Assembly (NCBI GenBank): GCA_020061685.1
Contig: JAGUXU010000124.1
Coordinates: 1 to 35,330 of the forward strand
Direction: 5' to 3'
DNA length: 35,330 nucleotides
Source of the DNA: Candidatus Omnitrophota bacterium
GTDB lineage: Bacteria; Omnitrophota; Gorgyraeia; Pluralincolimonadales; Pluralincolimonadaceae
In this document: piece after piece, positions 1-35,330 of the stretch
How positions within the stretch are numbered: position 1 is the first letter of the stretch
Layout of the letters: every line of letters begins with the position of its first letter
The notes under the pieces: generated by a model
What the model saw: only the letters and a program-made list of their open reading frames with translations
What the model was told of the DNA's origin: nothing
The model's database searches: none
Program-made: the position numbers and the translations under genes

Positions 1-1067
1 CGGTCAGGGACCTGAAGGAGGCGGTCGGTTATTTGAAAGGAAATAATAATATCGAGGCGGAATCCGTCGATATAGAAAGGTTCTGGAAGATATCTTCATC
101 ATCCGGCCTCGATTTCAGCGATGTCAAAGGCCAGTGGCATGTAAAGCGCGGCTTGGAAGTCGCGGCGGCCGGCGGGCACAATGTCTTACTTATCGGCCCG
201 CCCGGCTCGGGAAAGACGATGCTTGCCCAGCGGCTTTCAACGATACTGCCGGAGATATCGTTTGAGGAGGCGCTTGAGACGACAAAGATCCACAGTGTCG
301 CCGGCCTCTTGAACGACCGGAATTTCCTGGTCTCAAGGAGACCATTTAGGATGCCGCATCATACGGTCTCTTACGCTGGGCTGGTCGGGGGAGGCGCTAC
401 CTTAAGGCCGGGAGAGATAAGTTTCGCCCATAACGGCGTCTTGTTCCTTGATGAACTGCCGGAATTCCGCCGCGACGCGTTGGAAGCTATGCGCCAGCCG
501 CTTGAAGACGGCAGCATCAATATCTCAAGGGCATCGGCGGCGCTTAAGTATCCCGCCAAGTTCATGTTGGTCGCCGCGATGAATCCCTGCCCGTGCGGAT
601 ATTTTACGGACCCCAAGAAAGAATGCCACTGCACGCCGCACGACATCCAGCGCTATCTCTCAAAGATATCCGGGCCTCTCCTGGACAGGATAGACATCCA
701 CCTTGAGGTCCCTTCGCTTAAATATAAGGAGCTGTCAAGTAAGAGTTGCGGCGAGAGTTCCGAGTGCATAAGGGAAAGAGTCAATAGGGCAAGGGCGGCC
801 CAAAAAGAGCGGTATAAGGACTTGGGGATATTCTGCAACGCCCACTTAGGCTCAAAGCACCTCGGGAAATTCTGCGACCTTGACAAGGAAGCGGAAGAAC
901 TCTTAAAGCTCGCGATATTAGAACTCGGGCTTAGCGCCAGAGGCTATGACAAGGTCCTTAAGATCGCAAGGACGATAGCCGATCTGGCAGCGAGCGGGAT
1001 GATATCGGCGGAACATATCTCCGAGGCGATAAATTACAGGAGCCTGGACAGGAATCTGGGGTTTTGA
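1..1067 (+). CDS. comM: Mg-chelatase-like AAA+ ATPase, ComM/YifB family (5'-truncated at window edge)
   Basis: The frame of ORF 33..1067 stays open back to base 3 (VRDLKEAVGYLKG...), so the listed TTG is probably internal. Walker A is LLIGPPGSGKT. FLDELPEF is the Walker B-like box, and the C-terminal GLSARGYDKVLKIARTIADL is typical of the ChlI/ComM C-domain. The N-terminal Lon-like domain would lie off-window. Confidence 0.85.
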   Translation, partial: VRDLKEAVGYLKGNNNIEAESVDIERFWKISSSSGLDFSDVKGQWHVKRGLEVAAAGGHNVLLIGPPGSGKTMLAQRLSTILPEISFEEALETTKIHSVAGLLNDRNFLVSRRPFRMPHHTVSYAGLVGGGATLRPGEISFAHNGVLFLDELPEFRRDALEAMRQPLEDGSINISRASAALKYPAKFMLVAAMNPCPCGYFTDPKKECHCTPHDIQRYLSKISGPLLDRIDIHLEVPSLKYKELSSKSCGESSECIRERVNRARAAQKERYKDLGIFCNAHLGSKHLGKFCDLDKEAEELLKLAILELGLSARGYDKVLKIARTIADLAASGMISAEHISEAINYRSLDRNLGF

Positions 1068-1075
1068 AAGACGGC

Positions 1076-1546
1076 TTAGATATGTTTTCCGAAGTCCGCA
1101 ACCTTCGGCTTGACCAGTCTCTCAAAATCCGCGTATTTCATCTTCACGGTGTCTTTGTGCGTGCCGCCGTTGAAGACGATCTCCACGTCTTCCTTCAATA
1201 TTTTATCGGCATAAGTCTCAAGGCCGAAGAGGTTGCCGAAGGGAGGCATGGCGCCGGCCTTGTAGTCGGGTATTACCTTTTCCACTTCTTTCTCGGTCGC
1301 TATCTTTATCGACTTGCATTTCAGCATTCCCTTTAATTTTTTGGTGTCGATAAGATGGATCGCCGGAAGGACAGCCAGGACATATTTGTCGCCGGCCTTT
1401 ACCAATACCGATTTTACGACCTGTTTTCCCGGCACGTCCTGCGCGGCCGCTATCTCCTGTGCGGTATAGGCGAGTTTATGCTTTAGGGCTTTGTATTTTA
1501 CCTTGTTTGAATCCAGGTATTTCTTTAATTTCGCCACGATCGCCAT
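1076..1546 (-). CDS. YbaK/EbsC-type aminoacyl-tRNA deacylase domain protein
   Basis: The 156-aa ORF has the YbaK-like layout (VKSVLVK..DKYVLAVLPA...LD.KKL..., GAMPPFG, VFNGG). A strong SD (AAAGGAGGTG) lies on the minus strand just upstream of the ATG. It is convergent with comM. Confidence 0.7.
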   Translation of the reverse strand: MAIVAKLKKYLDSNKVKYKALKHKLAYTAQEIAAAQDVPGKQVVKSVLVKAGDKYVLAVLPAIHLIDTKKLKGMLKCKSIKIATEKEVEKVIPDYKAGAMPPFGNLFGLETYADKILKEDVEIVFNGGTHKDTVKMKYADFERLVKPKVADFGKHI

Positions 1547-1555
1547 CCTGCACCT

Positions 1556-1678
1556 CCTTTTGTATTTAGACCTCGGCCTACGGCCTCGGTCTGAATTCGC
1601 TCAATCCGTGTTTGCTATCTAGATCTCGGCATATAGCCTCGATCTAAATTCGCTCATCTTAAAACACCAGCGAATTTA
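1556..1678 (-). repeat. Structured tRNA-trailer repeat: module A+B followed by a partial A and a second B hairpin
   Basis: Read on the minus strand directly after the CCA of tRNA-Leu. It runs AAATTCGCT-GGTGTTTTAAGAT-GAGCGAATTT (hairpin A, + coordinates 1646-1677), then AGATCGAGGC-TATAT-GCCGAGATCT (hairpin B, 1621-1645), then a half-A remnant (1593-1615), then AGACCGAGGCC-GTA-GGCCGAGGTCT (hairpin B', 1568-1592). The same module occurs at 4705-4761, 13990-14047 and 14180-14236. Confidence 0.7.
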
Positions 1679-1765
1679 TGGTGCCGAGAGGGGGAGTTGA
1701 ACCCCCAAGAGCTTACGCTCACAACGCCCTGAACGTTGCGTGTTTGCCAATTTCACCATCTCGGC
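1679..1765 (-). tRNA. tRNA-Leu (anticodon CAG), long variable arm, CCA encoded
   Basis: The reverse complement reads GCCGAGATGGTGAAATTGGCAAACACGCAACGTTCAGGGCGTTGTGAGCGTAAGCTCTTGGGGGTTCAACTCCCCCTCTCGGCACCA. The 7-bp acceptor stem is GCCGAGA/TCTCGGC. The anticodon arm is CAACG-TTCAGGG-CGTTG with U33 and G37. The T-arm is GGGGG-TTCAACT-CCCCC. Confidence 0.9.
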
Positions 1766-1769
1766 ATTC

Positions 1770-3839
1770 CTACCCTTTATCAAACCACATCCGGTCGTGA
1801 TACTCCCTTACCATGCGGCAGGTGTTAAAATAATGGCCCTGTATCAGGCAGTTTATCATTAAATCAATCCACTTGGAATTGATATTGATTTTACCTTTTT
1901 CGTCAGTCTCATAATAAAGTTTGACGAGTTTTTCGAGGGAATTATAGAGTTCGGCCGAATCGGACTCAAGACGAAGGTCGAGTTCGTTGCCGATGGGTTC
2001 GCCGGATTTGTGCCTATAGCCGAATATCTCGCCTATGCCGGCGTCAGCCGCCTCGACTACCCAGCCGTCAAGTGTGCTCAATTGCGGGACGCCGTTTAAT
2101 ATGGCCTTCATCCCGCTTGTCCCCGAGGCCTCAAAAGGGGGAAGGGGGTTATTGAGCCATACATCTACCGAGTTAGTGAGCAGTTTACCGAAAAATATGT
2201 CGTAATTTTCAAGCATGACGATTCTTAGGACCGAACTCTGGCTTCCCAAGGCGTCTATAGTGTTCATTATCTCGTTTATGAAAGTGCCGACTAGACTGTC
2301 GTTCGGATGCGCTTTTCCCGCGATGAATAACTGGATGGGACCCGTCTTTTTGGCGATCTCGACCAAGCGGTGCGGGTCCTTGAAGATGAGGCTGGGCCTC
2401 TTATAACCGGCTATCCTTCTTGCCCAACAGAGAGTAAAGACATCTTCCTTGATGCCCCAATTTTCAAAGATGGATTTAAGCTGCCGTTTATTGGCCTGAT
2501 GGGCATTCCACAGGTCGAGGCGGAATTGTTCGTTAGCCCTTAATGCCTCCAGTTTCTTCGGCCCTTCGTCTTCGAAGCATACGCCGGTCTTTACGCCGTA
2601 TTTTTGAAGCACCGAATCGATGTCTTTCGATATCCACGTCGGGATATGGACGCCGTTTGTTATGGATTGTATCTTCCCGGCGTATTGCGGGAATTGTAAG
2701 CGCGTCACCTCCCCGTGTTTTTTCGCCACGGCGTTTACGTGTTTACAAAGGTTCATCAACAGGACCGTGAAATTAGCGGTGTCGCCGTTCTCGAGGCCGT
2801 TATCCCTGATGAATTCAAGGTTTTTATCCGGAAGTATCTTTCCGAGCTCTTTGATCGGGAACCGGTCATGGCCGGCGGCAACAGGCGTGTGGCAGGTATA
2901 AATAAAATTATTCCCTATGGATTTCAGCTCGTCTTTCCCGAGCTCACCGGCCTTCTCGACGAGCGCCATAGCGGCATGGCCTTCGTTCAAATGGTACCTG
3001 TCGATACTGTAGCCGAGCGCCTCAAGGGCCTTCACGCCTCCCGCCCCCAAGATCAGGCGCTGCATTATTTTTATGTAGGCGTTATCGCTCCTGTAAAGCT
3101 GGTCTGTCAGTCTTCTCGATTCCTGTTTGTTCTCCTCCAGGTTCGAGTCCAGAAGGATCAGCGGGACTGCATGGCCCTTGTCGGAACTGTATATGTAATA
3201 TTTCCAAAGCCTTAGATGCAGATCCTGGTCTTTGAGCCGGAGCTTTATGATCGTGTCTAAAGGGACGAGGCCCGGATAGGTATAAGGGTCCCAGTTAAGC
3301 TCTTCAGGCACCTGCCCGTCCTTAAACCAGAAATTTTGCTTAAAGTAGCCCTTTCTCCACAGGATCCCGATGCCGGTAAGCGAGACCTTCAGGTCAGCCG
3401 ACGATTTCAGCGTATCGCCGGCAAGCACGCCCAGGCCGCCGCTGTAAATAGGCAAGTCGATGATCTTGCTGTCTATCTGGAAACCGAAGTAATAATCCCG
3501 TATCCGCATATTTGAGAATATATTCTGTTTCGGAAGATTGTTCGATTCGGAGACGGGTTTATCGGAATGAAAAGAATTATAAAAACTGGTCGCAAGGCCG
3601 TATTCCATGGAGAAATAGGCGACCGAAGGGGTTTCTTTCGCGAGCAATTTCCTCTCGGTTTCGACAACAGTCTGGAGCGGGAAGCCGAAGAACGATCCGG
3701 AGGTTATATCCTGAGCGTAGCCTTCCGCGAAACGGTGGACTTTTACGAGAGTATGAAATTCTTTTAAGTAGTCTTCCATATTTGACTTCTTTACAAAACT
3801 TAATAAATTATACAGATTATCGACGTGATTTGCAACCAT
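1770..3839 (-). CDS. glgP: alpha-glucan (glycogen/maltodextrin) phosphorylase, GT35 family
   Basis: The 689-aa ORF carries VAYFSMEYGL, GGLGVLAGD, LNEGHAA, TNGVH..W and the PLP-lysine box EASGTSGMK. These are characteristic of the short bacterial/archaeal alpha-glucan phosphorylase subfamily. Confidence 0.9.
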   Translation of the reverse strand: MVANHVDNLYNLLSFVKKSNMEDYLKEFHTLVKVHRFAEGYAQDITSGSFFGFPLQTVVETERKLLAKETPSVAYFSMEYGLATSFYNSFHSDKPVSESNNLPKQNIFSNMRIRDYYFGFQIDSKIIDLPIYSGGLGVLAGDTLKSSADLKVSLTGIGILWRKGYFKQNFWFKDGQVPEELNWDPYTYPGLVPLDTIIKLRLKDQDLHLRLWKYYIYSSDKGHAVPLILLDSNLEENKQESRRLTDQLYRSDNAYIKIMQRLILGAGGVKALEALGYSIDRYHLNEGHAAMALVEKAGELGKDELKSIGNNFIYTCHTPVAAGHDRFPIKELGKILPDKNLEFIRDNGLENGDTANFTVLLMNLCKHVNAVAKKHGEVTRLQFPQYAGKIQSITNGVHIPTWISKDIDSVLQKYGVKTGVCFEDEGPKKLEALRANEQFRLDLWNAHQANKRQLKSIFENWGIKEDVFTLCWARRIAGYKRPSLIFKDPHRLVEIAKKTGPIQLFIAGKAHPNDSLVGTFINEIMNTIDALGSQSSVLRIVMLENYDIFFGKLLTNSVDVWLNNPLPPFEASGTSGMKAILNGVPQLSTLDGWVVEAADAGIGEIFGYRHKSGEPIGNELDLRLESDSAELYNSLEKLVKLYYETDEKGKININSKWIDLMINCLIQGHYFNTCRMVREYHDRMWFDKG

Positions 3840-3860
3840 AAAAGTAGGGCGAAGGGGAGA

Positions 3861-3889
3861 TTGATTTATATCCGGCTATATGTTATATT
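3861..3889 (+). promoter_or_regulatory. sigma70-like promoter TTGATT-N17-TATATT upstream of smpB
   Basis: The -35 TTGATT is at 3861-3866 and the -10 TATATT at 3884-3889, with a 17-nt spacer. The smpB ATG at 3902 is only 12 nt past the -10 and has no SD, implying a very short or absent leader. Confidence 0.4.
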
Positions 3890-3901
3890 ATATGGGCAAA
3901 A

Positions 3902-4354
3902 ATGGCAGAGGAAACAGTAGCCACAAATAAGGAAGCTTGGCATAATTACCATATTCTCGAGTCGGTAGAGGCCGGAATCGAGCTGGAAGGGGCCGAGGTA
4001 AAGTCCTTAAGGGACCACAAGGCGAATTTAAAAGACAGCTTTGCCAGAATAGAAGGAAATGAGATTTACCTGTACAATATGCACATCTCGCCGTATCCCC
4101 AGGCGGGGAGGTTTAACCCCGACCCGAAGAGGCGGCGTAAACTTTTATTACATAAGGCGGAGATAAAAAGACTGTTCGGGCAATTGACTCAAAAGGGCCT
4201 GACGCTGATACCGCTGAAGGTTTATTTCAAGAGGGGGTTAGCGAAGGTAGAAATTGCCCTGGCGAAGGGCAAGAGGCTCTATGACAAACGCGAAGATATA
4301 AAGCGCCGCGACAGCGACAGGGAATTACGGCGCGAACTTCGTAATAAAGAATAG
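3902..4354 (+). CDS. smpB: SsrA-binding protein SmpB
   Basis: The 150-aa ORF shows N(K/R)xAxHxYxI, GIEL.G.EVKS.R, and a basic C-terminal tail ([17 protein letters not shown]). It lies immediately upstream of the tmRNA gene. Confidence 0.95.
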
Positions 4355-4703
4355 GGGGCGAAAGGCTTCGACTTAAGAAGCTGGGTAAGAGTTGCATGCC
4401 GAGGGTGTCAGGCGGCCTCGTTAAAACCTGGCGACAAAGTTAAACGCGAATGAACTCGCGCTAGCTGCTTAATTAAGCAGCACGTCCTCCGGTCTTGCCT
4501 GTGAGGCCGGATGTGACGCCGCAACAGGCTGGTCCTGCTGTTTCGCCTTTAAGCGGCGGGATGAGATCATTTAAAGGCTAGTCCTTGCGGAAGCGGACCT
4601 GCTTACGCGGCCTCAAGGGCGAATGACAAATTGCAGGAAAAGCATGTAGTAGCTCTTATCGGGTGACTTAAGGACCGGGGTTCGAATCCCCGCGCCTCCA
4701 CCA
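4354..4703 (+). ncRNA. ssrA: tmRNA (SsrA), predicted tag ending ...ANELALAA
   Basis: The 5' GGGGGCG pairs with the 3' CGCCTCC-A-CCA, giving the G3:U alanine identity pair. The tRNA-like T-arm is GGGGTTCGAATCCCC. An internal ORF runs GCG ACA AAG TTA AAC GCG AAT GAA CTC GCG CTA GCT GCT TAA (4431-4472), preceded by an in-frame TAA. The resume codon is uncertain; the LALAA end is clear. Confidence 0.9.
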
Positions 4704-4704
4704 T

Positions 4705-4761
4705 GAATTCGCTGGTGTTTTAAGATAAGCGAATTCAAATCGAGGCCGAAGGCCGAGATTT
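4705..4761 (+). repeat. Structured trailer repeat (hairpin A + hairpin B) directly 3' of tmRNA
   Basis: Hairpin A is GAATTCGCT-GGTGTTTTAAGAT-AAGCGAATTC (4705-4736). Hairpin B is AAATCGAGGCC-GAA-GGCCGAGATTT (4737-4761) with the tandem G.A/A.G internal mismatch. It starts 2 nt after the CCA end. Confidence 0.7.
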
Positions 4762-4779
4762 CTGACAGGGGAGAGGGAT

Positions 4780-5886
4780 ATCAAGAGGATACCGTTAATA
4801 TTACTTGCCGCGGCCTTGCTGTTTACGGCGGGATGCGCGACCGTTCCGCGCAAGGGAGCCGGCAGAGAGGCGCTGTCTTCCCAGACGGTAAAGATAGTCG
4901 GTAAAGATTATCTGCCCGTGACCGTCGTGGCGATGTACTATCAGATGAAGTGGGATTGGGACCCTATCGCCAGGAGGGTGGAACTCATCAAGGGCGGCGA
5001 TCTTCTCGCCTTTTACGTGGGAATGGAATACGCGGTAGTAAACCGAAGGCCGGAAAAGCTCAGCTCTCCCGTGGTATTTTATGAAGGGGCCGTAGCGATA
5101 CCCGCCGATTTCGCGATAGATAGGATAACCAAGATCCTGGGCCCGCCTCAGGCAACGGCAAGACATCCGTCGCAGCTTATGCAAAAATACGCCTTCAGGA
5201 AAGTGGTCATCGACGCGGGGCACGGCGGGATGGACCCTGGAGCGATAGGCAAAAGCGGCCTAAAGGAAAAAGACGTCACTTTGGATATCGCGCGCCGCCT
5301 GAAAGAAGAATTGAGGGATAGCGGCATAGACGTGGTCCTGACCAGAGACAGGGATAAGTTCGTATCTTTAAGCGGAAGGACGCAGATAGCCAACGATAAC
5401 GACGTGGATTTTTTCATAAGCATCCACGCGAACGCCAACAGGTCGAGGAGCGTAAGGGGATTTGAGGTCTATTATTTATCCAACGCGGTAGACGATACGG
5501 CCCGCGCCGCGGAAGCGGCGGAGAACTCATTCCTGAAAATAGATGATTCGTCTTTCTATGTCCGCAGCACAGACCTTGAAGCGACGGTCTGGGACCTCGT
5601 TTATACGGAGAACCGCGAGGAATCCATCGAACTCGGAAAATATATAAGCAGGTCCGTAGATAGCGGGACTTCGTTAAATTGCCGCGGCATAAAAGGCGCG
5701 AGGTTCTATGTATTAAAGGGCGTGCAGATGCCGGCGGTATTGATAGAGGTAGGATATATCTCCAATCCCACGGAGGAACAGTGCTTCAAATCCGCCTCCT
5801 ACAGGCAGGCGGTGGCGTCCGCGATAGCAAAAGGGATACTGAATTATAAAAAAGTATATGAATCTACAGACGGATTTACCAGATGA
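4780..5886 (+). CDS. N-acetylmuramoyl-L-alanine amidase (Amidase_3, AmiC-like), probable lipoprotein
   Basis: The catalytic domain shows VVIDAGHGGMDPGA, ISIHANA and GARFYVLKG..MPAVLIEVGYISN. The track ORF starts at TTG 4816 (MLFTAGC...). The frame is open from 4729 and encodes (I)KRIPLILLAAALLFTAGC, a lipoprotein-type signal, from ATC 4780 just downstream of GGGGAGAGGG. The 5' end is therefore uncertain (4780 or 4816). Confidence 0.85.
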   Translation: MKRIPLILLAAALLFTAGCATVPRKGAGREALSSQTVKIVGKDYLPVTVVAMYYQMKWDWDPIARRVELIKGGDLLAFYVGMEYAVVNRRPEKLSSPVVFYEGAVAIPADFAIDRITKILGPPQATARHPSQLMQKYAFRKVVIDAGHGGMDPGAIGKSGLKEKDVTLDIARRLKEELRDSGIDVVLTRDRDKFVSLSGRTQIANDNDVDFFISIHANANRSRSVRGFEVYYLSNAVDDTARAAEAAENSFLKIDDSSFYVRSTDLEATVWDLVYTENREESIELGKYISRSVDSGTSLNCRGIKGARFYVLKGVQMPAVLIEVGYISNPTEEQCFKSASYRQAVASAIAKGILNYKKVYESTDGFTR

Positions 5887-6683
5887 GGAATAGTCCGATA
5901 GGCGTCTTTGATTCCGGTGTGGGCGGGCTGACGGTCGTAAAGGAACTTACCAGGGAGATGCCCAATGAGGATATAGTCTATTTCGGGGATACCGCGCGTG
6001 TCCCTTACGGGACCAAGTCCGCCTCGACGATACAGAAGTTCTCCATTCAGAATGTATTGTTCCTCCTTAAGCGTAATGTAAAATTGATAATCATCGCCTG
6101 CAATACCTCTTCGGCTATCGGCTTGCCGTTCCTGTCGAAGTATTTCAGCATACCGATAATCGGCGTTATAAAACCGGGCGCAAAGGCGGCTGTCCGGTCG
6201 ACGAGGAACGGCAGGATAGGCGTCATAGGGACAAGCGCCACCGTCTTAAGCGGCGCTTATGATAAAGAGATAAAGGCGCTTAATTCCGGTATAAAAGTTT
6301 ACAGCGGCAGTTGCCCTTTGTTCGTTCCTCTGGCCGAGGAGGGATGGGCGAATGACGGCATCGTCGACGTCGTCGCCAGAAAATATCTGGCGGCGTTTAA
6401 AGGCAGGAACATAGATACCCTGATCATGGGTTGTACGCATTATCCGCTCTTGAGGTCCTCCATCAGGCGCGTGATGGGGAAAGGCGTAAAACTTATCGAT
6501 TCCGCGGAGGAGACCGCCAAAGAAGCAAGGGGCCTTCTGGAAGAATGCGGACTGAAGTCGGCGGCGCGAAGGAAGAACAGGTCAAAATTTTACGTAAGCG
6601 ACGCACCGGACAAATTCAGGGCTGTCGCGAGGCGGTTTTTGGGCAGGGACGCGCAGGCGGTGGAGAGGGTCGACGATGTTTGA
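5883..6683 (+). CDS. murI: glutamate racemase
   Basis: The ORF shows IGVFDSGVGGLTV, IIACNTSS and GCTHYPLL, which include the two catalytic Cys boxes of MurI. It has a 4-nt ATGA overlap with the amidase gene. Confidence 0.92.
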   Translation: MRNSPIGVFDSGVGGLTVVKELTREMPNEDIVYFGDTARVPYGTKSASTIQKFSIQNVLFLLKRNVKLIIIACNTSSAIGLPFLSKYFSIPIIGVIKPGAKAAVRSTRNGRIGVIGTSATVLSGAYDKEIKALNSGIKVYSGSCPLFVPLAEEGWANDGIVDVVARKYLAAFKGRNIDTLIMGCTHYPLLRSSIRRVMGKGVKLIDSAEETAKEARGLLEECGLKSAARRKNRSKFYVSDAPDKFRAVARRFLGRDAQAVERVDDV

Positions 6684-7044
6684 GGTATCCGTAAGGGAGA
6701 GTTTTAGCGGCGCGCACAGGCTTAAAGGTTATCGCGGAAAATGTGAGAATATCCACGGGCATAATTGGGATGTCGAGGTATCTATCGGGACAGAGGGGCT
6801 CGACAGGCAGGGCATCTCGATAGATTTCAGGTCGTTGAGACGTAAATTAAAGCATGTCCTTGCCGCGCTGGACCACCGCGACCTGAACAAGCTCGCGTTT
6901 TTCAGGAAGAACAATCCTTCCGCCGAGAATATCGCCAGATATATTTACATAAAATTGAAGGGGGCGGTCGGTCTAAAAGGGGCCTGTCTGAGGCGCGTCA
7001 GCGTCTGGGAGACGAAGGATTCCCGCGCCGTATATTTTGAATGA
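6676..7044 (+). CDS. queD: 6-carboxy-5,6,7,8-tetrahydropterin synthase
   Basis: The 122-aa ORF shows FSGAHRL...C.N.HGHNW and a PTPS fold-sized protein. It is followed by queC and queE. Confidence 0.9.
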   Translation: MFEVSVRESFSGAHRLKGYRGKCENIHGHNWDVEVSIGTEGLDRQGISIDFRSLRRKLKHVLAALDHRDLNKLAFFRKNNPSAENIARYIYIKLKGAVGLKGACLRRVSVWETKDSRAVYFE

Positions 7045-7715
7045 GGAAAAAGGCGGTCGTATTGCTTTCGGGCGGCCTGGACTCGGCAACAGCGTTGTAT
7101 TACGCGAAGTCAAAGGGTTATGATTGTAAATGCCTGATCTTTGAGTACGGTCAACGGCACAAGAAAGAGGTAGAGAGCGCCTGGAAAATAGCGCGTTCCT
7201 GCGGCGCCGAATACCAGGTCATCAAGATCGATCTGCCATGGAAAGGCAGCGCCCTTTTGGACAGCAAGATGCCGATCCCGAGAGGCAGGAGTCCGCGCCG
7301 GATCAAGAGCGGGATACCGGACACCTATGTTCCCGCGAGGAACACGATATTTTTAAGTTTTGCCGCCTCGTATGCCGAGGCGACGGGCGCCGAGGCGATA
7401 TTTATAGGGGCCAACGCCGTTGATTTCAGCGGATATCCGGATTGCCGCCCTGAATATTATGAGGCGTTCAGGAGATCGATCAGGCTCGGCACGAAAGCGG
7501 GAGTGGAAGGCAGAACTATCAGGATAGTTACGCCGTTGATAGACAAGACGAAAGCCCAGATAATCAGGATGGGGATGAGATTAAATGTCCCTTACCGGTA
7601 TACATGGTCGTGTTATATCGGAGGGAAACGCCCATGCCTTAGATGCGACTCATGCATATTAAGGGCGAAGGGTTTTAAGGAGGCTGGTTTGACCGATCCG
7701 TTAAGCAGGACATGA
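7041..7715 (+). CDS. queC: 7-cyano-7-deazaguanine synthase
   Basis: It has the PP-loop AVVLLSGGLDS and the C-terminal Zn cysteines (WSCY...C.RCDSC..R). It has a 4-nt overlap with queD. Confidence 0.92.
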   Translation: MRKKAVVLLSGGLDSATALYYAKSKGYDCKCLIFEYGQRHKKEVESAWKIARSCGAEYQVIKIDLPWKGSALLDSKMPIPRGRSPRRIKSGIPDTYVPARNTIFLSFAASYAEATGAEAIFIGANAVDFSGYPDCRPEYYEAFRRSIRLGTKAGVEGRTIRIVTPLIDKTKAQIIRMGMRLNVPYRYTWSCYIGGKRPCLRCDSCILRAKGFKEAGLTDPLSRT

Positions 7716-8422
7716 GAGTACTGATGAAGCAACCGACCGCGAAGGTCTCGGAGATCTTTCTTTCCCTGCAGGGAGAAGGAGTATATGCCGGAGAGCCGCA
7801 CATATTTGTCCGTTTCCACGGCTGTAATATGCGCTGCGTCTTCTGCGATACTCCGCAGGAGAATGTGCCGGAGGAGGCCTCTTTAAGGTCGATCATAGAT
7901 AAGATATTGGATTTAAATAAGGACAAAAAAATAAGGGTCATCTCCGTGACGGGCGGGGAACCCCTGCTGCATTCCAGTTTTCTCCAGATCCTCCTTTCGC
8001 ATCTTAAGGAGCACGGTTATAAGGTCCATCTCGATACCAACGGCACCCTTCCCGATAAATTAAAAGAGATAATAGACTTCGTCGACGTCGTCGCTATGGA
8101 TATAAAACTTCCCTCCTCGACCCGCAACAAAGAGTTCTGGGAAGCGCACCGCGAATTTTTGGTAACCGCAAAGCCGAAAAAGGCGTTCGTCAAGATGGTG
8201 ATCACCGGCGAGACGACCGAAGCCGACCTTAATAAAGCGGTCGATCTGATAGAGAGCATCGACAGGAACATACCGCTTATATTACAGCCCGTCTCTAAAG
8301 TGAAGGATTTTGACAAAGTCCCGGAGAACGCGGTCTTGATAAAATGGCAGAAGATCGCGCTCAGGAAATTAAAAGATGTCCGGATAATCCCGCAGCTCCA
8401 TAAAATACAGGGATTAAAATGA
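7712..8422 (+). CDS. queE: 7-carboxy-7-deazaguanine synthase (radical SAM)
   Basis: EIFLSLQGEGVYAGEPHIFVRFHGCNMRCVFCDT matches the QueE-type CX14CX2C-like cluster region, and GGEPLL is present. It has a 4-nt overlap with queC. Confidence 0.88.
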   Translation: MRVLMKQPTAKVSEIFLSLQGEGVYAGEPHIFVRFHGCNMRCVFCDTPQENVPEEASLRSIIDKILDLNKDKKIRVISVTGGEPLLHSSFLQILLSHLKEHGYKVHLDTNGTLPDKLKEIIDFVDVVAMDIKLPSSTRNKEFWEAHREFLVTAKPKKAFVKMVITGETTEADLNKAVDLIESIDRNIPLILQPVSKVKDFDKVPENAVLIKWQKIALRKLKDVRIIPQLHKIQGLK

Positions 8423-9261
8423 GAAAGATAAACGCAGAGAAGATCCGTGAGGCGGTCGCGAGGCTCGCGATAGAGGCAAATCTTATTTTAAGGAAGGACG
8501 TACTGCGCGCCTTAAAGAGGGCGTATTCAAAGGAGAGATCGCGCCGCGCAAAGAAAGTCCTGAAGGCGCTGGTCGAGAACGCGGCGATCGCCTCATCCGA
8601 GGGTATTCCCATCTGCCAGGATACGGGGATAGCGACGGTCTTTTTAGATATAGGCCAGGACGTGGCAATAACCGGCGGAGACTTGAATAAGGCGGTAAAC
8701 AAAGGCATAGCCGAGGGATATAAAAGAGGTTTTTTAAGGAAATCGGTGGTCTCTGACCCGCTATCAAGGGTCAATACGAGGGATAATACGCCGGCGGTGA
8801 TCCACACAAAGATCGTGCCGGGCGGTAAAATAAAGATCACCGTAGCGCCGAAGGGGTTCGGAAGCGAGAATAAGAGCGTTACGGGCATGTTCAAACCTAC
8901 CGACGGCGCGGATAAGATCGGAAGATTCATTCTGGAAGCCGTAAAGAAAGCCGGGCCCGACGCGTGTCCGCCGTATATTGTCGGTGTCGGAATAGGCGGG
9001 ACGCTGGACAAGGCCTGCATATTGGCGAAGGAGGCATTACTTCGTCCTATAGACAAAAGGAATCCGAGGCATCACATCGCCGGGCTGGAACGGGCCCTCT
9101 TGAAGAAGATAAACGGTTTAAATATAGGCCCGATGGGATTGGGCGGAAGAGCGACATGCCTGGGCCTGAATATAGAGGTATATCCGACGCATATCGCCGG
9201 CCTCCCGGTCTGTGTCAGTATATCCTGTCATGCGACAAGGAGCGCGGCCGTTACACTATAG
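8419..9261 (+). CDS. class I (Fe-S) fumarate hydratase / tartrate dehydratase, alpha subunit
   Basis: It shows GIPICQDTGIATVFLDIG, GVGIGGT and a conserved C-terminal Cys (VSISCHA), typical of the N-terminal (alpha) half of Fe-S hydrolyases. Confidence 0.85.
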   Translation: MRKINAEKIREAVARLAIEANLILRKDVLRALKRAYSKERSRRAKKVLKALVENAAIASSEGIPICQDTGIATVFLDIGQDVAITGGDLNKAVNKGIAEGYKRGFLRKSVVSDPLSRVNTRDNTPAVIHTKIVPGGKIKITVAPKGFGSENKSVTGMFKPTDGADKIGRFILEAVKKAGPDACPPYIVGVGIGGTLDKACILAKEALLRPIDKRNPRHHIAGLERALLKKINGLNIGPMGLGGRATCLGLNIEVYPTHIAGLPVCVSISCHATRSAAVTL

Positions 9262-9262
9262 T

Positions 9263-9784
9263 ATGACCCGATCGATGGAACTTCCTCTAAGACCAGAAAT
9301 AGTCCAGTCGCTCAAAGCGGGCGATGAGGTCTTGTTGAACGGTTATGTCTATACCGCCCGCGACCAGACGCATCTGAGATTGATAAAAGACATCGGGAAA
9401 AAGAAATTGCCTTTTGATCTGCACGGCCAGACCATCTATTACACCGGGCCGACACCCGCGCCGCGCGGGAAAAAGATAGGTTCCTGCGGGCCGACGACAA
9501 GCGGCAGGATGGACGCCTTTACGCCGGCTTTACTTAAGGCCGGGATCAAGGGAATGATAGGGAAAGGGAGGCGCTCGGAAGAGGTAAGGCAGGCGATCAA
9601 GCGGCATAAGGCGGTCTATTTTTTGGCTATCGCAGGCGCCGGGGCATATCTCTCAAAGAAGATAGCCGAGGCGAAGCCGGTCTTATATAAAGACCTCGGG
9701 GCAGAGGCGGTATACAGGCTGAAGGTCAGGGATTTTCCCGTGGTCGTGGGGATAGATTCGAAAGGCCGTTCCATATATAAATAA
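9263..9784 (+). CDS. class I (Fe-S) fumarate hydratase / tartrate dehydratase, beta subunit
   Basis: [33 protein letters not shown] and GKGRRS match the beta/C-terminal half. The track ORF begins at 9212 inside the alpha gene. The ATG at 9263 lies 1 nt after the alpha stop and is the more likely start. Confidence 0.85.
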
Positions 9785-9801
9785 ACGAAAGGTTTAAAGA
9801 C

Positions 9802-10533
9802 ATGGTCCAGAGACAAGACGGAAGAGGGGCGGAATTTTTAAGAAAGATAAATATAACGCGCAATTATATGAAATTTGCCGAGGGTTCCTGTCTTATAGAG
9901 TTGGGGGATACGAAGGTGATCTGCACCGCCTCCGTCGACGAAAACGTCCCCCAGTTCTTAAAAGGAAAAGGCACCGGCTGGGTGACGGCCGAATACGCGA
10001 TGCTGCCGCGTTCCTGCCAGACGCGGGTCCAGAGAGAAAGTGTCCGCGGTTCGGTAGGAGGAAGGACCCATGAGATACAGAGGTTGGTGGGCCGTTCTTT
10101 GCGCGCCGTCGTTGATATGGCGGCGCTGGGCGAGAGGACGGTCTGGATAGACTGCGACGTGATCCAGGCCGACGGCGGCACGCGGTGCGCCTCCATAACA
10201 GGAAGTTTTATCGCGCTTGCCGACGCGTTAGCGTGTATTAAGAAAAAGGGACTGATAGAAAGATCGCCCATCTTAGATTATGTCGCGGCCACAAGCGTAG
10301 GCATGATAAAAGGCGAACCCGTTCTGGACCTGACCTTTGAAGAGGACTCGAACGCCGACGTGGACATGAATATAGTCATGACCGGAAAAGGCAGGTTCAT
10401 AGAGATACAGGGCACTGCCGAAGGCGAGCCCTTTGACGACGCCCAGATGCAAAGATTGATAACCCTCGCAAAGAAAGGCATCCTCCAGCTGGTCGATACC
10501 CAAAAGAAGACACTGGGAAATCCAAGTGCTTGA
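9802..10533 (+). CDS. rph: ribonuclease PH
   Basis: It shows RQDGR...R.I.ITRNY...[33 protein letters not shown] and [12 protein letters not shown]. Confidence 0.93.
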
Positions 10534-11134
10534 GATCGTCATCTCTTCCAGGAACAAAGAGAAGAAGCGCGAATTAAAAGCCCTCCTTAGGGGCCTTAAG
10601 ATAAAGGTATCGGACCTCAACGATTTCCCCGCCGCCCCCCGCGTAAAAGAAAAAGGCAAAACCTTCGAAGAGAACGCCGCAGCCAAAGCCCTTAAGGTCG
10701 CGAGGTTCACCAAGAGATTGACCATAGCCGACGATTCCGGATTGGAAGTGGAGGCGCTGGGCGGAAGGCCCGGTATCTATTCGGCGAGGTTCGCCGGAAA
10801 GGGCGCTACTTATGAATCAAATAACCGCAAACTCCTGAGGTTGCTCAGCGCCGTTCCCGGGCCTAAGAGAAAAGCCAAATTTGTCTCCGTCGTCGCTGTC
10901 GCCGATGAGGATAAATTAGTCGGTGTCGTAAGAGGAGAGTGCAGCGGCCGGATAACGTTTGAGCCTAAAGGCAAGAGGGGATTCGGGTATGACCCGGTCT
11001 TCTTCTCACCCAAGCATAACAGGACTTTTGCGCAATTGAGCCCCGGGGAGAAGAACGCCGTAAGCCACCGCGGCAGGGCGCTAAAGAAGGCGAAGGGGGT
11101 CATTCAGAACTACCTCCGAAAAGCCCTTCCCTGA
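10526..11134 (+). CDS. rdgB: dITP/XTP pyrophosphatase (Ham1/RdgB family)
   Basis: It shows [32 protein letters not shown] and SHRG.A. It has an 8-nt overlap with rph. Confidence 0.9.
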
Positions 11135-13766
11135 GCCGGTTCAGTAATTTATTGCGCAGGATGCCTTCAAGCGAGAAAGTCGTTATCTGGTATTTCGGAT
11201 CCTTCGTAGTGCCCGTCAGCTTTATCTTTCCTACGAAATTTCCCATCTCGTCCACGAAGAAATCCCGTAGCGGCCCTATCGGTGTCGGCCCCTGCAGGAA
11301 CTCTTTAGCGAAGGCCGCGGTTATGTCAAAATCAAGGTTTCCGTCGAAGTCAACGCTTCCCTCACCGATAAGGCTTATCTGCGGCGAGTAAAGCTCCGTA
11401 TTTCCGGTGACTATAACCCTGTTTCCTATCGTAAAGGTCCCCTTGGCCTCCCCGAAGACTATCTTGCTTACACCCGGTATGTAAAGTATGTTCGCGAGCC
11501 CGGCAAAGACAGGCAGTTCCCAGAGTTTTCCGTTCGCTATAGCGAAGGCGCCCTTCCCTCTCAAAGTCTCTATGTTGTTCCCGAACCCGCCGAATTCGGC
11601 ATTCGCGTAAAAAAGCCCGCGCATGTCCGTGTTCTTGAATTCGGTATCATTCTTCCATTTGCCGATATCGATCTCCTTTAAGCTTACCTGGATGACATAT
11701 TGCGGGTTCTGTTGCGTAAAGTCGATGGCGACATTGGCGGTAAGATTTCCGCCGTAGGGTCTGGCGGTTATGTTCGGCATGGATACGAAATTATCCTTGA
11801 ATTTATATTCAAGATACAGATCGTCGAGTTTCAGTTTTTTTACTTCCAGCCGCGGCGACTCGGCCTTCAGTTCTATCTGCCAGGTCTTCTGGTCTTTCCA
11901 CTTCCCATTAAAGACAAATTTTGAAGACAGGGCGCCGCTTACCCCGAATTTATCGAGCGTTTCCGCGTTTTCTTTCGGCAGGTAATTTTTTAGTTCATTT
12001 ATATCGGCCGCTATGCTCCCGTGGAGATCCAGGAGGGGGTCCTTGAAGCCGGCGACAGAGCCGAAGAGGCCGAACTTTACTTTTTTATAGTTTCCCTCGA
12101 ATTTATTAAAGAGGAGAGAATCCTCCACGGGCTTAAAATTTGTCTTGAGGTTCAGGTCGTCCGAGGCGAGCGCCAGGTTAAAGACCGGCGCCTTGAGGTT
12201 CGTTATGTCGCCGTTAAGCGTGTATGTCTTGTCATCGAAGTTGCCGGAGAGGTTCTTTAGATTTACGGAATCCGCCTTATAAGTCAGGAGGCCGGTTACC
12301 GAAGTTATGGTCTTATCGAGGAAGTCCGGCTTAATAGCGCAGTTTAGCAGTTCAGCCGTCAAGACGGAAGAAAGCGGCGTCTTATCCTGCTCCTTGAGCG
12401 ATCCTTTTACGCTAAGAGCCACCTTGCTTTTCCCCGCCGTCTCGTAACCCTTTAATTTATCTTTCAATTCGGGCGGCAGGAATTCGTTAAGCCTGATGAG
12501 GTTTATCTCTGTCTTCGCGGTCAGGTCAAGATAGGGGTCGGCATAGTTTTTTACGCTTCCCGAGAAAATGAGGTCCAGTCCGCGCGCCGCCCCTTTCATA
12601 GAGTCGGCCCATAATTTATTCTCATCAAGAAATATTTTTCCGTTTATCTTCTCGACCGCGCCGAATTCCGGAACGCCTTTTAATACGGCGTCCCTTAAGA
12701 GGGCGTCAGCGCTATATTTTAGGGTCGTCTTGTCTTTGAGGTCAAAGGCGACTTTACCGTTCACGTCGACACCGCCCTTAAAGGAGAAATCTTTAGCGTT
12801 TAATTCTAGATTATCCATTTTCGCGGCAGCCGATATGGAACAGGGGATTTTTGTCTTGTCCTTTAATTCCATCACCATCCTGCCGCTCAAGTCGACGCCG
12901 CTTTTTATCGCGACCTCTTCGCCCATTATGTTTAAGCTGCCTATCGTCGAGAGGGCCTCGACCGTCAGCTTATTATCGGGGACATAGAGCAGGCTTACAT
13001 TGCCGCTCAGATTTCCCGATAAGGATTTAAACGGCAGGCCGGCATAATACGGCTGGAACTCGGCAAACGGGACGTTCTTGAGCCTCAGGTTAAGTATCGT
13101 CTCTTTCTTTACAGGGTCAAATTCCCCGTCGGCGGATATGGAATTTTTCTGGTTTATGCCCAATTCCGCGTTTAGCTTATATTTTATCTTAAGCAGGTAA
13201 GAGATCGTCGCCCGGAAGTCTATATTCTTCAGGTCCTTTGAGAAGGCCGGCTCAAGCGCGCGGTCCTCGAACGCGCAGGCCGCGTCAGAGACCGAGATGC
13301 CGGATACGATAACACTGTATCCCTGCGGTTTTGCCTGCGGCTGGTTCAGGAAGAGGAGGGATTCAAAATTCCATTTATTCTCGTTATCTACCGTAAGGAT
13401 CAATTTAGGCGACTCGACCTTTATAAGAGGGACTATTATCTTCTTTTCCTGAAAGAGGGGGATATAGAGGATATTGAAGTATAGCTTTTTTATCTCCAGG
13501 AATTTCCTGTTGTATTTCAGGTCATCGGAGAAGGTGAGGTTCCTAAGCGTTATCCCCCTGAAGGGGTTATAATAGATGCTCTCCAGGGTGACTTCGCGGC
13601 CCGTCGCCTTTGTAAGATATTCTATGGCGAAGGCCTTGCCTTTGACCGGCAGGATATATTCGTTGGCATACCAGATTCCTATCGAGGCAAATATGCCAAG
13701 AAGTATCAGGAAGAGGAGCACCTTCCTAAGAAATGGGATACCGCGGCGTTTCTGTTGTCCCTGCAT
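11100..13766 (-). CDS. AsmA-like / TamB-like large envelope protein with N-terminal membrane anchor
   Basis: This is a long, repetitive, beta-rich ORF with N-terminal MQGQQKRRGIPFLRKVLLFLILLGIFASIGIW (basic stretch plus TM helix). It has a DUF748/AsmA-like start (VTLESIYYNPFRGITLRNLTF). The track ORF begins at a TTG at 13853, but the internal ATG at 13766 immediately precedes the anchor, so I prefer it. Confidence 0.6.
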   Translation of the reverse strand: MQGQQKRRGIPFLRKVLLFLILLGIFASIGIWYANEYILPVKGKAFAIEYLTKATGREVTLESIYYNPFRGITLRNLTFSDDLKYNRKFLEIKKLYFNILYIPLFQEKKIIVPLIKVESPKLILTVDNENKWNFESLLFLNQPQAKPQGYSVIVSGISVSDAACAFEDRALEPAFSKDLKNIDFRATISYLLKIKYKLNAELGINQKNSISADGEFDPVKKETILNLRLKNVPFAEFQPYYAGLPFKSLSGNLSGNVSLLYVPDNKLTVEALSTIGSLNIMGEEVAIKSGVDLSGRMVMELKDKTKIPCSISAAAKMDNLELNAKDFSFKGGVDVNGKVAFDLKDKTTLKYSADALLRDAVLKGVPEFGAVEKINGKIFLDENKLWADSMKGAARGLDLIFSGSVKNYADPYLDLTAKTEINLIRLNEFLPPELKDKLKGYETAGKSKVALSVKGSLKEQDKTPLSSVLTAELLNCAIKPDFLDKTITSVTGLLTYKADSVNLKNLSGNFDDKTYTLNGDITNLKAPVFNLALASDDLNLKTNFKPVEDSLLFNKFEGNYKKVKFGLFGSVAGFKDPLLDLHGSIAADINELKNYLPKENAETLDKFGVSGALSSKFVFNGKWKDQKTWQIELKAESPRLEVKKLKLDDLYLEYKFKDNFVSMPNITARPYGGNLTANVAIDFTQQNPQYVIQVSLKEIDIGKWKNDTEFKNTDMRGLFYANAEFGGFGNNIETLRGKGAFAIANGKLWELPVFAGLANILYIPGVSKIVFGEAKGTFTIGNRVIVTGNTELYSPQISLIGEGSVDFDGNLDFDITAAFAKEFLQGPTPIGPLRDFFVDEMGNFVGKIKLTGTTKDPKYQITTFSLEGILRNKLLNRLREGLFGGSSE

Positions 13767-13814
13767 GGCTATTATTCTATTAGATTCGGAGGGCCTTTTC
13801 AATCCTAAAATGGT

Positions 13815-13843
13815 TTGACTTTTAAGGGCCGAATTGGTAAAAT
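13815..13843 (+). promoter_or_regulatory. near-consensus sigma70 promoter TTGACT-N17-TAAAAT
   Basis: The -35 is at 13815-13820 and the -10 at 13838-13843, with an exact 17-nt spacer. It points toward the tRNA cluster, in the divergent intergenic region upstream of the AsmA-like gene. Confidence 0.5.
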
Positions 13844-13862
13844 CTAACTGCAAAACTATGCC

Positions 13863-13889
13863 CGCTCTCGACGAATGAGAGCGTTTTTT
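13863..13889 (+). terminator. intrinsic-terminator-like hairpin CGCTCTC-GACGAAT-GAGAGCG + T6
   Basis: A perfect 7-bp GC-rich stem (13863-13869 / 13877-13883) is followed by TTTTTT (13884-13889). It sits about 13 nt after the predicted start site of the 13815 promoter and 21 nt before tRNA-Pro. Confidence 0.5.
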
Positions 13890-13910
13890 AGTCTATTTTT
13901 TGGTATAATA

Positions 13911-13988
13911 CGGGGCGTAGCGCAGTTTGGCTAGCGCGTCTGGTTTGGGACCAGAAGGTCCTCGGTTCAAGTCCGAGCGCCCCGACCA
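13911..13988 (+). tRNA. tRNA-Pro (anticodon TGG), CCA encoded
   Basis: The acceptor stem is CGGGGCG/CGCCCCG (C1-G72, typical of bacterial tRNA-Pro). The anticodon arm is TCTGG-TTTGGGA-CCAGA. The T-arm is CTCGG-TTCAAGT-CCGAG. Confidence 0.9.
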
Positions 13989-13989
13989 T

Positions 13990-14089
13990 GATTTCGCTCA
14001 ATTTTTCAAATTAGGCGAAATCAGACCGAGGCTGAATGCCGAGGTCTCTTATAGGCCGTAGGCCGAGATCTCTATATAGTCAATCGAGG
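13990..14089 (+). repeat. Structured trailer repeat (variant hairpin A + hairpin B + degenerate partial copies) 3' of tRNA-Pro
   Basis: Hairpin A is GATTTCGC-(17 nt)-GCGAAATC (13990-14022). Hairpin B is AGACCGAGGC-TGAAT-GCCGAGGTCT (14023-14047). A 3'-half copy AGGCCGTAGGCCGAGATCT follows at 14053-14071, and a 5'-arm fragment ATCGAGG at 14083-14089. Confidence 0.65.
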
Positions 14090-14101
14090 AGTAATTTGTA
14101 C

Positions 14102-14178
14102 GCGCCTGTAGCTCAGTTGGATAGAGCACCTGCCTTCTAAGCAGGGTGTCGGGCGTTCGAGTCGCCCCAGGCGCGCCA
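14102..14178 (+). tRNA. tRNA-Arg (anticodon TCT), CCA encoded
   Basis: The acceptor stem is GCGCCTG/CAGGCGC. The D-arm is GCTC-AGTTGGATA-GAGC. The anticodon arm is CCTGC-CTTCTAA-GCAGG. The T-arm is GGGCG-TTCGAGT-CGCCC. Confidence 0.9.
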
Positions 14179-14179
14179 T

Positions 14180-14236
14180 AAATCCGTTGGTGTTTTAAGA
14201 TAAGCGGATTTAGATCGAGGCTATATGCCGAGATCT
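14180..14236 (+). repeat. Structured trailer repeat (hairpin A + hairpin B) 3' of tRNA-Arg
   Basis: Hairpin A is AAATCCGTT-GGTGTTTTAAGAT-AAGCGGATTT (14180-14211). Hairpin B is AGATCGAGGC-TATAT-GCCGAGATCT (14212-14236), and B is identical to the copy at 1621-1645 (minus strand). Confidence 0.7.
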
Positions 14237-14258
14237 ATATAGCTAATACAAATTATAC

Positions 14259-14336
14259 GGTGGGTGTAGCTCAGCTGGTTAGAGCACTTGACTGTGGCTC
14301 AAGTGGTCGCGGGTTCGAATCCCGTCATCCACCCCA
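14259..14336 (+). tRNA. tRNA-His (anticodon GTG) with encoded G-1 and CCA
   Basis: An extra 5' G (14259) lies opposite discriminator C. The acceptor stem is GTGGGTG/CATCCAC. The anticodon arm is CTTGA-CTGTGGC-TCAAG. The T-arm is GCGGG-TTCGAAT-CCCGT. Confidence 0.9.
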
Positions 14337-14369
14337 ATTATTTCATTCTTCACGGATAACTTGAGAATT

Positions 14370-14407
14370 AAAAGGTTATGACCGGAATACCGGTCATAAC
14401 CTTTTTT
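14370..14407 (+). terminator. strong intrinsic terminator ending the tRNA cluster
   Basis: AAAAGGTTATGACCGG-AATA-CCGGTCATAACCTTTT forms a 16-bp stem including A/T ends, followed by a T-run (14402-14407). The A-tract upstream makes it potentially bidirectional. Confidence 0.8.
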
Positions 14408-14408
14408 C

Positions 14409-14437
14409 TTGACAAAGCCGAATCTAGCGTGTATTAT
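14409..14437 (+). promoter_or_regulatory. consensus-like sigma70 promoter TTGACA-N17-TATTAT
   Basis: The -35 is at 14409-14414 and the -10 at 14432-14437. It is followed by the SD AGAGAGGAAA and the ATG at 14469. Confidence 0.6.
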
Positions 14438-14468
14438 TAGCATATGCCAATAACTAAAGAGAGGAAAT

Positions 14469-14765
14469 ATGCCCAGGCCTTGCAGGTGTAGAAGAATAAG
14501 ATGCAGTCCCGACTCGAATTATTTTAAGCCGCGGGGCATTCCTATTGATGAGCTGGAAGAGATAAATCTTACGCTGGATGAGTTGGAGGCGGTAAGGCTT
14601 GCCGATTTAGAGGGCATGTATCAGGAAGATGCCGCAAAGAAGATGGGCATCTCGCGCCAGACCTTCGGGAATATTGTTAATTCCGCGCATAAAAAGATCG
14701 CGGACGCGCTTTTGAACGGCAGGGCGCTCAAGATCGAAGGCGGCGCGGTAAAGAAGGTTGGTTAA
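14469..14765 (+). CDS. DUF134 (UPF0251) family putative DNA-binding protein
   Basis: MPRPCRCRRI...P....FKPRGIP......I.L.LDELEA.RLADLEG..QE.AA..MGISRQTF..I...A.KKIADAL..G.AL.IEGG matches the DUF134 signature, which has a sigma-70 region 4-like HTH. Confidence 0.85.
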   Translation: MPRPCRCRRIRCSPDSNYFKPRGIPIDELEEINLTLDELEAVRLADLEGMYQEDAAKKMGISRQTFGNIVNSAHKKIADALLNGRALKIEGGAVKKVG

Positions 14766-15362
14766 ATGGATAATCTATTAAAACAGAGCCAGAAGAGGTT
14801 GAAACTTTTCAAGAGGCACGGTTACGATATCCCTAAAGCAAGGAGGTTCATTTTAGGAAAAGCCGGATTCGCCAAGGGCGGCATTTTGGAAGTCGGCACG
14901 GGAAGCGGCCATATGGCTGTTGCCCTGGCGAGAGGGGGCTTTAGGCTGGTCTCGATAGACCTGGACAGGAAAGCCCAGAAAACCGCTAAGTCAAGACTTA
15001 AGGCGCTCGGGCTTGATAAGCTGGTAACCCTTAAGATCATGGATGCGGCGAGATTAAGATTTAAAGACACGGCTTTTGACAATGTGATCTCCGTGAATTT
15101 TCTTCATCACGCGAAAGCCCCGGTCAAATGCCTTACGGAGATGACCAGGGTGGCCAAAAAGAAGCTGGTGATCGCGGATTTCAACAGGAAGGGCGAACGG
15201 ATAGCGAAAAAGATACACGGACTGGAGGGCAACACGCATCCGCGCTCTAAATTGTCTTCGGGTTCGATAGCGGCATTGCTGGAAAAATTCGGGATGTCCG
15301 TAACAAAGCATAACGACAGCTGTCAGTATGTCCTGATAGCGACGAAAGGAGAGACAAGATGA
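14766..15362 (+). CDS. class I SAM-dependent methyltransferase
   Basis: Motif I is ILEVGTGSGHMAVALA, followed by the acidic residue in VSIDLD. The FDNVISVNFLHH post-II region is present. The start lies 1 nt after the DUF134 stop. Confidence 0.8.
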   Translation: MDNLLKQSQKRLKLFKRHGYDIPKARRFILGKAGFAKGGILEVGTGSGHMAVALARGGFRLVSIDLDRKAQKTAKSRLKALGLDKLVTLKIMDAARLRFKDTAFDNVISVNFLHHAKAPVKCLTEMTRVAKKKLVIADFNRKGERIAKKIHGLEGNTHPRSKLSSGSIAALLEKFGMSVTKHNDSCQYVLIATKGETR

Positions 15363-15724
15363 AGATATGTATACCGACGGAAAGTAAAGAAGGATTGAGT
15401 GCGAGAGTCCACGGGCATTTCGGAAGTACGCCGTTCTTTACTATCTATGACACTGAAAATGACACTTTTAAGGCCATGGATAACACCAACGCCCATCATT
15501 CCCACGGGATGTGCCATCCTATAGGGGTTTTAGGTACCGGGTCGATAGATGTTGTTGTATGTCAGGGGATGGGGATGAGAGCGGTGCAGAAATTGAACGA
15601 AGCCAACATAAAGGCATATAAGGCATCGGCAGATACCGTCGCCGATATTATCAAGAAGCTCAAAGGTGGCGAGCTCGAAGAAATAACCGCGCAGAATGCC
15701 TGCGCGCAGCATGGCTGCCATTAA
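15359..15724 (+). CDS. NifB/NifX-like (dinitrogenase FeMo-cofactor biosynthesis domain) protein
   Basis: The 121-aa ORF reads MKICIPT......V..HFG....F.IYD......F......N.......H, then VV.C.GMG..A...L....I. It has an ATGA overlap with the methyltransferase. DUF134 and NifX-like genes commonly co-occur in anaerobes. Confidence 0.75.
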   Translation: MKICIPTESKEGLSARVHGHFGSTPFFTIYDTENDTFKAMDNTNAHHSHGMCHPIGVLGTGSIDVVVCQGMGMRAVQKLNEANIKAYKASADTVADIIKKLKGGELEEITAQNACAQHGCH

Positions 15725-15755
15725 AGAGGAAACGCCTCTCCAATCCTCAAAAACC

Positions 15756-15784
15756 TTGATATAGTAAGATATTACCCCTATAAT
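15756..15784 (+). promoter_or_regulatory. sigma70 promoter TTGATA-N17-TATAAT (copy 1 of a duplicated ~45-nt promoter cassette)
   Basis: The -35 is at 15756-15761 and the -10 at 15779-15784. The block 15742-15785 is near-identical to 21086-21130, including the spacer and upstream A-tract. Confidence 0.6.
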
Positions 15785-15872
15785 AAAACCAGTGAAATTA
15801 GAGAGGTTTCCCCTCATGTAATACGAGAGGGACCCCAGATTATTTTGCCTTTTTGAAAGGGAAAGAAAGAAG

Positions 15873-16220
15873 ATGATCGATTGCTTAAAATGCAAACAGA
15901 AAAATTCTTGTTGTGATTTTGGAGTATGGGTAGATTTAGAAGAAGCTAAAAAAATATTATCCCTTAGGTTAAAAGGGGATTTTTACCATCTCGAGAAGGA
16001 TAAAGATTTTCCTTCCGGGTATAGAGTTGGAACGAGCTATGAAGACAATCACTGTTCTTTTCTTACCCCGGAAGGGCTATGTTCTATTCACAAAGTTAAT
16101 TATAATTTGAAACCGGCTCATTGCAAAGAATTTCCATATGAAAAAGGAAAATTATCATTGTTTGCAGACGTCTTATGCGCGCGGGTTAAATCAAGAAGAA
16201 AGATAAAGAAAAGGATATGA
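15873..16220 (+). CDS. cysteine-cluster protein (YkgJ / CxxCxxCC-like putative Fe-S or Zn protein)
   Basis: The N-terminal CLKCKQKNSCC is followed by V.LEEAKKI and later HCSFL...GLCSIH and HCKEFP. This resembles the UPF0153/YkgJ Cys pattern, but the spacing is not canonical. Confidence 0.4.
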   Translation: MIDCLKCKQKNSCCDFGVWVDLEEAKKILSLRLKGDFYHLEKDKDFPSGYRVGTSYEDNHCSFLTPEGLCSIHKVNYNLKPAHCKEFPYEKGKLSLFADVLCARVKSRRKIKKRI

Positions 16221-16235
16221 CCAGAAATAAATACC

Positions 16236-18515
16236 ATGGCAAATGATATCAGGAAGATAGCGTTCATAGGCAATTATCTCCCCAGGCGTTGCGGCATCGC
16301 GACTTTTACCACGGATATCTGCGAGACGTTCGCGGCCCTGAACCCGTCTGTCCAGGTATTCGCGATACCTGTCACGGATATCGAGGAAGGTTACGATTAC
16401 CCGGAGCGCGTACGTTTCGAGATCAAGGAACAGGATATAGACTCGTATAAAGCGGCGGCGGATTTCCTCAACCTCAACAATATCGATGTTGTCTGCCTTC
16501 AGCACGAATTCGGTATTTTCGGAGGGGAGGCAGGAAGCTATATATTGGCCTTATTGCGCCAATTGAATATGCCTATAATAACAACCCTCCACACGGTATT
16601 GAAAAATCCATCCGTGCGCCAAAGGCGCGTTATGGATGAATTACTTAGCCTGTCTGATTATGTGGTCGTAATGACGCAAAAGGCTGTCGACATCCTTCAG
16701 GAGGTAAATAAGATACAGGTATCTAAGATACGGCTGGTCCCGCACGGGATACCCGACGTTTCTTTTATCGACCCTAATTTTTACAAAGACCAGTATGGGG
16801 TCGAGGGCAAGACCACGCTTCTGACGTTCGGACTGCTTTCGCCGCGCAAGGGGATAGAGGTTGTCCTGCGCGCGCTTCCCAAGGTCATAAAAGAACACCC
16901 GAATGCGGTATACATAGTCGTCGGCGCCACGCACCCCAATCTGTTAAGGCATGAAGGTGAAGCATACAGACTTTATTTACAACGTCTTTGCGACGATCTT
17001 GGGATCTCACGGAACGTTATTTTCCATAACCGGTTTGTATCTCCTGAAGAGCTTAAAGAACTGCTCGTGCTCGCCGATATTTACATTACCCCATATCTTG
17101 AAGAAGCGCAGGTGACTTCCGGAACCCTTGCCTATTCGTTCGGCGTAGGAAACGCGGTCATCTCCACTCCATATTGGCACGCCGCCGAACTGCTCAGTGA
17201 CGGCAAGGGCATCCTTGTGCCGTTCAACGATCCGAAAGCGATAGGAGAGGCAATCTCGAAGCTTATCGTCAATGAAAACGAACGTAATGCGATGCGAAAG
17301 AATGCCTATCTTTTGGGCCGCGAGATGATATGGAACAATGTGGCGTCAAAATATGCGTCTATCTTCGAGGAAGCGAAGACGAAACGCCCTACCGTGGCGC
17401 AAAAGAAGATAACTATGCATCCCCTTGAACATGAATATCCTGTATTGCCGGACATCAAGCTCGACCATCTCGTAAGGATGACAGATTCCATCGGGGTTTT
17501 CCAGCACGCCACATTCAATGTCCCGAACTTTTCCGAAGGCTATTGCACCGATGATAATGCGCGGGCGCTTATCTTGGCCGTGTTGCTTGAGAACCTCGGC
17601 ACCATCAATCCCCTCAGGATCAATGACCTGGCAAGCCGTTATCTCGGGTTTGTAAAATACGCGTGGGACGCTTCTGCCGGCCGGTTCAGGAATTTTTTGA
17701 CCTTCCAGCGCAATTGGAAAGAAGAGGCGCCCAGCGAAGATTGCCACGGGAGAGCGATATGGGCTATCGGCACCTGCATCGGGCGATCCAAGAACGAAGG
17801 CTTTGCTCAGATGTCGGTTGAGTTTTTTGAAAAGGCCCTTGCTCCTACGGCGTCATTTACGTCGCCGCGCGCATGGGCTTTCATACTACTCGGCATACAT
17901 GAATATCTGCAGCGTTTTCACGGTGACAGGCTCGCGCGTAATTGTCTTCAGACGCTTGCTGCGCGGCTTTACGATCTTTACAAAGCGAATAGTGACGCGG
18001 AATGGCGGTGGTTTGAATCGTCCCTGACATATTGCGATGCCAAATTACCCCATGCCCTTTTGTTAAGCGGACACAATCTCGATAACGAAGAGATGCTCGG
18101 GGCCGGTATAGAGTCCCTAAGATGGCTTACAAAGGTGCAGACCTCGCCACGCGGTCATTTCCAGCCTGTAGGCACGGACGGCGAATACGTTCGAGGCGGG
18201 GTCAAACCTGTCTTTGACCAGCAGCCGGTAGAAGCCTATGCCACCGTTTCGGCCTGCCTCGATGCCTATCGCATAACAAAAGACAGGATGTGGTACGAGG
18301 AGGCCTTAAATGTTTTTCAGTGGTTCCTCGGGAGCAATGATCTCGGCATTTCCTTATATGACCCGGTAACGGGCGGATGCTGTGACGGGCTTCACGTTAA
18401 CAGGGTCAACCGCAATCAAGGCGCTGAATCCACGCTTTCGTTCCTTCTTTCCCTGACTGAAATGACACAGATGGAAAATGTCCTCCAAAGCCTTAAGGAG
18501 CCGTTGGAGGAATGA
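16236..18515 (+). CDS. GT4-family glycosyltransferase with ~370-aa C-terminal extension
   Basis: The N-terminal ~390 aa has the GT-B/GT4 layout (IAFIGNYLPRRCGIATFT; C-terminal Rossmann with LLTFGLLSPRKGIE, ITPY.EEAQVTSGTLAYSFG.G.AVISTP). The C-terminal half (from about HPLEHEY) is helix-rich with W/H/D-rich motifs and resembles an (alpha/alpha)6-type domain. That fold call is inference only. Confidence 0.7.
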   Translation: MANDIRKIAFIGNYLPRRCGIATFTTDICETFAALNPSVQVFAIPVTDIEEGYDYPERVRFEIKEQDIDSYKAAADFLNLNNIDVVCLQHEFGIFGGEAGSYILALLRQLNMPIITTLHTVLKNPSVRQRRVMDELLSLSDYVVVMTQKAVDILQEVNKIQVSKIRLVPHGIPDVSFIDPNFYKDQYGVEGKTTLLTFGLLSPRKGIEVVLRALPKVIKEHPNAVYIVVGATHPNLLRHEGEAYRLYLQRLCDDLGISRNVIFHNRFVSPEELKELLVLADIYITPYLEEAQVTSGTLAYSFGVGNAVISTPYWHAAELLSDGKGILVPFNDPKAIGEAISKLIVNENERNAMRKNAYLLGREMIWNNVASKYASIFEEAKTKRPTVAQKKITMHPLEHEYPVLPDIKLDHLVRMTDSIGVFQHATFNVPNFSEGYCTDDNARALILAVLLENLGTINPLRINDLASRYLGFVKYAWDASAGRFRNFLTFQRNWKEEAPSEDCHGRAIWAIGTCIGRSKNEGFAQMSVEFFEKALAPTASFTSPRAWAFILLGIHEYLQRFHGDRLARNCLQTLAARLYDLYKANSDAEWRWFESSLTYCDAKLPHALLLSGHNLDNEEMLGAGIESLRWLTKVQTSPRGHFQPVGTDGEYVRGGVKPVFDQQPVEAYATVSACLDAYRITKDRMWYEEALNVFQWFLGSNDLGISLYDPVTGGCCDGLHVNRVNRNQGAESTLSFLLSLTEMTQMENVLQSLKEPLEE

Positions 18516-19954
18516 TAAAGAATACCGGCATAGCCATTACCCCCGATAGCGAGCGCGTCATCATCAGGCCGTATATCCCCGCCGATCAATCGCGCATCCC
18601 GAAGATCGTCTCGCGCGTTATGGCCCTCGACGAACATGCAGCCGAAGAACACCTAAAGAGAACCATGCGCGATTTTTCGGCGCGACACCATAATTTTGAT
18701 GCCATCCTTGAACGCCAATTTGAGGCCGTCCGCGCATATATGCCTTCCGATTTCGCGCCTTCTAAAACACAGAGGCTTCTCATAGGAGCGTACTTCATCG
18801 GCGAGCGTTCATATGAATCAACGGGCCTATTCAATCCTTCTATTGTCGCGCATCCCGACCAATCCGGGGTTTCCGGAGGATCTTTGCGTTTTATCATCTC
18901 TTTGCGTGCGACAGGCGAGGGGCAGATATCCACATTGGTATTCCGTTCGGGGCTCATAGACAAACATGGGTCTGTATCGATCGACAAAGCTTCCGGTCTC
19001 GCGCGTACCGCTGAACCGAAACCGAATGCGCTTTATGACAAGACATGTTTTGCCATAAAGCTTTATGAAATGGGGCTGGAAAACGATTGTTCAAAGCATA
19101 CCATAGACCCGCTTCCGGCTGAATTTACCATGGAGCAGCTGGAAGAGAAGGTCAAGGATTACACTGCAGGCCATCAGCCAATAACTCAGACAGACAAGCT
19201 TACCTGCGAAAAGATCTTGTGGCTTGCCCGATGCAATTACGAGGCCACTTTCGATCCGCGGTTTCCGCTTTCAGAGCGTGTTCTATTCCCGCTTTCTCCA
19301 AGCGAGCAGAACGGCATGGAAGATGCGCGTTTCGTGTTTTTTAAGGACGATGACGGAAGCGGGAAATACTATGCCACGTATACGGCGTATGACGGCAGGG
19401 TGATCCTGCCGCAGATAATGGAGACAGAGGATTTTGTCCGTTTTAAGATGATCACCTTGAACGGCAGGGCGGCGGTCAACAAGGGGATGGCTTTGTTCCC
19501 GCGCAAGATAAACGGCCGTTACGCGATGGTCTCCCGGAACGATAACGAGAACCTTTTTTTAATGTATTCCGATAATATTCATTTCTGGCATGAGGCCGTT
19601 CCGCTGATGGGCCCTTTATACCCATGGGAGTTCGTGCAGATAGGGAATTGCGGTTCTCCCATCGAGACTGAGCGCGGGTGGCTGCTTCTGACCCATGGCG
19701 TCGGCCCGATGCGCCAATATTCGATTGGCGCGGCGCTTCTCGACCTCAAAGACCCTTCGCGTATACTCGGCCGGTTGAGCGGACCGCTTATTCACTGGGA
19801 GGATGATAGCCGTTCCGGATATGTCCCGAATGTTGTCTATTCATGCGGCGCCATGACCCATGGCGATACGCTTATCATCCCATACGCGTTATCCGACCAG
19901 CAGACGACTATCGCGCTGGTATCGCTGCGCGAGATCCTAGACAAGTTGTCTTAG
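18512..19954 (+). CDS. GH130-family (DUF377) glycoside phosphorylase/hydrolase-like protein with N-terminal extension
   Basis: The C-terminal ~260 aa shows EDARFV.F.DD.G...YYATYTAYDG, NKG.ALFPRKINGRYAM.SR, GWLLLTHGVG....Y..GAALLDL.DP and VPNVVYSCG......L.IPY. These are typical of the GH130 five-bladed beta-propeller. It has an ATGA overlap with the GT4 gene. Confidence 0.7.
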   Translation: MIKNTGIAITPDSERVIIRPYIPADQSRIPKIVSRVMALDEHAAEEHLKRTMRDFSARHHNFDAILERQFEAVRAYMPSDFAPSKTQRLLIGAYFIGERSYESTGLFNPSIVAHPDQSGVSGGSLRFIISLRATGEGQISTLVFRSGLIDKHGSVSIDKASGLARTAEPKPNALYDKTCFAIKLYEMGLENDCSKHTIDPLPAEFTMEQLEEKVKDYTAGHQPITQTDKLTCEKILWLARCNYEATFDPRFPLSERVLFPLSPSEQNGMEDARFVFFKDDDGSGKYYATYTAYDGRVILPQIMETEDFVRFKMITLNGRAAVNKGMALFPRKINGRYAMVSRNDNENLFLMYSDNIHFWHEAVPLMGPLYPWEFVQIGNCGSPIETERGWLLLTHGVGPMRQYSIGAALLDLKDPSRILGRLSGPLIHWEDDSRSGYVPNVVYSCGAMTHGDTLIIPYALSDQQTTIALVSLREILDKLS

Positions 19955-20148
19955 AGGGCCTATATTTGAAACTTAGCGGATGGATATTTCTATGGTGTGC
20001 AAGCGCAGGTATATCGCTATTTCTGAATAAATATGTTAATATAAGTATTTCCTACTTGGTGGACACCAAGAAAAAAGGCAATGACTGGAATTACGCCAAT
20101 GTTCTAGTAACATCAATGAGTTTGAAATTTTAACTAGGGTTGCCTGAT

Positions 20149-20727
20149 ATGAAGATCCGGGAAAGTGGAATGCCTGAGCGTGATATGTGGGAAAAGTTTT
20201 TTAACCCTGCAAGGATTCTTGCTTCGCTTAGCATAAATAGTCAAACAGGCGACGTTGCGGAATTCGGTTGCGGCTACGGCACATTTACGATCCCCGCCGC
20301 CAAGGTCATTAAAGGGAAAATATATGCGTTGGATATCGAGCCGGACATGATCCGGATTACTAATGAAAAGGCTAAAAAGAATGGATTGAACAATGTGCAG
20401 GCGGTATTGCGCGATTTCATGGCAGAAGGTTCCGGCCTGCCGGATGGAAGCGTGGATTACGTAATGCTTTTCAATATCCTCCATCTTGAAAAACCAGCGA
20501 TTCTTATTAACGAGGCAAAGCGAATTCTGAGAGATGGAGGGAAACTGGGAATTATCCATTGGAATTACGACCCAACGACGCCACGGGGACCTTCAATGGA
20601 TATCCGTCCCAAGCCGGAAGACTGCATAAGATGGGCAGAAAGCGCCGGATTCAGCAAATCTGCCCGACACGATTTAAAACCGTATCATTACGGGATTATT
20701 TTAACCAAAGAGGAGGGCGTAAGATGA
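20149..20727 (+). CDS. class I SAM-dependent methyltransferase
   Basis: Motif I is VAEFGCGYGTFTIPAA, followed by YALDIE, VDYVMLFNILH and LRDGGKLGI. The track ORF begins at TTG 20140; the in-frame ATG at 20149 is equally plausible. Confidence 0.75.
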   Translation: MKIRESGMPERDMWEKFFNPARILASLSINSQTGDVAEFGCGYGTFTIPAAKVIKGKIYALDIEPDMIRITNEKAKKNGLNNVQAVLRDFMAEGSGLPDGSVDYVMLFNILHLEKPAILINEAKRILRDGGKLGIIHWNYDPTTPRGPSMDIRPKPEDCIRWAESAGFSKSARHDLKPYHYGIILTKEEGVR

Positions 20728-21044
20728 AGATAGGAGTTATTATTTCAAGTAATGATGCCGAAACCTGCTGGAACGCCTTTCGCTACGCGAACTTCTGCCT
20801 TGGGCAGAAAGACGAAGTTAAAGTGTTTCTGACAGGCAAGGGCGTTGAGTACCAGAAAATAAGCACAGAAAAATTTAATACGATTGAGCAAGGAGATAAG
20901 CTCTTAAAGTCTGGCGGAAAGATCCTTGCATGCGGAACATGCATAAAATCTCGCGGGCAGGAAGGCTCTGAAATGTGCCCTATTAATACTATGAAGGACA
21001 TGTATGAAATCATCAAAGAGAGCGATAAAGTTGTGACTTTTTAA
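20724..21044 (+). CDS. DsrE/DsrF-like family protein
   Basis: The track ORF 20559..21044 overlaps the methyltransferase. The ATG at 20724 (ATGA overlap, SD GAGGAGGG upstream) gives a 106-aa protein, MKIGVIISSNDAETCWNAFRYAN......V.VFL.G.GV...........ILACGTC. That is the DsrE-like fold pattern with its conserved Cys. Confidence 0.6.
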   Translation: MKIGVIISSNDAETCWNAFRYANFCLGQKDEVKVFLTGKGVEYQKISTEKFNTIEQGDKLLKSGGKILACGTCIKSRGQEGSEMCPINTMKDMYEIIKESDKVVTF

Positions 21045-21100
21045 GCAGGACAAATCGGACAAAATCCGCAAAGAAATCCCTCTTTAATCCCCAAAAATCC

Positions 21101-21129
21101 TTGATGTAGTAAGATATCGCCCGTATAAT
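21101..21129 (+). promoter_or_regulatory. sigma70 promoter TTGATG-N17-TATAAT (copy 2 of duplicated cassette)
   Basis: The -35 is at 21101-21106 and the -10 at 21124-21129. The 8-nt inverted repeat CCTTGATG (21099-21106) / CATCAAGG (21131-21138) brackets the core promoter. The SD AAGGAG at 21135-21140 precedes the ATG at 21141. Confidence 0.6.
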
Positions 21130-21140
21130 ACATCAAGGAG

Positions 21141-21473
21141 ATGAAAGATATGAAAAAGATACTTTTAACGTTAATTGCCGTCGCATTTGTCAGTTCTTTG
21201 TGTTTTGTCGCAGAGCCGTCAGCAAATGCCGATGAAGCCAAGACCTTTACAGGCAAGGTCGAATCTATTCAAAAAGGGATCGCCAAGCCGCCGAAGTGGA
21301 CATACACGAGGATCACGTTTGTTACCGACAGCGGTGAAAAGATACTCGTTCATGCGATACAGGCCACCAAAGTTATAGATCTTTCCGGAAAAGATATAAC
21401 CGAAGGCGGGAAGATATTCGCCGCCGTTTACCTTAAAAAGGGCCAGCGCGTGGAGGTCAAGTATTCGATATAA
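21141..21473 (+). CDS. small secreted protein of unknown function (Sec-type signal peptide)
   Basis: The N-terminus is MKDMKKILLTLIAVAFVSSLCFVAEPSANA|DE: a positive n-region, a hydrophobic core and an AxA cleavage motif. The mature ~80 aa is Lys-rich and beta-strand-like with no Cys. I recognise no family. Confidence 0.6.
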   Translation: MKDMKKILLTLIAVAFVSSLCFVAEPSANADEAKTFTGKVESIQKGIAKPPKWTYTRITFVTDSGEKILVHAIQATKVIDLSGKDITEGGKIFAAVYLKKGQRVEVKYSI

Positions 21474-21476
21474 AAA

Positions 21477-22892
21477 ATGAAGATACTTTTCCGCTCGGAC
21501 CAAAAAAGAGGACAAAACCTGCCCAATCTCGGGATAGGGTACCTTATCGCTTACCTCGATAAGTACCATCCCGGCCTGACCATGGATGTTTCTTTTGACC
21601 GCGAGGATATTTTAGAAAAAATAGACTCGTTCAAGCCGGACCTGATAGGGTTTACCGCGGTCACTTTCACTTATAAGAAGGCGTCTGAATTGGCGAAGAC
21701 GGTGAAAGAGCGTTATCCCTCCATCCCGCTGGTAATGGGGGGCGCACATATCACGCTGTGCTGGGAAGCTCTGCCGGACTGGATAGATGTCGCCGTCCTG
21801 AGTGAAGGCGAGCAGACCTTCACGGAACTCGTAAAAAGCTATCAAGACAGCGGCCGGTTAAAGAAGGAGGACATCCCGGGTATCGTCTTCAGAAAAAACG
21901 GGAATTTAGTCAATACGGGGCCAAGGGAGCTGCTTAATCCGCTTGACTCTATCCCTCATCCGGACCTGGATGCCCTGTCCGTGCCTAAGAAGGAGTTAAG
22001 CCACATAATCACTTCCCGCGGATGCCCTTACAGATGCAAATTTTGCTGTTCCGCGAAGATCTGGAAGAATCCCCGCTATCATTCGGCGGAGTATGTCGTC
22101 GAAGAGATAGAAAAGGCGGTGAGGCATTACGGCCGGAAGAAACTGATGATATATGACGACCTCTTTACCGTAAATAAAAGCAGGATCCGCCGGATGGCCC
22201 AGTTAATGGAAGAAAAAGGCCTGAATAAAAGCATAGAATTTGACAGCATCTCTCATGTGGATTTCCTGAATGAGGAGGTGGTTACGGACCTGAAGAAGAT
22301 GGGGGTGACCAGGATCAGCCTGGGGATGGAATCAGGGTCCAAGAAGGTCCTCGATTACCTGAAGAACGGGGTGGTAACGCATGATAAGATAAGGCAGGCC
22401 GTAAAATTATGTAAAGAGCACGGGATCAAGCCGATGGGGTCCTTTATGATAGGCTCTCCTCATGAGACAGAAGAGGACATCAAGCAGACCATGGATTTTA
22501 TCAAAGAGATCGGGTTAGACGAACTGGTCTTGAATGTCACTACTCCCTTTCCCGGCACAGAGCTCTGGGAATATGCCAGGGAAAAAGGGTTCGTGAAAGA
22601 CAATGAGTGGGATGAGCGGCTATGGGGGATGCAGCATGTTGACGAAGGGAACATTGGGGAAAAGATAATTCTGGCCGATGTGGATAAAGAGACCTTCCTG
22701 CGTTTATACCGCCGCATGGATAATCTCCTGCTTAGCATAGTCAGAAGAAAGGAATTGCGCAATTGGCTGCGCCGGCCCTATAACCTGAAACTGCTCTGGC
22801 GGCATATCCGCGGAAGGATCAAGACATTTAAGAAGAGGATCAGGGTCAAATTAAAGATGAGGGCGGCCCGTCAGGCTCATGAAAATAAATAA
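21477..22892 (+). CDS. B12-binding-domain radical SAM enzyme (class B)
   Basis: The N-terminal cobalamin-binding-like Rossmann region shows LGIGYLIAYL, DLIGFTAVT and IPLVMGGAHIT. The radical SAM cluster is SRGCPYRCKFCCS (CX3CX2C). It starts 3 nt after the small protein gene. Confidence 0.8.
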   Translation: MKILFRSDQKRGQNLPNLGIGYLIAYLDKYHPGLTMDVSFDREDILEKIDSFKPDLIGFTAVTFTYKKASELAKTVKERYPSIPLVMGGAHITLCWEALPDWIDVAVLSEGEQTFTELVKSYQDSGRLKKEDIPGIVFRKNGNLVNTGPRELLNPLDSIPHPDLDALSVPKKELSHIITSRGCPYRCKFCCSAKIWKNPRYHSAEYVVEEIEKAVRHYGRKKLMIYDDLFTVNKSRIRRMAQLMEEKGLNKSIEFDSISHVDFLNEEVVTDLKKMGVTRISLGMESGSKKVLDYLKNGVVTHDKIRQAVKLCKEHGIKPMGSFMIGSPHETEEDIKQTMDFIKEIGLDELVLNVTTPFPGTELWEYAREKGFVKDNEWDERLWGMQHVDEGNIGEKIILADVDKETFLRLYRRMDNLLLSIVRRKELRNWLRRPYNLKLLWRHIRGRIKTFKKRIRVKLKMRAARQAHENK

Positions 22893-23919
22893 GGCATATC
22901 AGGCCTTCAAGATATTTTTTAAGGTTTTAGGCCTGGATAAAAGGATCGATAGCTATTTCAGGTTGCAGGATTTTGTCGGGACTATCGGCCCGTTGCATTT
23001 TGATTCAACCGCCGCTTCCCCGGCCGAAAAAGCGGCGTTCTTTAGAAGCCGGTTAAAGGATATCGAGGTCGAAACACACGCCTATTGTAACAGGAAATGC
23101 AGTTTTTGCCCGAATGCCTCCGTTGACAGGACTGATAAGACAAAGGTAATGCGGGAGGACGTGTTTAGGGGCATGATAGATGAACTGGGGAAGATGGATT
23201 TCGACGGCTGTATCAAGTTCCACAGATTCAATGAGCCTCTCGCCTTGGATATTATTTTTGACAGGGTGGAATATGCGCGGAAGAGACTTTCCAGGGCTGT
23301 TCTTGGCCTTCATTCCAACGGGGATTACGTAACAAAGAATATTCTGGAAAGACTCGACGATATGGGCGTAGATTTTTTCGGTATAAGCCGTTATATCGAT
23401 TTTAATGCGCCGCGTTTTAGAGTGAGAGAGGCCGCGCGTAGACATTGTGAGGATTATTTAAAAAGGCTTGGCCTTCGTGCCGCAGCGTTAAGGCCCGATA
23501 ATAATCTGGCGAGATATAAGATCCCGATGAGGCGGATGAAAGTGACGCTTTTTGTCCCGGATATAATAGGCCGCGGAAATGACCGCGGCGGGCATTTAAA
23601 GGATTTAAAGCTCAAAAAACCAAGGACCTCGCCATGCAGAAGCCCTTTCAGCGGATTATATATCGACTGGACAGGCGATGTACTGCCTTGTTGTAACCTT
23701 AGAGGCGATATCGAAGCTCAGAAGAGCTTCGTGATGGGGAACATCAGGGAGGATTCCCTTCAGGATGTGTTTTTATCTAAAGCGTCCGGCGCGATAAGGA
23801 AGATGTTAATTGATCATATTGAAAAGCCCGGGCCGTGCAAATATTGCGGTTACGACTTGTTTTATATCGGGCGTAGAGCTAAGAAATTAATAGATGCAAA
23901 GATCAAGTCATTATTGTAA
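22879..23919 (+). CDS. radical SAM enzyme with C-terminal SPASM/twitch-like Cys domain
   Basis: The radical SAM cluster is ETHAYCNRKCSFCPN (CX3CX2C), and FNEPL is present. The C-terminal auxiliary-cluster cysteines are SPCRSPF, GDVLPCCNL and GPCKYCGY. It has a 14-nt overlap with the preceding rSAM gene. Confidence 0.75.
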   Translation: MKINKAYQAFKIFFKVLGLDKRIDSYFRLQDFVGTIGPLHFDSTAASPAEKAAFFRSRLKDIEVETHAYCNRKCSFCPNASVDRTDKTKVMREDVFRGMIDELGKMDFDGCIKFHRFNEPLALDIIFDRVEYARKRLSRAVLGLHSNGDYVTKNILERLDDMGVDFFGISRYIDFNAPRFRVREAARRHCEDYLKRLGLRAAALRPDNNLARYKIPMRRMKVTLFVPDIIGRGNDRGGHLKDLKLKKPRTSPCRSPFSGLYIDWTGDVLPCCNLRGDIEAQKSFVMGNIREDSLQDVFLSKASGAIRKMLIDHIEKPGPCKYCGYDLFYIGRRAKKLIDAKIKSLL

Positions 23920-23943
23920 TCCGGGACCCTCTTATTATTATGT

Positions 23944-23971
23944 TTGACTAAGGCCGATAAAGTGGTATAAT
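23944..23971 (+). promoter_or_regulatory. extended -10 sigma70 promoter TTGACT-N16-TGgTATAAT
   Basis: The -35 is at 23944-23949. The TG is at 23963-23964 and the -10 TATAAT at 23966-23971. Confidence 0.55.
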
Positions 23972-23993
23972 AAGACGAAGATTAGGGAAACTT

Positions 23994-24033
23994 AAGCCGT
24001 GGAGGGAAACTACTAACCTTTACGGCTTTTTTC
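23994..24033 (+). terminator. terminator/attenuator-like leader hairpin + U-run
   Basis: AAGCCGTGGAGG (23994-24005) pairs with CCTTTACGGCTT (24017-24028). This gives 12 bp including two G.U pairs and an 11-nt loop, running into TTTTTT (24027-24032). It lies about 16 nt after the predicted start site and 45 nt before the small ORF. Confidence 0.45.
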
Positions 24034-24077
24034 GTTAGTGCTCTCAAGTATTACCGGCTATTTAAGGAGAATAAGCA

Positions 24078-24221
24078 ATGAGCGTCAAAATAAGGACTTC
24101 GCGCAAGGGCAGGAAGTGCAGGCATCCGCACTGCAAGCAAATTTTAAGTATCTATAATCACGAGGTTTTTTGCCATGTCCATCATGGCCAACTGCCTCAG
24201 GAGTTAAGGTCCAAGGCCTAA
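24078..24221 (+). CDS. 47-aa Cys/His-rich small protein (zinc-ribbon-like), not in ORF track
   Basis: The ATG at 24078 is preceded by the SD AAGGAG (24064-24069). It translates to MSVKIRTSRKGRKCRHPHCKQILSIYNHEVFCHVHHGQLPQELRSKA, with a CX4C...CXHH ligand pattern and a basic N-terminus. The stop is 7 nt before the helicase ATG. Confidence 0.5.
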   Translation: MSVKIRTSRKGRKCRHPHCKQILSIYNHEVFCHVHHGQLPQELRSKA

Positions 24222-24228
24222 GATTGCC

Positions 24229-25464
24229 ATGATGTATAAACCGACTAACAGAGATGATGTTTCGAGACGGGGAGATCAACCCGCTCAGAGTTTTTACGGG
24301 TTGGGTATCGCGCCGAGGATCCTGGATATCCTCGAAAGTATCAAATTCAAGGTGCCGACACCGATCCAACTGAAGGCGATACCCATAGCGCTTCAGGGTA
24401 AGGATATTATAGGTGTCGCGCAGACCGGCACAGGAAAAACGCATTCATTCGCTATTCCTATGGTGCAGTGCCTTGCGCAGAAGAAAGGGGCGGGGTTGGT
24501 GCTCGCGCCGACCCGCGAATTGGCTATCCAGATCGATGAGGCTTTTCAGATAGTCGCGCGGCCCTTCGGGATAAGGACAGCCTGTCTTATTGGGGGCGCC
24601 TCGATGTATGAACAGATACGCACTCTTCGTAAAAATCCGCGCGTCATTATCGCGACTCCGGGCAGGCTGATCGACCATATGGAGCAGAGGAATATACTGC
24701 TTAATTATGTGGTAATGCTGGTCCTTGACGAGGCCGACCGCATGCTCGATATGGGATTTGCGCCGCAGGTCGACAAGATCCTGCGTTTCCTGCCGAAAGA
24801 AAGACAGACCATGCTTTTTTCAGCGACTATCCCGAGAGAGGTCATGCAGATAGCCGCTAAATATATGAAACTTCCCGTGTCCGTAGAGATCGCGCCTTCC
24901 GGTACCGCCGCTGAGCATGTCACGCAGGAATTGTTTATCGTCAGGAAAGACGCCAAATCACAGGTCTTAAGGAAACTGCTCGCGCAATATCACGGGTCAA
25001 TCCTCCTGTTTTCCCGGACGAAGCATAACGCGGGAAAGATCGCCCACTCGATCAGGGGTATGGGATACAGCGCCGCCGAGATACACTCCAACCGTTCTTT
25101 GGGCCAACGGCGCGAAGCGCTCGGAGGCTTCAAATCCGGAAAATATAAGGTGCTTGTCGCTACCGATATCGCCGCAAGGGGGATCGACGTAACGGGTATC
25201 GAGGTGGTCATTAATTACGACCTTCCTGAGGACGCGCAAAACTACGTTCACCGCATCGGCCGCACGGGCCGGGCCGGGCATAAAGGGCACGCGATCTCTT
25301 TCGCGACGCCCGATCAAAGCGGCGATGTCAAGAATATCGAAAAGCTCATCAGGACCTCATTGCCTATCGCGAAGCATCCGGAGATCCCGCAGGAACAATT
25401 TATCCAATCTTCGGGTAAAGGGATAAAATATCACTTTGCGCCGAGGCGGCGTCATCGCCGATAG
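24229..25464 (+). CDS. DEAD-box ATP-dependent RNA helicase (RhlE-like)
   Basis: The Q-motif region is F..LGI....L......PTPIQ. Motif I is AQTGTGKT. PTRELA, the DEAD box (VLDEADRM), SAT, ARGIDV and HRIGRTGRAG are all present. Confidence 0.92.
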   Translation: MMYKPTNRDDVSRRGDQPAQSFYGLGIAPRILDILESIKFKVPTPIQLKAIPIALQGKDIIGVAQTGTGKTHSFAIPMVQCLAQKKGAGLVLAPTRELAIQIDEAFQIVARPFGIRTACLIGGASMYEQIRTLRKNPRVIIATPGRLIDHMEQRNILLNYVVMLVLDEADRMLDMGFAPQVDKILRFLPKERQTMLFSATIPREVMQIAAKYMKLPVSVEIAPSGTAAEHVTQELFIVRKDAKSQVLRKLLAQYHGSILLFSRTKHNAGKIAHSIRGMGYSAAEIHSNRSLGQRREALGGFKSGKYKVLVATDIAARGIDVTGIEVVINYDLPEDAQNYVHRIGRTGRAGHKGHAISFATPDQSGDVKNIEKLIRTSLPIAKHPEIPQEQFIQSSGKGIKYHFAPRRRHRR

Positions 25465-25472
25465 GAAAGACA

Positions 25473-26915
25473 TTGAAATATAATCACGCCTTATTCATTA
25501 ACCCGTATACCGAAAGTTCCACTACGAGCGCGATGAGGCTTTTTCCGCCCACCGGACTCGAGTATGTCGCTACAAGCGCCAAGGAATGTGTGGGTAAGGT
25601 CACGCTCCTTGACCTAAGGTATAAAAGCGAGTTCTCCGATACGGCCGCGCTTTTGGATTTTATATCCAGAGAGATCGATATAATCTGTGTCGGCATCGGC
25701 TGGGACCGCCAGATCAAAGAGATCTGCGGCCTCCTGAACCGTTTTCCGGAAGGTATTCCCCTGGTCATCGGCGGATATACCGCCACCGAGAAGGTGGAAG
25801 AACTTTTTAAGGACTGCCGGAGGGCCGATATTATAGTAAGGGGGGAAGGCGAAGAGACCATCAAGGAGATACTCAGGGGCGCGCCGCCGGACAGTATTTT
25901 AGGCATTTCATATAGGTCCGACGGAAGAGTCGTCCATAACAAAAACAGGCCGCTGCCCGAGATAGATAACCTGGCTTCCCCTGACCGTTCCCTCAGGTCA
26001 AACGAGTACAACCTGTTCCTGAATGATATAAAGATAGCGGGCCTGACCTTCGATACGGTCTTGAGTTCCAGGGGCTGCCCGTTTAACTGTAAATTCTGCA
26101 CGTTCACCCTCAATCCTCTGGGGCAAAAACGTAATTATTCGGCGCGTAATCCGGTTTCCGTCGCGGACGAGATATCCGGGATAAGCGCAAGCGTCATTTT
26201 ATTCAGCGATGAAAACTTCGCGGTGGACCCAAAGAGGGCGGAAGAGATATGCGACCTGATAATAGCCCGCAAGATAAAAAAACGCTTTGCCGCGCAGGTC
26301 CGCATCGATATAGCCAAACATCCCTCATTGCTTAAAAAGATGGTAAAGGCGGGATTCAAGGTGCTTTTGCTCGGGATAGAGTCTCCGCACGACTGGATAC
26401 TGGCTCAGCTGAATAAAGGGTTTGATTCGGATACGATAAGAAGATCTTTCGTCGTGCTTAAAAAATACCCGATGTTTTACCACGGATATTTCATATACGG
26501 CAACATAGGCGAGACGGAAGAGCAGATGCTTTACATACCCCGGTTCGCGAGGGAGATAGGGGTCGATTCCATCACCTGCCTTAAACTAAGGATAGAGAAA
26601 TTCTCTCCCTTGAGGGAACTCGCGCAGAGCACGCCCGGCTACCATATCACGGAAAGCGGGCAGCTCTATTCCGACGCTTATAGCTACGCCGACTTGAAAA
26701 AAATAGGCAGGAAGATAAAGTTTTCGTTCTATACCCCGGCAAGGTTCCTGAAGATATTCTCTAAATCCCTCAGGATGAGATTTCTCAACTTCAGGGAAAT
26801 AATGCTTTTCCTTCTGGCTGTACCGCTGGTATTGGAAAATGCCATAATCCGGGATGTGCAGAAAGGGCGACTGCGGGATTCTTTAACGCGTATTTTCATA
26901 AGCAATAAACGATAA
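25473..26915 (+). CDS. B12-binding-domain radical SAM enzyme (class B), second copy type
   Basis: The N-terminal B12-like domain shows PPTGLEYVATSA, IDIICVGIGW and IPLVIGGYTAT. The cluster motif is SSRGCPFNCKFCTF. A hydrophobic C-terminal segment (IMLFLLAVPLVLENAII) is present. It has a TTG start with AGGAAAG upstream, 8 nt after the helicase stop. Confidence 0.8.
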   Translation: MKYNHALFINPYTESSTTSAMRLFPPTGLEYVATSAKECVGKVTLLDLRYKSEFSDTAALLDFISREIDIICVGIGWDRQIKEICGLLNRFPEGIPLVIGGYTATEKVEELFKDCRRADIIVRGEGEETIKEILRGAPPDSILGISYRSDGRVVHNKNRPLPEIDNLASPDRSLRSNEYNLFLNDIKIAGLTFDTVLSSRGCPFNCKFCTFTLNPLGQKRNYSARNPVSVADEISGISASVILFSDENFAVDPKRAEEICDLIIARKIKKRFAAQVRIDIAKHPSLLKKMVKAGFKVLLLGIESPHDWILAQLNKGFDSDTIRRSFVVLKKYPMFYHGYFIYGNIGETEEQMLYIPRFAREIGVDSITCLKLRIEKFSPLRELAQSTPGYHITESGQLYSDAYSYADLKKIGRKIKFSFYTPARFLKIFSKSLRMRFLNFREIMLFLLAVPLVLENAIIRDVQKGRLRDSLTRIFISNKR

Positions 26916-26975
26916 TAATCCTTTACCCTATTTTTCCTTTCAAAACTCAGATTATTGATATATAATTATATACCA

Positions 26976-28214
26976 ATGATACCCACCAGAGTCGTCATAA
27001 CCGGTTTAGGCGTTATAGCTTCCAATGGCATAGGAAAAGACCGTTTTCAGGAGGCGCTCTTCAAAGGCGTATCCGGCATCAGGCCTGTCTCCCTGTTTGA
27101 TACATCCCAGTTTAAGGTCAAGACAGGCGGGGAGATCGAGAATTTCGAGGCCGCGGATTTTTTGGGCAGTAAAGGATTGCGGACACTGGACCGCAGCACA
27201 AAGTTGCTTAACTGCGCCGCCAAACTGGCCTTAGATGACGCCAAACTGGATTTTTCCGGCGCGGACACAAGCGACGTAGGTGTCGCCGTCGGCAGCACGC
27301 TAGGGAGTATCCGCAGTATAAGGGAGTTCCATCAGGATGCCGTCAAGGACGGCCCTCGTTACGTAAACCCCTCACTTTTTCCCAATACCGTCATCAATTC
27401 GCCGGCAAGCCAGGTCTCCATCAGATTCAAGATCAAAGGATTTAATATCACTCTCTCGACGGGATTCTCCGCCGGTTTGGACGCCGTTAATTACGCGGCA
27501 GAATTCATAAGGTCGGGGCGCGCGAGGGTGGCGCTCGCCGGAGGGGTGGAGGAGATGTGCATAGAGACCTTTTTTGGTTTTTACAGGACCGGATTTTTAG
27601 CGGGGTCAAGCGGCGAGGGCCCCGAATTGTCCTGTCCTTTTGACGGTAGACACAACGGTGTTGTCTTCGGCGAAGGGACCGCGATATTAGTGCTGGAGGG
27701 TTTGGACTCGGCGATCAAGCGTAACGCCTCCATATATGGCGAAGTCCTGGGCTGCGGGCGGGGTTACGACGCTTATAATATCGGCAGATACGATCCCGAG
27801 GGCGGCGGGCTTAAAAGGGCTATGCGGACGGCGCTGAAGAAAGCGGATGTCGTCCCGGAGAATATAGATTATATCTGCGCTGCTGCGAATTCCGCAAAGG
27901 AAGGGGATATCATCGAATCCAAAGCCATAAAGGATGTTTTCGGGGTCGCCACCAAAACAAATATCAGTTCCATTAAATCCATGATAGGGGAATCGTTCAG
28001 CGCTTCCGGAGCCTTTCAGGCCGCCGCGGCCGCCTTGGCCATAGAGAAACAGGTGATCCCTGCGACGATCAACTATCGGCAGAAGGACCCCGAATGCGAT
28101 TTGAATTACGTGGCCAACGAAGCGCGCGGCTGCAAAGTGGATAATGTACTGGTGAACGCTTTCGGGCCCGGCGGGTATAATTCCAGTATGGTGATCGCGA
28201 GATTTAACGGTTGA
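26976..28214 (+). CDS. beta-ketoacyl synthase homolog lacking the Cys-His-His triad (chain-length-factor-like KS partner)
   Basis: It has a thiolase/KS fold (RVVITGLGVIASNGIG, PNTVINSPASQVSIRF, ALAGGVEEM, IKSMIGES). By hand alignment to E. coli FabF, Cys163 aligns with Phe (STGFSAG, TTC 27465-27467), His303 with Ala (ICAAANSA) and His340 with Glu (GESFS). The track start is TTG 26955; the ATG at 26976 (MIPTRVVITG) is more likely. Confidence 0.75.
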   Translation: MIPTRVVITGLGVIASNGIGKDRFQEALFKGVSGIRPVSLFDTSQFKVKTGGEIENFEAADFLGSKGLRTLDRSTKLLNCAAKLALDDAKLDFSGADTSDVGVAVGSTLGSIRSIREFHQDAVKDGPRYVNPSLFPNTVINSPASQVSIRFKIKGFNITLSTGFSAGLDAVNYAAEFIRSGRARVALAGGVEEMCIETFFGFYRTGFLAGSSGEGPELSCPFDGRHNGVVFGEGTAILVLEGLDSAIKRNASIYGEVLGCGRGYDAYNIGRYDPEGGGLKRAMRTALKKADVVPENIDYICAAANSAKEGDIIESKAIKDVFGVATKTNISSIKSMIGESFSASGAFQAAAAALAIEKQVIPATINYRQKDPECDLNYVANEARGCKVDNVLVNAFGPGGYNSSMVIARFNG

Positions 28215-28226
28215 AAGGCAGGACTT

Positions 28227-28976
28227 ATGATGCTTGAAAAGAAGGTCGCGATAGTCACAGGAGGAACCAGGGGCATAGGGAGGGAAATTGTCTTGATGTT
28301 AGCCCGCGAAGGGGCGGATGTCGCCTTTACCTATTTGAAGAGCGGCCAGGAGGCCGAGAAATTAGTGAATGAGGTAAAGGGTCTCGGGAGAAGATGCTTG
28401 GGCGTTGCGGTGGACGTGCGGGATTTCGAGAAGGCAAAGGAATTCATAGAGAAAGTAAAAAATGAACTGGACGGGCTGGATATCCTCATCAATAACGCCG
28501 GTATAACGAAAGACAAGGCCATAATGCTTACGGCAAAAGAGGATTGGCGCGATGTCATCGATACGAATCTGGGTGGCGTCTATAACATGACGCGCAACGC
28601 CATAATCACGTTCTTAAAGCAAAAAAGCGGAAATATAGTGAATATGACCTCGATAAGTGGTATCATAGGAATGGCGCGGCAGACCAATTATGCCGCTTCC
28701 AAGGCGGGTGTCATCGGTTTTACCAAATCGCTTGCCAGGGAAGTTTCCGCCTATAACATCAGGGTCAATGCCGTGGCGCCCGGGTTTATAGATACGGATA
28801 TGACCGCGGGCCTTGTAGAGAAGTATAAAGGAGAGATCGAAAAAAGCATTCCCCTCGGAAGGCTCGGTACCGTCACGGATGTCGCGCAGGCAGTGAGATT
28901 TTTGCTCAGTGATTCGGCGGATTTTATAACCGGACAGGTTATCATCGTTGACGGAGGTTTATCCTTACAACTGTAA
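28227..28976 (+). CDS. fabG: 3-oxoacyl-ACP reductase (SDR, FabG-like)
   Basis: It shows VAIVTGGTRGIGREI, NNAG, the catalytic YAASKAG, and PGFIDTDM. Confidence 0.88.
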   Translation: MMLEKKVAIVTGGTRGIGREIVLMLAREGADVAFTYLKSGQEAEKLVNEVKGLGRRCLGVAVDVRDFEKAKEFIEKVKNELDGLDILINNAGITKDKAIMLTAKEDWRDVIDTNLGGVYNMTRNAIITFLKQKSGNIVNMTSISGIIGMARQTNYAASKAGVIGFTKSLAREVSAYNIRVNAVAPGFIDTDMTAGLVEKYKGEIEKSIPLGRLGTVTDVAQAVRFLLSDSADFITGQVIIVDGGLSLQL

Positions 28977-28993
28977 TCCCAGAGGAGGGCGAG

Positions 28994-29242
28994 ATGCAGG
29001 AAATCGATACTGAGATCAAAGACCTGATAGCCAAGGTAATCGAGAAGGAGCCTGACGAGATCGACCCCAACGCGAGGTTCGCGGAAGACCTGGGTGTAGA
29101 TTCTATGATGGCCCTTGAGATCCTGGCGGCTATCGAGAAGAAATATAAGATAACCATCCCCGAAGAGAAACTTATGCAGTTCACCACCCTCAATGAGACC
29201 GTAAAGATAGCGAAGGAATTTTTAGATAAGAAAGATGCCTGA
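28994..29242 (+). CDS. acyl carrier protein
   Basis: The 82-aa ORF has DLGVDSMMALEI (phosphopantetheine Ser in DSM, the equivalent of DSL) and a four-helix-sized protein. Confidence 0.88.
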   Translation: MQEIDTEIKDLIAKVIEKEPDEIDPNARFAEDLGVDSMMALEILAAIEKKYKITIPEEKLMQFTTLNETVKIAKEFLDKKDA

Positions 29243-29681
29243 CCTGGACATCGAAGAAATCCGCAAGATATTGCCGCAGCGCTACCCCTTCCTGATGATC
29301 GATAGGGTCCTGGAGCTGGAGGCGGGCAAGAAGATAGTAGCGCTTAAGAACGTCTCCTTTAACGAAGAATATTTTTCCGGCCATTTCCCGGAGCAGCCCA
29401 TCATGCCGGGCATACTTATCATTGAGGCGATGGCGCAGGCCTCGATAATCCTTTTTTACGGCAGTCAGAATTCGGAGCAGAATAAAAAATTATCCTACTA
29501 TCTGGGCTCAGTAAAAGTAAGGTTCCTCCATCCCGTTATCCCCGGTGACCAGCTTAAGATCACGATAGAACCCCTCAAAATGCTCTCCAACGCCGGAATA
29601 GTCAAGGCGCGGGCGGCTGTCGGCGATAAAGAGATTGCCGTCGGAGAGATCAGTTTTATGGCCAAAGAGAATACCCCTTAA
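29235..29681 (+). CDS. fabZ: 3-hydroxyacyl-ACP dehydratase (FabZ-like hotdog)
   Basis: ILPQRYPFLMIDRV.EL, FNEEYFSGHFPEQPIMPGILIIEAMAQ matches the FabZ signature with its catalytic His and Glu. It has an 8-nt overlap with the ACP gene. Confidence 0.9.
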   Translation: MPDLDIEEIRKILPQRYPFLMIDRVLELEAGKKIVALKNVSFNEEYFSGHFPEQPIMPGILIIEAMAQASIILFYGSQNSEQNKKLSYYLGSVKVRFLHPVIPGDQLKITIEPLKMLSNAGIVKARAAVGDKEIAVGEISFMAKENTP

Positions 29682-29684
29682 TAC

Positions 29685-30896
29685 ATGGATAAACGTATAG
29701 TCATAACCGGATTGGGCGTCGTCTCCTCGATAGGCATCGGCCGGGAAGAATTTTGGTCCGCCCTGATAAGCGGAAAATCCGGCATAAGCGAGGTCGAATC
29801 CTTTGACACCTCGGATTTTCCCGTCCATTACGGCGGCGAGATCAAGAATTTTTCACCCGGGGCCTTTATCGATAAGGAGAAGGTCGGGAAGATAGGGCGG
29901 TCATCTCAGCTGGCTATCGGTTCGGCAAAACTCGCCGTTAAAGACGCCGGTCTTAGGTTAGACGACCTTAACAGGGAAAGGATAGGCGTCTGCCTCGGGA
30001 CGACGATGGGGGAATCACAGATACTCGTGGAGTTAGACGATGCCTGGATCAGGAAAGGTATGGACTATGTAGACGCGGGGATGGTCCCTCAATACCCCGC
30101 TTATTCGCTGTCCTCAAACGTGGCATTGGAGTTAAGATTAAAAGGCCCTAATTACATCATTCCTAACGCTTGCGCCGCAGGAAATTTCGCCGTCGGATAT
30201 GCCTGCGATCTTATAAAAGGAGGCGACGCGGATATCATGCTGGCGGGAGGGGTGGACGCCTTCGCAAAGATAGCGTTTATCGGGTTTAGCCGGTTGTACG
30301 CCATAGCGCCGCAAAAAGTCCAGCCGTTCGACCTGAACAGGAAAGGCATGATGGTGGGGGAAGGCTCGGCCATCGTGGTCCTGGAAACGCTTGAGAACGC
30401 CTTAAAGAGGGGATGCGCGATATATGCCGAGGTCTTGGGATACGGCGTAAGTTGCGACGCATACCATATGACCGCGCCCGAATCCGGCGGCATCGCCGCG
30501 GCGATAGAGAAGGCGCTTAAAGAGAGCGGGTTAACCCCGGCCGACATAGACTATTTTAACGCCCACGGCACGGGGACGCCGGCCAACGACAAGGAAGAAT
30601 GCGCGGCGATCAAGAAGGTATTCGGCGAGCGTTATAATACGCTTCCTGTCAGTTCCATAAAGTCAATGTTAGGGCATACGATGGGTGCCGCCTCCGCCAT
30701 CGAGACCGTTGCCTGTTGTTTAGCGGCAAAGAACGACATTCTCCCGCCGACGATCAATTATGAGACGCCTGATCCTGACTGCGATATCGATTGCGTCCCT
30801 AACAAGGCGAGGCCTCACAAGATCAGCACAGTCTTAAACAGCGCCTCGGCCTTCGGAGGGAACAACGCCTGCCTCGCGCTTAAGGAATTTCCTTAA
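29685..30896 (+). CDS. beta-ketoacyl-ACP synthase (FabF/KAS II-like) with intact Cys-His-His triad
   Basis: It shows IVITGLGVVSSIG, PNACAAGN (active-site Cys), NAHGTGTPANDKEE (His), and IKSMLGHTMGAAS (Lys/His). Confidence 0.88.
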   Translation: MDKRIVITGLGVVSSIGIGREEFWSALISGKSGISEVESFDTSDFPVHYGGEIKNFSPGAFIDKEKVGKIGRSSQLAIGSAKLAVKDAGLRLDDLNRERIGVCLGTTMGESQILVELDDAWIRKGMDYVDAGMVPQYPAYSLSSNVALELRLKGPNYIIPNACAAGNFAVGYACDLIKGGDADIMLAGGVDAFAKIAFIGFSRLYAIAPQKVQPFDLNRKGMMVGEGSAIVVLETLENALKRGCAIYAEVLGYGVSCDAYHMTAPESGGIAAAIEKALKESGLTPADIDYFNAHGTGTPANDKEECAAIKKVFGERYNTLPVSSIKSMLGHTMGAASAIETVACCLAAKNDILPPTINYETPDPDCDIDCVPNKARPHKISTVLNSASAFGGNNACLALKEFP

Positions 30897-32018
30897 TGCG
30901 GGATCGAAATTTCCGGGCTTGATCAATCCTGCGACGAATTTTGAGAAGAGGTTTGCCGGGGGCCAACTCAACCTGAAATAGACGGAGAGCGGGACCAGCC
31001 CCGCCCCCAGACGTACTTTGGGATCGTAATCTGTTATGCCCATCTGATAATAGCGTATGCCGTTCTTGATGCACCATTCTATATTATGCAGGAACGTCCT
31101 GTAATAGAGATGGTAGGTATGGGCGAGGTCTTTGTCAAAACCGATGAACTTATCGATGCAGGTCCGGCCGCTTACAAGGCACAGGTTAAACGCCACTATC
31201 TTTTCTTTGTCCCGCGTTATGAAGAACTTGGTGATTCCCCGCATGTTCCGTCCGATATTCTGAAAGAATTCCGGGGTCAACGTCTCAAAATGTATATCCG
31301 ACTCATTAAAATTGTTTAGGTAGAGTTCGTATATCCGGTCTCTCAGGCCGCCTATCTCGTCGACGATCTCCGTCGTAAGCGGGGCCGGCCCCGGCAATTT
31401 GTTCAATTTGCGCCTCAGGTCCTTACGCGTATTTTTGCCGAGAGAATCGATATATTCTTTTAAGGAATCCGCTTTTATCATGATCCTTGTATTGGGATAA
31501 TTTTCCATCCGCGCAAACCCATTTTTTCCCAGATAGGCCGCCAGATCGCGGTGATTTTCCGAAAGGTTATAGAATAATATCAAGCCTATCTTCTCCTCTT
31601 TGGCGATCTCGCGGAATTTCTTCAGCGCGCCGTCTAATATATCATCGGTATCCTCCGCGCCCGATATTCCTATATAGAGTTCCTCGGTAGTGGGGAAGCC
31701 CACAAAGAGCATCTTCATCTTCAGGAAGCGGCTGAAGGCCTTTTGTAAAGATAAGATAAGTCCCTGCAGGGGGCCCTGGATTATGGTAGCGAAGGAAAAG
31801 TCGTTGATAAAGAAAGGAAGGACGGCCACGATCTTTCCGCCTCTCTTGGCTAAAAGATACCCTAAGCGGAATTCCTTTATCCGGGACTCTTCAAGCGTTT
31901 TATGATAGCCGAACCCTTCCGGAGCATCTTTACCGAAAAGGCCATTCCAGTCGTTCTCGGGGATGTCCTTGATGGTCGCGGTGACGGAAAAGACGAGCGG
32001 CAACTTTTTGTCTCGCAT
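30834..32018 (-). CDS. FemAB-like / DUF482-type GNAT-fold acyltransferase
   Basis: The 394-aa ORF reads I.DIPENDW..LFG......F.YH..LEES.I..F...YLL......IVAVLPFF, a layout resembling PF04339/FemAB-like proteins. The family call is from memory of the pattern only. Its last 63 nt overlap the 3' end of the convergent KS gene. Confidence 0.5.
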   Translation of the reverse strand: MRDKKLPLVFSVTATIKDIPENDWNGLFGKDAPEGFGYHKTLEESRIKEFRLGYLLAKRGGKIVAVLPFFINDFSFATIIQGPLQGLILSLQKAFSRFLKMKMLFVGFPTTEELYIGISGAEDTDDILDGALKKFREIAKEEKIGLILFYNLSENHRDLAAYLGKNGFARMENYPNTRIMIKADSLKEYIDSLGKNTRKDLRRKLNKLPGPAPLTTEIVDEIGGLRDRIYELYLNNFNESDIHFETLTPEFFQNIGRNMRGITKFFITRDKEKIVAFNLCLVSGRTCIDKFIGFDKDLAHTYHLYYRTFLHNIEWCIKNGIRYYQMGITDYDPKVRLGAGLVPLSVYFRLSWPPANLFSKFVAGLIKPGNFDPALRKFLKREAGVVPSEGRGAV

Positions 32019-32066
32019 GATTTTTAGTATAGCAGAAACACCCCCCTTAACAACAAGTTTTTTTTG

Positions 32067-32075
32067 TGTTATAAT
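32067..32075 (+). promoter_or_regulatory. extended -10 element TGtTATAAT, 9 nt upstream of the hydrolase ATG
   Basis: TGTTATAAT occupies 32067-32075. The ATG at 32085 has no SD, so the predicted start site would fall at or next to the start codon, giving a leaderless mRNA. Confidence 0.45.
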
Positions 32076-32084
32076 TGAACCTCC

Positions 32085-32918
32085 ATGGAGAAAGCCAATC
32101 TTGCCAGATATAACTTCTTGCTGAAGGGGAGTAAAAAGGCAGTATTACTCATCCACGGCATTACGGGGACGCCTTCGGAGATGCGTTATTTCGGCAAGTC
32201 CTTAAATAAGGCCGGCTACACGGTATTCTGCAACGCCCTCCCGCGCCACTGCGGTTCTTTAACCGAACTCAAGAAAGTCACGTGGAATGAAATAGCGGAT
32301 GCCTGCATAGAGGATTTTAAACGGCTCAAGGAAGAGAATTCACAGGTCTTTGTCGCGGGCCTCTCTATGGGCGCTCTTATGGGCATACACCTGGCTTCTC
32401 TTTTTCCCTCGGAGGTCTCGGGTATCGTCGCCTTGGCGCCTACGCTATTCTATGACGGTTGGGCGCTGCATAAGGGCAAGGTTTTAATGAATCTGGTTTG
32501 GCATATACCCGTCTTAAGGGACGCGATAAACATAAGAGAAGGCTGGCCCTACGGCCTTAAGGATGAAGATTCGCGGGAGAGCATCGAGAGATTTTATAAG
32601 AACGCGAAGGCAAGCGAATTCAGTAAAAAATCCCTGCTATTCGGAAGCCCTTTTTTCCCGTTATCATGCCTTTATCAGCATACTCTCTTCGTGAAGGTCG
32701 TTAAAAAAGAACTCCCTGCGATAAGGACGCCCATTCTCATACTTCATGCCAAGGAAGACGATATGACCAGTATCCGCAATGCCCGCTACATATACGACCA
32801 TATCGGCTCCGCGGATAAGACCTTAGTGCCGTTGGAAGACAGCTATCATATGATAACTATCGATAAGCAGAAAGATAAAGTCGCCGAAGAGGCGGTCAAA
32901 TTTCTGGGCAGGTTATAA
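32085..32918 (+). CDS. alpha/beta hydrolase (carboxylesterase / monoacylglycerol-lipase-like)
   Basis: It shows KAVLLIHGITGTPSEMRYFGK.L...GY, the nucleophile elbow GLSMGA, and a late ILHAKEDDM ... SYHM (Asp/His) arrangement like the Est/YvaK-type esterases. Confidence 0.75.
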   Translation: MEKANLARYNFLLKGSKKAVLLIHGITGTPSEMRYFGKSLNKAGYTVFCNALPRHCGSLTELKKVTWNEIADACIEDFKRLKEENSQVFVAGLSMGALMGIHLASLFPSEVSGIVALAPTLFYDGWALHKGKVLMNLVWHIPVLRDAINIREGWPYGLKDEDSRESIERFYKNAKASEFSKKSLLFGSPFFPLSCLYQHTLFVKVVKKELPAIRTPILILHAKEDDMTSIRNARYIYDHIGSADKTLVPLEDSYHMITIDKQKDKVAEEAVKFLGRL

Positions 32919-34420
32919 TGGATTACGACGCGATCGTGATAGGAGCGGGGGTGGGAGGCCTGACCTCAGCCCTTATTTTATCCCGCCAGGGCAAGAAGGT
33001 CCTTCTTCTCGATTCGCAGCCGGTACCGGGCGGTTACGCGACGACATTTAAGAGAAAAGGTTTCACTTTTGAATCCTCGGTGCACTGCGTTGACGGCCTT
33101 GGCCCTGACGGCGACGTAAGAAAATTCCTGGACGACAACGAGATCGGGAAGGAGATTGAATTCATCGAGCTCGGCAGTTTCGCGCGGATGGTCTATCCGC
33201 AGGATGATTTCGTCGCGGATTTTGAACGTGATAATTTTATGGTGCTGCTGAAAGGTAAATTCCCGCAGGAAAGCGCCGCGATAGACAGATTATTCCGCGC
33301 TATGGATAAATTCTACGGACAATTCGACAATTTCGCTTATTCAAACCTTCCGATGTGGCTTAAATTGATCCTGGCTCCGTTTCTTTACCTGCAAGTGATA
33401 AAGATATCCCGGAAGACCGTCAGGGAATTCATCGAGGACTATGTGAAGGATGATAAATTCCTGGCGATCGTGACGGATATATGGCGTTTTACGGGAACGC
33501 CTCCGAGCCGCCTGAGCGCCCTTTATTTTTTATTGGTCTTCAGAGGTTATTATTACAGTCCGACAGCTTATGTGAGAGGAGGCGTATCCAAGGTCTTTGA
33601 GGCGATGGTCGGACAGATACGCAAGAACGGCTCCGATGTCAGATTTAACGCTGCCGTTGTGAAAATAATCACGGATAAGAATGATGCTGTAAAGAGAGTG
33701 GTTACCGGCAATGGCGAAGAATTCCATGCCAGGGCCGTTATCTCCAACGCCAATGCCATCGATACGCTTACCCGGATGCTTGACAACGAGGCTATGAAGA
33801 AGGAATACCGCGAAGAATTATCTTCGCTTGAGAAGTCGATATCCGCATTCCAGGTCTATTTAGGCCTGAAGATCCCCGCCAGAGACCTGGGGATGAATCA
33901 CTATCTCTTTTCCGTAAATATGACGTACGACCACGATGAGGATTTCCGGTATTCACTGGAGGGCGATTACGGGAAATGCTCGTTGGAGTTAGTGGACCAT
34001 TCACAGATAGACCCTGGCCTGGTGCCTGAAGGGAAGGGGAGCCTCCTTATCATGACCCTGGATTCTTATTCGAACTGGAAGGATTTGAACGAAGAGGAAT
34101 ATAATTTAAAGAAACAGAAGGTGGCAGATATGCTGATATCAAGGGTAGAGCGGTACCTGCCCGGACTTTCAAAAAGTATCGAACTTATGGAGGTCGCCAC
34201 CCCCAGGACAATGCTGCGTTTTACCTCATCCTCCGAGGGCGCGATATACGGCTTTGCCCAGACAGTCGGGCAGGCGGGGATCAACAGGCTGGGACAGGAG
34301 ACTCGCGTAAGAGGGCTATATCTGGCCGGTGCCTGGACACGTCCGGGGGCGGGCATACACGCGTGTCTTCTCTCAGGGATGGACGCGGCGGACCTGGCGT
34401 TGAAGTTCCTTAAAAGATAG
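32918..34420 (+). CDS. FAD-dependent oxidoreductase of the phytoene desaturase (CrtI/CrtD-like) family
   Basis: The N-terminal dinucleotide fold is YDAIVIGAGVGGLTSALILSRQGKKVLLLDSQPVPGGYA. The C-terminal GLYLAGAWTRPGAGI is typical of the CrtI/amine-oxidase superfamily. It has a 1-nt ATG/TAA overlap with the hydrolase gene. Confidence 0.8.
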   Translation: MDYDAIVIGAGVGGLTSALILSRQGKKVLLLDSQPVPGGYATTFKRKGFTFESSVHCVDGLGPDGDVRKFLDDNEIGKEIEFIELGSFARMVYPQDDFVADFERDNFMVLLKGKFPQESAAIDRLFRAMDKFYGQFDNFAYSNLPMWLKLILAPFLYLQVIKISRKTVREFIEDYVKDDKFLAIVTDIWRFTGTPPSRLSALYFLLVFRGYYYSPTAYVRGGVSKVFEAMVGQIRKNGSDVRFNAAVVKIITDKNDAVKRVVTGNGEEFHARAVISNANAIDTLTRMLDNEAMKKEYREELSSLEKSISAFQVYLGLKIPARDLGMNHYLFSVNMTYDHDEDFRYSLEGDYGKCSLELVDHSQIDPGLVPEGKGSLLIMTLDSYSNWKDLNEEEYNLKKQKVADMLISRVERYLPGLSKSIELMEVATPRTMLRFTSSSEGAIYGFAQTVGQAGINRLGQETRVRGLYLAGAWTRPGAGIHACLLSGMDAADLALKFLKR

Positions 34421-34432
34421 GAAGTCGTGAAG

Positions 34433-35330
34433 ATGGGCAAATTACGCATTATATTCGGCAGTTTCCGCGTGAAGGTCACGATAGCCCTGATCCTGTCGTT
34501 ATTTTTTGTAGCCGGACTGAGTAATTTCCTTATATATAAATTCAGCCTCGATTCGCAATTGAGCCAACTGAGGGACGGCCTGAAGGCCGTTGCCCAGACC
34601 GCCTCATTGATGGTAGACCCGCATACGCTTCTCCGGGTCCCTCTAAGCCGCGAGGGAGTAAACAGCGGAGAATACAAGCTTATCGCGGAAAAATTAGGGC
34701 AGATCAAAAAAGCCAATCCCCGGATCCTTTTTATCTATACCATGACAAAGACAGAGGTGCCGGGCGTCTGGCAGTTTATCGTGGACCCGGAACCCGTTTC
34801 CGCGGAAGGCGGAAGAAAAAGGCCGACTTCATATCCCGGAGATAAATATGATGCTTCTCTTTTTCCCGAGATGCTCAAGGCCTTTGACGGCCCCTCCGCG
34901 GATAAAGAACTCATGGTGGATGACTGGGGAGTAACGCTGTCCGGTTATGCCCCGGTCCGCGATAATAACGGCACGGCCGTAGCCATATTGGGCATAGATA
35001 TTTCGGCAAAGGATGTCCATGCCACGCAAAAGGAAGTCAAGAGGCGCGCGGTTTTTGTATTGGCGCTGGGCGTATTTATTTCGCTGTTTCTGGGCCTTCT
35101 GATCTCAAAAGGGATCAGCGATCCCATCAAGAGGCTCTCGGAAGGGACCCGGCGTATAGCCGCGGGAGATCTGCAATATAAAGTGGAGGTCAAGGGCAGC
35201 GATGAGATAAGCCGGTTGGGCGGGTCTTTTAACGAGATGGCCGGAAGCCTCTACGAATCAAGGAAGCAGTTGCACGATTATTTTTACCGTATCGTGCAAT
35301 CGCTGGTGCGCAGCATCGAGGCAAAAGACA
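34433..35330 (+). CDS. membrane sensor: extracytoplasmic Cache-like domain, TM, HAMP, then start of a probable HD-GYP domain (3'-truncated by window edge; absent from ORF track)
   Basis: I translated this by hand from the ATG at 34433; the frame stays open to 35330. TM1 is VTIALILSLFFVAGLSNFLIY. The Cache-like part includes FIYTM and WGVTLSGYAPVRDNNGTAVAILGIDIS. TM2 is AVFVLALGVFISLFLGLLI. The HAMP domain is PIKRLSEGTRRIAAGDLQYKVEVKGSDEISRLGGSFNEMA. The final IVQSLVRSIEAKD resembles the beginning of HD-GYP domains (..IEAKD.YT.GH). Confidence 0.65.
   Translation, partial: MGKLRIIFGSFRVKVTIALILSLFFVAGLSNFLIYKFSLDSQLSQLRDGLKAVAQTASLMVDPHTLLRVPLSREGVNSGEYKLIAEKLGQIKKANPRILFIYTMTKTEVPGVWQFIVDPEPVSAEGGRKRPTSYPGDKYDASLFPEMLKAFDGPSADKELMVDDWGVTLSGYAPVRDNNGTAVAILGIDISAKDVHATQKEVKRRAVFVLALGVFISLFLGLLISKGISDPIKRLSEGTRRIAAGDLQYKVEVKGSDEISRLGGSFNEMAGSLYESRKQLHDYFYRIVQSLVRSIEAKD

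Follow-up and report, generated by a model that had tools for sequence, protein, structure and literature searches.

Does a structured element stand at the 3' ends of tRNA genes in Candidatus Omnitrophota, a phylum without a cultured model, and does it act as RNA or as DNA? An original prediction, made from the sequence of a single contig, proposed that a two-hairpin element with an invariant tandem G.A step starts right after the encoded CCA of tRNA-Pro and tRNA-Arg and functions as RNA in the tRNA and tmRNA 3' trailer. We examined this proposal in the window, which is the entire contig (35,330 nucleotides; the 35-kb window hereafter), and in related loci, designated by L numbers below.

Position of the module in the window

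Five stable-RNA genes were identified in the window by both ARAGORN and Rfam, four of which (tRNA-Leu, tmRNA, tRNA-Pro and tRNA-Arg) carry the two hairpins, A and B, on the same strand. The order after the gene is CCA, one base, hairpin A, and then hairpin B without a spacer. The element, described originally at all four loci, was borne out, and its expected start 1-2 nt from CCA proved to be an offset of one base at the four loci. The features are as follows.

1568-1592, minus: hairpin B copy 2 after tRNA-Leu, AGACC...CGTAG...GGTCT
1568-1620, minus: second unit (half of A plus B) after the tRNA-Leu module
1593-1620, minus: tail AGATAGCAAACA and half copy of A (loop remnant, 3' arm GAGCGAATTC)
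1621-1645, minus: hairpin B copy 1 after tRNA-Leu, AGATC-GA-GGC-TATAT-GCC-GA-GATCT
1621-1678, minus: A+B module after tRNA-Leu
1646-1678, minus: hairpin A after tRNA-Leu(cag), T followed by AAATTCGC / loop TGGTGTTTTAAGATGA / GCGAATTT
1679-1765, minus: tRNA-Leu(cag)
4354-4703, plus: tmRNA
4704-4761, plus: A+B module after tmRNA
4704-4736, plus: hairpin A after tmRNA (module 79.2 bits)
4737-4761, plus: hairpin B after tmRNA, AAATC-GA-GGC-CGAAG-GCC-GA-GATTT
13911-13988: tRNA-Pro
13989-14047, plus: A+B module after tRNA-Pro
13989-14022, plus: hairpin A after tRNA-Pro, stem GATTTCGC/GCGAAATC, loop TCAATTTTTCAAATTAG (82.2 bits)
14023-14047, plus: hairpin B after tRNA-Pro, AGACC...TGAAT...GGTCT
14048-14072, plus: 5'-truncated B copy, GGCCGTAGGCCGAGATCT (repeat D8)
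14102-14178: tRNA-Arg(tct)
14179-14236, plus: A+B module after tRNA-Arg(tct)
14179-14211, plus: hairpin A after tRNA-Arg(tct), stem AAATCCGT/GCGGATTT with one U.G pair (82.3 bits)
14212-14236, plus: hairpin B after tRNA-Arg(tct), identical to 1621-1645 (minus)
14260-14336: tRNA-His
14374-14407, plus: intrinsic terminator after tRNA-His, 12-bp stem, AATA loop, T-run

The whole module after tRNA-Leu scored 84.1 bits against the covariance model. The adjoining segment at 1593-1620 (minus) is the start of a second, 5'-truncated unit (repeat D9) and gave a 37.8-bit match at 1562-1608; the start codon of an ORF with a YbaK-like editing domain lies 21 nt downstream of hairpin B copy 2. After the tmRNA, the ribosome-binding site of an amidase lipoprotein gene lies within approximately 10 nt of hairpin B. 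In the tRNA cluster, tRNA-Arg begins 30 nt downstream of the truncated B copy, and tRNA-His begins 23 nt downstream of the hairpin B at 14212-14236. tRNA-His, which belongs to the same operon as the module-bearing tRNAs, is the only stable-RNA gene in the window without the module and was confirmed to have an ordinary terminator instead.

Two points of the original prediction held only in part. Six full copies of hairpin B had been counted, of which five are full and carry the GA/AG mismatch, while the sixth, at 14048-14072, is 5'-truncated: its 5' arm is degenerate and lacks the 5' GA, and only a 4-bp tip forms. The general form AGAY...RTCT fits the other full copies but not the one after the tmRNA, in which AAATC...GATTT represents a further compensatory pair (G-C to A-T).

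Structure and covariation of the two hairpins

Hairpin A consists of a stem of 8-9 bp and an AU-rich loop of 15-18 nt, and hairpin B is a 25-nt structure with the consensus AGAYC-GA-GGC-N5-GCC-GA-GRTCT. The two are unrelated in sequence. The loop GGTGTTTTAAGAT of hairpin A, described as common to three of the four loci, is exact at three, and the A loop sequence varies between variants. The strict B pattern matched five times in the window against 0.00 expected, and any tandem-GA hairpin in a C-GA-G context amounted to the same five B copies only, against 0.13 expected from shuffles. Predicted folds of the modules reach z-scores between -4.2 and -6.1 and are more stable on the sense strand than on the antisense strand (-22.3 versus -15.0 and -23.4 versus -19.5 kcal/mol).

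In the module alignment, 99.5% of the cells were paired, and double compensatory changes were found at 7 of the 16 stem pairs. No shuffle out of 500 matched the observed values, and the slid-partner controls collapsed. This strong covariation includes the compensatory stem variants of hairpin A and the change of the pair flanking the mismatch in hairpin B (T-A or C-G), both as originally described. Both stems are maintained by compensatory change. The tmRNA locus of L065, a closer relative in which SmpB is 93% identical, has different sequences in the two stems but retains C-GA-G, and does so twice. Across modules, the GA/AG step of hairpin B is invariant and always in the C-GA-G context, forming a symmetric 2x2 internal loop with no bulge. 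The G.A pairs can be read on the sense strand only, G.U pairs occur on the sense strand (alignment columns 9-28, L065 and L012), and no A.C pair was seen in the modules.

As judged from these sequence features, function as RNA is favored, with same-sense single-stranded DNA as the alternative. Several B loops are of the form C-GNA-G and the G.A step is in a Py-GA-Pu context; such loops and steps are unusually stable in single-stranded DNA. In DNA, the context 5'-Py-GA-Pu-3' leads to sheared G.A pairs. In RNA, SantaLucia and Turner reportedly found in 1993 that the 5'-C-GA-G-3' context leads to imino-paired G.A. The 'sheared' pairs of the original prediction were an assumption.

Distribution of the module

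The module set, assembled from collection scans requiring hairpin B only and from syntenic loci, amounted to 12 distinct modules. When the covariance model was applied to both strands of 298,752 bases of Omnitrophota DNA (the 35-kb window and approximately 264 kb of related loci), all 12 (13 matches above 70 bits) were located one base after CCA on the sense strand. In this DNA, approximately 299 kb, no comparable or full-scoring copy was found away from a CCA. The hosts are tRNA-Leu, Pro, Arg(tct), Arg(acg), Ala and Ser(tga), tmRNA, and duplicated 3' fragments of tRNA-Ala and tmRNA. The module was absent from approximately 100 kb of extra Omnitrophota DNA around DUF134 protein genes; the DUF134-anchored neighborhoods of relatives are not syntenic with the tRNA-Pro/Arg/His cluster and serve as a negative control only.

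The B-only scans covered GTDB genomes and JGI metagenomes. Low-GC, non-coding B matches comprised six modules at tRNA or tmRNA 3' ends in five Omnitrophota loci, and these scans detected neither an Omnitrophota-type copy away from a CCA end nor a low-GC, non-coding match in a protein-gene context. The remaining matches were tRNA-linked elements of Treponema, a 16S rRNA leader and the tip of a palindrome in L036 (see below). The strict B pattern was present in one Omnitrophota genome among 185,579 species genomes and had 0 matches in IMG/VR.

The restriction to the sense strand, which the original prediction stated without exception, applies to the 12 distinct modules. One divergent unit with A-like and B-like hairpins in L028 is antisense and lies exactly at the 5' boundary of tRNA-Ser(gct), a place at which the complementary strand resembles the 3' strand of an acceptor. 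The sense orientation is a strong bias, not a rule.

No Rfam 15 family covered A, B, the X element or the Treponema element at the E-value level, and only tRNA and tmRNA passed the gathering level in the window and in the Omnitrophota and Treponema loci. The matches overlapping modules below the threshold were a weak spurious sX4, an antisense ALIL and the intervening loop of a permuted-tmRNA match. A literature search on hairpin repeats in tRNA trailers, tRNA-linked MITEs and Omnitrophota repeats found nothing relevant. In agreement with the first description, the module matched no described repeat family in Rfam.

Gain, loss and gene context

The module-bearing genomes include that of the window, JAUYOH01 and those of L060, L062 and L065. 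In L053-L059, the syntenic sites after tRNA-Leu, tmRNA and tRNA-Pro have no module. L053 and L060 are approximately 93% identical in DNA and 100% identical in tRNA-Leu, and the module is present in L060 and absent from L053. The module is dispensable, and close relatives differ by its gain or loss. Neither a terminal inverted repeat nor a target-site duplication was seen at the filled/empty junction of L060 and L053, where the remaining spacer has itself diverged. One module variant, including the truncated B', follows tRNA-Pro in the window and tRNA-Arg(acg) in L038; the truncated form of 14048-14072 is found in L038 and also in L036, and the B variant after the tmRNA is not the same in the window as in L022. 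The shuffling of variants between tRNA genes, together with the truncated tandem units, is the behavior of an insertion-type repeat.

At every module-bearing locus, the next co-oriented start codon or tRNA is 18-35 nt after hairpin B, and the spacer between tRNA and ORF is just 18-33 nt in module-less relatives. The copies at 1.6 kb (minus) and 4.7 kb (plus) have opposite orientations within 3 kb. As the GC skew never switches sign across the window, the orientation is tied to the gene and not to the replication strand. ATAG or GTAG occurs 3-9 nt 3' of hairpin B in approximately 9 of the 13 copies, inconsistently; A directly adjoins B on its 5' side, so that no motif is conserved there.

No integrase or transposase gene adjoined any module or the Treponema arrays in the fetched loci. 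Serine recombinases in L056 and L058 are part of separate islands. At the tRNA and tmRNA ends of this clade, L053 carries another insert, L056 an island with a serine recombinase, and L054 and L055 differ by a 72-nt indel.

X elements and B-type hairpins in other lineages

In L033 and L062, an ORF-less element, X, is inserted at the T-loop together with a duplicated 22-nt tRNA or tmRNA 3' end, and the module follows the duplicate. The repeated unit in L033 is composed of the tRNA 3' end, A, B, a spacer and X. X itself comprises an inverted T-arm copy, an acceptor 5' strand, a structured core and the duplicated tRNA 3' end; it is missing in the module-bearing window, L022, L060 and L065. RNAs of the X type retain G3.U70. 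The X hairpin pattern had 0 matches in IMG/VR, and the element matched Rfam Clostridiales-2 only weakly (31 bits against a threshold of 58.6).

Treponema possesses ORF-less tRNA-like elements in tandem arrays that share the architecture of X and bear an identical B hairpin, with 6 nt between it and the duplicate of the tRNA 3' end; the terminator after the duplicated tRNA end is likewise duplicated. A 16S rRNA leader of Saccharibacteria (CPR) also carries a B hairpin, and the exact 20-nt B stem recurs in the Treponema elements, in this leader and in an unrelated contig, there at the tip of a palindrome. In L036, a contig in which no stable-RNA gene was detected, B forms the tip of a palindrome with arms of approximately 57 bp. 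The B hairpins in the 16S leader and in the structured tRNA-like elements are always sense to the stable RNA. Related tandem-GA mini-hairpins are found within the terminal inverted repeats of viral contigs of approximately 16 kb.

It is conceivable, though unlikely, that the B-type hairpin is the handle of an undescribed multi-phylum machinery acting on tRNA and tmRNA genes between the T-loop and the CCA, with the Omnitrophota A+B, X and the Treponema arrays as parts of one new kind of mobile system, structure-guided and specific to tRNA ends. The tRNA-matched sequences inside the element would then choose the target.

Proposed hairpins of the transcript or a possible element of DNA

A+B is a genus-level family of approximately 58 nt per unit in one clade of Candidatus Omnitrophota, occupying the spacer right after CCA. 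With a confidence that falls a little short of even, we propose that it is a lineage-restricted, insertion-like structured repeat in tRNA and tmRNA trailers that acts as hairpins of the transcript. The geometry suggests that the module functions as RNA, being transcribed within a precursor that joins the tRNA to an mRNA or to another tRNA. The AU-rich A loop of 15-18 nt is a plausible entry site for an endonuclease and, once the tRNA is released, A+B would cap the downstream RNA with a folded 5' end, blocking its 5'-end-dependent decay and also halting 3'-to-5' exonucleases arriving from downstream. The tandem G.A step would confine the stability of the hairpin to the sense transcript and leave the DNA an imperfect palindrome, and it may act as a handle for a protein. 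Spread and homogenization between tRNA trailers may proceed by recombination, gene conversion or a site-specific insertion process. If the module indeed acts as RNA, it is a natural modular insulator between a tRNA and the next cistron, with gain and loss over short periods, and the filled and empty sites in 93% identical genomes are a natural experiment on separating and stabilizing tRNA-mRNA co-transcripts.

Several observations sit uneasily with transcript hairpins. A stabilizer of downstream mRNA has no obvious benefit in tRNA-tRNA spacers, a role in the RNA trailer leaves unexplained the antisense unit that L028 carries at its tRNA-Ser(gct) 5' boundary, the C-GNA-G loops and the Py-GA-Pu context suit single-stranded DNA, and the exact 20-nt B stem in distant hosts fits a horizontally carried recognition site for a protein or DNA at least as well as an RNA clamp. 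A second explanation, possible but doubtful in our view, is that A and B are single-strand or cruciform DNA hairpins. A mobile element would use them as its recognition handle, or they would belong to the attachment region of an enzyme, whether recombinase or transposase, that targets tRNA and tmRNA 3' ends. The module would then be a REP- or PATE-like non-autonomous repeat with site-specific insertion, its transcription being incidental. The presence/absence in near-identical relatives, the truncated tandem units and the shuffled variants are consistent with such an element, as are the module after the 22-nt duplicate of X in the same lineages (L033 and L062), the Treponema hairpin 6 nt from a duplicated tRNA end in tandem arrays, the palindrome tip in L036, the mini-hairpins in the viral terminal repeats, the L028 unit placed exactly at a tRNA boundary and the DNA-favoring loops and G.A context. 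On the other hand, no transposase or integrase is found near the modules or the Treponema arrays, and the module borders have neither terminal inverted repeats nor target-site duplications. A is unlike B, in contrast to the left-end and right-end hairpins of IS200/IS605, the gene-linked orientation argues against the lagging-strand template as the site of insertion, a short NCCA target is insufficient for tRNA-only sites, and IMG/VR holds 0 strict B matches. The orthologous tmRNA site in L065 keeps the structure while the sequence drifts, which looks like long-term purifying selection in place. If an element of DNA is nevertheless at work, this would point to a mechanism that locates the exact 3' boundary of tRNA genes.

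A third explanation, to which we assign a low probability, is that A+B is the arm beside the attachment core of tRNA-integrating mini-elements (the X family) or islands, that is, a functionless leftover or copy of integration, excision or gene conversion. The repeated unit of L033, the co-duplicated terminator of Treponema and the busy insertion at tRNA and tmRNA ends (L053, L056 and L054/L055) accord with this explanation. However, the window, L022, L060 and L065 carry modules without X, no duplicated tRNA end lies downstream of the modules in the window, and the seven compensatory pairs, the invariant GA/AG and the architecture of L065 indicate selection on the fold, whereas a neutral remnant would decay.

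We consider it quite improbable that the module is a required, conserved signal for the 3' processing of tRNA and tmRNA precursors or for protein binding to them. The strict distance from CCA, the sense strand, the covariation, the invariant G.A, and the B hairpins sense to stable RNA in the 16S leader and tRNA-like elements would all suit such a signal. Nevertheless, the syntenic tRNA-Leu, tmRNA and tRNA-Pro of relatives and the same-operon tRNA-His do without the module, the strict pattern was found in just one Omnitrophota genome among 185,579 species genomes, and tandem and truncated copies would be unexpected. The idea of a general or required processing signal in tRNA trailers therefore fails on the module-less syntenic relatives. 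An intrinsic terminator or an internal promoter of the downstream gene, suggested by hairpins at a gene end and by TAAGAT in the AU-rich A loop, which resembles a -10 box, is most improbable of all and was rejected, because no T-run follows A or B, a promoter scan (13700-14500) was empty inside the modules, with no -35 and -10 hexamers 16-18 nt apart, the A loop is not conserved, a co-oriented gene is only 18-35 nt away from every module, the spacer of module-less relatives is too short for the downstream gene to have a separate promoter, and a true terminator stands after tRNA-His.

Under either explanation, the tandem-GA hairpin is a recurrent structural motif, shared with the tRNA-like elements of Treponema, the rRNA leader from CPR and the terminal repeats of viral contigs.

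Comparison with known systems

MITE-like repeats (Correia/NEMIS, RPE, ERIC and BOX) are, like the module, small, ORF-less, structured and polymorphic in presence and absence, and can be part of transcripts. RPE can insert into the tmRNA gene of Rickettsia. The module differs from these repeats in having neither terminal inverted repeats nor a target-site duplication and in being fixed at one point and in one orientation with respect to the gene that hosts it. PATEs, derived from IS200/IS605, share subterminal imperfect hairpins on one strand and oriented insertion by a fixed short sequence. In contrast, the hairpins of the module are unlike each other, its orientation is gene-linked, and a 4-nt target is insufficient for tRNA-only sites. 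An IS200/IS605-like insertion into the lagging-strand template was rejected on orientation.

The symmetric 5'-GA-3'/3'-AG-5' step within a helix recalls the kink-turn, the binding site of the L7Ae family, but hairpin B has neither the 3-nt bulge nor the asymmetry of C-stem and NC-stem, and its identity as a kink-turn was rejected for want of the bulge.

Islands in tRNA and tmRNA genes, such as the ssrA islands of Dehalococcoides (PMC3146451), occupy the same genomic address. In L033 and L062, the module resembles an attR flank in following a duplicated 22-nt tRNA or tmRNA 3' end. The four loci of the window differ from an att duplication in having no second tRNA end and no island, and their synteny with module-less relatives is intact.

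Functional tRNA 3' trailers, such as the 3'ETS of glyW-cysT-leuZ in E. coli, are comparable in that the module is predicted to be part of a tRNA operon transcript, in its trailer or spacer. When a hairpin starts within 1-2 nt of a new 5' end (the ompA type), it shields RNA from 5'-end-dependent decay. Unlike the module, the 3'ETS and the ompA type are single-locus features with no repeat family.

REP/BIME sequences, which RAYT transposases mobilize, are likewise short imperfect palindromes with conserved mismatches that are strand-specific, variable among strains and arranged in tandem or truncated arrays. At 25 nt and with its invariant GA/AG, hairpin B is an imperfect palindrome of the 20-40 nt with conserved mismatches that characterizes a REP. 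Both reside in the 3' flanks of transcripts, and REPs are known stabilizers of RNA. No gene for a RAYT (Y1 transposase) was seen in the fetched loci. REPs occupy hundreds of intergenic sites, whereas the module is found only at the CCA ends of stable RNAs in the DNA searched; a REP is one hairpin, whereas the module combines two unlike hairpins. REPs carry a conserved GTAG-type tetranucleotide on the 5' side of the palindrome, and the TAG-type motif of the module lies, inconsistently, 3' of B. The module matches no known family in the searches made and probably serves as a spacer hairpin cassette in the transcript.

Two-hairpin module downstream of stable-RNA genes

Homologues of SmpB and DUF134 assign the contig, of which the window is the full length, to Candidatus Omnitrophota. 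The stable-RNA genes of the window are as follows:

1679-1765, minus strand: tRNA-Leu(cag)
4354-4703, plus strand: tmRNA
13911-13988, plus strand: tRNA-Pro
14102-14178, plus strand: tRNA-Arg(tct)
14260-14336, plus strand: tRNA-His

In four of these five genes (tRNA-Leu, tmRNA, tRNA-Pro, and tRNA-Arg(tct)), the encoded CCA is followed by a T and then by two hairpins. Hairpin A has a stem of 8-9 bp (GAATTCGC/GCGAATTC and variants) and an AU-rich loop of 15-18 nt. Hairpin B, AGAYC-GA-GGC-N5-GCC-GA-GRTCT, abuts A with zero spacer. The module is in excess over chance in the window: the B pattern matched five times against 0.00 expected, and a generic search for tandem-G.A hairpins in the C-GA-G context retrieved the same five B only (0.13 expected). 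The original prediction counted six full copies of B, but the one at 14048-14072 has neither the 5' arm nor the 5' GA. The tRNA-Leu locus bears an extra 5'-truncated unit composed of half A and a full B. The modules fold with z-scores of -4.2 to -6.1, the sense strand being more stable than the antisense strand. The terminator predicted after tRNA-His was confirmed to be a normal one.

Distribution beyond the window

The B-only pattern was scanned against 185,579 species (one genome each), JGI metagenomes, and IMG/VR. The majority of the matches were chance occurrences within high-GC coding DNA, and IMG/VR yielded none. The low-GC non-coding matches comprised four groups, namely Omnitrophota modules, a Treponema/Spirochaete element, a Saccharibacteria rRNA leader, and a long palindrome. 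These scans detected six A+B modules, spread over five Omnitrophota loci (L022, L028, L033, L038, and L046), and further modules were found in L060, L062/63, and L065, syntenic loci reached through SmpB. A covariance model built from 12 modules, a check proposed in the original prediction, was run on both strands of 298,752 bases of Omnitrophota DNA; its matches above 70 bits occurred solely at the base after CCA on the sense strand (13 of 13), and those of 38 bits were truncated second units. The module follows tRNA-Leu(cag), Pro(tgg), Arg(tct), Arg(acg), Ala(cgc), Ser(tga), and tmRNA, as well as duplicated 3' fragments of tRNA-Ala and tmRNA.

The long palindrome (L036:61-277) has arms of ~57 bp and an exact B at its tip, followed by a repeat of the 5'-truncated form of B (GGCCGAAGGCCGAGGTCT) and then by the right arm. 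It lies on an otherwise unrelated metagenomic contig of 1.2 kb rich in simple CACGTCA-type repeats.

Selection on the fold

In the 12-sequence alignment on which the structure statistics rest, paired cells amounted to 99.5% and compensatory double changes were found at 7 of 16 pairs. None of 500 shuffles reached the observed values, and sliding the partners by 1-3 columns destroyed the signal. The GA/AG step and the three inner G-C pairs were invariant. Both the covariation and the invariant tandem G.A that had been proposed from the window are thus borne out. In L065, a closer relative, both stems of the tmRNA module differ in sequence (A, AATTTTGC/GCAAAATT; B, UUGUCCC...GGGGCAA) and the C-GA-G step is still kept, present twice with one nested within the other. 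The wobble pairs seen were exclusively G.U on the sense strand, with no A.C pair among them. Therefore, selection acts on the sense-strand fold of a single-stranded nucleic acid, with which RNA and DNA of the same sense are equally compatible.

Probable gain, loss, and exchange between loci

No module was found at the syntenic tRNA-Leu, tmRNA, and tRNA-Pro sites of L053-L059, relatives with SmpB 77-89% identical; CCA-T or CCA-A is followed there by 18-33 nt and the start codon of the next ORF. L053 and L060 are ~93% identical in DNA and 100% identical in their tRNA-Leu genes, but A+B is present in L060 and absent from L053. The junction between the two shows no target-site duplication (TSD), and the remaining spacer has itself diverged. 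The window has one variant, complete with a 5'-truncated B copy (B'), behind tRNA-Pro; in L038, this variant stands behind tRNA-Arg(acg). Between the window and L022, the tmRNA modules agree in A but differ in B variants and tails, the L022 version resembling the tRNA-Leu copy of the window. The presence/absence pattern and the shuffled variants speak for gain, loss, and exchange between loci, and against a required processing signal, a stronger form of the original prediction.

Other insertions were observed in the relatives that lack A+B. Behind the tmRNA of L053 lies a different insert, ~150 nt long and rich in hairpins (6049-6200), which shares homology in one part (GCTTCGCGGAAATAAAGGTGTGGACTCAAAC) with the left portion of the L062 insert. 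Between L054 (20268-20369) and L055 (20268-20297), contigs encoding the same SmpB, the tRNA-Pro/tRNA-Arg spacer shows an indel of ~72 nt that contains a hairpin, ATTTTTGCGC-AAA-GCGCAAAAAT. The tmRNA 3' end of L056 overlaps with the gene for a large serine recombinase (10454-12471 and onward), behind which comes an island encoding an HTH protein, a PLD-SNF2 helicase, and an MmeI-type methylase; right after the CCA there is an inverted repeat resembling a T-loop (AATTCGAACC...GGTTCGAATT). A similar recombinase is inserted in a comM-like Mg-chelatase gene in L058 (5165-7188).

Transcriptional context and possible function

A co-oriented start codon or tRNA lies 18-35 nt downstream of every module. 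The module-less relatives offer no room for a separate promoter, and, judging from this spacer geometry, the next gene must share a transcript with the tRNA or tmRNA. The module can therefore hardly be a terminator, and a promoter scan of 13700-14500 found nothing inside the modules, which argues against a promoter. The sole operon-ending tRNA, tRNA-His, has no module. Copies 3 kb apart stand in opposite orientations, each following its own gene, and the GC skew keeps a single sign throughout the window; thus, the orientation is set by the gene and not by the replication strand.

The most likely reading, at somewhat under even odds, is that the module acts as transcript hairpins, with A+B as a structured 5' end protecting the downstream RNA. 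The module would be carried within a polycistronic precursor, in which A, one base past the CCA, displays a large AU-rich loop as a plausible endonuclease entry site. Once the tRNA is released, A+B would become the 5' end of the downstream RNA. A hairpin so near the 5' end would protect this RNA, because 5'-terminal stem-loops act as RNA stabilizers and RNase E and RNase J sense the 5'-monophosphate. Both hairpins would also halt 3' exonucleases arriving from downstream. The tandem G.A step would stabilize the sense transcript only, leaving the DNA an imperfect palindrome, and could additionally be a protein handle.

Further expression-related features were observed in the window. Just upstream of tRNA-Pro lies a promoter close to the consensus (TTGACT-17-TAAAAT, preceded by a TG), and ~20 nt after it come a terminator-like hairpin and a T-run (13863-13889); this region (13815-13889) could be a very short transcript or leader. 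A second TATAAT ends merely 2 nt before the tRNA 5' end. A promoter-like 44-nt direct repeat (CTTGAT-N18-TATAAT; 15749-15792 and 21094-21137, 82% identical) heads two different gene groups. Downstream of the tmRNA module, the gene for the amidase lipoprotein (4768-4830) has no ATG at the position of that in L022 (GGGGAGAGGGATATC in the window vs GGGGAGATGGAAATC in L022); its start may be a non-canonical codon or the TTG at 4816.

Tandem-GA hairpins in other elements

Three Omnitrophota loci carry a conserved, ORF-less element of ~110 nt, termed X, which is absent from the window:

L033:2525-2661
L062:1379-1568 (the same as in L063)
L028:2362-2500, minus strand

X begins with the host T-arm in inverted copy (GGAGTCGAAC where the host is tRNA-Ala, GGATTCGAAC where it is tmRNA). 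Next come an acceptor 5' strand, which pairs with the 3' strand of the host and keeps G3.U70, then two covarying hairpins, and lastly GCGAC. A 22-nt duplicate of the host 3' end (T-loop to CCA) and then A+B follow X in L033 and L062; in L028, a complete tRNA-Arg takes the place of the duplicate. The T-arm-CCA-spacer-GGGG arrangement was aligned by Rfam's permuted-tmRNA model, and X has a single, weak Rfam match, to Clostridiales-2. The element resembles a tRNA-like mini-element that has integrated at the T-loop.

The elements of Treponema and other spirochaetes (135-215 nt) occur in 1-3 tandem copies after tRNA-Leu(cag) or tRNA-Met:

L012:142-502
L014:3307-3445, minus strand
L017:307-445
L021:209-343, minus strand
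L026:300-627, minus strand
L043:677-891, minus strand
L052, around 11037

Their order is that of X: an inverted T-arm copy (a'), an acceptor-like strand, a core, a duplicated tRNA 3' end, and a terminator identical to the tRNA's own. The a and a' segments match the host tRNA, and compensatory changes were found in 11 of 42 predicted pairs. Besides an identical B hairpin, the core contains another with a tandem-GA step, CC-GA-GC-GAAU-GC-GA-GG. Neither an integrase nearby nor an Rfam family was found for these elements. In a Saccharibacteria MAG, the 16S rRNA leader (L004:600-682; 16S starts at 859) has promoter-like sites upstream and carries on the sense strand a long A-like hairpin directly followed by an exact B, AGACCGAGGC-TTTTA-GCCGAGGTCT. 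The B hairpin thus links Omnitrophota modules, Treponema elements, and the Saccharibacteria leader across phyla.

The mini-hairpin CC-GA-GC-GAAT-GC-GA-GG recurs in IMG/VR contigs (among L075-L102, for example L081/L094, L088/L099, L079/L084, L078/L101, L089, L077, and L091). Its flanks extend the stem with differing, covarying sequences in 11 of 21 distinct contexts (~1 expected by chance), and neither a GAAA-loop control nor a perfect Watson-Crick control in IMG/VR showed such an excess. The mini-hairpin sits in both terminal inverted repeats (TIRs) of ~16-kb viral contigs, where it adjoins a covarying twin, GA-AC-GAAC-GT-GA. A giant-virus MAG has it in tandem repeats, and it also stands at phage terminator-like sites before T-runs in 33%-GC contigs. 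Given the recurrence in Treponema, Saccharibacteria, and viral contigs, tandem-GA hairpins of the B type are a recurrent motif without an assigned partner.

This company speaks for the main rival to the transcript-hairpin reading, in which A+B is a DNA-level handle of a mobile or recombination system specific to tRNA ends. Such a system would suit the insertion-like gain, loss, and exchange between loci, and B has the C-GNA-G loops and Py-GA-Pu context that are features of very stable DNA hairpins. It would also suit the single antisense case found, a unit in L028 that abuts tRNA-Ser(gct) on its 5' side. This unit (1104-1223, plus strand) begins exactly at the tRNA 5' end, reads opposite to the flanking genes, and comprises a divergent A-like hairpin (GTTTGC...GCAAAC) and two B-like tandem-GA hairpins (GGATCTC-GA-GCCCC... 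and GGACCCC-GA-GGG-TATAT-CCC-GA-GGGGTCT). However, no gene for a mobilizing enzyme lies near the modules, which have no TIR or TSD; A is unlike B, the orientation follows the gene, and an orthologous site has retained the fold in place. We regard a DNA-level handle as the less likely of the two readings.

Comparison with known systems

No Rfam family matches the module, and the literature searched on tRNA-trailer hairpin repeats, tRNA-linked MITEs, and Omnitrophota repeats holds no description of it, in agreement with the original prediction, which recognised no described repeat family in it. The observation of the module itself is solid. A K-turn and an att duplicate were both rejected as its identity. 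Its nearest counterparts are structured repeats of the REP/BIME and MITE-like kinds: like them, the module is small, forms imperfect palindromes, varies between strains, and probably resides in transcripts. In the loci analysed, its copies are not dispersed as those of REP/BIME are, no REP-associated Y1 transposase (RAYT) gene was seen, and the TIR/TSD of MITEs are absent. We class the module as a structured intergenic repeat whose address is unusually strict, namely the first base past the CCA in stable-RNA genes.

Follow-up and report, generated by a model that had tools for sequence, protein, structure and literature searches.

Anammox Cluster I (KustE3603-3608), a putative ladderane cluster, encodes amxACP, amxFabZ, amxFabF2, amxFabFmut, a PDH and a B12-binding radical SAM enzyme (B12-rSAM). 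In vitro, the anammox KS/CLF homologs have been shown to decarboxylate malonyl-ACP and to form acetoacetyl-ACP (bioRxiv 10.64898/2026.05.19.726425), and a cross-linking assay indicates a preference of the anammox homologs for substrates of C6-C8 or shorter (bioRxiv 10.64898/2026.05.19.726425; PMC10139942). Outside anammox bacteria, Rattray et al. (2009) described FAS-like clusters with SAM enzymes and a 'phytoene dehydrogenase' in Desulfotalea, Geobacter and Pelobacter, and Geller-McGrath et al. (2023) reported antiSMASH 'ladderane' BGCs in non-anammox MAGs, with Omnitrophota explicitly listed. These reports contain no gene-level comparison. The cassette described here belongs to the same class of ladderane-like FAS sets outside anammox, and our analysis adds to them by resolving the shared core, by showing that the radical SAM enzyme is not shared, and by finding the cassette together with a canonical FAS operon.

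The window is a 35,330-nucleotide stretch (35 kb) of DNA from the metagenome-assembled genome (MAG) of an uncultured Omnitrophota bacterium. Pfam and NCBIfam profile searches, as recommended in the initial annotation, return strong family matches for all nine genes of interest and confirm their coordinates, strands and order: B12-rSAM, CLF, FabG, ACP, FabZ and KS, followed by a FemAB-like GNAT, an alpha/beta serine hydrolase (ABH) and a CrtI-like flavoprotein (PDH-like). The genes from CLF to KS are separated by -8 to +17 bp, the KS and GNAT genes converge with an overlap of 63 bp, and a 1-bp overlap joins the ABH stop to the start of the PDH-like gene. The CLF start is annotated at 26976, with an alternative TTG at 26955; promoter-like sites lie at 26939-26966, between B12-rSAM and CLF, and at 32047-32075, ahead of ABH. 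As had been pointed out, the order CLF-FabG-ACP-FabZ-KS is not that of plsX-fabHDG-acpP-fabF. The reported absence of fabH, fabD and fabI from the window is also borne out. Searches by tblastn with E. coli queries find no match to FabD or FabH and no full-length match above 30% identity to FabI, and Pfam detects no enoyl-reductase family among the remaining window ORFs, which are ordinary housekeeping genes.

The CLF (26976-28214, + strand; PF00109 1e-37, PF02801 4e-28) is a KS-like protein of the amxFabFmut type, and the KS (29685-30896, + strand), of the amxFabF2 type, is its predicted partner. Alignment to E. coli FabF places Phe, Ala and Glu of the CLF at the positions of Cys163, His303 and His340, whereas the KS retains Cys-His-His, in agreement with the earlier claim that the first KS lacks the catalytic triad and the second is intact. 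The top PDB match of the CLF is 9s5h_C (378 bits, versus 264 bits for FabF) and that of the KS is 9s5h_B (501 bits), followed by Iga11 (360) and FabF (334); 9s5h_B and 9s5h_C together form the amxFabF heterodimer. The CLF is 46-47% identical to the amxFabFmut of Brocadia and Scalindua, and its tunnel motif, FPNTV, is identical to amxFabFmut Phe135/Thr138/Val139. The KS is 54-57% identical to amxFabF2 and keeps the tunnel and gate residues A164, C165, F203, H298, H335, M337 and F394, with A110 replaced by Met. In the KS phylogeny that had been suggested (NJ tree), both proteins group with the anammox pair. The CLF clade has a bootstrap of 100% and the KS clade, which includes amxFabF2, one of 80%; both split at 100% from canonical FabFs, those of Omnitrophota included.

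FabG (28227-28976, + strand) is a 3-oxoacyl-ACP reductase paralog with a TIGR01830 score of 306.6 bits against a cutoff of 297.75. The ACP (28994-29242, + strand; PP-binding 6e-18) has amxACP structures as its top PDB matches (7qv0_D, 7auf, 9s5i_E) and is 45-52% identical to amxACP. FabZ (29235-29681, + strand; FabA domain 1e-30), a 3-hydroxyacyl-ACP dehydratase, likewise matches amxFabZ best (7qv0_A, 8ayb, 8ayi) at 51-52% identity, and it carries both amxFabZ signatures published in PMC10139942, the tunnel substitution Gly69->Ile and Arg/Lys115->Leu. The window and Cluster I therefore have in common specific homologs of KS, CLF, FabZ and ACP (45-57% identity, top PDB matches), the CLF FPNTV motif, the FabZ Ile69 with a hydrophobic position 115, and a CrtI-family flavoprotein in the operon neighbourhood. 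They differ in gene order (ACP-FabZ-KS-CLF-PDH-rSAM in anammox), in the presence of a FabG, which Cluster I lacks, in the residue replacing the CLF active-site Cys (Phe in the window; Val, Ile or Thr in anammox), and in host, Omnitrophota not being known for ladderanes. The window also has an additional esterase and GNAT, a PDH of another clade that is only 28-30% identical to that of Cluster I, and no ortholog of the Cluster I B12-rSAM. Thus, the proposed link to the ladderane gene set stands for KS, CLF, FabZ and ACP, through identity and tunnel residues, but not for the B12-rSAM, which is 22-23% identical to its Cluster I counterpart. Judged from its protein sequences, the cassette is a variant of the anammox-type cassette. 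Its core matches the set thought to start ladderane synthesis in anammox, which shows that such a core occurs widely beyond the producers of ladderanes.

Searched with CLF-specific patterns, species-representative genomes yield 490 loci, and the 80 best of these come from Omnitrophota and Nitrospirota. The CLF-FabG-ACP-FabZ-KS neighbourhood is conserved in relatives, as the suggested synteny comparison shows. Among 46 well-flanked loci, 30 have both KS and ACP, with a PDH-like gene in 16 of these 30, and in the other 16 of the 46 CLF-FabG-FabZ stands without a nearby KS or ACP; a heterodimer model leaves those 16 loci unexplained unless the partner is encoded elsewhere.

Downstream of the core, the hydrolase and flavoprotein are conserved within the clade of the window. 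The ABH (32085-32918, + strand; Hydrolase_4 8e-24, GLSMG serine motif) has bacterial monoacylglycerol lipases as its top PDB matches (~100 bits) and resembles monoacylglycerol lipase (MGL) and Est30 carboxylesterase, which makes it a candidate release enzyme. Its orthologs, 65-73% identical, follow the KS in 10 of 11 window-like loci, and the complete ABH-PDH tail is seen in the same proportion (10/11, 51-73% identity); the eleventh, L004, ends inside the GNAT, too early to show the tail. The PDH-like protein (32918-34420, + strand; Amino_oxidase 1e-25), a CrtI/CrtISO-family FAD oxidoreductase, scores under the NCBIfam cutoffs of both carot_isom (211 bits) and crtI_fam (184 bits), is 24% identical to CrtI, and clusters with the ABH-linked PDHs of relatives, the anammox PDH lying in a separate clade. 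The roles of both proteins are predicted from family membership and synteny. The GNAT (30834-32018, - strand; Acetyltransf_6 PF13480 4e-16, FemAB_like PF04339 1e-11) had been counted as a member of the pathway, which the comparison does not support. It has no NCBIfam or PDB sequence match and occurs in only six of the 11 window-like loci (L004, L024, L041, L057, L068 and L081; 47-56% identity), while in L005, L008, L040 and L045 it is missing and ABH directly follows KS. The GNAT is an accessory of certain lineages: part of the clade has it as an insertion between KS and hydrolase.

The reading that we favor, and consider moderately probable, is that a dedicated second acyl-chain synthase, of the same type as that of anammox Cluster I, is encoded at 26976-34420 and would act beside ordinary FAS II as follows. 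Housekeeping FabD would load malonate onto the private ACP. The KS and the catalytically dead CLF would then form a heterodimer that primes itself by malonyl-ACP decarboxylation and subsequently elongates, a mechanism that we infer from a sequence identity of 46-57%, from tunnel residues that are identical and from the intact Cys-His-His. Each round would comprise reduction by the private FabG and dehydration by the amxFabZ-type FabZ. Given the bulky Ile in the FabZ tunnel and Phe/Val in the CLF, short chains, perhaps of ~C6-C8, should be favored, as was measured for anammox enzymes that are ~50% identical. As no enoyl reductase is encoded in the cassette, the chain would stay unsaturated unless an enzyme with its gene elsewhere reduces it. 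The CrtI-like flavoprotein may desaturate, isomerise or saturate the chain and in this way alter its unsaturation pattern, and the MGL/Est30-like hydrolase may release or re-esterify the chain in the clade of the window. In other clades a thioester reductase follows the KS, at the position of the hydrolase, so the end product, presumably a specialised lipid or lipid precursor, would differ between lineages while the core stays constant.

The substrate preference of the anammox homologs for C6-C8 or shorter would also suit a supply of short-chain (~C8) acyl-ACP for a cofactor such as lipoate, like that of mitochondrial FAS II, and in one Velamenicoccus-type clade (~13-16 loci) the cassette lies directly downstream of lipoyl genes. 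However, octanoyl-ACP requires an enoyl reductase, the lipoyl genes are found beside the cassette in that related clade only and neither in the window nor in the riboflavin-linked class, and the PDH-like flavoprotein, thioester reductase and esterase are not needed for cofactor supply. We consider this explanation unlikely. The lipoyl genes of the Velamenicoccus-type clade encode a dihydrolipoyl-dehydrogenase-like protein, an LplA/LipB-type ligase and a lipoyl carrier.

The initial annotation coupled the cassette to the adjacent B12-rSAM (25473-26915, + strand; Pfam B12-binding and Radical_SAM, with the CX3CX2C motif read in GCPFNCKFC) and possibly to two further radical SAM genes at 21477-23919, which would modify the chain to a ladderane-like, cyclised or methylated lipid. 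Indeed, the B12-rSAM gene precedes CLF by 60 bp on the same strand, Cluster I likewise pairs KS/CLF/FabZ/ACP/PDH with a B12-rSAM, and one relative, L006, has a 67% identical homolog 4.5 kb from its cassette. That homolog, however, is encoded on the other strand and has genes between itself and the cassette, and L006 is outside the 46 well-flanked loci because of its short downstream flank; in none of those 46 is the B12-rSAM family found. Nor does this family, with 415 close relatives in metagenomes, have a conserved neighborhood of its own, and KS or CLF occurs within 8 kb in 0 of the best 80 of the 415. The promoter-like site between B12-rSAM and CLF and the low identity to the Cluster I enzyme, compared with 45-57% for the core proteins, point the same way. 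The upstream pair, preceded by a secreted 110-aa ORF, never accompanies the cassette in the relatives' loci compared, and in the window a DEAD-box helicase lies between the pair and the cassette. We regard the B12-rSAM and the upstream pair as unrelated neighbors; the gene at 25473 probably lies outside the system, and a radical-SAM-modified lipid is quite unlikely.

A rearranged housekeeping fatty-acid synthase is a very improbable identity for the cassette. It would be in keeping with the small genomes of Omnitrophota, with the many genomes in which the neighbors of the cassette are core genes (riboflavin operon, TCA genes, rpoA), and with FabG and FabZ passing NCBIfam equivalog cutoffs and KS the NF005589 subfamily cutoff; the ACP (56.2 versus 70.45) and KS, however, fall under the acpP and fabF equivalog cutoffs, and a dead KS subunit and the short-chain Ile69 of FabZ do not fit. 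In the close relative L086, the same cassette lies 3.8 kb upstream of a complete canonical operon (yceD-rpmF-plsX-fabH-fabD-fabG-acpP-fabF) with its own FabG, an AcpP with the DSLD motif and a Cys-His-His FabF. Identity of the window proteins is 63-70% with the L086 cassette paralogs and only 32-47% with the canonical ones (FabG, 66% versus 47%; ACP, 70% versus 32%). Because L086 carries both, the cassette is not the housekeeping FAS, and the original proposal of a dedicated type II FAS/PKS-like KS/CLF system holds. L087 has a canonical operon with no cassette nearby, and L045 has plsX-fabH-fabD downstream of its cassette; the search for such an operon thus succeeded in relatives, the window's own genome being covered for 35 kb only. 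With canonical FAS II (plsX-fabH-fabD-fabG-acpP-fabF, fabZ, fabI) the cassette shares enzyme families, the chemistry of each elongation round and probably FabD and malonyl-CoA, and it differs in a predicted heterodimeric KS with a dead subunit, a private ACP without DSLD, a short-chain-type FabZ, and no FabH, FabD or enoyl reductase of its own.

An aryl-polyene or flexirubin-type pigment cluster is hardly credible: KS/CLF accompanied by its own KR, ACP and DH but by no ER, ApeI-like and ApeP-like matches on FabZ orthologs (precomputed Pfam lists) and a FlxB_rubin_SDR match on FabG (245 bits, below the NCBIfam cutoff of 340) recall one, but the window lacks aryl-starter enzymes, a second dehydratase, a LolA-like or MMPL exporter, a lysophospholipid acyltransferase and an adjacent glycosyltransferase, and its KS and CLF belong with the anammox pair in the NJ tree.

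The second acyl-chain synthase that we propose also resembles the highly reducing type II PKS of ishigamide, in which KS/CLF (Iga11/Iga12) is combined with discrete KR, DH and ACP and no ER. The window has no amide-forming or other ishigamide tailoring genes. The window KS is less identical to Iga11 than to amxFabF2, although Iga11 is its second-best PDB match, ahead of FabF, and joins the KS clade with a bootstrap of 98%.

ORF listing together with Pfam and NCBIfam scans recovers every gene named in the initial annotation. On the forward strand, a B12-binding/radical-SAM protein (B12-rSAM, 25473–26915) is followed by a ketosynthase (KS)-like protein (28214 at its end and 26976 at its annotated start), FabG (28227–28976), an acyl carrier protein (ACP, 28994–29242), FabZ (29235–29681) and a KS (29685–30896). 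An Acetyltransf_6/FemAB-like GNAT is convergent on the reverse strand (30834–32018), overlapping the 3′ end of the KS gene by 63 bp, and a Hydrolase_4 alpha/beta hydrolase (ABH, 32085–32918) and a CrtI/CrtISO-like flavoprotein (PDH, 32918–34420) complete the set on the forward strand. Alignment to E. coli FabF confirms that the first KS is catalytically dead, with Phe, Ala and Glu at the Cys/His/His positions, and that the triad of the second is intact; the dead paralog is referred to below as the CLF. The reported lack of fabH, fabD and an enoyl reductase holds as well. FabD and FabH return no matches in the window and FabI returns no full-length match, and Pfam detects no enoyl-reductase family in the rest of the window, where the remaining genes are ordinary housekeeping ones.

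A sequence search of the PDB gives 9s5h_B as the best solved structure for the KS (501 bits) and 9s5h_C for the CLF (378 bits). Judging from a preprint of the Barends laboratory (bioRxiv 10.64898/2026.05.19.726425) and from the 90–91% identity of 9s5h_C to Brocadia proteins, 9s5h and 9s5i appear to be the amxFabF heterodimer of anammox bacteria. According to that preprint, amxFabF2 pairs with amxFabFmut in a KS/CLF-like heterodimer able to decarboxylate malonyl-ACP, and Cluster I, the putative ladderane cluster in which they are encoded (KustE3603–3608), is termed unique to ladderane producers. With Cluster I references taken from one Brocadia and one Scalindua genome, the window KS is 54–57% identical to amxFabF2 and the window CLF 46–47% identical to amxFabFmut. 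The KS phylogeny proposed in the initial annotation has the cassette KS and CLF falling with the anammox pair, apart from canonical FabFs: in a neighbor-joining tree (100 bootstraps), the CLFs of the window, Omnitrophota, Nitrospirota and anammox bacteria form a single clade with 100% bootstrap support, their partner KSs group with amxFabF2 at 80% (98% once Iga11 of the ishigamide system is added), and the two clades are jointly split from canonical FabFs, including those of Omnitrophota, at 100%.

The likeness extends to individual residues. [quoted passage not shown] It is also identical in 8 of 9 other aligned Omnitrophota and Nitrospirota CLFs, with Phe and Thr kept in all nine. In the KS, the tunnel and gate residues A164, C165, F203, H298, H335, M337 and F394 are the same as in the anammox enzyme, and A110 is replaced by Met. 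For FabZ, the best solved structures are 7qv0_A, 8ayb and 8ayi, and for the ACP 7qv0_D, 7auf and 9s5i_E; by the reasoning applied to 9s5h, 7qv0 and 7auf would be the amxFabZ/amxACP entries of the 2023 paper. Identity to the anammox proteins is 51–52% for FabZ and 45–52% for the ACP, the latter sharing 32% identity with the canonical AcpP of L086, a close relative. The “anammox-specific” FabZ has been defined by two substitutions, Gly69 to Ile in the tunnel and Arg/Lys115 to a hydrophobic residue, the first of which limits the enzyme to substrates of about C8 at most (PMC10139942). In the window FabZ these positions are Ile and Leu, where the E. coli enzyme has Gly and Arg, and Ile69 occurs in 40 of 67 cassette-linked FabZs (Gly in none of the 67); these signatures are therefore not specific to anammox bacteria.

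The initial annotation likened the genes to the set proposed for ladderane synthesis, and this comparison stands for part of the set. The window proteins share with Cluster I the KS/dead-KS lineage, the CLF tunnel residues and the FabZ signatures, and KS, CLF, FabZ and ACP are 45–57% identical to their counterparts, but the window has no ortholog of the Cluster I B12-rSAM: both window B12-rSAMs are only 22–25% identical to it. The PDH belongs to the same superfamily and neighborhood as the Cluster I PDH at 28–30% identity (24% to CrtI), and in a tree the window-type PDHs form a clade apart, with the anammox PDH clustering with PDHs of other cassette loci.

The core of the cassette (CLF-FabG-ACP-FabZ-KS, 26976–30896) is widespread. 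The CLF has more than 120 homologs at 55–76% identity, and all that carry a taxon name are from Candidatus Omnitrophica/Omnitrophota. FPNTV is invariant in an alignment of the window CLF, its relatives and the anammox protein. Scanning one genome per species with two CLF-specific patterns, FPNTVINS and S[SA]IKS..GE, located 490 loci encoding a CLF relative. Of the best 80 of the 490, most come from Omnitrophota (the complete genome of Ca. Velamenicoccus archaeovorus among them), 11 from Nitrospirota/Thermodesulfovibrionia and 17 from third-party (TPA) assemblies labeled “uncultured Planctomycetia/Planctomycetales”. L022, L025, L038, L068 and L081 are among the Omnitrophota-type cassettes found in assemblies so labeled, and since the layout of L038 and the identity of each of its genes to the window proteins match those of the Velamenicoccus locus L037, the taxon labels of these TPA MAGs are probably wrong.

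Could the cassette simply be the housekeeping fatty acid synthase (FAS)? FabG and FabZ do exceed their NCBIfam cutoffs, but the ACP (56.2 against an acpP equivalog cutoff of 70.45) and the KS (436.3 against 493.75 for TIGR03150) fall below theirs, and close relatives carry both systems. With E. coli queries, tblastn placed FabH and FabD within a few kb on the downstream side of the cassette in locus L040 and FabH likewise in L045, both of them window-like loci; in L045, plsX-fabH-fabD lies a short way downstream. A search with the L040 FabD led to L086, whose contig (1–13407) reads CLF-FabG-ACP-FabZ-KS-ABH-PDH-RsmD-CoaD-YceD-RpmF-PlsX-FabH-FabD-FabG-AcpP-FabF. The cassette is thus located 3.8 kb upstream of a canonical yceD-rpmF-plsX-fabH-fabD-fabG-acpP-fabF operon, with its own Cys-His-His FabF and an AcpP with a DSLD motif, and the canonical operon is therefore present on top of the cassette. 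In at least the L086 genome the two FAS-type systems are physical neighbors; on another Omnitrophota contig, L087, the canonical operon has no adjoining cassette. Identity of the window proteins to those of L086 is 63–70% for the cassette paralogs and 32–47% for the canonical ones. Taken with these data, the reading of the cassette as something other than housekeeping FAS, put forward in the initial annotation, is borne out in close relatives. Omnitrophota papers hold nothing specific on FAS gene content in their main texts, and one supplement gave no matches. In the covered part of the source data of Seymour et al., FabD, FabG, FabZ, ACP and FabF KOs are present and none of four enoyl-reductase KOs is, which is a hint only.

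The cassette had also been described as coupled to the adjacent B12-rSAM, with the two rSAM genes at 21477–23919 as possible further members, and neither proposal survives comparison with related loci. Among 46 cassette loci whose CLF is flanked by at least 3 kb on the upstream side and 6 kb on the downstream side, none has this B12-rSAM; the only cassette locus with a homolog nearby, L006, has it 4.5 kb off on the opposite strand. Approached from the rSAM side, the adjacent protein belongs to a well-conserved family with 415 metagenome relatives, the best 80 of which (62–70% identity) show no KS/CLF within 8 kb and no conserved partner, the commonest neighbor occurring in at most 11 of the 80 loci. 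A DEAD-box helicase, the same as that of the window, lies near the family member in 8 of these 80 loci. The 60-bp gap between the B12-rSAM and the CLF holds a promoter-like site. Upstream, an ORF of 110 aa that has a clear signal peptide and matches no family, a B12-rSAM and a SPASM-domain rSAM (21141–23919) never accompany the cassette in related loci, and the helicase gene intervenes; the nearest models for this B12-rSAM are BchE, HpnJ and RiPP C-methyltransferases, none of which it comes close to reaching at cutoff. These three genes may be a separate maturation unit. Because adjacency is kept in neither the cassette loci nor the rSAM-family loci, and given the promoter-like site and the intervening helicase, we regard the proximity of rSAM genes to the cassette, as judged from comparative gene order, as incidental. 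The NCBIfam model TIGR04072 (rSAM_ladder_B12) was dropped as a test for ladderane rSAMs: both window rSAMs miss its cutoff of 360 bits, scoring 55 and 88, but the anammox Cluster I rSAMs used as controls (L084, 12711–14171; L085, 12775–14241) fail it too, at 86–88 bits. Presumably it models some other lipid-cluster rSAM, and the name is potentially misleading; we therefore relied on pairwise identity and synteny.

The initial annotation further assigned the hydrolase, flavoprotein and GNAT to the pathway. For the first two this is supported in the clade of the window, which comprises 11 loci: the ABH-PDH tail is retained at 51–73% identity in 10 of these, the eleventh (L004) ending within the GNAT. 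The GNAT occurs in only 6 of the 11, and where it is absent the hydrolase directly follows or overlaps the KS, which is why it looks like an insertion into an ancestral CLF-FabG-ACP-FabZ-KS-ABH-PDH operon. It has no sequence homolog in the PDB, its single-sequence structure prediction is unusable (pLDDT 36), and the literature on PF13480/COG3146 yields only uncharacterized GNAT N-acyltransferases of the argolaphos cluster. Across the 46 well-flanked loci, 30 have an active KS, all with an ACP and 16 with a PDH-like gene; the hydrolase is present in 6 and the GNAT in 4. We considered the PDH as the missing enoyl reductase and did not adopt this, since many cassette loci are devoid of any PDH. 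The best PDB matches of the window ABH are bacterial monoacylglycerol lipases. Other Omnitrophota clades have, in place of the esterase after the KS, a stand-alone thioester-reductase protein (NAD_binding_4, TIGR01746-like; 13982–15079 in L037, Ca. Velamenicoccus archaeovorus LiM; 15635–16756 in L018), which suggests that the chain would leave as an aldehyde or alcohol there.

The other 16 well-flanked loci (L003, L011, L012, L017, L019, L022 and L025 among them) form an “orphan” class in which CLF-FabG-FabZ stands alone, with no active KS or ACP within 10 kb, usually flanked by a riboflavin operon and DNA ligase. Here too the CLF is catalytically dead; either genes elsewhere supply its partner KS and carrier, or it has another role. 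In the Velamenicoccus-type clade (L001/L018/L037, ∼7300–9500), a dihydrolipoyl-dehydrogenase-like gene, an LplA/LipB-type ligase and a small lipoyl-carrier gene lie immediately upstream of the cassette. These neighbors, found in one clade only, are intriguing given the C6–C8 preference of the anammox homologs.

An aryl polyene or flexirubin pathway is a poor match, as aryl starter enzymes, paired ApeI/ApeP dehydratases, LolA-like/MMPL export, acyltransferase and glycosyltransferase are all missing from the cassette and its neighbors, and the window cassette has one FabZ-type dehydratase. With the ishigamide-type highly reducing type II PKS, which gives a polyene, the window cassette shares, by its genes alone, the architecture of a KS/CLF with discrete KR, DH and ACP and no enoyl reductase, and Iga11 is the nearest non-anammox KS to the window KS. 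The kind of gene set is itself known, since Rattray et al. (2009) called such clusters “rare but not unique”, with Desulfotalea, Geobacter and Pelobacter as examples, and an antiSMASH survey (Geller-McGrath et al. 2023) reported “ladderane” BGCs, with no gene-level analysis, in MAGs of several phyla including Omnitrophota; the single locus is one further member of the type that antiSMASH already labels in this way. What is new here is the resolution of the shared core to signature residues and the absence of the Cluster I rSAM from these cassettes, together with the clade-dependent tail enzymes, the coexistence with a canonical FAS operon and the large size of the family.

The cassette is most likely a dedicated second acyl-chain synthase. 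Housekeeping FabD would load malonate onto the private ACP, the KS/CLF heterodimer would self-prime by decarboxylation and then elongate, and FabG and the narrow-tunnel FabZ would handle each round, with a probable bias to short chains. With no enoyl reductase of its own, the system may leave the chain unsaturated for the CrtI-like flavoprotein to act on, and the lipase/esterase-like hydrolase would release it. Priming, elongation and the FabG/FabZ rounds are backed by experiments on homologs of ∼50% identity; we infer the loading, flavoprotein and release steps.

Recent structural papers call amxACP, amxFabZ and the amxFabF heterodimer anammox-specific (bioRxiv 10.64898/2026.05.19.726425; PMC10139942). 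Hundreds of Omnitrophota and Nitrospirota genomes have the KS/CLF-ACP-FabZ core and its signature tunnel residues without the Cluster I rSAM, and the core is therefore probably a generic module for short or unsaturated acyl chains and unlikely to be ring-forming machinery. Ladderane biosynthesis is a long-standing open problem, and we know of no genetically tractable producer; this subtractive comparison directs testing to the step of the Cluster I B12-rSAM. In the two poorly known phyla, the cassette would represent an uncharacterized and apparently common second lipid pathway. We think it rather unlikely, though worth stating, that Omnitrophota and Nitrospirota use the anammox-type module to make an undescribed lipid class, and that it is an ancient multi-phylum building block later joined by the anammox B12-rSAM. 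Candidate products would be acyl chains that are short and polyenoic, or unusual in some other way, leaving as acids, aldehydes or alcohols according to the tail enzymes; our literature search found no lipid data on Omnitrophota, which are uncultured. If this were true, the Cluster I rSAM, possibly with the PDH, would be the sole ladderane-specific chemistry in Cluster I, and the “anammox-specific” amxFabZ, amxACP and amxFabF heterodimer would be open to study in several hundred sequenced species.

Elsewhere in the window, the 14469–20727 stretch encodes a DUF134 regulator, a SAM methyltransferase, a NifB/NifX-like Nitro_FeMo-Co domain protein, a CxxCxxCC protein, a 759-aa GT4 glycosyltransferase with a long C-terminal extension, a second methyltransferase and a GH130 phosphorylase with an N-terminal extension of ∼250 aa; none of these genes adjoins the cassette in related loci. 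Finally, an ORF truncated by the window's end (34433–35330) encodes a membrane sensor with a HAMP domain whose last residues resemble the start of an HD-GYP domain. Histidine kinases and HD-domain response regulators also adjoin the cassette in L001 and L018, which may hint at regulation.

Follow-up and report, generated by a model that had tools for sequence, protein, structure and literature searches.

The closest described counterpart of the locus analysed here comes from anammox planctomycetes, in which amxFabFmut (KustE3606 / Broful02170 / Scabro02228; PDB 9s5h and 9s5i, chain C) is the inactive, chain-length factor (CLF)-like half of the amxFabF2/amxFabFmut heterodimer (bioRxiv 10.64898/2026.05.19.726425). 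The evidence from Brocadia and Kuenenia comprises co-purification, activity seen only on co-expression, crystal structures and mutagenesis, and the Brocadia subunits taken separately did not react with any probe (bioRxiv 10.64898/2026.05.19.726425). Residues Phe135, Thr138 and Val139 of Brocadia amxFabFmut line the tunnel of amxFabF2; mutants of Phe135 and Val139 showed a changed chain-length preference, and the Brocadia complex favoured C6-C8 probes (bioRxiv 10.64898/2026.05.19.726425). In vitro, only malonyl-ACP decarboxylation and acetoacetyl-ACP formation were reported for the anammox complex, with crosslinking serving as the proxy for chain-length control (bioRxiv 10.64898/2026.05.19.726425). 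The vestigial active-site pocket of the Val-type Brocadia amxFabFmut is open and binds PEG, and the Scalindua protein crystallised as a homodimer in which the helix-loop-helix was disordered in the absence of the partner (bioRxiv 10.64898/2026.05.19.726425).

Triad-less ketosynthase (KS) paralogues had been tabulated earlier by Rattray et al. in 2009, including Kuste2805 with Phe/Asn/Glu at the catalytic positions (PMC2649909). Kuste2805 is the 'non-canonical FabB' of Kuenenia stuttgartiensis, encoded beside the FabF Kuste2804 and the radical SAM protein Kuste2803 (PMC2649909 Table 2; PMC4790861). We found no biochemical characterisation of Kuste2805 in the literature.

A full-length ketosynthase fold in an Omnitrophota contig

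The window, that is, the whole stretch of DNA that was analysed, comprises 35,330 nucleotides of a contig from a Candidatus Omnitrophota bacterium. It encodes a ketosynthase paralogue, P0001, with the following features.

26976..28214, + strand: P0001, triad-less ketosynthase paralogue of 412 aa with Pfam ketoacyl-synt N and C domains; putative amxFabFmut-type CLF-like subunit
27378..27392, + strand: FPNTV motif (Phe135, Thr138, Val139; equivalents in Brocadia amxFabFmut), helix-loop-helix predicted to line the partner's tunnel
27465..27467, + strand: TTC, Phe164 at the catalytic Cys position (STGFSAG; HMMER and MAFFT alignments)
27882..27884, + strand: GCT, Ala303 at the first catalytic His position (HMMER and MAFFT alignments)
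27990..27992, + strand: GAA, Glu339 at the second catalytic His position (HMMER and MAFFT alignments)

The reading frame runs from the ATG at 26976 to a stop codon ending at 28214, as given in the preliminary description of this DNA. The best match of P0001 among PDB sequences was amxFabFmut (9s5h_C; E 6e-112, 46% identity). Its score against the FabF equivalog model TIGR03150 (370.9 bits) fell below the cut-off of 493.75, while the canonical FabF of the same genome, on contig C101, scored 659 bits. An AF2 monomer model had a pLDDT of 93 and superposed on FabF 4ls5 with a TM score of 0.96 and an rmsd of 1.7 Å; pLDDT was lowest in the helix-loop-helix at FPNTV, and the remainder of the model was confident. 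A Foldseek search of the PDB with this model returned FabF 4ls5 as the top match, because the library, which ran through April 2026, did not contain 9s5h. The same FabF is the nearest fold reported for amxFabFmut (bioRxiv 10.64898/2026.05.19.726425). P0001 is a full-length protein with a strongly conserved FabF fold.

Catalytic positions of P0001 and their conservation

The catalytic triad was located by HMMER alignment to Bacillus subtilis FabF (4ls5), and by MAFFT alignment with FabF, Iga11 and both Brocadia subunits. Both methods placed Phe164, Ala303 and Glu339 under Cys, His and His, and no Cys/His/His was found at the catalytic positions of P0001. The replacement of the triad by Phe-Ala-Glu, which the preliminary description had read from a hand alignment, therefore stands, including the TTC codon for Phe at 27465-27467 and Glu at the second His. 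The substitution of the first His by Ala was also borne out, but the hand alignment around it was off by one residue, since HMMER pairs CAAANSAK with NAHGTSTY. Further changes were seen at the Thr305 equivalent (Asn305), the Thr307 equivalent (Ala307), a Glu (Gln348) and the gate Phe (Pro398), and the catalytic-site lysine, Lys334, is retained. The downstream ketosynthase (P0002, 29685-30896) has an intact triad, as had been stated (Cys163, His294 and His331), together with the gate Phe390. Having neither the nucleophile nor the His pair, P0001 is catalytically inert: it cannot be acylated, decarboxylate malonyl-ACP or carry out condensation.

The TTC codon is one base away from TGC. Phe164 is not a sequencing error, however, because Phe occupies the Cys position in 117 of 120 P0001 homologues (55-76% identity) and in 76 of 80 Omnitrophota and Nitrospirota loci, each from a different species. 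Many residues occur at this position across the wider family, with Phe the commonest and the Val/Thr of anammox proteins a minority state. The bulky Phe remarked on in the preliminary description is therefore the usual residue, and the identity of the residue at the Cys position is a lineage trait and not a family-defining one. The first-His column is variable in the family (A, N, G, S, C or T), and the second-His column is Glu in 118 of the 120 homologues and in anammox amxFabFmut. We speculate that Phe164, Phe341 and Pro398 jointly fill the vestigial pocket of the active site, and that this might leave a single productive route for ACP docking. Exchanging the near-fixed Phe for Val would be a straightforward way to probe the contribution of the dead active site by mutation.

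Relationship to anammox, FabF and polyketide proteins

The second ketosynthase in the window was compared alongside P0001.

29685..30896, + strand: P0002, active ketosynthase of 403 aa, amxFabF2-type, probable partner of P0001 (best PDB match 9s5h_B, E 2e-149, 56% identity)

In HMMER comparisons, P0001 scored 377.6 bits to amxFabFmut (9s5h_C), 291.8 to amxFabF2 (9s5h_B) and 261 to FabF, and P0002 scored 501 bits to amxFabF2 against 242 to amxFabFmut. The relationships are reciprocally best (P0001 with amxFabFmut, P0002 with amxFabF2), with identities of 46% and 56%, respectively, to the Brocadia Cluster I pair, and P0002 carries the amxFabF2-specific residues Met337 and Asn389. A profile built from the P0001 family ranked 9s5h_C first by 118 bits; neither the actinorhodin CLF (1tqy_B), Iga12 (6kxd_B) nor the ApeC chain was among its top 60 matches. 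In a phylogenetic tree, the triad-less sequences all fell into one clade, P0001 and Brocadia amxFabFmut among them (SH-aLRT 98-99), and the partner ketosynthases, including P0002, amxFabF2 and Iga11, formed a second (KS2; SH-aLRT 97), both lying outside canonical FabF. The actinorhodin CLF, Iga12 and ApeC were placed by HMMER scores against PDB chains instead of in the tree.

Like P0001, amxFabFmut has lost the triad, carries Glu at the second His, keeps the Lys and has an identical Phe135/Thr138/Val139 set. The triad positions read Val/Asn/Glu plus Lys in the Brocadia protein and Phe/Ala/Glu plus Lys334 in P0001; the Cys position is Val, Ile or Thr in the anammox proteins as opposed to Phe, and the gate position is Arg or Asp as opposed to Pro. 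Canonical FabF (4ls5) shares fold, length and about 37% identity with P0001, but has the triad and the gate Phe. The type II polyketide synthase CLFs (1tqy_B, 6kxd_B and ApeC) resemble P0001 in outline, as inactive ketosynthase folds that shape the tunnel of an active ketosynthase, which P0001 would do by analogy. P0001 is, however, no member of this group by sequence, and it has Phe in place of the Gln of aromatic polyketide CLFs. Unlike classical CLFs, it is not translationally coupled to its ketosynthase, and it lies in a fatty acid synthase-like cassette (ACP, FabG, FabZ), whereas classical CLFs lie in clusters with polyketide cyclases/aromatases.

The signature of Kuste2805 (Phe163, Asn300, Lys328, Glu333 and Gln342, beside an intact ketosynthase gene) is the same as that of P0001 (PMC2649909, PMC4790861), although Kuste2805 keeps the gate Phe where P0001 has Pro. 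We considered P0001 as an orthologue of Kuste2805 but do not favour this, since over the first 128 residues of Kuste2805, the portion available from the supplement of PMC4790861, P0001 is 39.8% identical to Kuste2805 and 46.5% identical to Cluster I amxFabFmut. For the same reason, the Phe shared by P0001 and Kuste2805 probably arose in parallel.

P0001 itself is unremarkable within its family, the function of which was established in 2026. The suggestion of a distinct CLF lineage holds in so far as the family profile sets P0001 apart from Gln-type CLFs; the lineage is not new, having been tabulated in 2009 (PMC2649909), with the type characterised in the 2026 preprint (bioRxiv 10.64898/2026.05.19.726425).

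A candidate heterodimer of P0001 and P0002

The P0002 gene begins 1.5 kb downstream of P0001, with three genes between them. Its relationship to amxFabF2, and that of P0001 to amxFabFmut, strongly suggest that P0001 is the inert CLF-like subunit of a heterodimeric ketosynthase of which P0002 is the active half, a reading that we hold with high confidence. The earlier proposal of a non-catalytic structural or chain-gating partner is supported, the nearest characterised protein being the inactive, chain-length-influencing half of the anammox enzyme. By analogy with that enzyme, the helix-loop-helix of P0001 (residues about 110-140) would pack on P0002 and wall part of its acyl tunnel, and this wall would set the chain lengths that P0002 elongates. 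The pair would act on the amxACP-like carrier protein encoded in its own cassette, and FabG and the amxFabZ-like dehydratase would complete each round of elongation.

Phe135, Thr138 and Val139 are invariant in 80 of 80 related loci. Natural fusions of an active ketosynthase domain with a triad-less, FPNT-motif domain make up 38 of the top 150 family representatives, and the fused ketosynthase domains belong to the KS2 clade and not to canonical FabF. Across 40 paired loci, the mean p-distance was 0.43 for the dead ketosynthase and 0.41 for KS2, and the two sets of distances were correlated (Mantel r 0.75; reached in 0 of 2000 permutations). The dead copy thus diverges no faster than its active neighbour. 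Indirect support for a heterodimer comes from the fusions, from the co-occurrence of KS2-type genes and from the low model confidence in the helix-loop-helix, which in amxFabFmut is disordered when the partner is absent. The net charge of the helix-loop-helix plus contact helix, taken as dead minus active, was positive in 21 of the 40 pairs, zero in 6 and negative in 13, so that no consistent asymmetry separates the subunits; the same counting scheme did not reproduce the positive/negative asymmetry reported for Brocadia either, and it was set aside as a test.

It is improbable, though the least so of the alternatives, that P0001 works independently of P0002, either as a homodimeric, non-catalytic acyl-ACP binder or scaffold or in partnership with the housekeeping FabF that contig C101 encodes. 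In 25 of 80 related loci the dead ketosynthase does occur with FabG and FabZ alone, lacking a KS2 or ACP gene beside it, and the Scalindua homodimer is a precedent of a kind; yet a KS2-type gene (54-58% identity) was present elsewhere in 4 of 5 genomes of this sort, the Scalindua homodimer has a disordered helix-loop-helix, and the separated Brocadia proteins are unreactive. The invariant tunnel-lining residues, moreover, are meaningful only against the active site of a partner, and the natural fusions join the triad-less domain to KS2-clade domains and not to canonical FabF. We give somewhat less credence still to a non-canonical catalytic role for P0001, in which it would couple two preformed chains or perform acid-base chemistry through Glu339 and Lys334. 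Near-invariance of Lys334 and of Glu at the second His goes beyond the needs of a merely empty site, and chain coupling was proposed early for Kuste3606 by Rattray et al. (PMC2649909). Such chemistry would nevertheless have to proceed without a nucleophile, with a bulky Phe in its place and with a first-His position that varies freely; no activity was detected for amxFabFmut purified by itself, and its authors hold the coupling idea to be refuted.

Two further readings concern descent. Membership of P0001 in the classical type II polyketide CLF (KS-beta) or aryl-polyene ApeC lineage would follow the same logic, a Cys-less ketosynthase fold encoded near an active ketosynthase, and the ishigamide ketosynthase Iga11 does fall within the clade of P0002. 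We nonetheless regard it as very unlikely, given that scores fall from 378 bits for amxFabFmut through 261 for FabF to 164 for the actinorhodin CLF, that the three reference chains lie outside the top 60 of the family profile, and that the Cys position holds Phe and not Gln. The loss of all three catalytic residues might suggest that P0001 is what remains of a duplicated fabF decaying towards a pseudogene, but this has next to no probability: the reading frame of 412 aa is unbroken, the model predicts the whole fold confidently, relatives occur in 231 species genomes, many columns are invariant and divergence equals that of the active partner. This reading looks refuted by the conservation data.

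Gene neighbourhood and genome context

The genes surrounding the ketosynthase pair are listed below.

25473..26915, + strand: B12-binding radical SAM enzyme, adjacent to P0001 (B12-binding and Radical_SAM domains)
28227..28976, + strand: FabG-type 3-oxoacyl-ACP reductase (TIGR01830, 306.6 bits, above cut-off)
28994..29242, + strand: dedicated acyl carrier protein, amxACP-like (PP-binding domain; best PDB matches the amxACPs 7qv0_D, 7auf and 9s5i_E)
29235..29681, + strand: FabZ-type dehydratase, amxFabZ-like (TIGR01750, 172 bits; best PDB matches the amxFabZ entries 7qv0_A and 8ayb)
30834..32018, - strand: FemAB-like GNAT acyltransferase (Acetyltransf_6 and FemAB_like domains)
32085..32918, + strand: alpha/beta hydrolase, conserved in the subclade of the window (Hydrolase_4 domain)
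32918..34420, + strand: CrtI/phytoene-desaturase-family FAD oxidoreductase (Amino_oxidase domain; crtI_fam 184 bits, below cut-off)

FabG follows the dead ketosynthase in most related loci. The carrier protein shares 45% identity with the ACP of Brocadia Cluster I, and the dehydratase 51% with Brocadia amxFabZ; the cassette contains no gene for an enoyl reductase. The FemAB-like gene is conserved only in the subclade of the window (six loci, 46-56% identity). Copies of the hydrolase, 65-73% identical, occur in 10 related loci, each followed by a CrtI-like gene. The CrtI-like oxidoreductase is a recurrent accessory gene present in many related loci, and a full-length comparison gives 28% identity between its product in the window and the PDH of Brocadia Cluster I.

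The amxFabFmut locus resembles that of P0001 in having amxFabF2-, amxACP- and amxFabZ-type genes and a CrtI-family oxidoreductase. The two differ in that the P0001 cassette has another gene order, includes FabG and lacks the anammox-type B12 radical SAM gene: no orthologue of the radical SAM gene of anammox Cluster I (kuste3603-3608) was found beside the ketosynthase pair in the window. The hosts differ as well, amxFabFmut coming from an anammox planctomycete and P0001 from an Omnitrophota bacterium that also has ordinary FAS II. Housekeeping acpP-fabF and fabH-fabD genes lie elsewhere in its genome, and the module is separate from housekeeping fatty acid synthesis.

We also considered the adjacent B12 radical SAM gene as an anammox Cluster I gene or part of the core, and rejected it. 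Its product has 23% identity with the enzyme of Brocadia Cluster I (both radical SAM proteins in the window fall at 23-25%, a generic family level), did not match the N-terminus of Kuste2803, and scored 55 bits against NCBIfam TIGR04072, for which the cut-off is 360. A homologue search returned only Omnitrophota sequences, at 67% identity or more, in 120 clusters, and a gene of this type neighbours the dead ketosynthase in just 2 of the 80 loci, where it is encoded on the opposite strand. The gene is probably not a core part of the cassette.

Distribution and possible product

Relatives of the ketosynthase pair, carrier protein and dehydratase were found in at least 231 species genomes, mostly of Omnitrophota and Nitrospirota, and these core relatives are not accompanied by a radical SAM enzyme of the anammox type. 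This spread beyond anammox bacteria argues that the core makes a dedicated acyl chain only, and that the ladderane chemistry is located elsewhere. A core that has been treated as specific to ladderane-producing anammox bacteria therefore has clear relatives outside them.

As to the product, the presence of FabG without an enoyl reductase, a ketosynthase in the clade of the polyene-forming ishigamide enzyme, and the hydrolase and FemAB-like acyltransferase may hint at a short unsaturated or polyene chain. On this basis we offer a tentative reading, which we ourselves consider doubtful: the FAS-like core may be an old and widespread module with the Phe-type dead subunit as its common form, and in this Omnitrophota subclade it might produce a short acyl chain, unsaturated or polyene, for transfer to an amino or lipid head group, with P0001 setting the length. 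If so, the product would belong to a lipid class not yet described. Among the relatives is Candidatus Velamenicoccus archaeovorus, an organism cultured in the LiM enrichment, whose genome has the same dead KS-FabG-ACP-FabZ-KS cassette, and non-anammox systems are thereby on offer for study of the heterodimer and its product.

Loss of the catalytic triad in P0001

The window encodes a dead ketosynthase (KS), P0001, which contains both ketoacyl-synthase Pfam domains:

26976-28214, forward strand, dead KS (P0001), ATG at 26976 to a stop codon ending at 28214, 412 aa

The ATG is favoured over a longer frame with a TTG start, from 26955, because homologues of P0001 are 410-414 aa long. No Shine-Dalgarno sequence precedes this ATG (positions 26940-26978), and a TATAAT is found at 26961-26966, 9 nt upstream of it; this suggests that a transcript starts at the dead KS with no leader or almost none.

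Catalytic columns were assigned with HMMER against solved FabF structures and with a MAFFT alignment of P0001, B. subtilis FabF, Iga11 and both Brocadia subunits. The two methods concordantly placed Phe164 (TTC, 27465-27467) under the catalytic Cys, Ala303 under the first catalytic His and Glu339 under the second. This placement bears out the replacement of Cys-His-His by Phe-Ala-Glu proposed in the preliminary description, where the first His motif had been aligned one residue out of register, with the His to Ala substitution unaffected. The gate Phe is replaced by Pro398, the equivalents of Thr305, Thr307 and Glu349 are Asn, Ala and Gln, and Lys334 is retained. The active KS encoded at 29685-30896 (P0002) has, as described earlier, an intact triad (Cys163, His294 and His331), along with gate Phe390.

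The altered residues are conserved. Among 120 database homologues of P0001 (55-76% identity), the Cys column was Phe in 117 and the second His column Glu in 118; the first His column was variable (A, N, G, S or T). With one genome scanned per species, relatives of P0001 were detected in 231 genomes, and 76 of the best 80 loci, found in Omnitrophota (among them Candidatus Velamenicoccus archaeovorus, whose genome is complete) and Nitrospirota/Thermodesulfovibrionia, had Phe in the Cys column. Across the 40 loci with both genes, the two KSs have diverged at a similarly slow pace (mean p-distance 0.43 for the dead KS and 0.41 for the active KS), and the two distance matrices were correlated (Mantel r 0.75; 0 of 2000 permutations as high), which may reflect no more than shared ancestry. 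Loss of the triad in P0001 is neither chance nor error: the protein is inactive, and is conserved as such.

P0001 resembles the anammox amxFabFmut subunit

The top PDB sequence match of P0001 was chain C of 9s5h (E 6e-112), ahead of chain B and of every FabF, and that of P0002 was chain B (E 2e-149). These chains are amxFabFmut and amxFabF2, respectively, of Brocadia fulgida (Granatino et al., bioRxiv 10.64898/2026.05.19.726425). Singly, the two proteins are inactive; on co-expression they co-purify, and as a pair they decarboxylate malonyl-ACP and produce acetoacetyl-ACP. Their crystal structure is a heterodimer resembling that of a KS and a chain-length factor (CLF), in which Phe135, Thr138 and Val139 from a helix-loop-helix of amxFabFmut line the tunnel of the active subunit, and mutants of Phe135 and Val139 show altered preference among C6, C8 and C16 probes (Granatino et al.). 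All three residues are identical, with the same numbering, in P0001 and invariant in 80 of 80 related loci. Met337 and Asn389, which mark amxFabF2 off from FabF, are shared by P0002, and the top PDB matches of the cassette ACP and FabZ were the anammox-specific amxACP and amxFabZ structures. Identities were computed against one Brocadia Cluster I locus.

Identity of proteins of the window to Brocadia Cluster I
Active KS (P0002): 56%
Cassette FabZ: 51%
Dead KS (P0001): 46%
Cassette ACP: 45%
CrtI-like oxidoreductase: 28%
Either radical SAM protein of the window: 23-25%

Unlike these anammox proteins, P0001 carries Phe at the Cys position and Pro at the gate, and the cassette differs from the anammox cluster in its gene order, an extra FabG and the absence of an anammox-type radical SAM gene. 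Judged by sequence and gene context, P0001 fits the amxFabFmut type in every respect that could be tested, and PDB and literature searches place it in this already known kind. Its wider value lies mainly in adding to the evidence that the 'ladderane' FAS core also occurs outside ladderane producers. Earlier work noted antiSMASH 'ladderane' clusters, without analysing them further, in Omnitrophota and other non-anammox phyla (10.1101/2022.12.20.521206).

A confident AlphaFold2 monomer model of P0001 (126-sequence alignment; pLDDT 93, pTM 0.94) superposed on B. subtilis FabF with a TM of 0.96. The sole low-confidence stretch, residues 121-140 (27336-27395; block means 78 and 62), corresponds to the helix-loop-helix, and the same region is disordered in partnerless amxFabFmut. 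We infer that Phe164 would plug the vestigial active-site pocket of P0001; in the Val-type amxFabFmut of Brocadia, this pocket stays open and contains PEG (Granatino et al.). The existence of a crystallised relative, the invariance of the tunnel residues, natural fusions and co-occurrence suggest that P0001 pairs with P0002 and shapes its tunnel. A charge-count proxy for an asymmetric interface between dead and active subunits gave no usable signal.

The preliminary description had suggested a structural or chain-gating partner, possibly of a distinct CLF lineage. In a PDB search with the dead-family profile, 9s5h_C ranked first by 118 bits, and actinorhodin CLF, Iga12 and ApeC were not in the top 60; P0001 itself scored 164 bits to 1tqy_B versus 261 to FabF. 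P0001 is assigned neither to the classical CLFs nor to canonical FabF; it would function like a chain-length factor, yet is no member of the classical CLF lineages.

Gene neighbourhood

The source MAG is 1.28 Mb and 81% complete, and the nearest protein relatives of the window's genes are from Candidatus Omnitrophota. The cassette runs dead KS, FabG, ACP, FabZ and active KS, with gaps of 12, 17, -8 and 3 nt (ACP and FabZ share 29235-29242), and encodes neither an enoyl reductase nor an acyltransferase. Downstream lie a convergent FemAB-like GNAT, an alpha/beta hydrolase and a CrtI-family oxidoreductase, a tail kept in the window's subclade; the minus-strand FemAB-like gene overlaps the active KS by 63 nt (30834-30896). 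Since housekeeping acpP-fabF (fabF 659 bits, above the fabF cut-off) is on another contig, and fabH-fabD is also on contigs other than that of the cassette, the cassette is a second, dedicated system. In 25 of the 80 loci (e.g. L009, L013, L040, L051 and L015) only FabG and FabZ come after the dead KS, and ACP and active KS were not found within 10 kb; four of five genomes checked among those lacking an adjacent active KS had a gene of the P0002 kind (54-58% identity) on another contig.

A further gene lies 60 nt upstream of the dead KS:

25473-26915, B12-binding radical SAM gene

Its product is unusually well conserved, at 67-92% identity across 120 Omnitrophota protein clusters, and no NCBIfam model scored above cut-off (top HpnJ and BchE, ~110 bits). 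We rejected it as part of the cassette, because just 2 of 80 loci have it beside the dead KS, there on the opposite strand, and because it resembles the anammox Cluster I and Kuste2803 enzymes at family level only.

Triad-less ketosynthases in other organisms

Searched exhaustively, 1.8 billion cluster representatives yielded many triad-less KS proteins with an FPNT motif, in which the Cys position holds many residues, Phe being the commonest. Among the 150 top representatives, 38 were natural fusions of ~800 aa, with an intact Cys-His-His KS followed by a C-terminal triad-less FPNT-motif domain (P0122, P0125, P0127 and P0130 are examples outside the window). Two fusions carry public names. 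One of the 38 comes from a Helarchaeota MAG and one from Moorella, the latter's being annotated 'beta-ketoacyl synthase chain length factor'. A quick maximum-likelihood tree was built from 106 sequences. Every dead sequence, whether stand-alone or fused, fell in one clade (SH-aLRT 99), which holds P0001 and amxFabFmut. The partner KSs, with P0002, amxFabF2 and the ishigamide KS Iga11 among them, all fell in a second (SH-aLRT 97), and canonical FabF lay outside both. The deep branching of the tree should be read cautiously because of the LG+G4 model, short search and some flagged long-branch joins among fused domains.

Kuste3606 (Val/Asn/Glu) and Kuste2805 (Phe163/Asn298/Asn300/Lys328/Glu333/Gln342) were earlier tabulated as KS paralogues without an active site (Rattray et al. 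2009; PMC2649909, Table 2), and Kuste2805 lies beside FabF Kuste2804 and radical SAM Kuste2803 as a second KS/dead-KS pair (Javidpour et al. 2016; PMC4790861). Over the first 128 codons, a third of the protein (PMC4790861 supplement), P0001 shows 46.5% identity with Cluster I amxFabFmut but 39.8% with Kuste2805; being nearer the Cluster I type, it probably shares Phe with Kuste2805 in parallel. The N-terminal 128 residues of Kuste2803 (same supplement) share 56% identity with the radical SAM protein of Brocadia Cluster I (L082, 12711-14171), so both anammox KS/dead-KS clusters carry paralogous radical SAM enzymes. Like Kuenenia with kuste3605/3606 and kuste2804/2805, an Omnitrophota-type genome (locus L053; G010, contig C1) has two separate active-KS/dead-KS pairs, at ~106-108 kb and 240-244 kb.
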